This document shows positions 1 to 64,000 of a DNA stretch of 64,000 bases, in pieces. Made by a program: the position numbers and the translations under genes. Origin of the DNA: Negaprion brevirostris (Eukaryota). Position 1 is the first letter of the stretch. The number at the start of each line of letters is the position of its first letter. The DNA lies in assembly GCA_030324005.1 (NCBI GenBank), contig JARDVH010000163.1, positions 102,280,957-102,344,956 of the forward strand, in the 5' to 3' direction. A model generated the notes under the pieces. That model was given only the letters and a program-made list of their open reading frames with translations. It made no database searches and was not told the DNA's origin.

Positions 1-195
1 CAAGTGGGGAACCTGCCACTCGCCTATTAAGTCTGTGGTAGGAAATCTTGTAGATGACCTTCCCAGTATTTGTTTGTTGCACTGGAACAAATTGAACATG
101 GCACAGGCTTCCCGGTCAGGGGTGGGGGGTGGGATCTGCTTGTACCCCCAGAGTTGCCAACTGAGGCCCTTCACATGGACAATTATTGCTCAAAC
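1..195. repeat. Dispersed repeat fragment (probable DNA-transposon derivative), homologous to 820-1186
   Basis: Diverged direct copy of gcaccggaacaaattgaacatggcacaggcttc...gagttgccaactgaggcccttcacat...attattgctcaa. Confidence 0.6.
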
Positions 196-689
196 TTGTC
201 TTTAGTCCTCAATTGAACTATTCAGCAGCAAATCTGACTGAATACTGTAACTCCACTTGGGATATTAAGAGGGAATCCATTCTATTCACTTGAGACAGTA
301 AAGCAGAAAGCGAAGCAGAGCAGTAAACTCAATGAGGGAAGGACACAACAGTCCTGAACACATCATCCGCAAAACCAAATGTAGCTGGCCGCCAGTATGA
401 TTGGTGGATTGTGCCAAAGCATCGCATTTGTGTTAGCTGATGTTCAGCCATCAGTATCAATTCAGAATGTACAATCTACAGCAGATGAAATATTGGTACA
501 CCATGATATGCTAAATCCAGAATAGGTGTTGTATTCAGCTTTACAAAATCTATAACTTGTCTACTGACACCTCATGTAAAATTCCTTTAAATTATATTGC
601 CAAGATTCAATTCCAAAGACACCTGTCCTCTCTACACCAATCCCTATTGTTATTTAATAACAAATGAAAGAAATAGCTAAATGTATCAC

Positions 690-1190
690 CCATTTTCCCA
701 CCACTCAAGCTGGAGATGGATATTAAGAATGAAGCAGATACAATAGGTGAACCTTGTCCACCCCACTGCACCCCCCCCGCCAGATAGTTTGGTGACAGGG
801 AGAGGGGGGAGGCACTTAATTGGGCAGGAGAATAGCACTCGCCTACCTCCACCCCAATTCAGTCTGTGGCAGAAAATCTTATGGACGACCTTCCTAACCA
901 CTTGACAGTACTCGTTTGTTGCACCGGAACAAATTGAACATGGCACAGGCTTCCTAGTTGGGGGTGGGGGGNNNNNNNNNNNNNNNNNNNNNNNNNNNNN
1001 NNNNNNNNNNNNNNNNNNNNNNNNNNNNNNNNNNNNNNNNNNNNNNNNNNNNNNNNNNNNNNNNNNNNNNNCACCGGAACAAATTGAACATGGCACAGGC
1101 TTCCTAGTTGGGGGTGGGGGGTGGGATCTGCTTGTGCCCCTGGAGTTGCCAACTGAGGCCCTTCACATAGATAATTATTGCTCAAGCTTC
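690..1190. repeat. Second copy of the same dispersed repeat, spanning an N100 gap
   Basis: Similarity to 1-195; GC-richer than flanks; similar motifs recur at about 31500-32190 and 48890-49200. Confidence 0.55.
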
Positions 1191-1834
1191 ACCTAATTTC
1201 AGCTGTTAATCCAGAGGGGAGTGAGGCAGATGCACCATGTGAAAAGTGCGATTAGCAAACCCTGGCATGTTTGCTTGTAGTTTCCTTTGCGGAGTCTGTA
1301 TTTCAAACGCATTCAAAGTCTGATGAGAGGACTTTGCATCAAAAGAGGGGGACACCATTGGAAGCCACTCCCTTTCATTTGTTACACACAAGTCTAACCA
1401 AAACCTAATCAGACTCAGATTGGCTTGAATTTTCTATCCAAGTTTGTTTTTGACCACATTGTCACAATGACAAATTCAATGTATTTGGCTTTGATGTTCA
1501 TTTCAATATGAACTGATTAAATACACTAAGGCAACTCAGCTTAAGATCTGACCTGGTTCATGGCACACTCCACAACTTAAGATGGATTTAAAGAAAATAT
1601 ATTGTATGGGAAAGGTCACAGATTTTCACAACATAACACTGCACAACTACATTGCTAATAAAAATATATCTGAATGTAAAAATATTTTAACATTTATATG
1701 GGGGAAGAACAAATCAAAACTTATTTGATCATTCACAGTTTTAAAATTGTTGACTGGTGAAGGTTAGAACCTAATAGATCATGAGGTCTGAGGATCTGCT
1801 TTTCCTCTGGTGGCTGCAGGTCCCCTGGTGACAA

Positions 1835-2119
1835 GGGGTGGCACGGTGGTATAGTGGTTAGCACTGCTGCCTCACAGCGCCAGAGACCCAGATGCGATTC
1901 CTGGCTTGGGTCCCTGTCTGTGTGACATTTGCATGTTCTCCACATGTCTGCATAGGTTTCCTTTGGGTGCTCCGGTTTCCTCCCACAATCTGAAAGATAT
2001 TTTGGTTAGGTGCACTGACCTGAACAGGTGCTGGAGTGTGGTGGCTAGGGGAGTTCACAATAACTTAATTGCAGTGTTAAGCCTTACTTGTGACTAATAA
2101 ATAAACTTTACTTTACTTT
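1835..2119 (+). mobile_element. tRNA-derived V-SINE (HE1-like head/core) with AATAAA/(ACTTT)n tail
   Basis: Head gggtggcacggtgg..agtggttagcactgctgcctcacagcgccag; V-core tttgcatgttctcc..gggtgctccggtttcctcccaca; tail aataaataaactttactttacttt. Confidence 0.85.
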
Positions 2120-2379
2120 GTATGCAGTGTGTCCTGGGGCAAGTCTCAGTGCCAGGTTTCCCCAAGCAACTCTCCATTTGGTCACAGCCCACACAAATGA
2201 AGAATGTCTTATCCCTCAATCTGTATCTTACATTAAGTCTACACATTGCGGCACAGACTTACTGCTGAACTGGACAAATCCTTCAGGAACAAAGCCGAGA
2301 GGACTGAGACCTCATGCAGCAAGTATCTTTCCCAATTTATTTTGCATTAGTGTGGGCACAGTAGTAATACAATATTGGG

Positions 2380-2612
2380 AAGTGGCTTGGCTCAGTTGGA
2401 TGAACAGCTGGTTTGTTAGTGACACCAAAATCGTGGGTTCAATTTAAATACTGGCTGAGGTTATTCATGCNNNNNNNNNNTCATGCAGGCCCACCTTCTC
2501 AACCTTGCCTCTTGTCTGAAGAGTGGTAATCCTCAGGTTAAATCACCACCACTCAGCTATCCCCTTCAAAGAGGAGATTAGTCTATGGTCATCTGGGACA
2601 ATGCTGACTTTA
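2380..2612 (+). mobile_element. Old tRNA-derived SINE
   Basis: A-box tggctcagttgg and B-box gggttcaatt, followed by a ~200-bp body and A/T tail; family not assigned. Confidence 0.55.
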
Positions 2613-4046
2613 ATATAACATTGAACGGCAGGTAGTTTGGACATGTACAATCTAACATATAAAGACCGAATTATATTAGCTTGGGTATGTAAGAACATAG
2701 CAAGGTACTGGATATGTTTAGTAGTTAATGAAGTGATGATCATCAGATATTGTGGCTGAAAAGACTGGATTTATGCAAATTGCTTCTAAGAGCACAATAA
2801 GCAGAGGTAGTACAGATTCTTCATTCTATTGATCAAGCAACACAGGACTGAATGATGTATAGTGTGGCTTTATTGTTTCCTTGGATCAAGAGACAAGATT
2901 GGTTTTTACTTCTCATTTTCTCGAAAGATGACGTAAGCACAACTGTATTTTTCTAAAATAAGCACAGAAATAATTCATTCCAAGAAAGCTCTAAGCCACT
3001 GTCAAGGTGTAAAATTTGATCTGTTTTTAATGTTCACACCACTCAGAATGCTGAAAAGGTTTTGGATTGATATCAACATAATGGTTTTATAAAGTAAGGT
3101 CAAAACCGTAGGCAAGGAATTTAATTTACTGCGAAATTCAACAAAGGCAAAATCTTCCCATGTGGATCAGTGAAGTGGGAATCCCATTGCCAAACAATTT
3201 GTAAGTCTGCTTTCAGCACATGTGGAAACCATTTGGTTTTAAATCAGAAGAATTTAAAACCAATGATTGTTGGATCACTTTATAACTGAGAAAGTAAGAT
3301 AAATACTGCTGTCATCACTATTAACTAACAGAAGAATTCCAAATTATCAAATATATCTTCTTGGGAAGCATTTTTTTAAATAAAGTTTATTACAAGCAGT
3401 TACTGTTTAATGAAGCTGTAGTAGGTGCAATAAAAATTGCTGCACCAGAGTGATAACATGCAGATTTTTGTCTGCGATCTTTAGAAAAAAAGTCCTCATT
3501 CTTAGCTGTGCAGCTGAGTACTGTATCACTGGAGACAAGGCACTTTCCAGATTTAAGGCAACGTTTTATGAAGGCAGACAAAAATAGCATGTTTAGAAAT
3601 GTTCTAATAAAAACAATGCCTCCGTCACTTTACAAAAATACTTTGGTAAAATTTCAGACCAAAATTAATTTTTGATCCAAAACTCAACATTTAAATAAAA
3701 TATGCATTCTGAAAAATAGTGTCAGCTGGTATAAGGATTCCTTGCCCACCTTTACCTAATCTTCAAATGATTGTAAATAAATAGGCTTGGTATTAATTCA
3801 TTTCTAACCACATTGGGGGATTACATTGGAAAATGTGCACACTTTAAAATTAAGTTCAAAGTCAATAAATAGCTATTAGGGCTAAAAATAATAATATTTG
3901 CATAGTTCCACTCAGACCTTAATATATTCAGATTTCTATGGGAAATAGTTGAGAGAAGGCAGAAAAAGGATCAAAGCAACTAACCGTCAAGAAAAACAAG
4001 CACGTTACCATAGTGTGGAAATATTGCTCTACTTCTAGTAACTGAC

Positions 4047-4193
4047 CTTAAACTGTTTCTCAAGCCTCATCTTCCCAGATATTCCTGGAATTAAAATGTT
4101 GTTGACGTAATTGTGTAGTTGAGTGGCAGGTACTTCTGTCTCTTTCCCATGTATTGCTTCCCGCAAGGCTTCATGGATAAAAATGTACTGTTC
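4047..4193 (-). CDS. PTPRG: PTPRG exon: end of D1 and D1-D2 linker (147 nt, phase 0 to 0)
   Basis: ctttgcttttaag|GAACAG...TTTAAG|gtcagt; [49 protein letters not shown]. Confidence 0.95.
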
Positions 4194-4294
4194 CTTAAAA
4201 GCAAAGAACACAGCAAACATGGGGTTGTTTATTTATCTTGTTACAGTCATTTCATGTACAGTCTAATTTTAATATGAGAGGATCAGATGCTATT

Positions 4295-4400
4295 ATTTTT
4301 CAGAGTTATGATTAAAAAGTCATCAATCTGAGATGTTAACACTGTTCTTCTCTCTCCACAAATGCTGCCAAATTGCTGGGTATTCAGGCAATGTTTTCCC
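4295..4400 (+). mobile_element. Penelope-like terminal fragment (degenerate)
   Basis: gttaacactgttcttctctctccacaaatgctgcc..tgctg motif, shared with 58425-58555. Confidence 0.5.
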
Positions 4401-4759
4401 TGGGACACAGCTGTTTCAACACTTCTAATGGGTATTTGGACTCTCAGCCCAAGTATACATAAATATGGGTTGGCAGAGAGCCCAGACATCCTGTATCTTG
4501 GAGAAAATATTGATTGATTGACAGTTCTGGCTCTCTGATCTCCGCTGTTAATTACACAAGGTTAAGTGGTTTCAAGAGTTTGGGGTTGTTGTTTTTGATA
4601 ATGCAAAGGATCTGGACTATTGACAGTTCTATTGACTTGCAGTGAAATGACTTTCATTCAACATAGTAGAAAGTTATAAATAAACTACTTTTATAAAGCT
4701 TTTTTCTTTACACGTACTTATATTACCACAGGCATTATGTCTTTAAGGGATAGCAGCCA

Positions 4760-6620
4760 GCATGTTATCATGAGATGTCGTGTCATATGATCCAGTTTCA
4801 ATTTCACAATGCCAGCATTTACAAAAAGAATTGATGAAAGATTCTCAACTACAGGAACTATAGAAAACCATCATTGAAAAATGCCTGATTCAGTTCAGCA
4901 TGTCCACAAACACATGAGACCATTTTGGCCTTACCATGACATCTCCTGGGAAGTCATTTTTTAAGGCAGGCAGGTCATAATATTGGAATCTTTGCGACCT
5001 ATATTCTTCAACAACTTCAGCACTCACATGTGAACAGAGATCAGGTGAGAAGACTCACAAGACAGACAATCTATTGGCCATGTATGAAGAACGACATTGA
5101 AATCATCAATATGTGAGNNNNNNNNNAAGAACAAATGCCAAATCAACACACACAACCACCGATTCCACATTTCTACTCATCCTTAGTCCAAAATCGCATT
5201 TGACCTCTTTAATTTCCATGGTTCAGATTTCATCATCATTGTTGACTATATACTAAGTACTCCATTATTTACAATTGCACAATACATCAAGCATAACTGT
5301 CATGTACATTCTAAGTGCTACTTTGGTGTGTCTGGAGAGTTCATTATGGATAACGATCTGCAAATTTATTGGTGAACCATTTCAGGATTTCTGTGAGAGG
5401 TAGAATATTGATCACACTACTCCTCATTACTCTGGATCTAACAGCCAAGATAAATAAATGATTTGCATAGTGAAATCCCTAATTCTCAAATGGAGACAGA
5501 CCAAACAAGATCTATATGTTGCAATGTTACATCTGAGAGCGACACCTTTAAGTGAAATTACTCCATGACTGGCAGAGTTCTTGAGACAGTGCATATCTCT
5601 TGACATACTCTTACCCTTTCTGTTCTCTCAGACAGTAGACAGCGACTTTTAAAACTACAAAAGAAAATACCAACAAGTACTATAAAAATGCAGGTACAGA
5701 ATTGCCAAGCTTACAGTTGGTACAGAAAGTTCCCATTCAAGATTTCAGAGAAAGTACATAAGAACATAAGAACATAAGAAATAGGAGCAGGAGTAGGCCA
5801 TCCAGCCCTTCGAGCCTGCCCCNNNNNNNNNNNNNNNNNNNNNNNNNNNNNNNNNNNNNNNNNNNNNNNNNNNNNNNNNNNNNNNNNNNNNNNNNNNNNN
5901 NNNNNNNNNNNNNNNNNNNNNNNNNNNNNNNNNNNNNNNNNNNNNNNNNNNNNNNNNNNNNNNNNNNNNNNNNNNNNNNNNNNNNNNNNNNNNNNNNNNN
6001 NNNNNNNNNNNNNNNNNNNNNNNNNNNNNNNNNNNNNNNNNNNNNNNNNNNNNNNNNNNNNNNNNNNNNNNNNNNNNNNNNNNNNNNNNNNNNNNNNNNN
6101 NNNNNNNNNNNNNNNNNNNNNNNNNNNNNNNNNNNNNNNNNNNNNNNNNNNNNNNNNNNNNNNNNNNNNNNNNNNNNNNNNNNNNNNNNNNNNNNNNNNN
6201 NNNNNNNNNNNNNNNNNNNNNNNNNNNNNNNNNNNNNNNNNNNNNNNNNNNNNNNNNNNNNNNNNNNNNNNNNNNNNNNNNNNNNNNNNNNNNNNNNNNN
6301 NNNNNNNNNNNNNNNNNNNNNNNNNNNNNNNNNNNNNNNNNNNNNNNNNNNNNNCTTGGGTCATCAGCAAATTTCGACACCATACACTCGGTTCCCTCCT
6401 CAAGGTACTTGGCAGCAAACCGAGGTAACAAAGATTTATTCAGAACCAAGGTCCTATGAAGTAATTACACAGAAAGGTGAAATGGTAATGTATAACTGAG
6501 GAAATATCAGATTAGACATTCTTATAGATCCAAAACAATCTTTAAAAAAAGTAGCCAGGGACTTCATCCTGAATGATATACCAGAGACTGAAACTTATAA
6601 GCAACTTATTGATTGCAAAT
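4760..6620 (+). mobile_element. Degenerate Ty3/Gypsy-type pol (integrase) relic, interrupted by a CR1 insertion
   Basis: Frameshifted remnants read LQQL..SH, YWP.M..DIE, KIAFDLF, IIVDY.TKY, DN..QF.GEPFQDFC, NIDHTT; after the CR1, EPRSYEV. These resemble integrase zinc-binding/rve motifs. Confidence 0.65.
5756..6410 (-). mobile_element. CR1 LINE 3' portion (mostly N gap)
   Basis: (CATAAGAA)n tail plus ataggagcaggagtaggcc; minus-strand peptide LEEGTECMVSKFADD (RT F/YADD motif). Confidence 0.85.
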
Positions 6621-7400
6621 TCATCTCAAGAATTTTGAAAATGCAATGTCAACTTATCAAGATACAGGGTCCATTAATCTGAACCTATAAGCAGCAGTTT
6701 ATCCAGAGATTCACCGAGGCAACTTCAGATGGATTGCTGAATTGGAACAAGGTATGCTAAAGATTAAGGACAATCTAAACTGTAAAGTACTTTTTAAAGT
6801 CAAAAACAGCTGCTGAACAAATATGCAAATCAAATCCTCAAGATGTTTGCATTTGAATTGATGACTTGCTATCTTTCTTGGATACTTGATAAAGTCAGCA
6901 CAATACTTGCATTAATGTAATGCCTTTCTCATAGAAGACATCAGGAACAACTGTGCATCAGCAGGGGTTGTCCCACTTTCTATGAATGATCCTATCTTTT
7001 AATTCCATGTGCACTGTGACAGAAACACAAGAGATAGGAGCATGAAAAAATTATTTATTTTTATCGCTACCATTAACTTATCTACTCATGTGCTTCATCT
7101 ATTTTGAGCTATAAATTAGGGGTGTTTCATTTTTGTGGAACCAATAGTGCATCATTACTCTTGACACCATATTCTAAGTATAAACGATTTCTCTCTCAAC
7201 CCACACAGAATTTAAATTCTGCTAAAACTTACCAGCCAGACATCAGGCTTTGAATCTAAATATCACATCTATTTGTTGAAACTGGCCCTGGAGGTGCAAA
7301 CCAGTACTTGTTAAACTGGGTCAAGCCTTATCTTGGTAACTCTGCCCAATTTTAGCCTGAAATCACTACAGACCCAATGCCACTTATAATTAATATTTAC

Positions 7401-7536
7401 CTCTGTCTGGACGAGATAGTTCCTTTGAGTCCTGATGTGTTTAAGAAAGCCGAGGACATTAACTGTGCTTTTATCTTTTATTTGTTTCAGCATGCTATCG
7501 AGCACAATATATGTTCCAGTTCTGCCAACACCAGCA
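7401..7536 (-). CDS. PTPRG: PTPRG D1 exon completing the [11 protein letters not shown]-loop (136 nt, phase 2 to 0)
   Basis: ccctatctag|TGCTGGT...ACAGAG|gtaaat; (S)[45 protein letters not shown]. Confidence 0.96.
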
Positions 7537-9134
7537 CTAGATAGGGAATAAAGGGAGTAAGGAATTTGCATACTATACACAAGCACAGCACGAACAGTGT
7601 AAAAATGTGATCTATCTGCAAGATCAAATGATAATTATGTTGATTAAATTACTATGCTTGCACTATTAAAGGCTTTTTGTTAATTCGATGGAAACACTTC
7701 ATTATATAATGACTGCTCCCTATATTCATTAATAAATGGTTCAATATATGGTATTTAATTGAATACACAAGTGTAATTATTAACAAGAGCAATCTTGTCT
7801 TCAGAAGTGTTATGTTTAGTCAGAAATGATTAACATACACACAGCTGCATGGCCAAACTACTTATCTTGGTTACTTCTCCCAGGATACGCTATCATTTTT
7901 CCCATTTTTTTTCTGTTCCATTTTCCCCTATGTCATCAGGCCTGGTAAATAGGCTCCTCTAATCCCTCTGTCATTGATAGTCTTGAATTGGTCTTTGGTA
8001 ACAACTGAGAATTTCTCAGTGATAAATGGGTCGCCAATACCCGCTCCAATATTCTCCCCATCCTCTACCGCTCCCATCTTTGTGGAAACTCTTGCCACCA
8101 CACTGAGAGGCAAACAAAATCATCAACTCAACAAAGTGGGGACTGAAACAATGTCCCCAAGATTCGGTTGCTCAGTGCATTTGACCACCATCTGCATTAC
8201 CCACCTTTCATTTTCTTCTGCATTGCCTTCAATGAACACGCTGGCCTGGAGTTTCTGCTCATGGTTCAATTGGGAAAAATCTGCCTATAATGCTGCATAC
8301 ACAGAACTGAATTTGCCAAAGACAAATCACGCCAATATTTGCACTCAAACTCATTTGCAAGCCTGAATGTAAAACCTCCCAAGTATCAGGTCAATGAAGT
8401 AATATTTTTGATTGTAATTGATTATTGACTCAAACAACGGGCCCTCAGGATTATTGAATTAAATTAATTTCTGAACATTTGTTCAAGCAATCCCCGCATC
8501 TGAAGACATATGACATCCAGTGATTTCAACTGCCTGCAGGTCACAGGTCTTATGTACCAAGGACAGGCCAAATTACTGAATTTTGACTAATTTAAAATTA
8601 ATTTTAAGCATTCTAATATAGCAACAGTATGTGGCGCAGACCTAATTGAGGCTTCAATTAACTGCTGATCACTACAGCGATACATCATTAATGTAGGATT
8701 ATTGTGACCAAGGATGCCCTTGCAATCAAACTTCTTAATTCCAGAAGAAGAAGAATCGGGATCAGGAGCCATTGGCGGAAATTCACCATGATAACATGGG
8801 AACATGGCTCATTTTCTGAGCAAGAGTTACTTCAGCCAAACTGACTTTTGAACTCAATGTAAACGATCATGAAAGCTCAAGGGTAGGTGGTTCCAAGCAT
8901 AATTCAAAAATGTTTTAAATTCCACAATCTTTTGCATTATTTTAGTCAATTCTGCCTGGATTCTGTGATAATAGGGTGGAAACCATAAACACCAGCACNN
9001 NNNNNNNNNNNNNNNNNNNNNNNNNNNNNNNNNNNNNNNNNNNNNNNNNNNNNNNNNNNNNNNNNNNNNNNNNNNNNNNNNNNNNNNNNNNNNNNNNNNN
9101 NNNNNNNNNNNNNNNNNNNNNNNNTTCCACATAC

Positions 9135-9307
9135 CTGCAATGTACTACTACTGGTCCCATGTCTGGTATCTGAGCCGCAGATGACTTTCTTACAAAGGTA
9201 AGTACAGGAAGTGCATATTCTGGTACCCCCATATCAGGCCACTGTGTATAGTGATATTGGATAACCATCCGTTCATTCTGACGACCCTTGGGGTTTCCCT
9301 TTTGTCC
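9135..9307 (-). CDS. PTPRG: PTPRG D1 exon with WPD loop and catalytic Cys (173 nt, phase 0 to 2)
   Basis: ggttacag|GGACAA...TTGCAG|gtatgt; [57 protein letters not shown](S). Confidence 0.96.
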
Positions 9308-9418
9308 CTGTAACCACAGTTTATCAGCATCAATGAATATATAAAATATGTGAATATGTAGCACTTTTATCTGGAGGACGGAGATGAATCTAAAACTGTG
9401 CCAACCAGGGCATCTTGT

Positions 9419-9722
9419 GGGTGGCACGGTGGTTAGCACTGCTGCCTCATGGCGCCAGGGACCCGGGTTCAATTCCAGTCTCTGTGGAGTTTACACATTC
9501 TCCTTGTGTCTGCGTGGGTTTCTTCAGGGTGCTCTGGTTTCTTCCCACAGTCCAACGATGTGCGGATTAAATTGATTGGCCATGCTAAATTGACCCTAAC
9601 GTCAGGGGGATTAGCAGGGTAAATGTGTGGGGTTACAGGAATAGAGCCTGGATGGGATTGTGGTTGGTACAGACTTGACGGGCCGAATGGCCTCCTTCTA
9701 CATTGTAGGAATTCTATGATTT
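9419..9722 (+). mobile_element. HE1-like V-SINE with CR1-derived tail
   Basis: tRNA head, V-core, 3' gggccgaatggcctccttct..ctgtaggaattctatgatt. Confidence 0.88.
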
Positions 9723-10431
9723 TATCACGACTAGACCCAACGCTCAAGTGTAATATTTATTTCTGCAATTTAGATTGAAATATGCAATTACAAGACAAAA
9801 AAAGTGAACATTTTGAATATCTTCAGAAAATTCAATAAAGTCAGAATTAAACCACCTAACGCTGATTTATACTTTAAATAGTCAACATCAAGAAAAAATG
9901 ATCGTATTACAAATTCACTTATTTATTAGGTGGCAATTCAGAACTGAACGGCAATGAAATCAATGCCATCTTTATTCCAAATTGCTCTTACGTTGTAACG
10001 CCTGTAAACAGACAAAATTTTGATTATCTTATGACACATTTTTGTAACCTCCCTTCCAAAGGTCTTCCTAGATGTTTTGGCTGTGGGGTCTAGGAGGTGG
10101 AAGATGGACTGATTTGGGGTCTGAGGGGGAGAGGGCTGTGCAGTTGGTTGAGTAGTGAGTCTGTTGGGGGAGAAGGCTGAGTGAGAGTCTGAAGGGGAGG
10201 GGAGATGGGCCTTAGTGGGATGTCTGAGGAGGAAGTCTGAGGGGAGAAGGTCAGGTCGGGTAACCCTCATGCCTGCATGGTGTGGGTGGGTGTAACCTGT
10301 TATTTGAGTGGTAATGGGAAGGATGCCCCCCTTTTGCTGAGGGGTTGGTGATGCTGCCCTGGATCTTTCAGCCCACCTGGTACATTTCCTGCTGAAAAAG
10401 GCTGGTGAATGGCAGAGGGTGTGTTTTAACG

Positions 10432-10728
10432 TTTTTAAAGTTTATTTATTAGTCACAAATAGGCTTACATTAACATTGCAATGAAGTTACTGTGAAAATC
10501 CCTGTGTTGCCACACTCCGGCACTTGTTAGGGTACTCTTGAGGGAGAACTTAGCACAGTCAATGCATTTAACCAACACATTTTTCAGATTGTGGGAGGAA
10601 ACATGAGCACCCGGAGGAAACCCAAACAGGCACAGGGAGAACATGCAAACTCCGCACAGACGTGACCCAATCTGGGAATCGAGCCCAGGTCCCTAGCGCT
10701 GTGAGGCAGCAGTGTAACCACTGTGCCA
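10432..10728 (-). mobile_element. V-SINE, same subfamily as 1835-2119, nested in a GC-rich DNA-transposon-like relic (about 10020-10920)
   Basis: Reverse complement of head/core; tail aaagtttatttattagtcacaa.taggcttacattaac. Confidence 0.85.
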
Positions 10729-10990
10729 ATGTGGTCTGGTGAATCGGCCAACAATCCCACTAACTGTATTACAATTAGCAGGTTTGCATAATTATTAGGT
10801 AGCCACCTGCTATGAGTCCGGCCAGATGGGTGAATCCCGACAGCCCTCATGCCCGGCGGGAATCCTGATTTTTAGTTGACGATTAGGAATCGGGATTCCT
10901 GCCACCCATCTGACAAGGACAGTGAATCCCCTCCTCCGCTTGTGTTTGTTTAAGAAGTATAAAAAGACACATTTATATTTCTACACTTAC

Positions 10991-11125
10991 CTTTTTAACT
11001 TTGGTGTTCCTTATAGTGAAGCGGCGTACAGTGCAACACGCCCGTACTTTTGTACTCTTCAAGGTGACAATAATATTGCCGTACTCTTCGTTGTTCTCAC
11101 TTGGCCAGTACTGATCACATTTTCG
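10991..11125 (-). CDS. PTPRG: PTPRG D1 exon (135 nt, phase 0 to 0)
   Basis: gtttttttttag|CGAAAATGT...AAAAAG|gtaagt; [45 protein letters not shown]. Confidence 0.96.
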
Positions 11126-11297
11126 CTAAAAAAAACAAGGAATAGAGTAGTTAAATTCCATTCAGAATGTGCCACAACAAAATGTCAAAATTACAATACA
11201 TTTTGTGCTAGCTATGGCTCCATTCATAACACACTTTCTTCTGAGTGAGAAGCTTGTGGGTTNNNNNNNNNNNNNNNNNNNNNNNNNNNNNNNNNNN

Positions 11298-11772
11298 ATT
11301 GCAGTATTGAAGGAGTGTTGCACTGTCAGGAGTGCTGTCCTTGGATAAAGTGCTGAAATGAGGGACTATCTGCCCTCTCAGGTGAATGTATAAGACCCCA
11401 CAATTTCTTCTCTAAAACAATGGGGGAGCAATGCTCAGTGTCATAGTCAATATTTATCAGTCACAAAACAGATTATCTGGACATTATCATATTGCTGCTT
11501 GTGGAAGCCTACTCTGTGCAAATCCCATTTACAACAGTGACTACACTTCAGAAGTACTGCATTGGTACTTGGCCCCTTAGTGTCAAGGAGATTATCAGGG
11601 TAAATAAGTGGGGTTACGGAGATTAGGCCTGGGTAGGATTGTTGTCGGTGCAGACTCAATGGACTGAATGGCCTTTTTCAGCACTGTAGGGATTCTATAA
11701 TTAGCTGAAGCCAATTTGGGACATCCTGTGGCCATACAAGCTGCTGTATAAAAACAAATCCTTTTTTCTTTT
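11298..11772 (+). mobile_element. Deu-domain (SacSINE1-like) SINE with nested 3' half of an HE1 SINE (about 11571-11700)
   Basis: gtgttgcactgtcagg..ctgccctctcaggtg..cagattatctgg.cattatcatattgctgcttgtgg..acaacagtgactacacttca; nested piece ends gcactgtagggattctat. Confidence 0.7.
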
Positions 11773-11879
11773 CAATGCAATTAACAGGCTGTGACAGTTG
11801 TATTTGAACTTCCAACTCTCACTTAATGTTAATTACTGGGCTGACGACACTTTGGTCTCTGCATAGCATGAATTATTTA

Positions 11880-12089
<210 letters not shown>

Positions 12090-12647
12090 TCAAGGGGAGA
12101 AAAGAAAATTAAAAAAAAACATTGATGTACAACCCAAAAATTCAAACACTGAAAACGTAAACTTCCATCATAACCGCTTTAAGCTGTGAAGGCTCTGACA
12201 TTTTGGTAACATAAAACCCATTTTCATTTCTTCGGCAGAATCTGAACTAAAAATTAGTGCAACTTCGCTGCACTAATATAAAAATTCAATTATTCAAATA
12301 ACAGACAATTTATATCCATATAATTTCAAGATTTTTCTTGACTCCATATCTTCTATTCTGCTGGAACAGAAAATTCTGCTTTAAAAATACAGTTTTATGC
12401 AAGCACAGGAACTGGATTGAAGATTGAAACTAATTTTATCTACGTTTTATTACAAAAAAAGTGAGAAAAAGAAGAATTTTAGCTTACTCGTCTCTGCCTG
12501 AGCTACAGTTAAACCAAGAGCTTTGAAACCAAACAACATTTACAAATAGTGTTCAAATCCATGATTCACCTAATACCTAATTCAGTTCTAGAATTCTTTA
12601 AATTGAATGAGCATGACAAATACAGTAAATACAAAATAATGACTTAC

Positions 12648-12730
12648 ATCGACATAATTGGCATTGATGTAGTCACTGTGCTTTGAATCCTTTCCTGGTA
12701 TTGGCCTTAGCTTAACTCTGCTGTGATCAT
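12648..12730 (-). CDS. PTPRG: PTPRG D1 exon (83 nt, phase 1 to 0)
   Basis: ccctctgcag|ATGATCAC...GTCGAT|gtaagt; (Y)[27 protein letters not shown]. Confidence 0.96.
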
Positions 12731-12863
12731 CTGCAGAGGGAGAAATATTAATCCACAAGAATAAATCAGTTTGCTCTTCATGTATATTTCAAATGTTACT
12801 TCACAAACTATAGATGATGACAGATATTTAACAAATAAAACAGTACACTAATCAGTGAGGCCC

Positions 12864-14473
12864 GTTTTTACATTTTTGACATGATTCAATTCAAAATATT
12901 ATTTAGGGAATGCTCAGTTGGCATGTGGTTCAGAATAATGCCTACATTATGGATATAACTTCCATTCGAATTCGGATCTGCTTCCTAACCCTGTCTGAGA
13001 GTGGATGGCAGTAGAAAACTACCACTGCCAAAAGAACTACCAGTAAAATAGTTTAGAATGAAGTATTAGCAGGCAAGGTGGCAAGTAAAGACCTGCCTTT
13101 GGGAAGAGTGCACTTAAATGAATGAATGAACACTGTAAACACAAAACAAGGACAATCAATGCCACTGAAATAATTTACTACTGCTATTTGGGGCTAAATA
13201 ATAATTTTCAGAAGCATTTTTAATCATTATAGAATCTTGATTGAACAACCCCAACAAGCTCAATGTTTTGTATACATGCTGCATTCCTTCACCACTCAAT
13301 TAAGGGAAATTTCAGTGCAATATATTTGAAAGACTGATTCAGATATTAATATATTTGAATCCAGCATAGTCTTACATGCTACAATGTTGATGTATCGGTT
13401 TTTGTGCTTGTTATCTGGATGGTTGGAATGTTCTGATGTGATGTTCATATCAGTTGTACAGCGCTGCACTTCCTAAAAATTGAAAAAGGGAGAAGGAATA
13501 CTTCATTGATTTCCTATTTCAGAGCATTTACATCCAATAGTTGGAAACACTACACATTCATTTTACCTACACAGATTATCATATACAAGTGAATACGTAG
13601 CAACAGAAAATATATATTTCAGGCTTTTTAAAGATGGAGACATTTCATTCGAAATATTGGACGAATTATGTGGTGTTTAATTATGGTTCAAAATGAAAAT
13701 TGAATTCCCATGAAGACTGAATGCATTTACCTAGTCAATAGTCAAGCCATACAGAATTAGGACATTGTAGCATGGACACTCAGCTTGCACCATCTACTTT
13801 CCGCACCTTGGGCAGCAGGTGAAACGCTGCGATTGGCCTCCATGCTATTGGATTTGGGCAAGGAATATAGTTTTTGCTTTTATTCCTGTCTAGCACTTCC
13901 TGTTGGAAGTCTGATCCAGGATTATCTGGGTCAATTGTAAATCCATTGCTTTTGAGAAGTATATCCCTTAGATGGGGCACAAGAGGGTGCAGGACTTGAG
14001 CAAAAACCTATACTTTTAACAGAGACAAGCAATTAAAATGTTTCAAAGAATAAAAAGGCAATGAAATGCTCTTCCTCGACAAGAAAAACACCATCAAAAA
14101 GGTTGGAGATGGCAGTTNNNNNNNNNNTAAAATAAATTTATATAAATTTAAAAGGCTGGTAGTTCCAGTTTTGAAGAGTTTAGTAGTTGCTTGTAAATAT
14201 GATGGGGTAGGCTTTCATTCTTCCTGCTTCGGCATTAAGCATTGTGAGAGAGGAGGACAAAACAGAAAATCTGATTGGGGGGGAATCACACTTTCCCTTT
14301 AGTCGATCCTTCTTGCAGACCTTTCTTTTGTGCATCAAGCAGGCAATGCTTAATGTCCATGTTGTAAAGTTAAACACTTGTCTGAATGTATGTATACATT
14401 TTGGCAATTGGTTGCATCATTATCGGTTTTTACATTTTTGACATGATTCAATTCAAAATATTATTTAGGGAAT
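12864..14473 (+). repeat. Exact 48-bp direct repeat pair (12864-12911 and 14426-14473)
   Basis: GTTTTTACATTTTTGACATGATTCAATTCAAAATATTATTTAGGGAAT present twice, 1562 bp apart. Confidence 0.9.
13376..13472 (-). CDS. PTPRG: PTPRG D1 exon with wedge and KNRY loop (97 nt, phase 0 to 1)
   Basis: atttttag|GAAGTG...GTAGCAT|gtaaga; [32 protein letters not shown](Y). Confidence 0.96.
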
Positions 14474-15949
14474 TCTGTGCATAATCCTGAATGAACAAAC
14501 TAAACTCCATTTGGATTTGCTTTTGAAATGTGATGAAACCTCAACATCATGGGAGGCTTTTGGGGAAAATTTGTGAGAACACTCTAGAGATTGCTATAGT
14601 GTGAGAAGGTAGATTTGTGGTTGAAGATCAGCCATGTTTTTGTTAAATAGTACAGGTTCCAAGGGCCAAATGGTCTATTCCTGTTCAAGTTCTTACATTC
14701 ACCTAATATTGATTGAAGCCAAGAGACCAGAGAAATTCCTTTGTTCAAGTTCATTGAAATGCCAATAAAACATTTTCAAGTTAATGAGATACAGTGTTGA
14801 AGGACAAATCAGTTATAAACACTTAGCAAATGTCTGGAAAGTTCTGAGATTATCTAGTTAGGTTAGACTACCTAGCTAGACTAGCTAGGTTATCAGGACA
14901 ACTCATCATGGTTTACAGCTGATTGACTGAAATGTTCAGTATAAAATGCCTATTTTTGTAAAGAGACCAGAACCTGATGAAAGGAAAGAGACTGAAAACT
15001 TAAACAAAACCAACTTAATGTTATTAAAATCAACAGTAAATATTCATTTCCGGCAATTCAGCTTAACAAATTACTCTCCTTTTACCACACAGTGAATTGA
15101 AATAATGAAAAGGTGTGCAATTACTTTATAGCTGGACTTAGATCTGATGGTGCTTCAGCGAAATTCAAGACAAGTGCAAATCACTTGCGAAGAAATGTTG
15201 TGCTTGTAAAAAAGACTATAGACCTGGAGCAGATGGGAATGATTCATTAAATTGTATGCAAAAGGTAGGTTTAATCTCAGAACAAATATGTATTTCTCCA
15301 GGTTCTTTTCTCTCTGTTCCCCTTCCTCTTTTAAAGGTGCTGACCCATGCACCCAGATGACAATGAGTGGCTAGACACTGGCAGTTTGTTAGGTTTTTAA
15401 CCTGTAGGGAACACCATATCAGAGCCCATGCCTTTCCTGACATCTACGCACAGACTTTCCAATAGGGGTTATAGGGTAGCAATTGGGAGTGGGAGTGCTA
15501 GCTAATTTTTCCCTTATATGAGAAACTATTTTGTCAATTGTGAGCTCTGATAGCAAGTGACAGACAGCTATTTTACAATAGGTTACAAATACATCCAAGC
15601 CTGATCTTACCCTCTTTCAATATTCACAGGTACACTCGCACCAGGGTGATTAGACACTTATCAGGAACAGGAAAAAAGCTAGATGATCATTCACCTCTTG
15701 GCCCAGAGTACTGAGCTCAATTGTAGCATCCCTACCACCAACTCAGCACAGGCTAGGAATCCCAACTGAAACCTTCCCTATCTGACCACAATCTTTCAAA
15801 CTTAGTTTAGGAGGTTGTGCTGAGGATTGAAGGTTGCCACTTTAATACTTCAGACCAAAATACCGGAAAGGGATGAACAGAAAACCATAGACCAGACATC
15901 CGAATATCAGAAACAGGTAAGCTATATGACTACATCAAATGGATAAATC

Positions 15950-16850
15950 AATACTCACTTAGAAAGACATTTGATAAAAGTTTCATAGAAAACATTATGG
16001 GTAAAAATTAATCCAAGATACCAACATTATAACATTGGATCAGTGTAGGATGAAAGGGCTCAGTTTTGACTGGGCTGATATGTTCAAGGGATCTGTACTG
16101 GGCCTCAGTTTTTTTAACGATATGTATTAATGACCTTAGTGAAGGAATACAGAATTGTATGTATAAGCTCGTAGCTGACACTAAGTTAAAAGGCATAATA
16201 ACTCATGTGGATGGGAACAGAAAATTACAAACAGACACAGATTAAATGTAGTGCAGAAATATAGCAGATAGAGTTTAAAGTGGGGAAGTGTGAGATTGTC
16301 CACATTGGATCTGAGAAAGACCATTCAGAATATTTTCCTGTTGCTGCGAGGAGCAGTGAAAAAGCAAAGGGATATAGGTGTGCATGTATATGAATCACCA
16401 AAAAGTATTGCACAAGTAGGAAAAAAAAACAATCAATAGGGCCAATTAAATTTTGGCCTTTATCTCAATGGGGTTGGAATTCTAAAGTAAGAAAAAAATG
16501 CTCGAGTTGTATAGAACCTCAAGGCCTTCATTTGGAGCAAGTATTTAGTTTGCAGCACCAAATCTCTTGAAAGATACAGGAAGTAACAATACAAATTAAC
16601 CAGAATGATGCTAGGGTGTAAAAAACAAGTTGTGGAATTGGTTTTTATTTCACTGAGTTAGAAGGAGTGATCTAATTGAGGTGTTCAGAACAATAAAGGG
16701 ATTTGAATGGGTGGATAAAAATAAGTTATTTATTTTTAAGGGAACATCCAGAACAAGAGGACAGGAAGCATTTTTTCTCTCAAAATCTGGAACTCACTTC
16801 CCCTGAAGGATATGGATGCTTGATCAATTTAAGTTTTCAACAATGATTTA
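15950..16850 (+). mobile_element. Old CR1 LINE ORF2 3' fragment
   Basis: QGSVLG, INDL.EG, ADTKL, KCEIVH.G remnants with stops and frameshifts. Confidence 0.75.
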
Positions 16851-19800
16851 GTAGCACTGGAGTTGAATCCCAAGGACAAGTCAAGCTTTCAGGGTGTGAT
16901 GGGTGATAGAATGAAAATTAGAGGAAAACTCAAATTGACGACTAGGGCATGGAGAAACAGTGGACTGGTGGAAACTTGGTTTGATACTCTAGGAGAAGGG
17001 GTGGATACAGTGGACACATCTAAATGGATGATCTCCATCTTGGGGTGACAAAGAAGTCTATGCATTTGCACGTTTGTTATTGGAGCAAGGTTAGAGGGGC
17101 AGGAAATAGAGCTTTAAGAAAATGGATCATAATGAAGTGAAGCTAGGGATTATCTTGATTATCTTTGTATTCTAGAATGAACAAATATAATCACAAGTTT
17201 TCATAAACAACTAAACTTCCACCCAATTTATGAAGAAGTATTTGAGAATTCCTCACCTAGCAATATCAGATGCAACAGAACCAAATGTAATCAGGTTCAG
17301 AGTTAGGTGTGTCAAAACAACAAAAATCGAATGTTGCCAGGAGTCTTAATGAACTTATGCTCGATATGTTACATTTACATCACTATCACTTCAAGTGCTG
17401 CGATATAATCCAAGTATAGACCTGCCAGCAAAGTCTTGTTCTTCAAGGTCTTGGGAAAATCAAGACCTCTATAATGTGGTTATCTTGCAGTGATTAATGT
17501 TCTGTCAGCTCTAGTTGAACAGGAAGCACCAGCACATGCTTCAGAAGTGGATCCCTACATGAATTACTTCCTTTCTCAGTTGAGGAGCATCACACTGTTG
17601 TTTGAAAGAAGAGGTAGAAAGGGAAAGGTGCAGTATTTTTAAATGACAGGAAAGACAAATGCAAGAAAATGCTTCTGTTTTTAAGCTATTATTCCTGTCA
17701 TCAGTAGAGCTAAAGCAATCCACTTAATACATATTTTATGCAATCTGTAAAAGTTATGTGTCACATTAAGCATAACTAACAAATGTTCCTTTTCTGGAAT
17801 GGAGCATTTCATTGTATTCAGTATACCAATTTCATCTGTGGAGTTGCTTGGTGATTGTGTGTTACTATATTGACAAAAAACATAATACAATATGAATACA
17901 AAAAAAATTTAACAATGTTGGATGGTCAAATAATAGTTCTTTTACATGCAGATTTGCATGCAGCTGATAGCATGCTAAAAAGATCATGTTTTAGCACGCC
18001 CGAGTTTCAATAGTCCAATTTTTTTGGTGAAAATAAGTTCCGCTCATCATTCTTAAAGAGCAAATCAAACAGTAACTTCCAACAACTGCATGTGTTGGAA
18101 TATGGAAATCACATGGTTGCTGTCCATGTTTCCCTGTTCCTCCATAACCTTCACTACATCAAGAGACTCAGCAATGAAATACATGGAACAGCACACAATT
18201 GGCGTACATAGATGATACATACTATACACTCCAAAGAAAGCTAGCAATTGCTCATTCCAGTAGAAGATACATTTTTAACAATGCAGTACATTTTAATTAT
18301 TGTCAAACAACCTTTCTGGCATAGAAAATTGATTTTTACAAGTGAACAATGTCATTCCTTCAGATTTTAATTATTGTTAGAGACTTATAAAACCAAAAAC
18401 ATGCAAATAGTTTTATTTTTACTTTTCCTTTGTCTGTTTTGCAAATAATTTTGATTTTACATTTTTGTCTGCTTTTCTACCTCATACATATAAATGCACA
18501 GAAGAAAACAAATTCTTGTAGATGTCACCTTCAGATTTATTTTGTGCGAAAGATCTAGGAAAGTAATTACTGCTATCAGACCTCACAATGAAATAATTTA
18601 GTACTGGCATCTACACATACTAGGGGAAAACATATTGCAGAAGAATTTATGTTATAAGCTGATCGATTGCTAAGTATGAAACTTGTTTGTTTTGGGAGTG
18701 ATGATATTATTCAAACAGTTACTTCTTTGAGATGGATTATTTCATAACAAATACCTGCTTGACTTGTTTGCACTTTTAGAAGAAAAAATATATTACAGGT
18801 TGTGAAAAGTATCACTCTAGGTAGCAGCAACTAACTTACCTCCAATTGAAAATTAATTACTTTTAAATAAGTTTTTGGTGCACAAAAGGGTAATATGATC
18901 TTGACTTCTAATATGTCCTGTACTGCCATCTGTGGTATTTCTGGCCTATTCGTTTGTCCCTCCCCTCATGCTCTGCAGTTTACTCTCAGTGGATTATAGA
19001 GACTGTTCTCATCAAATTATATAAAAAGACAGGTTATTCTGAGAACAGTGTATTAATCTTTATTTTTCTAACATAAATTTCAGATGTTGAAGAACATGGT
19101 ACACGACTGTATGTAAACATTTGTGTGATTTTCTATGCAATATCACATAAACTGCAGAATTTGACGTATACACATTTCAAATGCTGCATTTTACTGCATA
19201 GAAAATCACGTTGTTTCACCAGATATTAGAATTGCAGTAACAAACCTAGTAAAACAGCCCAAACTTTAGCAAACAAGAAAGTTAACAACATCATATTCCC
19301 ATATTCATGTTAAAACACTTGGCAAAAGAAATGTATAAAGCTTTAGACATAATGTAATGCTCTATTCGGATCAAATAACCTTTTCTAAAAACCTTAATTT
19401 ACTTATACAAATATTAACTGAAAATAAAAACAATTGACTGCAAATCTCAGGTACTGCAGTGTAAAGATGTTCCATTTTCGCACTACAAAGTTAGATTAAA
19501 ATCTCAGAATAAAGCACTTGCTTGTTAACAACAGAACTGACCTTTAGACGGATTAAGAATATTTTTATGAAGCAGCCTGAAGAAAATAGCTTTTTGAAGA
19601 ATTAGATCAAGAGATGCAGTTTACAGCCCAGCAACACACTGAGTTGTTGTACTAAAATTTTACAGACTCAGGGAAAATAAGGTAGGACTGAAACCAGAAT
19701 TCTCCAGCATGGCAAATTCCCAATTTCAAATGATTCTTCAGGAGGTAGGTAGCCAGGCAATGGGGGGTGGGGGGGTGGGGGGAATAAGAAATTCAGTCAG

Positions 19801-21864
19801 TGATTCACTTTGGGACTCTATAGCTACCTTCCCAGCTCAACAAATGTTTGTGGTGGGCCTAAAGTGACTTTGGTTGGTAAAGGTGGGTAGGTAAGACAAG
19901 GAAAGAAATAAACCTGAAAATAAATAAATCCTAAAGTGTGTTGGATCTAACTGACTTAATTAGCTTGCCAACAAATCTCATTGCAAATATGACGGCACAG
20001 TACACATACAGTACATTATTCTGCAGTAAGTGCACCACTTTGACATTTGGCTATTTGCAACAAAAGCAGAAGTGTGCAGTTAGGTAGTTACTGGCATTGA
20101 CAAACCATCAGCTAAATGATTGAGTAGAGATAAAAGCCTTTAACTATGTTGACAGTACGTAGGACAAACATTTGCCCCAAGAGAATTGCTTCTGATCAAG
20201 ATGATCTAATTCAAATCAGTAAAAATCTATTATTCATGATCTGGCAGGCCACTGCTATTAATCACATCTGTTTGTTACACCATTAAACATACTGTGGAAT
20301 AATTTCATCTAATAAACAAATCAAGATGTGTGATGAAAAATGAATTCATTAATACAAATGACTGTTGTGCTCCATCACCTTTTAATCTTCTGATCTCTAA
20401 TTCAGCCATATTCAAATTTATAGCAGTGTGAATTGTTTATGAAAGAGCGAGGAGCACATTTAAGGACTCATTAAGGATTGTGTTTATGATTTGTGAAAAA
20501 AATGTATTTCACATTGACAGATTTTTTTTTGAAATGAGATTCTGCAATTTCACATTATTAGAGAACATAAAACCAATTATTAGCAATTGTCAAAAAGCCC
20601 CCATTTACAGGGCTTTCTAAATTTAAAATTCCAATCTTCTAATACCATTAGTGAAACAGGATAAATGCGGCAGTTTAGCATTCATTTGAATGCACTAAAT
20701 AGTATAAGTTTAATGACAAAGAACAAAAATGTTTCTGAATTGTATGCCAATATTAATGGTGCACAACAAGAATGGAGAGATTTCTGACAGCACTGTTAGT
20801 ACCATGCCCCAGAATATGGGCATATGGTTAGCAAATGCAGAAAGAAAAAGCAGAATGTCAGGATCACTATACCTAAAAGTGACAGTGCTTCAGCTCTGCT
20901 AGTTCAGGTAGAGGAGGGAAGAAAGGTAAAATAATCTTGTATTTGAGAGGGGCTCTTTCTTTGAAGCATGCCTCCTTGCAAATTAACCAAGAGCTGCTAC
21001 TGTTGGGAGCTCACAGACCAATCCAGGTCTGGACTGTCCGGCTGTTCAAAAGGAAAGGTTTGCATGGTCTTGGAAGTTTACCATTAAGGCTCAAGAGGTT
21101 AAAAAAAATTAAAATATGGGGATTTTTTTTACAAGGTACACAAACAGTCAATGAAGCACAGCAGCTGGAAGAGATCACATCGCAGAATGCAGGAAGTGGA
21201 TATCATGAGGCTCTCTGAATCTTGAAAGGGATGACATGCAGGAGAACAAGCAGCACTCCAATCCGAATTTCAGCAACAGTTCTTCATGAGAGTGCTCCAA
21301 GATGCAGACATATGCTGTGCTTAAACCAGTGCAGTATTTTCCAGCCCTAGAGCAGGAAATGCAAAAACTGTGCAGTCACAGACAGTTGACAGCAAGGAAC
21401 ACTAAAGTGCCTTTTGAACCAAATCCAAACTACAGTTTCCCATTTAAAAAAAAAATCTATACTTTCCATCCAGTATACTTTTGTCCTTATATACATGGAA
21501 GGATCCAGGGTTGTTTTCTGTAATTTCCACATAATTTTAAGTGTCCAAAGTGAAATTATAGAATTTCAAGGAAATAGACACACTGTTTAATTAATTCCAT
21601 GAATTACTGAGGGACAAGTAACAAACTGATGGAACGGGAAGGTATAAAATATTACAACTGTCAAATAGGTTAAAATGGAAGTACTGGACTTGTATTTTTT
21701 CGTAATTTTAGCCATTCGCTTCCATTGCACAATTTCATTTAAATGGCATTACACAATCAACTCGTACAGAATAGTGAAATCTCTGATTTACCCAACAATC
21801 ATCACAGAGACAAAAAGGGAGCCCATTCCTAATAAATTTAGGAACTATTGCAACAGTAACTTAC

Positions 21865-21956
21865 CTCAAATTCTTCAGAGAATCCATGTTGATTGTTGGT
21901 ATACAGTTCATTGATGTGCTTTACAAACTGCTTGACTGGAATGGCCTCCATATCAT
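21865..21956 (-). CDS. PTPRG: PTPRG exon preceding D1 (92 nt, phase 1 to 0)
   Basis: cccttatag|ATGATATG...TTTGAG|gtaagt; (D)[30 protein letters not shown]. Confidence 0.96.
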
Positions 21957-23084
21957 CTATAAGGGGAAGAACAAATAAAGATGTTGCTGGGCAACTAACA
22001 CAATTACAGCAGAATGCATGAGCTGGGTCCAATTAATATACTTTTTGCAAAAAGCTGAACTGGCGTTACTTGTATGCAAGTCTCAAAAAATGCTTCAGAC
22101 TTAATTGACGTACACAAATCAGCTTTGAAGAAAACTAATCAAAACGCAACACACATGGCAAACCAGAATTACTTTGGGATTACATTTTAACAAATGCATT
22201 TGGGTAAGAATGGAGAGCTTTAATTATTTATTTAATATATTGAGACCAAAAGCACACCTGAGCTCAACATGAGATAATAAACCCAATATTGGCTTTGTTT
22301 CCTTAGTGACAAAACAAATATTTTTTGTATATTCTAAATAATTTAACACTGTGCTCTGATTTTAGAGGCAGAGAATTATATTTGCAAGAAAAGTACAACA
22401 GAAGTATCAACTAAAGTTACTGTATGTAAAGGATACCAATACACAAATGAAAAAATAAGCAAAAGGTGCAGTTTAACACAATTTTCTATCCTAATTTTTT
22501 CCATTTTATTGTTTCAGCTGTAAAAGCAAACTGAAGGAAAGACTGGATTTACAAGGAGATAAATGCAATGCCTTGGCATTAAATGTTAAAAAAATAAAAT
22601 CTTTGTAGAAAATGTGCTGTAAGATATTAAAAAGAGGAATTAGAGGTAAAAATTTCCCATTTGGCTTTCTGCAAAGGTTAAAGCCATTTTCATAGTTGAC
22701 ATTTGAAACATCAAGGATTTGTGAGCATTGGAATGATAGAGTAAGCTCAGGATGTTGGAAATAGGAAGGAAAATAACAATATAAATTAAATTCTGAGCAG
22801 CAGGTCCACAATCGCCAGCGCTGACAGATTTGAAAACATTATGGGGTGAATTTTATGTTTCATACCATTATCGGGGGGGTGAATTATTGGAGCAACAGCA
22901 GGTGAGAGTTTGTTATTAAATTTTTCAGAACTCACTTTAACATTGTCTCAATCAGGACACTTTCCAGGTAGGAACTAACATTAAACATACATGTCCCACT
23001 CTCCTTTTGAATAAGTGTTTAAAAAAAGACTCAAATCCCTATCCTTTAGCTCCCTTTGTTTCTCCACAGAGGCGAAAAAGAGAG

Positions 23085-23475
23085 TAATAAATTGATTAGA
23101 GACAGCCAGCATGGTTTTGTTGCAGGTAGGTCGTCCCTTACTAACCTTATTGAGTTCTTTGAGAAAGTGACCAAAGAGGTGGATAGGGGTAAGGCAGTTG
23201 ACGTNNNNNNNNNNNNNNNNNNNNNNNNNNNNNNNNNNNNNNNNNNNNNNNNNNNNNNNNNNNNNNNNNNNNNNNNNNNNNNNNNNNNNNNNNNNNNNNN
23301 NNNNNNNNNNNNNNNNNNNNNNNNNNNNNNNNNNNNNNNNNNNNNNNNNNNNNNNNNNNNNNNNNNNNNNNNNNNNNNNNNNNNNNNNNNNNNNNNNNNN
23401 NNNNNNNNNNNNNNNNNNNNNNNNNNNNNNNNNNNNNNNNNNNNNNNNNNNNNNNNNNNNNNNNAGAGATTATAA
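23085..23475 (+). mobile_element. CR1 LINE fragment (partly N gap)
   Basis: IRDSQHGFVAGRSSLTNLIEFFEKVTKEVDRGKAVD, the CR1 RT N-terminal motif. Confidence 0.85.
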
Positions 23476-24299
23476 CTAAATCATCTGTTAGTTAGCAAGG
23501 AGCATTGAGAAATGTCAACCTCCGACAAAGAACATATTGGCCATACATTAGATTTTAGCACAGCATATTCATTACATTGTCCCTTTTTATTTGCAGGAGA
23601 TGAAGGAACATAATGCTAGAGGGCCAGGCCTGGAGGTGGTCAAGCCAACATGACCATTTTCATCCTGATAAAGCAGGAAGTTCTGGAGCTGGCAGCATAT
23701 CACTGAGTCACATGAATGGACTTAAGTGAACTTGGAGGAGTGTGTATTTATAGGAAATGTGTCTCTCTGAAGTAATTGCAAATGATGATGATGTCCCTCA
23801 TTCTCGTTTGTTTCCTGAACATTGGCAGCAGGAGGGAGAGCAAGAGGAGGAGGAAGAGCAGGAGGAGGACGCAAGTGTGCAACATCGCATTCTTGCTCCC
23901 CATTTGGCATCAGCTTACTATAACAACAGCTGAGCTTTCTGCCACTGAATAGGAGGTTCTCATCACACCAAAGGCTCACTACCTCTGGCAACCAAAGGAT
24001 GTCCACCAATGTCATCTCATGCAAAGGGTCATACAGGTCAGCTGGTGGCTGGGGGTGGGGAAGGACCATGGCACAGCACCAATGAACAATTTACCAAAAC
24101 ACCACATTAGTCACATATGGATTCACACATCTGATGGTTCAGTTTTGGGAGTTATGAAAATTGTTTTTATGTAATTGTTCTTTTTACATGATGTTCCAGC
24201 GGCATTATTGTTTCATGCATCTGGTTTTCATTTGGGTTGAACGCATGCTGTTAAGGGAGTTTGTATTCATGTGGGTTCCTCTGATTTCAAATTTCAAAC

Positions 24300-25215
24300 C
24301 TTGCGACGATACAAAACTTGAAAACATTGTGAACTGTGAGGAGGGTATAGTGTAGAACTTCAAAGGCTCATAGATAAGTTAGTGAAGTGGACAGACAAGT
24401 GGCAGATTAAGTTTAATGTGGAGAAATATGAACTGATTCATTTTGATAAGAAGCACATGGAGTGACAATATAAAATAAAGGGTACAACTCTAAAGGGGTT
24501 GCAGGAGCAGAGAGACCTGGGTGCATTTGTACATAAATCATTGAAGGGCAGGTTGAGGGAGAAGTTAATAAAGCATACAGGATACTGGGCCTTATTAATA
24601 GAGGCAAAGAGGACAAGAGCAGGACTGTTATGTTGAATTTGTACAAGACACTAGTTTGGCCTCTGCTGCAGTTTAGTACCTAGTGCAGTGATGCACTTCA
24701 TCACTGCACTAGATACTAGTGCAGTGATGCACTTCAAGAAAGATGTGAAGACTTGAGAGAAGGTGCAGAACAGATTCACAAGAACGATCCCATGGATAAG
24801 GAACTTTATTATGAAGAAAGATTGGAGAAGTTGGGACTACTTTCCTTAGACAAAAGGAAACAGATGAGATTTGAAAGAAGTATTCAAATTCATAAGGGCC
24901 CCAGATAGAGTAGATAAGGAGAAATTGTTCCCACCGTGAAAGGATCAAGAATGAGAGAGCGTGGATTTAAAGTAATCAGCAAAAGAGATATGAGGGGGAA
25001 CTTTTTTATGCAGCTAGTAGTTAGGGGTTGGAATGTACTTCCCAGGAGTGTGGCAGAGGCAGGTTTAATTGAAGCGTTCAGAAGGGAATGAGACTGTTTT
25101 CTGAAAAGGAAGAATGTGTAGGATTATCGGGAGAGTGGCACGAAGTGGGTTGCTCATTTGGAGAGCAGGTATAGGCATGATAGGCCAAATAGTCTCCTCT
25201 ACCAGTAACAACTCT
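24300..25215 (+). mobile_element. CR1 LINE 3' portion
   Basis: DDTKL..IVNCEE, WQ.KFNVEK, ERDLG, LYKTLV; 3' UTR taggccaaatagtctcct. Confidence 0.85.
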
Positions 25216-26196
25216 GGAATGATGCAGAAGTGAAAAAATTCAAAGCCACTGTTACTGGATGATCAGCAACACAATTGGAAGCAATTTCCCCAGTCAGCAT
25301 GTCAGATAGGAATGTGACTGTCTCCCTTGAGAGGCACAGTCTTCTGAGGCACCAGCATTCGGACAACTGGAGACATGTCATCCTCACCCTGTATACATGG
25401 CTTCCAGGGCAATGCTCTCACTTACCTCTGCCTATCTGATGTTGCTGTTTGTCCTCCACAGTCCCTTGCTCTGTGGCAAGTTGCGCAGCTTGCTGGACCT
25501 CTCCTGGCTAATTGTCCTCCTCCTCCTCCTCACTGGAGGAATCACCACCTACAGAATGTACCATTCCCATGGGGTACAGCAATTTAAAGGTTTGCACTGC
25601 AATGTATAAACTTATTTAAAGCACTTTCTGGATGCCCCCTTCTCTAGGAAAATGACCAAATGCTGAAAACTATAGTCAATCAAAATTAAACCACAGTGAA
25701 ACACTTCAGTAACAGAGTCTTCTGCTGAATGCAGCCACAGTCTTTCACTGAACCTTCATATCCTCCTTTGCAACACATCCACTTTACCTGATGTCAGTCC
25801 AAACATCTTCCAAATGCAACCAGTGAAAAATGGGCAACATAAAATTCAAGTTCAATGCACTGTTAACGAGCTTAATAGCTCGTTAATTAGCTTTTATTTT
25901 CAAAACGTCAGGCAGGCTGCCAATTTCAATGACCATCCACTTCTAATATTATGGTGACCCATCATCAGCATGCCAGATTTTAAACATGCATGGGGAGGAG
26001 GGCAGCACTCCTGAGTTCAAAATGTAAAATTCACCCCTATGTTTCGTGCAGAAGTTTCTCTCAAGGTTACCTACAAATTCAAATCACTACACCAAATATT
26101 ACTTATTAGCATCTGAGCAGCATATTACATGTGAAAAAAGATTATAATTCAATATTTCTAAGTGATCAGTGTCATCNNNNNNNNNNNNNNNNNNNN

Positions 26197-26375
26197 AGTG
26201 CTGGAAATGAAAACAAAATAGAAATTGCTGGAATGTGTACCTCTGTCAATATTTAAAAGCCAATAATGTTTCAGGTGAAGTCCTTCATCAGAATGTAGGA
26301 TCTTTTATCAGAGATCTCAAGCAAATTCTAACCTTATTTCTCTTGAGATGCAGCTGTTCTGTTTTGTGGTTCCAT
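26197..26375. mobile_element. Penelope-derived short element containing a hammerhead-ribozyme-like core
   Basis: aaaacaaaatagaaattgctggaa terminal motif; minus-strand CTGATGA-AGG-acttca-CCT-GAAA at 26269-26291. Confidence 0.5.
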
Positions 26376-26644
26376 TCTGTCTCCTCTTATACTAGGCTTG
26401 CTTAGTTTAATTACCCCCAATATTTGGTTCACTATGAAAGGTTACATGTTTGCTCTAAAACTAGGATAAAGAACTTATTTATTTAATATTAATCTGTTCT
26501 TATTTGAGGAAACTGGATTTCTTGGGAGCAATACATATGAAAATAACACAACTGTGATGGTGAAACAAGTAAATTCAACTCTGAATGAAACATTTTTATG
26601 GCAATATAATGGAATTATAGTTAAACCTCTATTAAGGCATTTTT

Positions 26645-27410
26645 AAAAATTCATTCATGGGATGTGAGCATCAATGGCAAAGTCAGCATTTCTTTCACAT
26701 CCCTTGTTAATTCTTCATCAATTGTGTTTAACTATGGAGGTGGAGAGCATGAATTGGGGTTTCACTTCAGCAAATATGAAGAAACACTGAAACCGTGGTA
26801 TGTTTGAATTAAGGGGTGTATGCTTGTAATGTTTCACTCTGAATAAATGTAAGACTGAATTGAGATTGGATCCATTACTATCCTTCACCCTTTCTGTAAC
26901 ATAACATCCCTAATTGCCCTCAAGTAGATAGTGATGAGCTGCTTTTGAACAGTTATAGTCCATGTGGCAAAAGACAACCACAGTACAGTTAGATAGGAAT
27001 TTCCAGGACCCAACAACAATGAAGAAATTGCATGAATTTGCAAATAAATTTAGGCTGGAATTCTACCACCTCACCTGCCATGGAATTGGCGCAGGCGAGG
27101 ATCCAACAATGGAAATCTCTGTTGATTTCATTGCCTTGTTGAGCAAGGCCATAAAATCCCACCCATAATGTGCAACTTGGAGGGGAACTTGCAGGTGATG
27201 TTGTCCCCATCTTTATTCTTCTTGGTGATAGAGTTGGAGGGTTAGGAGGTGTTGTTAAAGAAATTGTAACAAGTTGCTGCAGTACATTTGATTGACGGTA
27301 CTCAGTGCAGATACCTTGCACCAGTGATAGAGGGAGTGAATGTTTCGGGTGCTGGATGAGATGCCAATCAAGTGGGCTGTTTTGTTCTGGATGGTGGTTT
27401 GCACTTTTGT
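26645..27410 (-). mobile_element. Non-LTR retrotransposon 3' end (CR1/L2-group; family distinct from the main CR1), interrupted
   Basis: attcattcatgggatgtg..catccctaattgccct..gagctgct motif shared with 37585, 48170, 41470 and 63280 copies. Confidence 0.6.
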
Positions 27411-28784
27411 CCATCAGCAATTTATTCATATAACGAGAAAATAAGAATAATAATTTTAGTTCTTCACAAATGGCATAAGAATACACTTAGCAGAGAACGA
27501 ATAGAACACATGTAAGATCCATTAAACTGCATCACTGAATGTACTGTGAGGTTGATTCAAGTCATGCGAGAAGATTCGTGCAATGAGGCTACGGAAAGTT
27601 TTGACCAGGGAAACTTGATTAGCTAATTGGCACCTAGATAAGATAGATACATCTACTGACAGTTACACTAAAGAAAATGTTGGGTGGAATTTTCCCAAAA
27701 CAATTTTAAGGCCTCGAACTTATGACCCCGTGCCACCCAACTTTCAGCGAGGTGAGATGGTAAAGTCTGGTGGGAGATGAAAAATCAGGCTTGAGCCTGG
27801 TTTTGCGTTTCCCCTGATCGTACCGGCACTGTTTTGCCAGCAACAGCAATCCGATTCATGCCCGCCGCAACTTGGATTTTTCCCCTCACAGGCTATATTT
27901 CCGGCTTGATATGCTGACCTATCGACAGGTCTTTCTCATGCATATTCCCCAGAATCAGTGGCTGGCTGAGCTGTTGCCCATATTGCCAAGGGATTTTGTG
28001 CACAAGTACTTAGACAGAGATTGTCCTGTAGCTCCAGAAAATAACTTGTCACAAATTTTCTGCTCAGTTCCAGCAGCCATTACAGTCAGAGGTAAGTACT
28101 GTAGATCAGTTGCTGGAGAAAACCATCAACGAAATCCTTGTCTAAAATGTAGCCCAGGATTCCTTTAGTTTAAATAATACTGCTGCAGTGTCCATCCCGA
28201 ATGTTGCTACCAATAATTTGAGGGCAAATTTTAGCATGGGTTCCATTGTCAGAAGGGCCCTTAATCAGTCACAGAGCCTCATTTATATATATTTATTAGG
28301 CTCTTGCTGCTTTCAGGTGTTTGCTCTAGGTCATTAAAAAGTCAGCTGAGCTAATATGGCATCTGGCATGCTTTTGGTCCAGATTGGGCACAGCCAATCA
28401 CAACATGAAACTTCGAGGCCTAATGCCTATGCTACATAGGAAAATGGGAGAGGAGCTCATGTTGAATTCTTGCCCCCACTGTGTGCGTTTTAAAATCCTT
28501 TCTGTGCAATTCTTATCCTGGTGATAGCTGATGCAATGTATTGTTAAATTCATCTAGCATCCCTATTATGATTCTCTAGAAACTAATCATTGCAGCTGCA
28601 CCTGGCATCTGGAGCTCGCAATTCTATTGAAGGCACATTTGGGTTATGAAGCTCCCAGATAGGGGAAATAATTATGGTTGCACATGTGAATCAATTAACA
28701 GCGCAATGTTAGAAATTACCCATGGAATACACTGAGAATGGATCTATAGACACATACTCGGGCATTCCAACTGCAGTCATAAAT

Positions 28785-29020
28785 TTGATGGAATCATAAA
28801 ATTTTACAGCACAGATGTAAGCCATTTGGCCCATGACACCTGTGCCAACTCTTTGAATGAATGCTATTTAGTCCCTTTTATTTTTTTCTTTTTCAAATAT
28901 TCATAATTTTAAAAGCCATCACAACTATTTCTGGCAGGATGTTCCATGTGTTTACAATCATCTGCATAAAAAATTTCCCTTCATTCCTACATTTCTTCAT
29001 TTCTTCCATTTCTGCTCTCG
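28785..29020 (-). mobile_element. Old CR1 3' fragment
   Basis: gaatcataaaattttacagcacag..gccatttggcccat. Confidence 0.6.
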
Positions 29021-29112
29021 AGTTACTGGCTCAATAATCATACACAGGCTCCCATCTGTCAACAGGATTGTCTGCTGAAATAATAGTTATGGTAGATTCC
29101 TAAAGTCATCAT

Positions 29113-29780
29113 TTAATTTGATTTGATTTATTATAGTCACATGTATTAGTAAACACTGAAAATTATTGTTTATTGCACATTAGACAGACAAAACAGACCA
29201 CACATAGGGAAGGAAAGGAGAGAGTGTAAAATGTAATGTTATAGTCATAGNNNNNNNNNGACCAACTTAATGTGAGGTAGGTCCATTCAAAAGTCTGATG
29301 GCAACAGGGAAGAAGCTGTTTTTGAGTCAGTTGATATGTGCTTTCAGACTTTTGTATCTTTTTCCTGATAGAAGGTGGAGAGCATGTCTGGGGTATGTGA
29401 GGTCCTTGATTATGCTGGCTGCTTTTCCAAGACAGGGGGAAATGTAGACAGTGTCAATGGATGGGGAGGCTAGTTTGAGTAATGGACTGGATTTCATTCA
29501 AGGCCCTTTGTAGTTTTTTGCAGTCTTGGACAGGGCAGGGATTATACCAAGCTGTGATACAACCAGAAAGAATGCTTCCTATGGTGTATCTGCAGAAGTT
29601 GGTAAGAGTTTTAGTAAACGTGCCAAATGTCTTTCGTCTCCTGAGAATGCAGAGGCATTGGTGGGCTTTCTTAACCAGAGCATCTGCAAGGAGGGACCAG
29701 GACAGGTTGTTGGTGATCTGGACACCTAAAAACTTGAAGCTCTCGACCATTTCTACTTCATTCCCATTGATGTAGACAGT
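29113..29780 (-). mobile_element. Rex1/Babar-type LINE 3' end
   Basis: ORF VESFKFLGVQITNNLSWS..VKKAHQ.L..LRR..LTNF.R.TI.SILSGCITAWY..KKLQR is typical of the Rex1/Babar C-terminus; (ATTTG)n tail. Confidence 0.85.
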
Positions 29781-32519
29781 GTAGATAAGGCAGATGAAGT
29801 TAATTTTTTTAATTACAGATAACTATATGATTTAATTTTGACCAGAGATGTTTAAAAATTAATGCATCTATATTTTCCATTTCTAGTTTTAAGTGATTCA
29901 TTATCTGAATGGGCCTCTGCAAGATCACATCCTTGATGCTGTGTGATAAGAAGCACAGTGCAATCAAGAGCAAGTCCAGAGCTCCAGCTCCATTACTTTT
30001 TACATTCCAAGTAAACATATCCGAATGCAGTAAGACATTCTATCCCAGTTCCCTACTTTCCTGACCATTCGTCCACCCACTTAATGGCAAATACCAGGAC
30101 CATTTCTTTGGGACCCCAGCAGCAGCCTCTTTGCTGCCCAAAATCCTGCTGCAGTCAGTTAATGCTTTCCAACAGCTTTGGACATGAGTCTTATGGTGGC
30201 TGTGCAGGTGAAGCTCAGGTGTTGAAGTCTCCTGTGCCTAAGACTACAGGGGGTCATACAGTTGATCATCCACCTTGACTCCTCACCCAACACGGTTTTC
30301 AATCGACCCCTCGCCTGCACAGCTTTCAGTGAGAGTTGCAATCAGGACTATAGTACTGAGTTAGATTGGGGTGCAAGTTCTATGAGTATAGTTNNNNNNN
30401 NNNNNNNNNNNNNNNNNNNNNNNNNNNNNNNNNNNNNNNNNNNNNNNNNNNNNNNNNNNNNNNNNNNNNNNNNNNNNNNNNNNNNNNNNNNNNNNNNNNN
30501 NNNNNNNNNNNNNNNNNNNNNNNNNGCCCATTGCCTGCTGTTATACAGACAAACACAGCATAATGTATTGTATTAATACATCTGCTGAGAAAGATCCGTT
30601 AATGGAGTCCAGAGACTAGTCAAAACAGGAGGATCCTCTTAATAAATGTTGTAGGAGCTTTTGGCTATTAGGTTTGTAGTTTTCTCTGCAAATTGTAGTT
30701 GCAATGTCCTCACTTGCAACAAATTTACTGGCTAACTCTTCACAGCCCCTTACACAAGGAGGAGTCTCTTAAGAGCACAATGGTGGAAGACAAGGAAGTA
30801 TCTTTGGCCGACATTGTAAAGTTCAAATTTATTGTAATTCCTTCCAACAGCAAGTTCTTGTATGAGAAAAATCAGAAGCGCTAAATTTGAGAAGCAAAGA
30901 GGGGCAACTAAGGAATAGGCCAGTACACATTCATGTGCTGGACCCATTAAAACTGAACTATATGGTGCTGTTTGAAACAACATGATTAATATTTCTGATA
31001 GGTTTAGGAATTTTGATCTACTAACGTTCAAAGGTCCCTGACAAATATTTTGCCATGTTTCAATAGCTGAATTGCTCCCTCCAAACGGTCCTGAAGCTGG
31101 ATGTGCTTCATCATAGGTGTGCATAGCAAGATAATTTATCAGGTTATAAAAATACAGAGAATATTGCAAACTGAACTATTTATTGGCTAATACTTAATGT
31201 TGGATTGTATCCTACTGACTCTAACGTTGTCAGGTAATTAAGCGTGCTGTAGCTTTGAAAATGTGATTATTGTTGCCAGTGTCTGAATGCACCTCCCTTG
31301 AGCTGACACTGCTACCGTGTGCTGCTTGGTTGCTTTCTTATTAGAAATGCTGTATTGGTTCATTTGATAAACTGTTTATACAAAGACATCAGCATAATAG
31401 TGGAAGTTCCCTTTATCAATAAATTGGCAGGATGTGGTTTTGTTTTTATACTTCCCACATTTCAGATGGAATTTAATTGAATCGCTCTTGGCGAGTTAGG
31501 TAGCAGGGGNNNNNNNNNNNNNNNNNNNNNNNNNNNNNNNNNNNNNNNNNNNNNNNNNNNNNNNNNNNNNNNNNNNNNNNNNNNNNNNNNNNNNNNNNNN
31601 NNNNNNNNNGGGGTTATTTAATCAGGTGGGAGGGTGGCCTGCCACCAACTCTCCTTCACTCTAATTAAGTCTATGGCGGAAGGGCCCAGTGGCAGCCACC
31701 CTGTCCTGTCACCTTTTGAGGCTCTCAAGTGGGCAATTAATGCTCAGTTAAGGGCCTCACTGCCAGTGATGCTACTAATTCAGCTACTAAGGCAGTTTGG
31801 GAACTAGGCATGTGAGGAACTTGACAAATCCATGTGCAGGTTCCCAGGTTGTCCCATTTTCAAAGGCTCTGATTGAAGGACCTGACATCAGGATGGGGGT
31901 GTAACTGCCGACAGCTACTGACATGACCTTGATGCTGACCCTCCTTACTCACAACTCCAAATTGCAAACTCCTTCCTGCCATCAGTCACCTGTGACCTAG
32001 GTTCCAGTGGTGATACTAGGGCTCAGGTGGATGTTATGTTGGAAACAGATACCGCCCCTCTGATTAGTTGGTAGATCCTGGCCAGCAGGATCACTGTTCC
32101 CGGGTTCTTGATTCCAGGAAAGATCCCCCACTGTACAGTTAACTGTCTGAGTGGTACTTAATCCTGCGGGCCTTCCCTAAAACAGGCAACTTCTTTCCAA
32201 TTTCAAGTACAATGCTGTGTAGAAGAATCATCAGAAGCCAAGGTCAGTTCCCAGAAAAGAACTGAAAAATTGGAAAGGTGACCACCCTGTACTTCTTTCA
32301 GGCACATCCTCTCGGTATTGGTCGAAGCCGTGGAGCAATCTCCAGCTTATCCTCTAATGGGACAATCTCCACCAGATAATATAACAAAAACAGCAAGACC
32401 ATCTCCACCAAAGCAATCTTTGTTTAAAACAACTCATTTAAAAAAAGATAGGTATTAAACTTGTGCCTGTGGGTTAGAACGGACATCCAGTTACGTTCAA
32501 GGTTCTGTGTTACTTTCTA

Positions 32520-33275
32520 GGTTTGTGGATGACACCAAAATTGGTGGTGTGGTGGACAGTGAAGGAGGCTATCTCAGATTACAACGAGATCTTGATCAAC
32601 TGGGCCAGTGGACTGACAAATGGCAGATGGAGTTTAATTCAGATAAATGTGAGGTGTTTCACTTTTGTGAGACCAACCAGGGCAGTGTTTGCACAGTTGA
32701 TGGTAGGTACCGGGGGAGTTTTGTCGAACAAAGAGGTGCAGGTACATAGTTCCTTGAAAGTGACATCACAGGTAGACAGGGTGGCGTTTGTCACACTTGC
32801 CTTCATTGGTCACAGCATTGAATACAGGAGCTGGGACTTACGTTACAACTGTAGATGACATTGGTAAGACCATGCTTGGAGTACTGCATACAGTTCTGGT
32901 CACCCTGCTATAGACAGATGTTATTAAACCGGAAAGGGCGCAAAAAAGATTTACATGTTACCAGACTTGAAGGTTTGAATTATGAGAGGCTGGATAAGCT
33001 GGGACTTTTTTTCCCTTGAGCTTAGGAGAATGAGGGGAGGCCCTATAGAGATTTATAAAATCATGAGGGGTATAGATAAGGTGAATAGCCAAGATTCTTT
33101 CTTCAGTGAAGGGGAGTCCAAAACGAGAGGGCATATGTTTAAGTGACAGGGGAAAGATGTAAAAGGGATCTGTGGGGTAGTCAAACGGGACTAGTTCAGT
33201 TTAGGAAACCTGCTTGGCATGGACAAGTTGGATCTAAGGGCCTGTTTCTGTGCTGTATATCTCTATGATTCTATG
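32520..33275 (+). mobile_element. CR1 LINE 3' portion
   Basis: FVDDTKIGGVVDSE.GYLRLQRDLDQLGQW..KWQMEFN; tail ctctatgattctatg. Confidence 0.9.
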
Positions 33276-33822
33276 GGTGTTGTCTGCCAACAGCCCTCAA
33301 TGTTGCAAATCTTCTTTACTGCTAATAGCATATTCAAACAATCATGAAGATGCAAAGATTTGTAAATGGAGCAGTGGATGTCTGAATTTCAGACAGAAAG
33401 TCTGAGTTAGCTTTTAAATAAATTCGCAAATTCTGCAACAGGCCAGTAAAACACTTCAGAACATGTTGCAAGGAATGTTATTTTAAATAAGAAAATCTAA
33501 GGGTAAGCACAACTAGATTTTAAGGGGTCATTAAATAATCAAGAATGAAGATAATAATCAACACAAGAACTTTGTGTTTTTTAACTAATGTCAAAAAGAT
33601 ATTCAAGAATGAAAAATGGAAAATAATGATAGATGTCTTTTCCAAACAGTAATGCAGAGGAAACTATAATAATGGATGAAGAGAGCACAGAAATAAATTG
33701 TTTGGTATGATAGTCAATGTTTTCTTCAAAAGTGTCCAGATGTAATCCAACTTTCCCCTCTTGCTCAAGCTGTTAATTTACTCTTTCTTAAGTACAAGGG
33801 TTCTGCTTCAATAATAGTTTAA

Positions 33823-33948
33823 GGGTTGAATTTTCCTGTTCTGCCTGCCACGGGAATCATAGCGGGTGGGACAGGACCATGCAAAAGTCCACTGGCCTTG
33901 AGCGGGATTTTCCGGTCTTGGGGTGAGTGTGGCTAGAAAATCCCGCCC
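33823..33948. mobile_element. Harbinger-type MITE (about 126 bp)
   Basis: TIR-like ends GGGTTGAATTTTC / GAAAATCCCGCCC; body related to 56447-56567. Confidence 0.65.
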
Positions 33949-36334
33949 TATGGTGAGGAATTCCACATTCTAATCACCTTTTGTGTGAAGAAGCACCTCC
34001 TGTTTAATTCTTTTTTGCACGTGTCTTACATTTGGATCCTCCCCTTGTGAACGGATGAAAAAAAAATCTACAACTATTTACCTCTGCATAATCTTTTATA
34101 ATCCTGAAGATCTCACTATTGCATCACCCTCTTAACTTTTACAGCTGTAGTGAAAGAAAGCTTTGATTTCTTGAGCCAGTTATTGTAACTGAAATACATC
34201 ACTTCAGATGCAAAATAGTTCAACACAAACTCAAATTCTGTGCCCATTTTGATAACGAGGCCCAGGTCAAATGCCCAGGTGTGCATTGGACCTATACATT
34301 CAGGTGCGGGGACCATTCCCTGCACACCCAATTTTTGACATAAATATAAATTTTACATGGAAGTTAAACTGAATATTAAAGCTACCAAGAATCAAAGCTT
34401 CTACTGAAATTTATAAGCCTGCATTCTGCATTTTGCCAACCAGAAGAACAGATTTTATGATGCCTTTGCCAATTCTATCATACACCTGGACAAACTGACT
34501 ATTTCCCCATGTCAGAGTAAAAACTATCTGATCAGTGTTCAGTGCTTTGTTACAGTATGCCATCAAGATTGTCCATGAACTGTGCGGCCAGATGAATCAA
34601 AAGTAGGAAACAGCTGTCTCAGCAACATTAAACAACATTCTAGCTGCCGGCGTTTTAGTAGCTGTTTGGTTAGTGTGAAGTGGAGGAATATCGTGAATCA
34701 TGAGGCTGAAGGCATCATGGTGGTGTGGAGCAGGCTAAATGGACCATCTTGTCTTCTCCTGACATCATGTTTGTACGCTCATATGTTTGTAAGCCCTTTG
34801 CTTCACTATCATTAAATCTTGAGAATCAGCTGAAGGAAACGCACAATTTCTGCTTCCTTACAAAATATCTGTACAAGGCTAAAGGCTTGTGGATACATCT
34901 CATGATCAGGAGAGCACAAAAATAATTATGTAGGAAACTAAAAACAACATTTTAAAAATTGCAGCTACATGAGGTTCTGTTGTCCAATGAGGCTCTGTTG
35001 TCAAAGTGAACCTAATGTTCATCTGCAATCTGCTTCTCAGGGCCTGATGTGTACACTCGTCAATAGACAGACAGGGACAATTATTCAAAGTGAATGAACA
35101 GAAGACAGTGATCAACAGCACCCAGTGAAAACCTGTGACAGGAGGTCGATGAAGATAATTTATCCAGGCAAGCCTGTTTAACTACTGCACAGAAGAATAA
35201 AACATGAAGGATTCACCTCTGCTACAGTGGCACTGCAAATAAAATCATAAAAAGTAGATTATTTAAATTTAGCTGCTCAATAGAATTTTAGTAGATCTTA
35301 AGAGACAGCGTGCAACTAACCAACTGGGGAAACATTTGATTCCTTATCTAAGGATTAACAGATACAGGTCTTTAACCTTAATGCTCCTGGCAGTATGGTG
35401 AAAGGGCACTGATGAAAGCAAAGTGTAACTGCATGACAAATGTATGCTTGCATTCTTACTGCCTGGTATCAAATCGATGTTTTGTGACATGGTCTTATCA
35501 ATCCTGTCAACAGATATTTGACAGACAAGTAAATTAGCAACGTTCAGGTTCTCAGCATTTGAGACTCAGGTAGTAAGAACTAGGATGAAACTCGAATCAA
35601 GTGAAATATAATTTAATGACTGAAAGCTTTGCATAATTTGCACTAGTAACGTTTTAGACCAAAAACAGTAGTATTTTCAGATTCCTCTGTAGAGGACACT
35701 AACAGTCTATCCAGTGGTTTCTGTGACAATCCTCTTGCCAAGAATATAATAATCTTACTTTTTATGTCTTATACTATCCATTCATTTAACTACACACATC
35801 GCCCTTGCATTCTCTGTGGGTCAAATGTAGGCAAAATCTGTCATATATCTCTGGAATAAGCTGCAGCCCACCGCCCCCCCACCCACCCTCTCTAGACCAA
35901 CCAGCTTAAATAATGCAGTTATAAATCATTAGAATTTCAGACTAAAACTTTGTGTGAATCAATGGTGTTGTGTTTTTTGCAGGGTCACAAATCACACACT
36001 TGAGGCAAGACCAACATAGCAACTAAACATTTAATCAAAATGTGATATTTTCAGTACAAGGCGTGAAAGCCATTCCATCTTACCCATGTTTTGAGTTAGT
36101 AAAAATTACAATAAATTCCAAAGTTTATTATTACATTGCAAAATATAAACGTGCCACTGACTGATTCTTCAACAAAGGACTTTGGACAATCATAGACTAA
36201 GGACTAACTTGAAAGGATATTTTTATTATATATTGCTTAAGTTGAGTAAATATGAACCCGAACGAAATGGCATTCAAAAATTGTGTTTCAACATTTACAA
36301 AAAGTATCTAGAGAAAAAAGAATAACTGACTTAC

Positions 36335-36426
36335 CTGGAATCGGGATAATGGGAATGCTTTCATTAGGAACCACACGTGGTGAACTGCTATCCTCCACAT
36401 AGAAGTGTGCTGTCTGAAAACACTTT
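36335..36426 (-). CDS. PTPRG: PTPRG juxtamembrane exon (92 nt, phase 2 to 1)
   Basis: ttctcctcag|AAAGTGT...ATTCCAG|gtaagt; (R)[30 protein letters not shown](D). Confidence 0.96.
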
Positions 36427-36941
36427 CTGAGGAGAAAATAAACAATGTACTTATTCTCTGAAAAACTGTATGCATGGACCAGAATTTAAGTCTTTGATAT
36501 TGTGGGTGCTTGTAAATAAATCCCTGGCACACTGCCATTATTTGAATTTATAGTTGATTGCTAATCATTCTAAGATTTCTGATGAACCAAAGAATTAAAA
36601 TGACTGTTAGTCTAAATTCTTTCTCTTTCGTTGAAGTGCAGCAACAGCAATATCCACTAGTTTTAAAACCTATCATAGTTACACAACTATCCTATTTTAA
36701 CTTAAAGTTTTATAAAACATTATAAGCCCTCTGTCTTTTATTCTGAGGCCATATGGAACAATGATACAAAACTGAATTACAGCTGCTGAGAAAGAGAAAT
36801 CAATAGATATGCTCCTAAATGGCCTGAAAAGCAGCCTGGGGCCCAAGGAGAATGAAAATATCACATTACAAAGGAGGATTCAAACAAAACAGTTTCTGCC
36901 AGTAAAAGATGTGTGGAACCACAAACCTCCCAATATTTTAC

Positions 36942-37033
36942 CTGTACTTGATGCAAAGTAACGAGCACAAATTGGTCATCATTGAGAAAGCACGGACAAG
37001 AAAATCACACAGAGCTGTGAACAGCCTTTGCAT
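36942..37033 (-). CDS. PTPRG: Putative alternative first coding exon of a short intracellular PTPRG isoform
   Basis: catcaccATG (A at -3), in-frame TAG 27 nt upstream, 30 open codons MQRLFTALCDFLVRAFSMMTNLCSLLCIKY, then AG|gtaaaa phase-2 donor matching the phase-2 acceptor at 36426. Sequence looks non-repetitive. Confidence 0.55.
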
Positions 37034-37584
37034 GGTGATGTTGACTGAAGCTGGACTCTAAAACTCCAGCGTCATTGCTCATCTGATTTAATGACTTTCC
37101 TTGGGCTGGAACTGAATATCAAATGAGCCTCCCTGTGCGCTTGTGACAGGAGGAGGGACTTCTATGTTCATCAGGGGCTTTTAACAAAAGGATTATTATG
37201 CTGCAGTGATGCCCTTAATAAACCGTTTGGGAGCACCAGCATGCAGCCCTAACATTGCTGATTCCTGATTCATGTAAATTTACTGGTCTCACCCTGAAAA
37301 GAAGAAATGCCCTTAATGTTTTTCCAATGCAGTGTTCTGTTATACAGAAGGATCTCACACTGTATAATTGCTGAGCAGTAATTACTGTCTGCTAATTACG
37401 GCACTCACCATAACTCAACTACAGCTAAAGGCGTTGATTATTAGTGGGTGTCTTATTTGGTTTTATCATGCAGGATATTAAAATACTTGGTTATCAGTGT
37501 ACATAGGAATAAATAATACCAATTCCAAATATGCTCGTGACTGTAGTATTCTAAAAACTGTACAGATTCAATTTCTTTTTTTAA

Positions 37585-38570
37585 AATTATTCATTCATAG
37601 AGTGCAGACAATGCAGGTAATGTCCACATTTATTGTCCATCACTAAGTGTCCTTGAGAAGGAAATGACATGAACCTCCATCTTGATTTGCTCCAGTCTGT
37701 ATGGTGAAGCTCTGTTAGAAAGGGAATTCCAGTATTTTGACGATGAACATGATATTTCCAAGAAAGGATGGCCTGTAATTTGAGGAGGAAGTTGGAGATG
37801 TACCTACTGTACTTGTTCATCCAGATTCTTCTAGGCAGTAGAGTTTGCAAGTTTGGGAGTTGCTGTTGAAGAAGTCTTGGGGAGTCACTACAGTGTCTCT
37901 TGCAGATGGGTACACATTAGCCAGGCTGCACCAGTGTGGCAAAAGCAAATGTTTCAGCTAGTGGATAGCATATCAATCAAATGGGCTGCTTTGTTCTTGC
38001 ATGTTGCTGAGCATTTTGTATTGTTGGAGTTGCACTCATTCAGGTAAGTGAGAAACAGCCATAGCCATATGTGCCTGGTAGATGCTGGAAAGGTTGTAGG
38101 CAGGCAGTCTGGAGATCAGTTACCTACTACAGAATTCCCAACCACTAATCCACTCCTATAGTGACAGCTGGCCCAGTTATGTTTCTGGTTGATGGCAACC
38201 CCCAGGATGTTGATGGTGGGGGATTCAATGATGGAATAATGTTGATGTCAAGGGGAACTGGTTAAACTCTCTCCTGGTAAAGATATTCATTGTCTGTGTG
38301 GGCATCAGCATAAACACAAGTGTTGTTCAAGTCTTGCTGCATGTGGGGAGAAGGCTGTTCTACATATCTGAAGTGTGAATGGTACGGAACACTGTATAAT
38401 CATCAGCTAACATCCCCACTTCTGACCGTCTGTTGGATGGAAGGTCATTGTTGAATAGCTGACGATGGCTGGGCCTAGGACACTGCCCTGAGGAATGCCT
38501 GCAGTGATGATTGATTCAGCATAGGCTGGTAGGACAGTAATTAGCCAGATTGGATTTGTCCTGTAACATT
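37585..38570 (-). mobile_element. Non-LTR retrotransposon 3' portion (same family as 26645)
   Basis: Shared 3' end; internal tgggcctaggacactgccctgaggaa reads PQGSVLGP on the minus strand. Confidence 0.75.
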
Positions 38571-39236
38571 TAAATTTATTCTGACTTTTAGTTGAAAAAA
38601 AAGCAAATGTAGCATTTATTTTTATTTAAATAAAGCATTTGAATTATGAACTTTTACAGGATGATTATCAAATTAATTATGGCAATTATAATGTATTTAG
38701 TTATTTTCAAAGATTGCATTAGGAACTGGAAATACTAAAAGTGACCATTCATGCAAATTGTAACAAAAATGTAAGTGAATTAGGATGTATTAGTAAAATT
38801 ACATTCATTAATACTCGACTAGTGTTAAAAGCCAATTAAGTTTCAATCACAACAGATTTAGGTTTCAGCGAAAGAACTGGCCTTAAACAATTGGTATAGG
38901 TTTACAATAAAGTCTGTTAAAAATAATGAGTGCAAGAAAGTCCTCCGAATGTAAGGCACCAATTTTAACCCAGCCTGCTTGCTATGGAGGGGGCAGCTGA
39001 ATGATTAAAGTATCAAAAATTGACGCATTTCTGCTTGGGGCAGTTAACTGTCATTTTAATTGGTTAACTGGAAAATGCACCAAAGGCATCATCCTCAAAC
39101 AAGTAAGTGCCTCATAAAGAATTACAAATCAATGTTACTGGGATCCTGATGCTATGTTAATTGGATAGGACAGCTGATCTGCCATCCTGAGTAAGACTGT
39201 GCAGGATTGGCCTCAGAAACTGACTGACATGACTAG

Positions 39237-39587
39237 TCATGATGTGGAGATGCCGGCGTTGGACTGGGGTAAACACAGTAAGAAGTCTCACAACACCAGG
39301 TTAAACTCCAACAAGTTTATTTGGTAGTAAATGCCACTAGNNNNNNNNNNNNNNNNNNNNNNNNNNNNNNNNNNNNNNNNNNNNNNNNNNNNNNNNNNNN
39401 NNNNNNNNNNNNNNNNNNNNNNNNNNNNNNNNNNNNNNNNTAGCTTTCGGAGTGCTGCTCCTTCGTTAGGTGAGTGGGGAGTTCTGAACTCCCCACTTAC
39501 CTGATGTGGGAGCAGTGCTCCGAAAGCTAGTGGCATTTACTACCAAATAAACTTGTTGGAGTTTAACCTGGTGTTGTGAGACTTCTT
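39237..39587. mobile_element. Fold-back (hairpin) Penelope-type element with 14-bp TSD
   Basis: Perfect 65-bp inverted arms 39276-39340 / 39527-39591; direct repeat ACTGACATGACTAG at 39223-39236 and 39588-39601; degenerate hammerhead cores in both arms. Confidence 0.8.
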
Positions 39588-39724
39588 ACTGACATGACTA
39601 GAAACAGACTTTAAAGGTGCACTCACTGCAGCCATTCAGATTTGGAGGATCTATGCATTATTGTCATTCATGAATTATAAAGATGAGCTTAGCTTCTTTC
39701 TGATTGCTGCTCCATCTTATTTTT

Positions 39725-41080
39725 ATAAGAAAATAAATCATAGGAGCAGGAATAGACCATGGTAGAATAGACCATGGTCTACAGTAGACCATTTAATTAG
39801 ATCATGGCCCTTTCTTGCCTGTGCTCCAAAGTCCTTGACTCTCGTCAATCAAAATGCTGTCTAACTCAGCCTTGAATATATTCAATGACACAGCCTCCAC
39901 TGCTCTCTGTGGAACAGAATTCTAAATATTAATGTCCACCTGAGAGAGAAATTCCTTCTCAAATCCCTCTCAAATGGGAGACCATTCATTTTATAAAATA
40001 TGCCTCCTGGTTCCAGATTCCCCCATGAAAGGAAACCTCCTCTCAGTGTCTACCTGATCAAGTCCCTTCAGGATATTACATGTTTCAATAAGATCAGCTC
40101 TCATTCTTTGAAATGTCAATGCATATAGGTCCAACCCCTTTAACCTTTCCTCATAATGTGTGCTTTCCTCACCCCTTCATCCCAGGAATCAATCCAGTAA
40201 ACCTTCGTTGAATTGCATCCAAGGATCATAAATTCCTTCTTAAATAAGACAATCAGAACAGTACACAGCACTCTAGGTGGTGCCTCACCAATGTTTTATT
40301 TGGTTGTTGCAAGATTTTCTGACTTTAATACTCCATTCCCCTTGCAATAAAGACCAATATTCTATTTGCTTTCCTAATTACTTGCTGTATTTACATGNNN
40401 NNNNNNNNNNNNNNNNNNNNNNNNNNNNNNNNNNNNNNNNNNNNNNNNNNNNNNNNNNNNNNNNNNNNNNNNNNNNNNNNNNNNNNNNNNNNNNNNNATA
40501 TTCTATTTGCTTTCCTAATTACTTGCTGTATTTACATGCTGATTTTTTCTGAATCATGCACAAGGATACCTACATTGGGGCTGAGTGCACATCTGTGCAG
40601 ACTAGAATCACACATCACCCCCCAACATGAAATTGACATATCTTCTATGCCAGAGGATTTCAAAGGGATCTTCTCACATGTTCAGCTTCTGACAGTGAGA
40701 AAGGAAAATCTTCATTGCAAGATGAAGTGCTGCAATGATTCAAAGGCCTGCTAGATGACCAGGAGGCATGCAGATTAAAGAGACCGGGCCATTGGCTTCA
40801 TTAGCATTTTTCAGGTGGATAAATCCCACCTGACAGATGCTGAGCGGGAAACACTCTCGTTTTCACAGCAGCATGGGCCCTTAGCCTCAAAATGAGAGAA
40901 TTCAGCCTTACATGTATTGGTTTTCCTTCATCCATCCTGTTTGCTATAGTTTCAAAGAATGTTAATAAGTTTGCCAAACATGATTTCCCTTTTAGAAAGC
41001 CATGTTGACTATGCCTGATTGCTTCCTCATTTTCTAAATGTCCTGTTACTACCTCCTTAACAGTGAATTCCAGCATTTCC
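39725..41080 (-). mobile_element. CR1 LINE fragments (39725-40570 and 40908-41080) separated by another repeat
   Basis: 3' end cataggagcaggaatag; ORF IRHSQHGFLKGKSCLANLLTFFE. Confidence 0.8.
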
Positions 41081-41084
41081 TAAT

Positions 41085-41470
41085 TCCATTGGAACAACAT
41101 GGCTACAGTACAGAATGCATTACAACAACTCACTAAGGCTTTCGACATAAGAAATAGGAACAGGAGAAGGTTATTGCATCTACTGAGCTTCAATAGCACC
41201 TGCTAAACCCACGACCTCCACCACCTCGAAGATCAAGAGTAGCAAATAAATAGGAAGATGACCACTTCCAAGTTCCTCTCCAAGTTACGCACCTCTCTGG
41301 TTTGAATATATCTCTTTGTTGTCAGCAGATAAAATTCTGAAACTGTAAGAGTGCCTTTGCCACATGAACTGCATAGGATCAAGATGGTCATCAGCCACCT
41401 TCTTCCCATGGACAACTAGGTATAGGAAATACATTCTGGCCTTGCTAGAGATACTCAAATTTCAAGAAGA
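41085..41470 (+). mobile_element. Non-LTR retrotransposon 3' end (26645 family)
   Basis: caactcactaaggct..ccacctcgaagatcaag..accacttccaagttcctctccaag..cagccaccttct..caactagg. Confidence 0.6.
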
Positions 41471-44400
41471 AAGAAGACATTGACCCAGACCTTCTGATCT
41501 CTGGTTGGTTATATCACAGAGGTACCCCCTAAGGTGCATTCAGGAACCACTTGGAAACAGGAATTACCCAGGAAGTTTGGACTTCCAAGTGCACCTGGAA
41601 CCTCCCAAAATCAGATAGTTACTGATGAAATGTTAGAAGGATTAAAACCAGTTCTAACTACTAGATACAACTGAGCTCCCCCACCTGCCACGCACTCCCC
41701 CAAACTCCCCACTGGACACACTGATTACCCCTCCCCTGACCACCCATCTACTCCCTGCCAAACTGACTACCCTTTGACCTGGCTGCCCCAACCCAACTAT
41801 TCCCAATTGCTTGACTACATCCCTGTCCTGACTACCCCCAATATCCTCTTATTGTCCTCTCACCAATCACCGACTTACCTGATTCCCTGACCCACCCATC
41901 TGCCACCCTGCCCCCTCACCCACTTGCCTGCCATCCTTCTCAATCATCCACTTATCTTAAACGCTTACCTTCTCTCCATAGCTTTTTAAAGTGGCTCTTG
42001 TCCCTTTACACTTACTGGAAGGCAGCAGCTAGTGCTGTAACTGGGGGCACAACTTGGCTCCCCTCAGCTTTCCTACATCACAGGAAGGACTCTGAGCACA
42101 AAGGCCTGATTTGGAAATCGAGGTGGGAAATGTGGAGTTTGGGGGCAAATTAAGTAAATAGGAGTGGAGTGACAACCCTACAATGACTGGCATTTCTCGC
42201 AAGATTTGACCCAGTATTAAATAATCACAGGCCTACTTTCTGGGTGAGTTTTAAAATAATTTTCTAATTACTGACCCACCCCAAAACCCAGAATTAAAAT
42301 CAAAGCCTAAGACCCTAAGGTTTGTATCAGGCCTTTGCTGGGCATAAGCAAGCTGGGCAATGGAAAGGAGGGGCACAGGCTGGCATTGCTAGATTGCCAA
42401 TGCCCAGGGGGCATGCCCCACCACCTGACCCTCTGAGTGGCCCTGATTGCCTCCTTCACTTCAGCAGGATCAGACTTGTGGCTCACCGTTAGTGAGGAGG
42501 TACTCTAAACACTGCTGGAAGGAACCACTCTGACAGGAAAGGGAGATGCTAGCACGCCTGGAAACTTAGTCCCAGGCCCGCTTATCATATTAAAATTGTA
42601 TTAAATTGACCATTTAATACAATGGCCACCCCACCAATTTCCAGTGCAGAGAAAATGCCATCGGAAATCCGGCATTGGGAAATGCTAGTGAGTGAGAACG
42701 CGCATGCGAACTCCGCGAATTGGTCGACGTGACAATCTNNNNNNNNNNCCACAGCATTAATTGCTTAGCACAGCGGGATAGATGAATCATGGCCTACATT
42801 AATGTTAGTTTAGAATAAACATAGATACAGTAATTCTTGAAGTAAATAGAAACATTTTCCTAAGATCAGCAGCAGAAGCTATTTACTTTGTATCTAGCTT
42901 GCAGGACTGGTAATTTCACTTTCACTTTCTAACAATGAACTAATAACATGGTTTCCACAAATGCTATTTCTTATGTATAGAAACAGTAAAGTATATTTTG
43001 TGTGCTAACTTCTATTTCTAACATTTCTATAGCTCAATGTACCTACTGAAATTGAAATTTTCATTGAGAATCATTAGGTAACTTTCCAATTTATTTAAGG
43101 ACAATTTGCTTTATCCACTTTCTTTCCATTTAAGTATAAACATAATGTTAGTGGACAAACAATTCATATTTGCGAGATTGGAGGCTATAGCAAAGCAAAA
43201 TTGATCAAAGATCAAACAGAATATGGATTAAGCAAAGCAATAAGTCATTCCCTAAATCATAAAAAGATTTCTAATTATTCCCAAAATTATTTCTCTGCAT
43301 ACATGACTGATCACATCTCATGCAGACTGTCTACATGAGCACGGAATCCAATATCTATGACCCTTTGAGGTTTGGCTAACAAGCAGTTTGCACACAAACT
43401 TGTTACCAAGCAGCTGGTAAGCAATATGCTGAAAATTAATGGCATGAATTATAAATAATACAAGTAAAAAACAACGTCAAACTTTTCAAGAGCTTTGGAA
43501 AGGCACACTGGGATTCTTAGTTGAAGAATTAAAATTTACATGAAACATTTGACTTTCGTAAAGGACTGCAGAGTTCATGGACCTTTGATCTCCCTTCCAG
43601 ATCAAGGGAGACGAGTATTGGTAAGGAAAATAAAGCATACCCTACAAAGTTTGCCAGTGGACTGCAACATCTACAGTAGCTGTGAAGAAGTTTAATGAGT
43701 GCCACAATAACAAGTTTAAATCATAAGCTGATTACTTCTAATTTTAATAAATTATCCTTTCCCTCTAAATTTTAAAAATGATTGTTAAGTCTTCAAATGA
43801 ACCAAAGTCCCTGTGGAGTAAGGCAGTTTCTGAGATACTGTAACCGAGATTTATTTTTGTGAAATAGAATCAACTGGGCTGAATAGTAAAGATATAGGAT
43901 GCAAAGGAGTTCTGCTTGATTACCCTTGGAAATCCATTGAAGTTTTCCCTCAGAAGATTAAATAAATGGGAGAATGTAGAAGGTACACAGGTAGTAGATG
44001 AAGTGGATTTTTGGCTGAAACCAAGAAATGGAGGACTGCAATTTAGCCACAGTTTATCAAAGAAACAAACATTTCAGTTATTAAAATGATTATCTTTCAG
44101 CAAACAAGTATTTGCTATTACCATGCTCTGATCTTTTGTACCACAAATGTTGAACTAACTGTAACTTACGCAATCTCACAAATATATTTTCTTAATGATT
44201 CACCCTCATTTCAAGTTTACCAGAAATATACGCACAATTAAATCCAATATTCATAAACTGCTAATATTCTACAAAATAATCCACAGACAAAATCATTAGC
44301 ATTCCACAGATAGTTAGCCTCCAGCTTTCCTAAAGCAGAGTGCCCAGTTTAATAAGCCTCGAACCAGTCTATTCATCCATATGGGACCAATATTGTCCAG

Positions 44401-45199
44401 GGTCTCATCAGCACATAGACAATGCAACTGCCACATATGGGGTAAAGGAAGTTACCAATGGAAATCACCAATAAAGATACATCTAGATATATCAACTACA
44501 GAGACTAATTTCCAAATGTCTACTTAATCCCTTGAGTGTTCTTTGTGTGAAATTGGAAATGCAACAATGAAGCATGCAAAAATACTCTTCAAAAATTAGA
44601 TTAGAATTTTGATTTGCAAAGGCAATAAAGAATTAGTTAATCTTTCAGTTTTTGTGACGTGTACAGCCGCAATCGTATGGAACTGTTCCCTTTCTGGGAT
44701 ATTTCCTTGTAGTATCTGTGCATTAGAAATCAGTAAAATCGATGCTTTGCTTTGTTCGGTTAAAACATATTTCAAAAACTGAGCACTGCAAGCACATTCT
44801 AGCTGAGATGAATATCATGTTATTGGGCACTGCTTCTGACAAATCATAGAAATTTGAAAAGATACTTTTGTTATTGTATTGGGAGATTTCAGGGAAGGTT
44901 TTAATCCTGATATTGTCAGAAGCTATCCGATCTGATAACTCAACATGATGGCTCCTATACAGAAAACCAAGAAAATATGCTCAGCAGTATACATATCAGG
45001 GCTAGTATTCATTTTTAGTGAGCTGTAAAAAAAAACTTCTATCTGGCTGTGTCATGTTGAATGTGACTTGTATCTTCTCTATGCAAACAACACTGGAAAT
45101 TTTTACAATCGCCTTTCTGTAGGATCTCTCTATCAGGGTGATTTTGTCTGATATTTCACCGTATGACAAATTTAAAGTCATCACGCATATTACTTCTGA

Positions 45200-45435
45200 A
45201 CGTAAGAGAAGTCAACCATGGCTTGGTTGGAGCATTCTCATCTCCAATATTTATTTCTCAACCAGCACCCTAAAACAAATAATCTGGTCATCATCTCATT
45301 GCTGTTTGTGGGACTTTGTTGCATAGAAATTAGCTGTTGCGTTTCCTACATTCTAATTGTGGTTAGACCACAAAACTATTTAATTGGCTGTAAAGCACTT
45401 TGGGATGTCTGAGGTTGCAAAAGGTGCTATAGTTC
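45200..45435 (+). mobile_element. Deu-domain SINE 3' fragment
   Basis: atctggtcatcatctcattgctgtttgtggga..attggctgtaaagcactttgggatgtctgaggttgcaaaaggtgctata; similar to 11450-11760. Confidence 0.65.
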
Positions 45436-47179
45436 AAATCTCCAAAGTACAATCATTTCATAAGGATGCTTCACACAAAATTAGATAGATCAGTTATAAT
45501 TTTTGCTATAGTAATTGTACTCAGAATTAAATAGAGATTTAATTAAAAGGAAAAGCTAGAAATTATGAAAACTAACTCAGCACTGACTTTTACGAAACTT
45601 TGTCTACAGACTGAATCGGGTGCTAAATAATTTATGGCTGTGTGAGAGAATGCTGGAGGCCATGTTTGAACAATGAATGGGAGTACCTCATGTCATTTTA
45701 CTCCAGTGAAATGAGTGCAGAACAAATCTGATGTAACTCAATTAAACATTTCCACGTTCCCTGCATTCCCTTAAAAAACTGCCCTCCAGATGACACTGTA
45801 ATTGCTGAAACCTTTATGCCAAGCCATGATAATACACAGGAGTATTTAGAAACTGATTATCCATTATGTGACCTTTGACATGGATAGTTGAAGTTTGTGC
45901 TTTTGTATTTCTCATCAATGTAAAGAACATATGTTTGCTACACATAGTGATTTGTCGTGAGGATAACTACAATGCTATTCAGGCTTTTACTGTGGACAAT
46001 TATAACAGCACAAATTCTGCACAGGAACTGCTGATTTGAAACAGAATTGGTATTTTACTAGTGAAACCCTGAAAAAGTACAGAAACATTTTGAACCACAG
46101 ACACCAATTTGCACAATGAGTGGGTGAAAGGGGGAGCAAATTTGAGAGTTATTGTTTTCTGATGGGACTTTTGAAATTGTTTGAGCATTCAAATCTGCTT
46201 TGGAAAAGAGATGAGAAATTCTTTAGTCACATTAGCGATTTTACACAATCACTGAAGTGATGCCAGTTTTGAACTTTCTGGATTGGGAGATAAATATTTT
46301 ACTGGCCTTTTTACTTATGTGAAACTGATATTTTCATGTTTACAATTTTCTATGAAAATGTCAAAATCATGGAATATAGTTATCGTTTGAATCAAGTGAG
46401 CTGTTGAAAGCTTTAAAAAACCATTCTTGGATAAAATAAGATGGATATGTTTCTGTTGCGCAATACATGGGCACCTCTCAGCATTCCTTTTACTCATGGC
46501 AATGGCGTCTTCAATGCATCAGTAAAGTGTTTGGAAGATCTCAAGTTGATAAAAAGGTTTTTTTGTGCCTCTTTAATGAGCATCAGTCTCTTAATTCTGA
46601 AGACAGAACAGACTCCTTCAGATAAAGCCTACAGCAGGGGGCCAGTCACCATGACAACTTCAGTGAATCCTGAAAAGCTCACATTACCATTTGGGAAGCA
46701 GTTGCTAAAAGTTGCTGAGGAATCAATGCTTTGGTAGTACTGCGACATGTTTTCAATGCTTATTGAATGCTTACACTGTTATACCAATCGCTCAAGCACA
46801 GTAAAATACATGTCAGAAGCCTTATGTAAATCATGAAGCCAAGGCAGCAGAAAACATTGGTGACTAAACTGACAGCCCTAAAATGGATTCTGCAATCGCG
46901 ATGCGCATTTAACCTGTGCCCGTTGATTAAAATGCAGGCAGCATGTCAACTTCGTGCTGCCTGCTCATTTTAGTGGTTAGTGCGTGCAGCCAGCACAAAG
47001 CACGCTGTTTATTGGGTGCACGCAACAGCAGGGCATCTGAAATTATAACTTTCTAGCACTTCTTAAAGCAAGCCTGCACCCCTTAAAGAGCAAGTTGCAT
47101 TTGGCTGGAGCAGGAGCTGAAAGTTGTACTGGAAACAGTGAAGAATGGCACAAACTTCCAAGGTTTTCGGATGTCAATC

Positions 47180-48128
47180 CAATGTGGCTAACTGTGAATT
47201 ATACACTTTGGTGTGAAAAACAGAAAGGAAGAGTATTATTTAAATGTGATATATTGGGAAGTATACAAAGAGACCTAGGTGCCTTTGTACACCAGTCAAT
47301 GAAAGTGGAGAGGCAGCTGCAGCAAGCAATTAGGAAGGCAAATGCATCTCGGCCTTTTGGCTAAGATGTAAATGAGATCAAGCCTTGGAGAAGATGCAAT
47401 GCCTACTAGGAGGTGCGAGCCCTGTCTTGTCAGCTTAGATCAGGAATGTCTCACTTGTTGAGACTCTGAATTGGACTTGATTTGATTGAATTGGATTTAA
47501 AAAAATTAGGAAGGTAAATGGTATGTTAGACTTAATTTCTAGAGTTCAGAAATAGGGTTGTCTTATTGCAATTATACAGGGCCTTGGTGAGACAACACCT
47601 GGAACACTGCATGCAGGTTTGTTCTTCCTATGTAAGAAAACATATACTTGCTATATAGGGAGTGCAGCTGAAGTTCACTAGGCTGATACCAGGATTGATG
47701 GGACTGTCCAATGAGGGGAGATTGCTTCCACTGGGCTTGTATTCACTCGAGTTCAGAGGAATGAAAGGAGATATGATTAAAACATATCAGGACTGAGCAG
47801 ACAAGATGCGTGGAGGATGTTTTCTCTGGTTGGAGAATCTAAAAGCAGGGTACACAGTCTCAGGATATAGGGTAAACTATTTAGGACTGATATGAGGAAA
47901 AATGTCTTCACTCAAAGGGTAGTGAACCTGTGAATCCTCTATCACACCAGATTACGGAGGCCAAGTCACTGAATGTACTCAAGAAAGACAGGTAATTTTT
48001 TAGAACTTAAAGGCATCAAGGCGTATGGGCTGAAAGCAGGAATATGGCATTGAGATAGAGAATCATATTGAAAAGTGGAGCAAGCTTAAAGGGCTGAATG
48101 GCTATTCCTGTTCCTTGTTTCTATGTTT
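47180..48128 (+). mobile_element. CR1 LINE 3' portion, interrupted by the U2-headed insert
   Basis: QRDLG.FVHQS.KV..Q.QQAIRKANG.L, LY.ALVR.HLE; tail cttgtttctatgtt. Confidence 0.85.
47345..47503 (+). mobile_element. U2 snRNA-headed short retroposon (SINEU-like or U2 chimera)
   Basis: Starts with TCTCGGCCTTTTGGCTAAGAT (U2 5' stem-loop I), ends in (TTGAT/TTGGA)-rich repeats plus an A-run; TSD AATTAGGAAGGYAAATG at 47328-47344 and 47504-47520. Confidence 0.8.
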
Positions 48129-48129
48129 T

Positions 48130-48870
48130 TACGTATGGTGATGAAAATGTTCTGGGTAGTGTGAAATTTTTTTGTATTCTTTCACAAGCATAGTTGGCTG
48201 GACAAATATTTGCAGCCCATCCCTAACTGCTCTTGAGAAAGTGGTAGAGAGTTGCCTTTTGAACCATTGCAGGTCATATAATGCAGGGAATAGGACTCCA
48301 GGATTTTGATTCAGCAACAGTGAAGGAATGATGACGTAGCTCCAGGTCAAGATGGTACATTGCTTGGAGAGGAATTGCATGGAATGGTGTTCCCATTCAT
48401 TTGCTGCCCTTGATTCCTAGAGGTAGATTTGGAAGGTGCTATCAAAGGAGCCTTGGTAAGTTATTGTAGTGCATCTTGTGTATGGTACACACTGTTGCCA
48501 CTGTATATCTGTGGTGGAGGGAGTTAATATTTAGGTTGGTGGATGGGTGCCAATTAAGTGGCCTGCTTTGTCCTGAATGGTGTCAAGTTTCTTGAGTGTT
48601 GTTGGAGCTGCACTCATCCAGGCAGTGGACACTATTCCATTTCACTCCTGACTTGCATCTTGTAGGTGGTGGACAGGTTTTGGCAAGTCAAGAGGCAAGT
48701 TACTTGTCACAGATTTCCTAGTCTCTGACCTATTCTTGTCGTCACAATATTTGTATGTCTAGTCCAGTTCAGATTCTGATAAATCATAACTGCTAGGATA
48801 TTAAAACTGAGAGATTGGGTGATGGTAATGCTATTGAATGTCAAGTAGAAATTCTCCTTTATTGGAGACA
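48130..48870 (-). mobile_element. Non-LTR retrotransposon 3' portion (26645 family)
   Basis: gcccatccctaactgctcttgagaaagtgg..gtgttgttggagctgcactcatccaggca, shared with 37585-38570. Confidence 0.75.
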
Positions 48871-49479
48871 GTCATACTGATACACCTTACCTGCTGGAGA
48901 ACCGGAGTGCCTATCATCATCTGCTTTGGGGAAGGTCCGATCTATCAAGTGCTAATGTGGTCAGTGACAGACCTTCCTGGGATCAATGTCTCTGGGAGCG
49001 GAAATATCACATCCAAGAATTGCCGAAAATTCCAAGGCTGGCAGCTGTCCATTTCAAGCAGAACCAGCGCAGGCCCATCCTCTCCAGCCCTCCTCCAGAG
49101 CATGGAAGCAAAATAAGAGTCTGCTGCCCAATACTGGTTACTGATTGAATAGCATTAACAGCGGGATGGGGCCCTTCAGCGGGCATTAATTGCCTGCTAA
49201 GANNNNNNNNNNNNNNNNNNNNNNNNNNNNNNNNNNNNNNNNNNNNNNNNNNNNNNNNNNNNNNNNNNNNNNNNNNNNNNNNNNNNNNNNNNNNNNNNNN
49301 NNNNNNNNNNNCACAACTAGTCTGTCTCCAAGAGTCAATGAAATGAGCATGAGAGAAGTCATGAAATTATGAATATTCTGTTGAACTTCACCAATAACAA
49401 TCAATTAATAAAACAATAAATGTAACAAATCCTGGAAATCAAACAGAATATGTTGGAAACATACATTATGAACCTAGGT

Positions 49480-50500
49480 GGTGGAAAGGAACAGAGGGAT
49501 CTTGGAGTACAAATACATAAAAATTGTGCCACAGGTTAGCAAGGTCATTAAAAAAAAATTGGCTTTACTTCCAAAGGGAAAGAACTGAACAATGTGGAAT
49601 AGGAAACATGTAAATATGTAATAATATGTAAATCTGTATCAAACCTTGGTTAGACCACACTTACAGATTACTGCATGTTGTGCCACACTAAGAAAGTCAT
49701 ACAGAGGCACAAGGATGTGGTTATATATATGGAAAGAATTGAAAGACTGAATTACTTTAGTCTTGAAAAAAGGCTAATAGGTGACCTACTAGAGACCTAT
49801 CAAATTATCGAGATTTTGCTGGAGTGGATACAGAGGGAATGTTTCCTCTTTTGGGGAAGAGTTAAATGAGAGTCCATCAATATTTCATTGCCACCAAGAA
49901 CTCCAGTAGGCACTTCAGAAGAAATCGTTTTACCCAAACAGTGGCGAGAATATAAAACTTGTTAGTACAGGGAGTAGTTGAAGCGAATGGTATTGATGCA
50001 TTTAAGGGGAAGCTAGACAAATATGAGGAGCGAAGGTGAACAAGGTTATGACAGGCTTATATAAGATAGACGTGGAGAAACTCTTCCCATTAACTGATTG
50101 TACAAGGACAAGGAGGGATTACAGACTTTGGGCAAGAGATTCAGGAGGAATGTTTTTATGCAGCACGTAATGATGTGGAACACACTGTCCATAAGGGTAG
50201 CGGATGCAAAAGTGATCAATAATTTCAAAAGGAAGTCGGATTGGCACTTGAAGGAAATAAATTTGCAGGGCTATGGAGATTGAGCGGGGACGTAGAGCTA
50301 ACTGTATTGCTCCGTGGGCAGCTGGCATGGACTTGTTGGACCAAATGGTTTCTTTCTGTGCTGTGAATGCTCTAAGGGAATAGAGGATTATAATGATAAA
50401 TTATGATGTGAGGAGCCTTGAGTGGAGTGTAAACACTAGCATAGATTGGTTGGGCTGCATGGCCTAATTCTGTGTTGCAGATGCTATATAATCCTATGTA
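49480..50500 (+). mobile_element. CR1 3' portion with a second CR1 3' end nested (about 50065-50375)
   Basis: EQRDLGVQIH, LVRPHL, FSLEKRL.GDL.E.Y; two separate 3' UTR ends. Confidence 0.8.
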
Positions 50501-51331
50501 ATATTTCAAAGAGAAAGGACAAGTTAATGTTTCACGTACATATATTTTGTCAGAATTTGTCAGCTCTGTGGAGAAACCAAGGTTAATTAACTCCCCTATG
50601 TGCTCGGATTAAACTCCTATCCCTGAAAGCCCAGCCCACTAATGCCTTCAACAGTATTGCTGTCCAGCTCAGACAGAATCATTTAAATCCAATTCAAACT
50701 ACACAAGCTAGCAGTTTCTTTGAGACTTGAGAGAACGTAAGCCAGAAAAAACAGTAATTGGTCCCTCTCAGCTAGACTGAACGTTCAGCCAGAAAGAAAA
50801 GAGAAAATAATTAGAAGGCAACAAAAGCTTGATGTTTTCTGAAATGGATTTATTACTCGAGAACATGTGCAACTGTGGAATCTTGGCAAAATCTCCTCAG
50901 TTATGGAAAAGAAAACCACACAAACACACGCCTCCATTAACATGAAGGCTGTTGTCATTCTATCCTCTTCAGTTTGTACCAACGCTTACATATCTTTGCC
51001 CTTGATTGCACAGACCTCTTCAAATGGAAATTTAGATCACACCCAGGATTATGGCACATTTAGACCTCAAGGTTGATTTCTAGGAACACAGAAACAGGTA
51101 TAGGCCAGTCCAAACTTGAGCCCCTTCCCTCTTTCAATTAAATCGTGGCTGATATGCAACTTAAACTCAATTAATCCACCTTGGTTCCATAACTATCACC
51201 AATCATTCACATGTTCTCCGCATCTAATTGGCTATGATGATTGCCTGCTTAAACACAGTTTGTTTCTGCCATTACATCTTTTGACACTCTTTTATCTTAA
51301 TCTTGGACAGGTCTTATCACCTTTTGACACA

Positions 51332-51458
51332 GGGCTGAATTTTACTGGCATGTCTGCCCGATGTTTGTATGATCCCGTCGGAGGCCAACGAGAATTTCAT
51401 GCTCTGAGCACCCACTGTCCCCAGAATCGGGGCGGACACGCAGGTAAAATTCCGGCCT
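51332..51458. mobile_element. Harbinger-type MITE
   Basis: Extended imperfect inverted termini GGGCTGAATTTTAC-TG-GCATGTCTGCCC / GGGCGGACACGCAGGTAAAATTCCGGCC. Confidence 0.65.
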
Positions 51459-52569
51459 CAATTTCCCCTATATGCTCAACTATGTAATGTAAAAATAAGA
51501 GGGATTGTAAAGTACAATTCTTCTGAAATGTTTTACTCACCATTTTCAGCAGCCCCAAGACCCATACTCTAACATTGGAAAGATGCAATGACTTTTAGTA
51601 TCATAAGAAATTAACTTTAAAGATTATTATTCTTGTCTTTAAATCCTCAAAGACAATACTTTATCTACCTGCATTCAAACATTTTTGTAACCAACACATA
51701 CCAATGTTCTGCTTACTCTGTTTCACTGTCGTTAGCAGCTCCTTCAGAAAATATGTAATCATCCTCTGGAACTGCTTCCCTCAACATTTTCAGCTTGCAG
51801 TCTGCTTCCAAAAATCACCTTAAAGACTAATCTCTATCTGTGCTTGAATTATCTCCACCCCTTCCCCAGTTTGGAATATGTCCTTTGTCGTCTGTCATCC
51901 TGCAAAGAGCAGTACAGGATTGCACACTGTTGCATTATTTCCATCCCTGCTGCTTTCAGTGCACTCTCTAAATGTAAACTTCTTAATATTTCCATTCATT
52001 TGCATATATATTTCAATGTTTGGATATTATATTTAGGGTGGTGCAGTACAGTCAGCCTGAATGAAAGGATATGAACACACAATTGCTTATCTGTAAGAAA
52101 TAATTACCCAGATTAAGGACAAGGTCAATATTTGCATACATCTCTAATCTGCTGTCATACACACGGTTAATTAATACTTTTACTTTGCAACATGACTGTA
52201 TGACCAGATATTTATCATAATAGCTACACAGTAAACTTCTAAACTTCAAAAAAGTACCAGAAAACAAAAACTGGTGTCAGGGAAGTAGAACATTTCTCCT
52301 TTATACATGGCAACACATGTACACAACGTACACAGAATGACAAAAGGTATTGTCATTGCATTAATGGGAGAATATTGAAGGACAGTTTTGGATTGGATGA
52401 TGGACGTGGCAGTAATTGAAATGTCTTAAAAATCTGAATGCTGACCTAAACCAACCTCTAACCCACCCAATTCTGGCTTTTACTGAGATGGGAAGGTAGA
52501 TGAACAACCATCCCATTCCAAGACTGCAAATCCTATTACTATTCTATTTTTCAAAGTGAGGATTGTCAT

Positions 52570-54640
52570 AAGATCATAAGACAAAGGAACAGGAGGAGGA
52601 AATTCAGCCCCTTGAGTTTGTTTGCTCTGCAATTCTGTTAAGATCACGATGGATCTGACTGTGACCATAACTCCACTTTCCCACCCATCCCATCTATAAC
52701 CTTTGACTCCCTTGGTAACAAAAATGTCAAACTCAGACTTGAATGGATTCAAGACCCAAGTTCCATTGCGCTCTGTGAAATACAATTTCAAAGATTAACA
52801 ACCAGCTGAGGGAAGGCATTTTTATCATTTCCAACTTAAATGGTAGATCCCCTTACTCTGAAACTTATCCCTAGTTCTACATTCCTCCACAAGATGAAAC
52901 ATTTTCTTAGTGTCTACCTTATCTGCCCCTCAGAATATTATATGTTTGAATAAGATCACCACTCATTCTTCCAAACTCAATGAGTACAGGCCCAACCTGC
53001 ATAACCTTCCCTCACAAGAAAATCCACCATCTTCGGAATCAGCCTAGTAAGCCTTCTCTGAACTGCTTCCAATACAAGTGTACAGAACTGTACACAAGGC
53101 TCTAAGCGTGGTATCATCAGTATCCTGTCTGCACCTTGGATGATGGATGTGCTCTCCCTCCACAGCCTCCAAGAGGGCTTTGATCTATCGCTTGACTCCG
53201 CCCATCCCCAGCCTCTGGCATTTTTTGCCCCCTGTATTTTTGTAGCAATACTTCCTTAGTTTTATACCCCTTGCAATGAAGACCAACATTCTATTTGCCT
53301 TCCTGATTACTTACTGTACCTATGGGGAAACCAGGCAGTTACATCCAGGTAAGGACTCAGCACGTTCAGGTGGAACATAGGAATTAGGAGCAGAAATAGA
53401 CAGAATCAGTCCTTTGAGGCTGCTCCATCACTCAATCAGGTAATGGCTGATCTCACCCTGGTCTCAAATCCACCTCCCCATCTGTTCCCATATTCCTTTA
53501 TGCTTTTTGTAAAATTAGAAAGATATCTATCTCTTTCTTGAAACCATTCAACGATTCAGACTCTAACACGCCATGGGACAGCGAGTTCCAGAAATTCACC
53601 AACCTCTGCGAGAAGTTGTTCCTCTTCATCTCAGTTTTAAATTCACTGCCTCTCCACCTATTTCTGTGACCTCCTGTTCTAGATTGCCCTGTAAGAGGAG
53701 ACATCAGGTCTACATTTATTTGATCGATCCCTTTTGAAATTTTATATACATCGATCAGATCCCCTCTCATCCTTCTAATCTCCAGCAAGTACAAGTTGAA
53801 ACAGTTTAATCTCTCCTCATACATCAACCCCTTCATCTCCAGAATCAATCTGGTGAATTTCCCTCTGAACTGCCTCCAATGCCACCATATCCTTCCTCAA
53901 ATTAGGAGACCAAAACTGGACACAATACTCCTGATGTGGTCTCGCCAACACTCTATACAATTGCAACAACACTTCTCTATTTTTATACTTCAGTCCTTTT
54001 GCAATAAATGCCAACATCCCATTTGCCTTTTTTATTACATGCTACACCTGCATACTGACTCTCTGTGATTCATGAACAAAGATACCCAGATCAGTCAGCT
54101 GGACACATAGTGAATCTGCTTTCCAAAATGGATAACCTCACATTTATCCACATTAAACTCCATCTGCCAAATTTTGGCCCATTCTCCTAGCCTATTTATG
54201 TCCATCTGTGAAATCTTTATATCTTCTTCACTGCCTGCTTGCCCGTCTATTTTAGTATCATCTGCAAATTTTGCTGTTACACTCTGCCCCTGCTTGCAGA
54301 TCATTTATACAGATTATAAACAGTTGAGGTCTGAGGATCTACCCTTGTGACAGCCCGCTAGTTATGTTACCTGCAGGTTCCTGATTATCCACCTTGCTGG
54401 TTATGTCCTCAAAGAGCTCAAGCAAGTTTGTTAAGCATGACTTACCCTTCATAAAACCATGTTGACAATGGTGGATTGAGCTTTGTCCTTCCAAATGGAC
54501 AGTCATCTCCTCCGTAATGATTGATTCCAGCAACTTCTTCACCATAACCTTTCGCCATAGGATAAACTCTTCATTCCAGGAATGAATTGAATGAACCTTC
54601 TCTGAACTGTTTCAAACACAATCATATCCTTTTTGAAATG
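52570..54640 (-). mobile_element. Cluster of CR1 fragments (52570-53325; 53373-54540; 54545-54640)
   Basis: Peptides QHGFMKGKSCLTNLLE, AKFADDTKI, WQMEFNVDKCEVIHFG, YEERL..RRMRGDLI; two 3' tails. Confidence 0.9.
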
Positions 54641-56446
54641 CTGCTTCAGGCATGCCTGCCTGGGAATCCCCTAATTATCGGACTCGGAGATGCGGACACA
54701 CATACACGTGGACAGGCGCACACGCAAAGCCTCTAACTTCAACCCAACCACCCCTCCACTGAAGAGTCTGATCCCCAAATCTGCCCACCCAAGGCTCTGA
54801 TCCCATTCCATTCCTGGGCCAATTGAATACAACTGAAGACTGCAATCACAAAGCTATATATGTAGACGTTTCTGTCAAGTTTCACATTCTCTATTTATTT
54901 CTATTGGATCAATGACGGCTGATTTGTTACAGGAGTGACTATTAGTGTGTAATAAATCTCACCCAGGACAGTTGCCTCATGCACTCTAAAGCAAAACAAT
55001 TGCTTCTTGGTGCTAAAATTAATTACATTTTCTCCCTGGTTACAGAAAAGTTTCCCACTTTCACACATTTAATTTGCAGTCTTTCATGGTTTTTTCTCTG
55101 AAGCCTCCTGTTATGTTTAGATATGAAGAAAATGTCCATTACCATAAACAACTTTTGAAAGTGTAATTGGAAAGCATATTGTGTCATCAACATAGGATGG
55201 AATTTAGTTCCCTCTTATGTGACGTGTTTGGTGGTGGGGAGGCATTTAATCAAGTGGGAGGGTTGGGAGCCCGTGGCCTTCTTGTCTCCTTCCAGGCAAG
55301 AGGGGGAATATATCCTTGCCCAAAGGCACTCAGTGCCTGATCGAGGGATACAGCTTGCTGAGAATCATGGCCCCACCCTCGCTTCCAAACACCAACCACC
55401 CTTGCATGCAAAGCCACTCACCTCCTTTCCCCACAACCTCCCTCACCCGTGACCACTCCCTGAAAACCCAGCCCTGCATTAGTCAACTGTCGCTTGGTAT
55501 GCAGTTTTGACATCTGATCCATTCACTAGACCTGCTGNNNNNNNNNNNNNNNNNNNNNNNNNNNNNNNNNCTGTACCCCAGGATGAACCCAGGGACGGCC
55601 AGCTATGTTCAAATGATTGACATTTGAAACAAAGGGTCTTCCTCTGCTAGCTTTCTGACTCCATTAAACACTACCCAATATATTATGTTCCTTTTATTTC
55701 ATTGCATTAATGTAGCTGTAGCTGTTGGTATTGAAACTGTTAGGTAGCAAAACTTCCAGCATTATCAAGGCATCTCAGACTTTGTTGCAAACGAAAAGGT
55801 ATTTAATGATAAAGGGAAACTTGGTACAGGGAGTTGCAGCCTACCCGGCTACTCCAGTTCTTACATGCTTACTACATGGCTTCCAGATGTATTCTGCCTG
55901 AGGGAGGACCTCACCTTTTGGGGTGATCGCTCACTCTCGGTTCCCATTGGTCCCTCAAGTCAGGTGACCATTTTTGTCTGTATTGTTTTAAAGAGACAGA
56001 TATCACAATCACTACAGAAACTAAAGGCATGTGTGCTACAAATAGTTAAACAGGTCAAAAACATACCAAGTTTTGTTCCTGATCACATGCACTTGAAACA
56101 TACAGTAAGTGTACCACGTAGCATATTAGTTAAGGTGCAACTTAGCCCTTCCAATTGCCTCCCTGATACAAGCAATTGACTCATAGTTTATTCAAATTGA
56201 GGGCCAAACTCCCATTCCACCCTCCACCACTAAATTGGACCATGTCTGACTGCAGTACATACCATGCATGAAGAAGTCAATTTTCTTGCATCTTGAAGCA
56301 ACTAAGTGAGCAACCCTTAAAGAAGCCACTGGAAACTGTGAGCAAAAAGCTAAGAAAAAAGTTTTCAAATACAAGAATGTGGTGCCAGGAGGAACAGGAG
56401 TGATCTATCATAATCACCAAATTATTACAATTTTTATAAACATTTT

Positions 56447-56567
56447 GGGCGGGATTTTATGCACATCCCAAAACCGTAAAATCCCACCCAAAGGCAACGG
56501 ATCTTTCCATGGTCCACCCCTCACCCGCTCTGATTCCTGTAGTGGACGGGACAACAAATTTCCAGCC
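56447..56567. mobile_element. Harbinger-type MITE, inverted relative to 33823-33948
   Basis: GGGCGGGATTTT ... AAATTTCCAGCC termini; internal reverse-complement similarity to the 33823 copy. Confidence 0.6.
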
Positions 56568-57594
56568 ATATTCTCATTAAAAAGCTTGCAGAGTTAGTAG
56601 TGGAATTTTCCACCTTTACTTGAAAATGTTGGCTCAGGCGGGAAAAATGGTATACACGGTTGGCTTTTCCTGTCATATTTTTAAATGCTTTGAAAAAATG
56701 TCTGGAGGCATGGCTCACACCATCAGACCGAAGGGCAGGGCCGGAAAAAGCCAGCAGTTGGGAATTCCAAGATTGGGCTTCCTGGCGCTGTCTCTTGCCA
56801 CCTGGCTGTGCTGAAGCAGTGTCAGAGTATGTCCCTCTCCCTCCCAGGGGCTAAACGGACTGTGCAACCCCAGCAGGTTCCCTTCAACTACTTTACATTG
56901 CAAGTAGCAGTTATAAACCTCGTCAATGTGAAGGGGAGAATTCCAAATGTGGGAAAGCCTGGTAATTATATTTAAATGTATTTAAAGGGCAGGAACCTCA
57001 CACCCACATTACTGTTTGTGCTTGCAACGGACACAAATCTGTGGCCAACATTTTTTCTATGTTTAGTTATACATCCTACTGTTTTTTCATTTATGTAAAT
57101 GGAATGTAAATTTTTAAAAAAGTATGTGGCACATGAATTAAAAATACATCAAACAGCTGCATGTCATTCACTAGCAGGAAGTATCTGCTGTAAACATTGC
57201 ACTTCCCTAATCATAAGTTCTTCATGCATTCTGGAACAGCAACAGCACAAGAAATAACTCAATGGCCCTCAAAAAGATAGACAAGCCAATGTTAAACTTG
57301 GTAAACAAGAAGTTTCTCTGATTAAGATGAGTACTTTGTCTATTCTACTTGTGATGGGAACTCTGTTTAATGTATTCAAGTTTTCAGCATGTACTTGAAA
57401 AATGTCCCACACAGATGGAGTTGAGAAAAAGGGGTGATATATTTACAGGTTTAGCATAAAAATTCACTTGCAATAATAATTGGGAGATGACGATGAATGG
57501 AAAAAGCTTTGTCATGTGGGAAGGTAACTGGTCATTGGCCAATGTGTGATCTTTTTAGCAATCTGTCCTGGAATCTCTGCTTTTATGTATTCGT

Positions 57595-57885
57595 TTGATA
57601 GAGCAGACGCAGCACGGTTTCGTTAAGGGGAACTCGTGTCTGACGAATTTATTGGAGTTCTATGAGGATGTGTCTAGGGCGGTGGATAGAGGAGAGCCGG
57701 TGGATGTGGTNNNNNNNNNNNNNNNNNNNNNNNNNNNNNNNNNNNNNNNNNNNNNNNNNNNNNNNNNNNNNNNNNNNNNNNNNNNNNNNNNNNNNNNNNN
57801 NNNNNNNNNNGATCTTATTGAATGGCGGGGCAGGCTCGAGGGGCGAGATGGCCTACTCCTGCTCCTATTTCTTATGTTCTTATGT
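57595..57885 (+). mobile_element. Young CR1 insertion collapsed over an N100 gap
   Basis: IEQTQHGFVKGNSCLTNLLEFYEDV..VDRGEPVDV; CpG-rich; tail cttatgttcttatg. Confidence 0.88.
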
Positions 57886-58424
57886 AAAGATGACCCTAAA
57901 TACTATGAAAAAACGTATTTACAGCAACATAAAATGTGCTGATATCAATATTGTGGTGATATATTACATGACCAGAATTAGCTTTTGAACCTGGCTGCAA
58001 GTGCATTTCTGAAACCATCCTGAAGAAATACATTTAGTGATTTTTCTTTCAGTTCTCTGTGGAAGTATAACACCCTTAATCTTCCCTTCTCACAATGGGG
58101 AAAGAAAACCTTGCAAGTATGGACTGCGATCATGAACCAATGCACCACACATTCCACAAAACATACACTGATACACCAACATGTTGTGCCAATCATGTCA
58201 CTCATTTAAACTGTAGCTCAGTTTAAGTAATACAGGAAAACTGCAGGCAGTCTGGACACCTTAAAGACATTTTGGACTACCCTTATTAACACCTTGCAGT
58301 CAAGGATGGCATAAAAACACAAAGGTAGTGCTGGATATTTTCAACTAGAAACCTGATGCTAGCATAAGCCAGACTGCCAAAGAAAGCAAACCAAAAGATT
58401 AATTAATGAACGATTATCATTGTT

Positions 58425-58555
58425 CTGAAGAAGTCATATGGACTCAATGTTAACTTTATTTTCTCTCTCCACAGATGCTGCCAGATGTGCTGAGTTTTTC
58501 CAGCATTTTCAGTTTTTGTTTCAGTTTCCAGCACCCACAGTATTTTGCTTTTATT
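58425..58555 (+). mobile_element. Penelope-like terminal fragment with decayed hammerhead core
   Basis: ctgaagaagtcatatggactc..gttaac..ctctctccacagatgctgccaga..gctgagtttttccagcattttc. Confidence 0.6.
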
Positions 58556-59527
58556 ACATTAGGTAAGTGGCCCCTAAATATTAGGGGAGAACTCTAATAT
58601 CTCGAACCTGATTTAAATATTGGGAACAAGGAGTGAAGCTTCTATTTTAAAGTAATTGTTCATTAAATTAATTAAAATTGAGCAATTAATGACTCTGGAA
58701 GATTTGTCTGATCAAATGGCATCTTGAAAAAAGATTTGTGTGTTTAATTAATCATCTTGACTAATAGTCAGTTCCTCCAAATAAGGTTTTTCTTAATGAA
58801 ATTGGAGGTAATTAAGTACATACTTTGTCCACCTAAATCAAGTATGGAAAAAGGCCTCTCAGCAAGTTAACAGAAGTTGTCCCAAGCTTCTGAACCGGAT
58901 CTCCAAATACTGAGACAGAGTTTGCATGAAGGTTAAAAACTTGAGTCAAATACCCAAAAGGAAGGATTTGTCAAGCTACTACAAAAAATGAGGTTAGATT
59001 TCTAATGATCTTGTCACAATCTTAGATATTGGAAACCTACCAGCTATACGTTAAACAGATTGTAAATACAGCCTTGTTATCCCGCACTGTAAACTTCAAC
59101 AATGAAAGTAATTTCTTTATATTAAGTGCGCTCCATCTCATGCTGAGACAGTGATACATTCAAATTAATGTTGTGCCATGACTCTTTAGATTCTGTTCAC
59201 TGATACAAAATGTCCAATTATTGTAAAATAGAGTGGATTTTGATCGTAGTGTTAAATAAAGTATGCACTAGTTACAGCATCTTTACACTCCCGCTATGCA
59301 AGTATATCTTTCCTTAGATAAGGAGACTAAAACTGCACTTGTTCCTACAAGCATGGTTTCACCAAAGCTTTACACAATTGCAGTGAGGCATCTTTACTTA
59401 AAATTCTCTTTTAATAAAGTCCAACATACCATTTGATTTCTTAATTGACTGCTGTACCTGCATGTTAGCTTTCAGTAACAAGGACACCCAATCCTCTGAA
59501 GTTCAACACTTCCTAGTCTCTCATCAT

Positions 59528-59815
59528 TACTGCTGCAACACAGTGCCAGGGACCTAAGTTCGATTTGTGGCTTGGGTCACTGTTTTTGAACAGTCACGTT
59601 CTCCCACGTTCTGCTTGGGATTTCCTCTGGGTGCTCCTGTTTCCTCCCACAATCTGAAAGACGTGCTGGTTAGGTGCATTGGCTATGCTAAATTCTCCCT
59701 CAGTGTACCCAAACGAGCGCCAGAGTGTGGTGACTAAAGGATTTTCACAGTAACTTAAGTGCAGTGTTAATGTAAGCCAACTTATGACACTAATAAATAA
59801 ACTTTAAAACTTTAT
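59528..59815 (+). mobile_element. V-SINE (1835 subfamily), 5'-truncated
   Basis: V-core plus tail ttcacagtaactt..gcagtgttaatgtaagcc.acttatgacactaataaataaacttt. Confidence 0.85.
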
Positions 59816-60526
59816 TTAATAAATACTCTGCACTTGTCTTTCCTAACCAAAGTAGATCATCTCATGTTTCTGTCTGCCAGATTTCTGCCCACTCCTTAGC
59901 CTCTCGAAATCCCCTTGAAGCATCTAAGGATACTCTTCACAATTCACACTTCCATCTAGTTTTGTGTCATCTTCAAACTTGAAGATAGTACCTTTAATTC
60001 CCGCATTCAAACCATTGATATAAATTGTGAAAGTTGAGGCTTAACCATTGATACTTGCAGTATTTCATCAGACACAGTTTGCTAACCTGAAAAAGACTAA
60101 TTTATTCCTATTGTTTTCTGTCCAGTTCTCAATCCAGTACATTCCTGAGTTCCATGTGCCCTACTTCTGTTACTAACCTCTTGTGCGCTGCCTTATTAAA
60201 AGCCTTCTGAAATTCTAAATACTTTTAATCTACTGGTTCCCCCTTATCTTATCTATTCTACTAGTTACACCCTCAAAAAAACTCCAAAAGGTTTTAATGA
60301 ACATAATTTTGTCTATATAAATCAATGTTGACTCAACCCAATTGTACCATTATTTTCTAAGTCAAATCCTTTGCTATAGATTCTAGCATTTTTACAACTG
60401 GTGATATCAGGCTAACAGGTCTCTAGTTTCCCATTTTCTCCCTCCTTTCTTAAACAGAGTGGTTATGTTTACCACCTTCCAATCTGGAGAAACCAATCCA
60501 GAGTCTATGGAATTTTGAAAGATGAT

Positions 60527-60868
60527 GGGCAGCACGATGACACAGTGGTTAGCACTGCTGCCTTATAGCGCCAAGGACTTGGATTCGATTCCATCCTTGG
60601 GTGACTCTCTGGGTGGAGTTTGTACATTCTCTTGTCTACATGGGTTTCCTCTGGGTGTTCCAGTTTCCTCCCACAGTCCAAAGATGTGCAGGTTAGGTGG
60701 ATTGACCATGCTAAATTTCCTCTTAGTGTCCCAAGTTGTGTAAATTAGGGTGGTAAATACATGGTTACAAGGATAAGGCTTGTGTCAGATGCCCCATCAG
60801 AGATTCGGTGTGGATTTGACAGATCAAATGGCCAGTTTCTGCACTGTAAGGGGTCTATGATTCTATGA
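60527..60868 (+). mobile_element. HE1-like V-SINE with CR1 tail
   Basis: gggcagcacg.tg.cacagtggttagcactgctgcct head; tail ctgcactgtaa..ctatgattctatg. Confidence 0.85.
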
Positions 60869-61279
60869 TGACCACCAATTGGATCTACTATCTTTACAGC
60901 CACTTTTTTCAATGCTGTGGAACTTAGATAATCAAGTCCAGGAGATTTATTCAACCGAAGCTGCATTAATTTCTTTGTTTTTAAATAATACTTTGCAATT
61001 CTTCATTTATGCTAGTGAGTCAATGGTGGCTGAGTGGGAAAGGAGGGTACACAATTCATGAAGGCATATAACAATAGAAATGTGCCTGGGAAGTTTGTGT
61101 CTTGCAGCTCTCGAACGTCTGGAGATTATTGTACGTGGCTCTCAAGTTCAGTAAATTTGACCATTTCTGCTCTAGGTTTTAGTGTTTTAGAAACGGAATA
61201 GCAAAAGTTAAATGCTTATATAACTTAAACGTAGGTTTCAATTACTTGGTAGGTGCAAAAACCAAGGTGAAAACCTTAC

Positions 61280-61418
61280 CTCCAGTAAACTAGCACCCCT
61301 ACGAGAAGAATCAAGCAGACAAAAGTCAAAGCTGAGACAACCACCAATGGAATTATCCATTCCATCTTGCTGGAAGGTGAATAAGGTTGTGTAGCCATAC
61401 TTGAAGATGACCTGTCTT
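61280..61418 (-). CDS. PTPRG: PTPRG transmembrane exon (139 nt, phase 1 to 2)
   Basis: ttctgattctctgcag|AAGACAGG...TACTGGAG|gtaagg; translates x[45 protein letters not shown](R). Not in the ORF track. Confidence 0.95.
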
Positions 61419-62424
61419 CTGCAGAGAATCAGAAATAGGGGGAAAATAAAAATATAATTAGAAGTTAAAATAAAATTCTATTGGCAACATATAGTGTGAT
61501 AATATAAATCAGAACAGCATGATCTTGTCTGATACTGAACAGCAGATACTATCTTTTCTGTAAAGGGTCGCAAAGCATTATTCTTGTTGTCAAAATGCAA
61601 TAAAAATGCTATTAACATGATCGTCATAATTGCTCATTTAAAAATTGCAAACTTCAATAATAACCAAATGCCACACAATGTCTCATGCTATTTTCTGTTT
61701 AAATAATGTTTACATCCCTTTCCTGTAAGGTGTTAAGTTCATCTTTAGACAGGATATCCAAGGGCTCAGGATAAGTAGCAGCATATATAATCTTGCATAG
61801 TTCTCATTTAAAATCATTATAAAGGTGCAAATGAGGCAAGTCACTGGCACTTATCAATTGTTTTTGAATGCAATGATAGACTGACAATTCTCAATGTACC
61901 TCACGTGTGCCAACAAACAGGAATCAAATAGTACATATAGGAATATGGGCAGTAAAATATTTTCTTTTAATTTTGTGTTTTTTACAATATTTATCCAAAG
62001 ATGTTTAACTTTCAAAACTGTAAGATGAACATGTTTGTCCCTTGGTTCTTTAATTGGTATGCATCAACTCTGCAACAAAACTAGAACTACAATATCTGTT
62101 ATTGAATTATCTTTCAATATTTCTTTCTGGATACATGAACCAAATGCTATAGTTTCTAAATTAGGCAGAAGAATCCTGAACTGATTTTTAAATTAAGTGT
62201 ATATGGCTGAGAAAGGACTACGGGTAATTCCATCCCATTTTGACTGATGCAGCGGCAATGCAAGTTCCTTGTTTGAGGAACTGAATGTAGCTTCTATTTG
62301 CATTTTTAATCCACTTAGCATCCTCTTTCATTGCTAAAAGTCCTGGCACTTCTATTTTGAGCACATTTGCTAATATTTGTGGAAGGCCTCAATGAAACCT
62401 CTGTTATACAAATGTATTTCCCCC

Positions 62425-62732
62425 AAGGTTCTGCAGCAGTGGAATAGGTTTAAGGTGCGAGGGGCAAGTTTTAAAGGACATGCATGAGGCAAGTTTTTTT
62501 ACACAGAGGGTGGTAGGTGCCTGGAACTCGCTGCTAGGGGAGGTAGTGGAAGCAGATACAATAGTGACTTTTAAGGGGAGTCTGGACAGATACACGGATA
62601 GGATGGGAATGGAGGGATAAGGTCCCGGGAAGGGTAGGGGGCTTTAGTTCCATCAGACAGCATAGTCGATACAGGCTTGGAGGACCGAAAGGCCTGTTCC
62701 TATGCTGTAATTTTCTTTATTCTTTTGTTTTG
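62425..62732 (+). mobile_element. CR1 3' end
   Basis: tttacacagagggtggtaggtgcctggaac..ggaccgaaaggcctgttcctatgctgta. Confidence 0.85.
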
Positions 62733-62994
62733 TAGTCAGTATTATACAGGAAGATGAATGGAACATAGACTTTTTACAGAAAGGACAGGAAGGGAAGAGA
62801 CAATGGAAATGTCACAAAATTCAGAAAACACAGAGATTTTAGCCGAGTAGGAAACCATTTGTCTCTTCTTTCCTGTGCTGAATTTAGATTCCACTAAGGG
62901 CTAATTTTTCATTGTTACTTAATCAGAGTCTTCTTTATGTTCTTCTTCAGATAATGATCCAGGAACTTGTACTTGATTTAGAATTTATCACTAT

Positions 62995-63280
62995 TAATAA
63001 CAATGGAACAAAGAAAAGCAGGTGTATGGGAACACCACCGTCTGAAAGTTCATCTTCAAGTCACACAACATCCTGACTTGGAAATATATGAGACACTATT
63101 GTGTCATCATTATTGGATCAAAATCCTGGAAATCCAACCTAACAACACTGTGGGTGAACCTACACTACACAAACTGTAGCAATACAACAAGGTGGCTCAT
63201 CACATCTTCTCAGGGGCAATTAGGGATGGATAATAAATACTGGTCTGCCAGTGAGGTCAATATGCCATGAATGATATTTT
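62995..63280 (+). mobile_element. Non-LTR retrotransposon 3' end (26645 family)
   Basis: gggaacaccacc..caagtcacacaacatcctgacttggaaatata..ggggcaattagggatgg. Confidence 0.7.
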
Positions 63281-64000
63281 AAAAATTGCAAAATCCAGTT
63301 TTTTTTTATACTACAGAATTTGACACAAGTAGACTTCTGGAGAATAACAGTGATAAAGAATTGTATCACGCTACTGTCAAACTCTAATGAAAAGAGCTTT
63401 GAGTGATTTTGCATGACTGGGTATTTACACAAGTATCAGTTATAATGAAAATTATTCAGTGAAATCAAAAAGAGTGCTGCCTGTTCCAGCCCAATCTGGC
63501 TACACATTTTATTGAGAGATGAGGAAGAGGGGTGAGTTGATGGGTTAGTTTTGAGAAGCATTGAATTTCTTAAGCATTTGTTTTGTATGGGTATAGTGTG
63601 CAAAGGTGACCATTTGGTATTGAGGACAGGACAGCTGAAAGTTTGTCAGGTATAATTTATAATTGTTCCCTTACACAACACATTAGGAATAAGCTACAGG
63701 CAATTGGGATCTTGGTTTGTTTCTGGAGAAACGACCCTGATGCAGTGTCACATGACCACGGACAATTGCGACCACAACAGTAATCAGCTCAAATTGATCA
63801 GTTAAAGCAAACCTGCCGAAATTTTAAAGTTAGTTCTAAATGTAAAGAGGACTAGGTTTGCAAACTTGGCAAGTGATTTGTAACAGGATGATTGGACTAC
63901 TTTACTCGGTGGGGGCATTACCAACACAAAGGCCGGAATTTTCAGCCCACTCCACCTTGGATTTCACTATGCCAGGGTTAGAAAGTCTTTGAAATCTCTA

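Follow-up and report, generated by a model that had tools for sequence, protein, structure and literature searches.

Several receptor-type protein tyrosine phosphatase (PTP) genes give rise to short catalytic forms through alternative promoters. Cytoplasmic PTP-epsilon, PTPROt and short PTPRR are examples in the available text of PMC9900141, where PTPRE and PTPRR appear as receptor PTP genes and the intracellular PTPRE isoforms are assigned to a distinct promoter. For PTPRG, a form without the transmembrane (TM) segment has been described in mouse: Forrest et al. (2006) reported a 'catalytic' Ptprg transcript, AK144283 (= G630007L03), which was confirmed by 5'-RACE and labelled a 'predicted cytosolic catalytic form' (PMC1431701). 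In the junction data available from that study, the mouse acceptor at 8797942 is joined to the TM exon in 9 of 18 sequences, to an 87-nt optional exon in 4, and in the remaining 5, all cDNA/ESTs, to a donor 605 nt upstream of the juxtamembrane (JM) exon; the acceptor exon (exon 15) measures 92 nt and the mouse TM exon 133 nt (PMC1431701). Clone G630007L03 is absent from both junctions that follow the JM exon, at which its four companion ESTs are present (PMC1431701). The 2006 tissue list for the short form is not relied upon here, since it derives from a sequence tag that may fail to separate different 5' ends.

The same isoform was later treated by Taki, Boron and Moss (2024) as Ptprg-V2 (NM_001347593 / NP_001334522), a protein of 667 aa in which 13 residues are encoded by exon 14a, and was characterized as 'cytoplasmic', 'exclusively intracellular' and likely embryonic (PMC11215419). 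According to the available text of that article, V2 failed to amplify from three hippocampal preparations and is predicted in rat (X6), rabbit, guinea pig and hamster, whereas no human orthologue is listed, whether validated or predicted; the string 'palmit' does not occur in it (PMC11215419). The available portions of two 2022 reviews mention only four rat isoforms (PMC8773835, PMC8766859). The mouse internal start carries 0 CAGE tags vs. 97 at the main promoter, the two starts being 636 kb apart, and Ptprg is listed among the top 20 switching genes of a cerebellar start-site study (PMC5470264), which may bear on the sites at which the internal promoter is active. Literature searches on the accessions, names or core peptide of the short form returned only PMC1431701 and PMC11215419, and among the matches listed, with most subscription journals outside the coverage, no paper dealt with conservation of the short form outside mammals or with its acylation.

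The window analyzed here is a 64,000-nt stretch of the genome of the shark Negaprion brevirostris, in which ten exons, from the TM exon to the end of the D1 domain, align on the minus strand to a PTPRG-like protein of Heptranchias (sharpnose sevengill shark). The TM exon is 100% identical to the Heptranchias protein and those D1 exons whose match is not diluted by intron flanks are 86–100% identical, and by this alignment the host gene is PTPRG, an R5 receptor PTP. The 139-nt TM exon (61280–61418, supported by the alignment and by a loose end of sequencing run X7) is the upstream donor of the full-length receptor, and a contig of run X7 connects it to the 92-nt JM exon (36335–36426), which holds the common acceptor, is placed by a contig and by orthologue alignment, and encodes Lys32 and Cys33 in the numbering used below. 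A further 92-nt exon (21865–21956; alignment, and loose ends of X1, X2 and X7) leads toward the wedge region, and seven more exons, located by tblastn with approximate ends, encode the D1 catalytic domain (4044–13472), the D2 exons being outside the window.

Within the TM–JM intron, an ATG at 37033 on the minus strand (context ATCACC-ATG-C) opens 30 stop-free codons plus AG down to 36942, followed by GTAAAA, so that the coding part of a candidate internal first exon spans 36942–37033 and ends in a phase-2 donor (AG|GTAAAA). An in-frame TAG lies upstream (37060–37058), a 515-nt GT-AG intron (36427–36941) separates the donor from the acceptor at 36426, and three cysteines occupy positions 9, 23 and 27 of the 30-residue peptide, all exactly as the original prediction, made from the DNA letters alone, had described. 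Its phase argument was equally sound, the TM exon (61418–61280) likewise ending in phase 2. Considered by itself, the feature is weak and does not stand out: the ~24.85-kb TM–JM intron contains 18 open reading frames (ORFs) that begin with ATG, run for 30 codons or more and end at a phase-2 GTRA donor, and this exon is the one among them with both a purine at −3 and AG|GT, although these filters were picked after the exon was known. What raises it above chance is a spliced contig together with conservation. The exon region is single-copy in a DNA search of the genome. A second match in the genome (L003, E 0.81) was dismissed as chance, with no PTP exon nearby. Pfam searches gave no match for the exon ORF or for the catshark fragment discussed below, and only phosphatase families for the homologous finch protein.

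Splicing was assessed in the contigs of four sequencing runs (X1, X2, X6 and X7) out of 22 listed, none of the 22 being on record as RNA. One 211-nt contig of run X2 joins 36942 to 36426 with GT-AG ends, exactly at the predicted sites and in one of the four runs; this run comes from one study of a related species, with an RNA status guessed by the search tool, and the shorter side of the joint is 28 letters against the tool's bar of 31. The junction that the original prediction had proposed to look for is thus seen in one contig of a relative. Coding differences listed between X2 and the window amount to one silent change and one Met18 to Val replacement. Further X2 contigs continue unspliced to 37278, a contig of X6 carries the exon unspliced, and one of X1 carries part of the upstream sequence. 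These contigs cannot show a start; their unspliced run to 37278, the in-frame TAG and the lack of an upstream TM segment in all 12 core-bearing proteins described below are consistent with a first exon. The predicted in-frame fusion to the JM exon, giving a PTPRG without ectodomain or TM segment, is backed by the contig, by orthologous proteins and by the mouse junctions.

Comparison with mouse indicates that this exon is almost certainly the PTPRG internal first exon orthologous to exon 14a. Mouse Ptprg-V2 uses the same acceptor and phase, its first exon lies 605 nt upstream of the 92-nt JM exon compared with 515 nt in the shark, and the protein similarly has neither ectodomain nor TM segment. 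Removing the 13 exon-encoded residues from the 667 of mouse V2 leaves 654, precisely the remainder of the 684-residue finch form after its 30 exon-encoded residues; given this agreement and a 134-nt mouse exon whose ORF begins at nt 94 (13 codons + 2 nt), the mouse start corresponds to position 18 of the shark peptide. Mouse V2 therefore differs from the shark and finch forms in having 13 exon residues instead of a frame that stays open for a further 17-residue extension to Met1. In this comparison mouse enters by length arithmetic, and the ground-squirrel protein P0156 stands in for the mouse peptide wherever the mammalian core is compared. The isoform is hence already known, in RefSeq and in two papers (PMC1431701, PMC11215419), although the original prediction had not placed it among the classical PTPRG isoforms; the shark exon is an added member, and the corresponding catshark peptide is already in GenBank as a hypothetical protein.

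A search with the JM exon recovered 526 proteins, of which the best 120 were examined first; among the matches listed, most have a TM segment before the JM exon (at least 94 by the first pattern used). Against this background, a homologue of the 30-residue exon peptide precedes the JM exon in a 684-aa finch protein (A0A8U8C9E1), the same exon is spliced to the JM exon in a 681-aa turbot protein (A0A8D3C5S4), and a 75-aa hypothetical protein of catshark (scyTo_0016761) is identical at 29 of 30 positions. An isoform X3 of the catfish Tachysurus and the ground-squirrel protein A0A8C9QB37 (P0156) have the C-terminal part of the peptide, hereafter the core, directly before the JM exon, and seven unnamed ORFs (P0140–P0146) carry the core and stop at the donor. 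Overall, the core was found in at least 12 of 211 stored proteins, five of them named proteins in which it adjoins the JM exon (from a shark, a bird, two teleosts and a mammal) and none with a TM segment upstream; these counts are lower bounds, as short forms hide in 90% clusters with at most 15 members each among the matches listed. When 1.84 billion representatives were searched by a word-free method, three matches came back, each of them to the internal exon. The database models are automatic annotations without functional comment, and their start codons differ from model to model.

Conservation is markedly uneven along the peptide. Residues 19–30 are identical to the shark at 12/12 positions in catshark, 11/12 in finch, 10/12 in turbot and 9/12 in both catfish and squirrel, compared with 17/18, 7/18 and 1/16 for residues 1–18 in catshark, finch and turbot, respectively. 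We accordingly divide the coding part into a core (36942–36979; Met19–Tyr30 with Cys23, Cys27 and Lys29, plus the split Arg codon), defined by cross-species identity, and an N-terminal extension that varies by lineage (36980–37033; residues 1–18), defined by hydrophobic moment and length arithmetic. The conserved unit reads Met19-x-x-[LV]-C-S-L-L-C-[ILM]-K-Y, then Arg, Lys/Arg and the JM cysteine. Cys23 and Cys27 are invariant in all 12 core-bearing proteins, Cys9 is not conserved, and all 177 stored proteins containing the JM exon retain its cysteine (Cys33). Conservation in other vertebrates of the ATG, frame and donor was one of the checks named in the original prediction, and the frame, Met19 and the phase-2 junction are indeed kept in five lineages, with core exchanges limited to conservative ones (I/L/M, L/V). 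Sharks and bony vertebrates separated more than 400 million years ago. That the exon occurs in sharks, teleosts and birds and that its cysteine core is invariant indicates long-term selection, in contrast to the 2024 view, as given in the available text, of a cytoplasmic and likely embryonic variant confined to rodents and rabbit and lacking a human orthologue (PMC11215419).

The same unevenness bears on how the N-terminus might contact a membrane. The original prediction invoked an amphipathic helix, from the spacing of L4, F5, L8, F11, L12 and F16. This periodicity is present, and the hydrophobic moment reaches 0.56 over residues 1–18 (0.64 for the best 11-residue segment), but the latter does not exceed what shuffled versions of the peptide yield (p = 0.12), and the pattern is not shared, given the 7/18 and 1/16 identities in finch and turbot. 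Over residues 1–18 the moment falls to 0.19 in finch, where Pro5 and Gly6 intervene, and 0.25 in turbot (shuffles, p = 0.45–0.54), so that a high and conserved moment was not found across window, finch and turbot. As the main membrane tether, such a helix has in its favor that Met1 offers the best start context, that catshark keeps 17 of the 18 residues and that finch has a Met1 at the same distance; yet the exon contributes just 13 residues to the mouse protein and 12 to the catfish model, and Cys9 is not among the conserved cysteines. We thus consider this explanation improbable, and the helix at most a shark-specific helper. By length arithmetic, residues 1–18 appear to be mostly 5' UTR in mouse, and among the sequences compared they are amphipathic only in sharks; the amphipathic helix as a conserved anchor does not survive the comparison.

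A second way of reaching the membrane would be a reverse signal anchor (type III TM), as in the 60-kDa PTPRR isoform (PMC9900141, available text). The finch sequence comes closest, with a best 19-residue Kyte-Doolittle mean of 2.18 followed by basic residues, but the window peptide reaches 1.38 and that of turbot 0.87, whereas the true TM segment scores 3.06. The stretch is broken up by Asp10 and Arg14, the 13 residues of the mouse form are too few, and a conserved run of about 19 uncharged hydrophobic residues was found in neither the window nor turbot. A signal anchor is accordingly very unlikely, and the conserved unit itself appears, from its length and composition, too short and too weakly hydrophobic to span a membrane.

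The core has a different character. It contains no acidic residues and is hydrophobic all round, with a moment of 0.12 in the window peptide, 0.07–0.13 in the window and four of the five named orthologues, and 0.33 in catfish. Counted from Met19, cysteines stand at 5, 9 and 15; Cys23 and Cys27 are 40 degrees apart on a helical wheel, and Cys23, Cys27 and Cys33 are flanked by Lys29, Arg31 and Lys32. An AlphaFold2 model of the finch isoform from a 13-row alignment had a mean pLDDT of 30.9 and offers no structural evidence. Palmitoylated anchors such as those of GAP-43 and stathmin-2 combine an N-terminal pair of cysteines with basic or hydrophobic residues, and S-acylation follows no strict consensus. 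The core resembles GAP-43, stathmin-2/SCG10 and PSD-95 in its paired cysteines near the N-terminus with hydrophobic and basic neighbors, a likeness that serves as analogy only. By that analogy, palmitoylation would plausibly rest on Cys23, Cys27 and Cys33.

On balance, we favor a reading in which the internal first exon yields a predicted PTPRG phosphatase of ~670–685 residues without ectodomain or TM segment that is likely S-acylated at the cytoplasmic face of the membrane; for the lipid-anchor mechanism itself, i.e. S-acylation of the core, we see the chances as even. Transcription would start inside the TM–JM intron, as 5'-RACE indicates in mouse and as we infer for sharks, and the donor would join the JM acceptor in phase 2, as in one contig of a relative and five mouse cDNA/ESTs. 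Translation would then begin, judging from annotation, at Met1 (sharks, birds) and/or at Met18/19 (mouse, catfish model). Cys23, Cys27 and Cys33, set among Leu, Ile and Tyr beside Lys29, Arg31 and Lys32, would replace the end of the TM helix and likely be palmitoylated, and because the core takes the place of that helix end, the wedge and D1 would stay similarly near the membrane. The enzyme would presumably reach membrane substrates free of control by the carbonic-anhydrase-like ectodomain. PTPROt keeps a TM segment, and the N-terminus of cytoplasmic PTP-epsilon is polar. Short PTPRR also keeps its TM segment according to the available text (PMC9900141), unlike short PTPRG, which has a cysteine-containing hydrophobic core in place of the TM end.

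The foremost alternative to a lipid-anchored enzyme is a soluble cytosolic short PTPRG comparable to PTP-epsilon, whose core would bind a partner, pack on D1 or the wedge, or signal degradation or redox state. A stretch of twelve residues is too short to cross a membrane, and PTPRE sets a precedent for intracellular isoforms from a distinct promoter (PMC9900141, available text); both published descriptions also point this way, speaking of a 'predicted cytosolic catalytic form' (PMC1431701) and of an 'exclusively intracellular' protein (PMC11215419). As far as the available text of these sources goes, however, the labels are predictions from the missing TM segment and not measurements, and a stretch that is uncharged and hydrophobic all round, with two invariant cysteines beside basic residues, would be unusual for a soluble terminus. 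We therefore regard the soluble form as unlikely, though deserving weight. Under the favored lipid-anchored reading, the conserved core, unreported so far, would lead to a sharp, testable prediction, involving three cysteines and 13 residues, of membrane anchoring by analogy with known acylated proteins.

Which methionine is used bears on the length of the N-terminus. In sharks, Met1 has a better start context than Met18/19, which makes it likely that a form with all 30 residues and a helper helix is produced as well, while Met18/Met19 is, on comparative grounds, the likely ancestral start. Depending on the start site, five to nine ATGs lie upstream; one opens a 25-codon upstream ORF (37082–37007) that runs across Met1 in another frame and terminates 25 nt short of Met18, and which could, speculatively, feed the shorter Met18/19 start. 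We assign 37034–37278 (minus strand), with these ATGs and the in-frame TAG, to the 5' UTR or promoter-proximal sequence of the internal exon, parts of it being covered by unspliced contigs of X1, X2 and X6. For ~150 nt, the sequence at 37034–37200 resembles the upstream part of the unnamed finch-like ORFs, a similarity that continues through a frameshift and stops and includes seven identical codons immediately before Met1; this segment is likely a conserved promoter or 5' UTR element. The 160–200-codon upstream frames of P0140–P0146 were considered as a longer N-terminus and rejected, being shifted in frame relative to one another and interrupted by stops in the shark.

Similarity that reaches upstream of the ATG through frameshifts and stops, together with the five to nine upstream ATGs, could also be read as the mark of conserved regulatory DNA that is transcribed only as a minor by-product, with little or no protein made. 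The 0 CAGE tags in mouse and the absence of V2 from hippocampus (PMC11215419, available text) fit such a reading, but the frame, Met19 and the phase-2 junction persist through five lineages with conservative core exchanges, and the exon 14a donor accounts for 5 of the 18 mouse sequences at the acceptor (PMC1431701, available text). We rate a purely regulatory role as highly improbable.

The mouse start maps near 37075. A free scan of the window with the mouse RACE primers gave nothing above background; the published primer corresponding to mouse exon nt 4–24 matches at 10/21 positions at 37073, one base off the colinear place, a score equaled at 2% of intron positions. A placement of primer F at exon nt 1 with a 13/27 match was discarded, as the 2024 primer table says nt 2 and a one-base indel would be required, leaving a weak hint only. 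A TATAA stands at 37344 and TTTATTAA at 37222, both upstream of the exon; a sigma-70 promoter scan was set aside as inapplicable to a vertebrate.

Elsewhere in the genome, a paralogous JM exon, which we take from family knowledge to belong to PTPRZ1, is 63% identical, and a core profile searched against the 20 kb spanning the paralogue's TM–JM intron gave no match (best score 24.8). The same profile, which contains the window peptide itself, scores 62.6 at the exon and 23.0 at the next-best place in the PTPRG intron. Because the paralogue's TM–JM intron shows no such exon, either the PTPRG gene probably gained it or the paralogue lost it. The paralogue's TM and JM exons lie at G000:C73:44203200-44223199 (L006, L007), ~10.7 kb apart, and its JM exon also opens with a basic-basic-Cys motif.

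If the short form is made as proposed, it has consequences for mouse genetics. In the available descriptions, the Ptprg knockout cassette sits immediately 3' of exon 1 (PMC7541084), and a gene trap is inserted between exons 2 and 3, its effect having been measured with primers in these two exons (PMC3447766). As 636 kb separate the internal start from the main one and both alleles lie ~600 kb upstream, these null-type alleles would likely spare V2. Ectodomain antibodies cannot detect the short form, and a blot with a cytoplasmic-domain antibody names in its legend, the part of that source available, only a ~180 kDa band in brain membranes. A C1060S catalytic-site knock-in (exon 21), expected to disable both forms, has only a mild behavioral phenotype according to the available text, and this sets a limit on how vital short-form catalysis can be. 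A spared short form, if real, would bear on claims that PTPRG is dispensable for development and on the separation of bicarbonate sensing from basal phosphatase activity. We offer only tentatively, and with considerable doubt, the full hypothesis that jawed vertebrates possess a second, lipid-anchored, ligand- and bicarbonate-blind PTPRG predating the split of sharks and bony fishes, with the 12-residue cysteine core in place of the TM helix, that its description as a minor, cytosolic and embryonic variant of rodents is a misclassification, and that 'null' mice still make it, their mild phenotypes reflecting loss of the receptor only.

Some further features of the gene were observed. Several database models (P0018, P0065, P0148 and P0155) begin at a Met inside the TM exon and would retain the TM segment without an ectodomain, and the shark TM exon (61280–61418) has Met codons at matching places; these models may reflect either incomplete annotation or a third class of isoform. 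The mammalian 29-residue optional exon 14 was not detected with five queries in 36427–61279 of the window, this being a fast-evolving exon and an intron with N gaps. A short dispersed repeat fragment at 37612–37666, common to many contigs of all four runs, is unrelated to the exon, and fragments of a LINE reverse transcriptase, presumably of the CR1 family, lie in introns at 32459–32858, 39991–40176 and 40801–41079.

Follow-up and report, generated by a model that had tools for sequence, protein, structure and literature searches.

The window, by which we mean the whole 64-kb stretch of DNA analysed here, is about 38% GC and rich in CR1-type LINE sequence. Three of its 85 long open stretches have Pfam matches: two are tyrosine-phosphatase exons, both on the minus strand, and the third is a reverse transcriptase (RT) fragment. 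The exon at 7314-7634 on the minus strand is closest to PTPRG among solved structures, and further phosphatase-like exons lie at 11-13.4 kb; we place PTPRG-like receptor tyrosine phosphatase exons on the minus strand across 7314-13403 and possibly at 30753-31175, and none was found beyond 47.5 kb of the window. Our focus is a 159-bp insert at 47345-47503, which sits between 17-bp repeats inside an old CR1 element. Because the PTPRG-like exons are on the minus strand, the insert probably lies in an intron of the PTPRG-like gene and antisense to it, and this copy is itself probably neutral intronic DNA.

The insertion and its CR1 host

The host of the insertion is the C-terminal part of a CR1-type ORF2 on the plus strand. 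It was recognised by tblastx at 47197-47343 to the left (left edge approximate) and by blastn and tblastx at 47521-48135 to the right (right edge approximate), where it continues to the 3’ end of the element; CR1-like contig pieces from the runs described below begin at 47197-47203. Paralogues of the left flank were found by tblastx in the window at 54021-54153, 40506-40571 and 59432-59548, and the right flank has blastn or tblastx matches at 59286-59446, 53374-53993 and 39804-40336. The flanks translate as ...QQAIRKAN on the left and IRKVNGML... on the right. One paralogous CR1, near 59446, crosses the insertion site without the insert (QQSIKKSNGMLDF), and insert-free CR1 contigs connect 47344 directly to the right flank, providing empty sites. 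Stops and a frameshift interrupt the host CR1 frame just 3’ of the insertion site. An earlier note on this DNA had described the CR1 ORF as cleanly split at IRKAN|G; since the frame was already dead, that wording fits the junction and does not extend to an intact reading frame. Further decayed CR1-type fragments are scattered at 24508-24546, 32459-33059, 39804-40571, 49827-49961, 52725-54611 and 59286-59548, and a SINE copy interrupts the 5’ side of the last of these.

The two target-site duplications (TSDs), at 47328-47344 on the left and 47504-47520 on the right (both plus strand), were defined by comparison with each other and are identical at 16 of 17 positions, an agreement with a chance of 6e-9 for one given pair of places. 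The single difference is a C>T change in the right repeat, which we assign to the copy at 47345-47503 because the paralogous CR1s read KAN there. G47344, the last base of the left TSD, is also present in family copies, whose contigs align from 47344 on, and constitutes a 1-nt 5’ microhomology. The tail of the insert (47467-47505, plus strand) contains a 9-mer present twice, at 47467 and 47487, and TTGAT-like units; it closes with an A-run (47499-47505), of which the final two A are part of the TSD. The longest stop-free stretch within the insert is 29 aa. The 17-bp duplication around a 159-bp insert and the TTGAT-like tail with its A-run had been noticed before and are confirmed here, as are the hallmarks of target-primed reverse transcription (TPRT), namely the long TSD and the A-run. 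No second copy of the insert was found in the window; the best other match, a 16-mer at 50682-50697 (E 0.008), lies in an unrelated context and was set aside.

A U2 stem-loop I piece without its branch-point arm

Positions 47344-47367 (plus strand) correspond to U2 snRNA nt 4-27, which form stem-loop I, and are identical to human U2 at 23 of 24 positions when compared by eye with the sequence printed in an excerpt of bioRxiv 2021.08.01.454689. Within this segment, 47347-47367 is an exact 21-mer of human U2 nt 7-27; by our own arithmetic, a 21-mer identical to some stretch of U2 would occur in a 64-kb window with a chance of about 5e-6. The Rfam U2 model matches 47347-47366 over its positions 7-26 with 19.5 bits (E 0.23), which falls short of the gathering score (46), and among Rfam matches around the insert at E up to 1, U2 alone is listed. 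Readings of the insert as an H/ACA, 7SK-like or ribozyme RNA were dropped, no Rfam family reaching its gathering score in the window.

The U2 piece is followed by a 7-nt non-U2 spacer (47368-47374, plus strand) that takes the place of the branch-point arm and is common to most aligned copies; among the spacer variants listed, one reaches 5% or more (G>A at 47374, about 9% of the depth in run X1). Immediately after the spacer, 47375-47382 is again U2 sequence, identical to nt 24-31. The insert contains neither the branch-point arm nor any of the U2 sequence that lies 3’ of this arm in the snRNA. No colinear U2 continuing into the arm, the Sm site and the 3’ stems was found, the Rfam match covering model positions 7-26 only. 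The segment 47344-47369 folds as a single hairpin (z -4.9) that is mostly U2’s own stem, and the two positions that depart from U2 at the base of this stem, 47346 and 47368, each add a Watson-Crick pair. The earlier note had reported 21 nt matching the U2 5’ end and a repeat of part of the U2 piece past a 7-nt spacer, and had judged the insert not to be a simple U2 pseudogene; all three statements stand.

A dispersed, high-copy family

Part of the insert is present in 21 of the 24 runs listed. Fewer than five sampled words were found in 11 of these 21; ten of the 24 held five or six of the 12 sampled 31-mers, and these ten represent five labelled organisms and two unlabelled samples from six studies. 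No RNA run is listed among those that contain insert words. Four of the 24 runs (X1, X2, X15 and X21) were aligned to 47050-47700 at 85% likeness, X1, X2 and X15 as contigs; X1 and X2 belong to the ten runs with five or six 31-mers. X1 is probably from the same species as the window, its flank contigs showing 0 differences in 179 and 137 bases, and X2, with 5 differences in 170 bases and 3 in 126, is from a related species. X15, which we guess to be RNA, held fewer than five of the 12 sampled 31-mers; X21 consists of raw reads, of which six aligned, none across the insert body.

In X1, summed contig depth ranges from 53,908 to 171,641 over the six bins that fall entirely within the insert, where the single-copy flank has 7.4. 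The corresponding range in X2 is 60,973-263,757, with 9.1 at the flank, and in X15 the insert bins reach 1,009-3,458. Immediately 3’ of the insert end, depth in X1 and X2 drops to about 370. The naive ratio of insert to flank depth is about 7,000-29,000, a figure built on summed contig depth, which is not a copy number; by our own estimate, more than 200 copies remain after allowing for an overcount of up to 31-fold from overlapping short contigs. At 47437, the distinct contigs carrying the family base number 108, 122 and 36 in the three contig runs. Together, these contig depths suggest that the dispersed copies number between hundreds and some ten thousand. The loose ends listed for X1 and X2 include no shared 3’ flank, and no listed contig piece covers the whole aligned stretch or the whole insert. 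Variants at 47374 (G>A), 47390 (an alternative loop), 47442 (A>G/T) and 47452 (an extra A) are common to X1 and X2, and therefore point to subfamilies that predate the separation of these two species. Outside these runs, element motifs had no match in metagenome contigs or GTDB genomes, and the U2 part had none in viral contigs; a match in viral contig L001:1-1767 was rejected as a chance 20-mer in a contig resembling an RNA-virus RdRp gene. Upstream of the insertion, a GC-richer, hairpin-like segment at 46880-47093 has a depth of about 50 over 47050-47093, as against 7-9 alongside, which indicates that a low-copy repeat ends there.

Anatomy of the family unit

The anatomy proposed here was read by eye from the listed loose ends together with the window sequence. 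Overlapping loose ends lie behind 47407 (20 contigs in X1, six in X15) and before 47408 (27 in X1, 34 in X2), one X2 joint holds a 39-letter insert at 47407|47408, and long contig pieces begin at 47408. Other copies hold about 36-39 extra bases at this point, and the window copy is internally deleted by 36 nt, with the end of a first module and the start of a second gone at the junction 47407-47408. The 159 bp that the earlier note took as the family unit are thus a shortened version of it. With the missing bases restored, the family body forms two tandem stem-loop modules, each of which starts with GATCAAGCC, ends with TCAGCTTGGATC, and is predicted to fold into a hairpin in which a 1x3 internal loop separates the outer stem from the inner one and a 7-nt loop caps the latter. 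The window copy retains the 5’ part of module 1 (47375-47407, plus strand), which comprises the outer-stem arm, the inner-stem arm, the 7-nt loop and the first bases of the 3’ arm, and the 3’ part of module 2 (47408-47441, plus strand), which comprises the loop, with a B-box-like 11-mer at 47412, the inner-stem arm and the outer-stem arm. A47437 is G in 126,749 of 127,367 X1 depth (99.5%), and with G the outer arm is identical to that of module 1.

In each module the first six inner-stem pairs are Watson-Crick throughout; four of the six differ between modules on both sides. A group of variants behind 47390 (30 contigs in X1, 69 in X2) alters the loop of module 1 and keeps its stem. These compensatory inner stems suggest selection on the RNA fold; perfect module stems can also arise by fold-back template switching. 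In the window copy the deleted module region folds no better than shuffles (z 0.0), and the whole insert folds modestly (z -1.8). A small third hairpin near the 3’ end (47448-47464, plus strand) is a weak candidate for an RT-recognition stem-loop (z -1.7, with 15 of 200 shuffles folding equally well), and its stem is extended by the extra A behind 47452 found in 23 X1 and 45 X2 contigs. Longer A-runs occur in other copies, as seen in an X15 loose end behind 47502 (nine contigs, agreement 0.6).

In each of the three contig runs, the largest listed group of 5’ loose ends has in common an extension, at least 30 nt long, that precedes 47344 (48 contigs in X1, agreement 0.73; 79 in X2, 0.70; nine in X15, 0.84). 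Because most other copies share these bases 5’ of the U2 part, the description of the element as U2-headed is right for the window copy and may not extend to the family. Over the 30 letters visible, the extension consists of a 5-bp hairpin followed by an AATTTTT run, and the median loose-end length in X15 is 85. It has no match in the 64-kb window at up to three mismatches, and by eye it is unlike the human U1 and U2 sequences printed in the excerpts used. The X2 consensus can be aligned with the excerpted human U4atac 3’ end (stem and Sm site) using one gap, 19 of 22 columns being in agreement. Scored by hand, this alignment reaches 25, as do four of 121 control pieces of 1,300 nt; the X1 and X15 consensus scores 20, which 24 of 121 controls reach under a null computed with the X2 motif. 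Since the controls are pieces without Sm sites, and U11 and U5 fit the extension about as well by eye, we treat a U4atac origin as a lead only. The extension also weakly resembles the element’s own tail, with 42 of 2,668 control pieces scoring as well.

Discussion

The insert belongs to a high-copy SINEU-like family whose anatomy is more complex than first described. The explanation that we favour, with a probability of roughly 0.6, is a non-autonomous retroposon of this kind, probably transcribed by Pol II and mobilised by TPRT of the L1/Tx1 type, most likely with an independent origin in what is probably a cartilaginous fish. The family RNA would be at least about 225 nt long and would comprise the 5’ extension, U2 stem-loop I without the branch-point arm, the two modules, the 3’ hairpin and a poly(A) tail. 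Pol II would make the transcripts at a few master loci, relying on an upstream promoter that is either of snRNA type or supplied by the host, and TPRT with the borrowed endonuclease and reverse transcriptase of an L1- or Tx1-clade LINE would place copies at new sites. The window copy would then be a 5’-shortened, internally deleted member that landed in a dead CR1.

Transcription by Pol III is unlikely, because a terminator, the TTTT at 47355-47358 in the U2 part, lies before the internal boxes, which are themselves weak (an A-like box at 47358 with two mismatches, and B-like boxes at 47393 with two mismatches and at 47412, an 11-mer with one mismatch; a B-box with at most one mismatch is expected 0.024 times per 160 nt). 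The extension carries a further T5-T6 run. Our best guess is that Pol II transcribes a few master copies, using promoters of the snRNA type or promoters in their flanks. With respect to mobilisation, CR1 and L2 elements usually leave short TSDs or none, and for this reason the host CR1 is not a likely partner, and we infer TPRT by an L1- or Tx1-clade element. The nick site keeps just two T of the mammalian L1 consensus, TTTT/AA; this poor fit favours a Tx1-like or fish L1 enzyme. For the crocodilian elements, passages of Kojima 2015 (PMC4494074) describe poly(A) tails, partial duplications, snRNA pieces added on the 5’ side and mobilisation by Tx1, and there too oligo-T was argued to speak against Pol III and Pol II transcription was proposed.

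The main alternative, possible if unlikely, is that the insert is instead the 3’ end or 3’ UTR of a longer L1 or Tx1 LINE, or of a non-autonomous derivative, with a captured U2 fragment; the window copy would then be an ordinary 5’-truncated insertion halted at the base of the U2 hairpin. Most copies that reach 47344 do go on into shared sequence, with the median length in X15 given above, and since the extension is seen over 30 letters only, a long upstream body could follow. The long TSD, A-tail, 1-nt 5’ microhomology and structured 3’ region also match L1/Tx1 3’ ends, and some Tx1-Mar LINEs have U1 or U2 pieces, but in the available text of PMC4494074 these are 5’-terminal. What weighs against a LINE 3’ end is that X1 depth is no lower on the 5’ side (171,641 at 47358-47379 vs 93,953 at 47468-47489), that the window copy begins at most one base from the start of the U2 similarity, and that the 30 visible upstream bases are a hairpin and then a T-run, like the 3’ parts of snRNAs. 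It is tempting to speculate that the family descends from an undescribed, structured snRNA-like RNA of cartilaginous fishes, made by Pol II, in which a U4atac- or U11-like hairpin and an Sm-like T-run were fused to an extended U2 stem-loop I and the two modules, although we consider so specific an ancestry improbable. If it were true, selection would act on the fold of the master RNA, which might form an Sm-type particle and represent a lineage-specific chimeric snRNA, and the family would be the first SINE of snRNA origin to have a minor-spliceosome RNA as its basis.

Alternatively, the unit may truly start at U2, with the shared 5’ sequence being a preferred target or a tandem neighbour copy. 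The crocodilian SINEU-3 offers a precedent in its Mariner-N4 target and common tandem insertions (313 of 347 near-full-length copies are flanked by Mariner-N4, according to the excerpted text of PMC4494074), the weak likeness of the extension to the element’s tail points the same way, and the window copy begins at the U2 boundary. We nevertheless doubt it: a fixed target predicts a shared 3’ flank or an echo of the TSD after the A-run, neither of which is among the listed loose ends, the nine X15 contigs that pass the A-run agree at just 0.6, and the window copy sits in CR1, in a window that lacks the extension. The U2-Keno chimera raised in the earlier note fares worse. A non-autonomous Keno or Utopia derivative inside a U2 gene could be co-transcribed with the U2 5’ piece from the U2 promoter, Keno (Tx1 clade) is present in vertebrates and targets U2 (PMC4640811, PMC6136364, in part), and by eye a short motif equal to U2 nt 32-36 opens module 2 in the loose ends. 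Yet the U2 similarity stops at nt 27 (or 31) rather than at nt 37-38, the tail is followed by CR1 rather than by U2 nt 39 onward, and a transcript from the U2 promoter should carry no shared extension upstream of U2 nt 4, which makes such a chimera very improbable. Finally, a one-off template-switch chimera or U2 pseudogene would suit the single copy in the 64-kb window and was the outcome that the earlier note had named as fatal to a family, but head, spacer, body and tail are deeply covered in three runs (X1, X2 and X15) from three organisms, and this explanation is refuted.

For the SINEU-like retroposon that we prefer, SINEU elements remain the closest described kind, as the earlier note had proposed, given the U2 origin, the many copies of shared structure and the poly(A) tail. 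The comparisons that follow refer to passages of the cited papers. Three features of the SINEU class, namely U1- or U2-derived sequence, dispersed copies with shared structure and a 3’ poly(A) tail, are present in the insert family (PMC4494074). SINEU units also begin with the snRNA piece, as the window copy does and most family contigs, with their extension, do not seem to, and they are short (under about 500 bp), lack an ORF and have no working Pol III promoter. As in SINEU-1, there is a short U2 piece at or near the 5’ end, a non-U2 body, partial duplications, additional sequence upstream of the U2 piece in many members, a poly(A) tail, oligo-T, a high copy number and, within the insert, no ORF; SINEU-1 belongs to a crocodilian host and the insert family probably to a cartilaginous fish, and the two are compared by description (PMC4494074). 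SINEU-1 TSDs are about 10 bp and occasional, whereas the insert copy has a clear 17-bp TSD, and the target is CR1 rather than the Mariner-N4 of SINEU-3 (PMC4494074). SINEU-3 keeps the 5’ 32 bp of U2 and drops about 50 bp after them, much as the insert family drops the branch-point arm; unlike SINEU-3 and SINEU-2, the insert has no middle or 3’ U2 segment and no U1 head (PMC4494074). Keno and Utopia share the tie to the 5’ region of U2, and Tx1-type machinery is a plausible partner, but they bear ORFs and are inserted at U2 nt 37-38, their 3’ flank being U2 from nt 39, neither of which applies to the insert (PMC4640811, PMC6136364). snRNA-L1 chimeras and tailless U2 retropseudogenes likewise join snRNA to other RNA, with TSDs and TPRT; those are independent one-offs, whereas spacer, body and tail are shared across copies of the insert family (PMC4494074).

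According to the excerpts of Kojima 2015 (PMC4494074), a statement repeated in a 2017 review (PMC5381603), SINEU were found in crocodilians and not outside them. We consider an origin of the insert family independent of crocodilian SINEU most likely. Other short high-copy repeats of cartilaginous fishes include SacSINE1 and the CmiSINEs (PMC5499810) and NSRE1/2 (PMC1513397); SacSINE1-CM and the CmiSINEs have a common L2-type tail (PMC5499810), the term snRNA is absent from both PMC5499810 and PMC1513397, and the printed NSRE probe primers match the insert, by eye, over a 7-nt start only (PMC1513397). No snRNA-derived SINE in cartilaginous fishes was found in the literature searched, which included passages of PMC5786205, PMC5499810, PMC1513397, PMC6887750 and PMC13343379 and lay mostly outside subscription papers, and three element motifs had no match in a full-text literature search. 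The family may nevertheless already be present in Repbase or Dfam in uncurated form.

A high-copy family outside crocodilians, in several related species with public genomes, would indicate repeated origin of snRNA-derived SINEs. Another vertebrate origin in which the branch-point arm was lost, as in SINEU-3, would make this loss look rule-like for U2-derived mobile elements. How snRNA-derived SINEs without an internal promoter are transcribed is a question posed by Kojima 2015 (PMC4494074, in the part consulted), and the many copies and subfamilies should permit tests of the Pol II master-locus model, of the partner LINE and of branch-point-arm loss. Moreover, the co-varying double module offers a concrete structure for tests of RT recognition, and insertions that are present or absent with clear TSDs could be used as phylogenetic markers.

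Other repeats in the window

A SINE of roughly 300 bp is represented in the window by five copies or pieces that are 71-83% alike (1845-2110, 9420-9597, 10433-10728, 59529-59809 and 60532-60717). We take it to be of the HE1/V-SINE type of sharks and rays, HE1 being a short high-copy repeat of cartilaginous fishes, and it is this SINE that suggests a cartilaginous fish as the host. The insert has no blastn similarity to these SINE copies. [quoted passage not shown] Short repeats, direct or inverted and identical or nearly so, lie by N-gaps at 922-971/1072-1121, 40357-40397/40498-40538, 39276-39340/39527-39591 and 5764-5822/57827-57885; they are probably artefacts of assembly or scaffolding. A 45-bp imperfect palindrome, 89% self-complementary, lies at 24674-24718.
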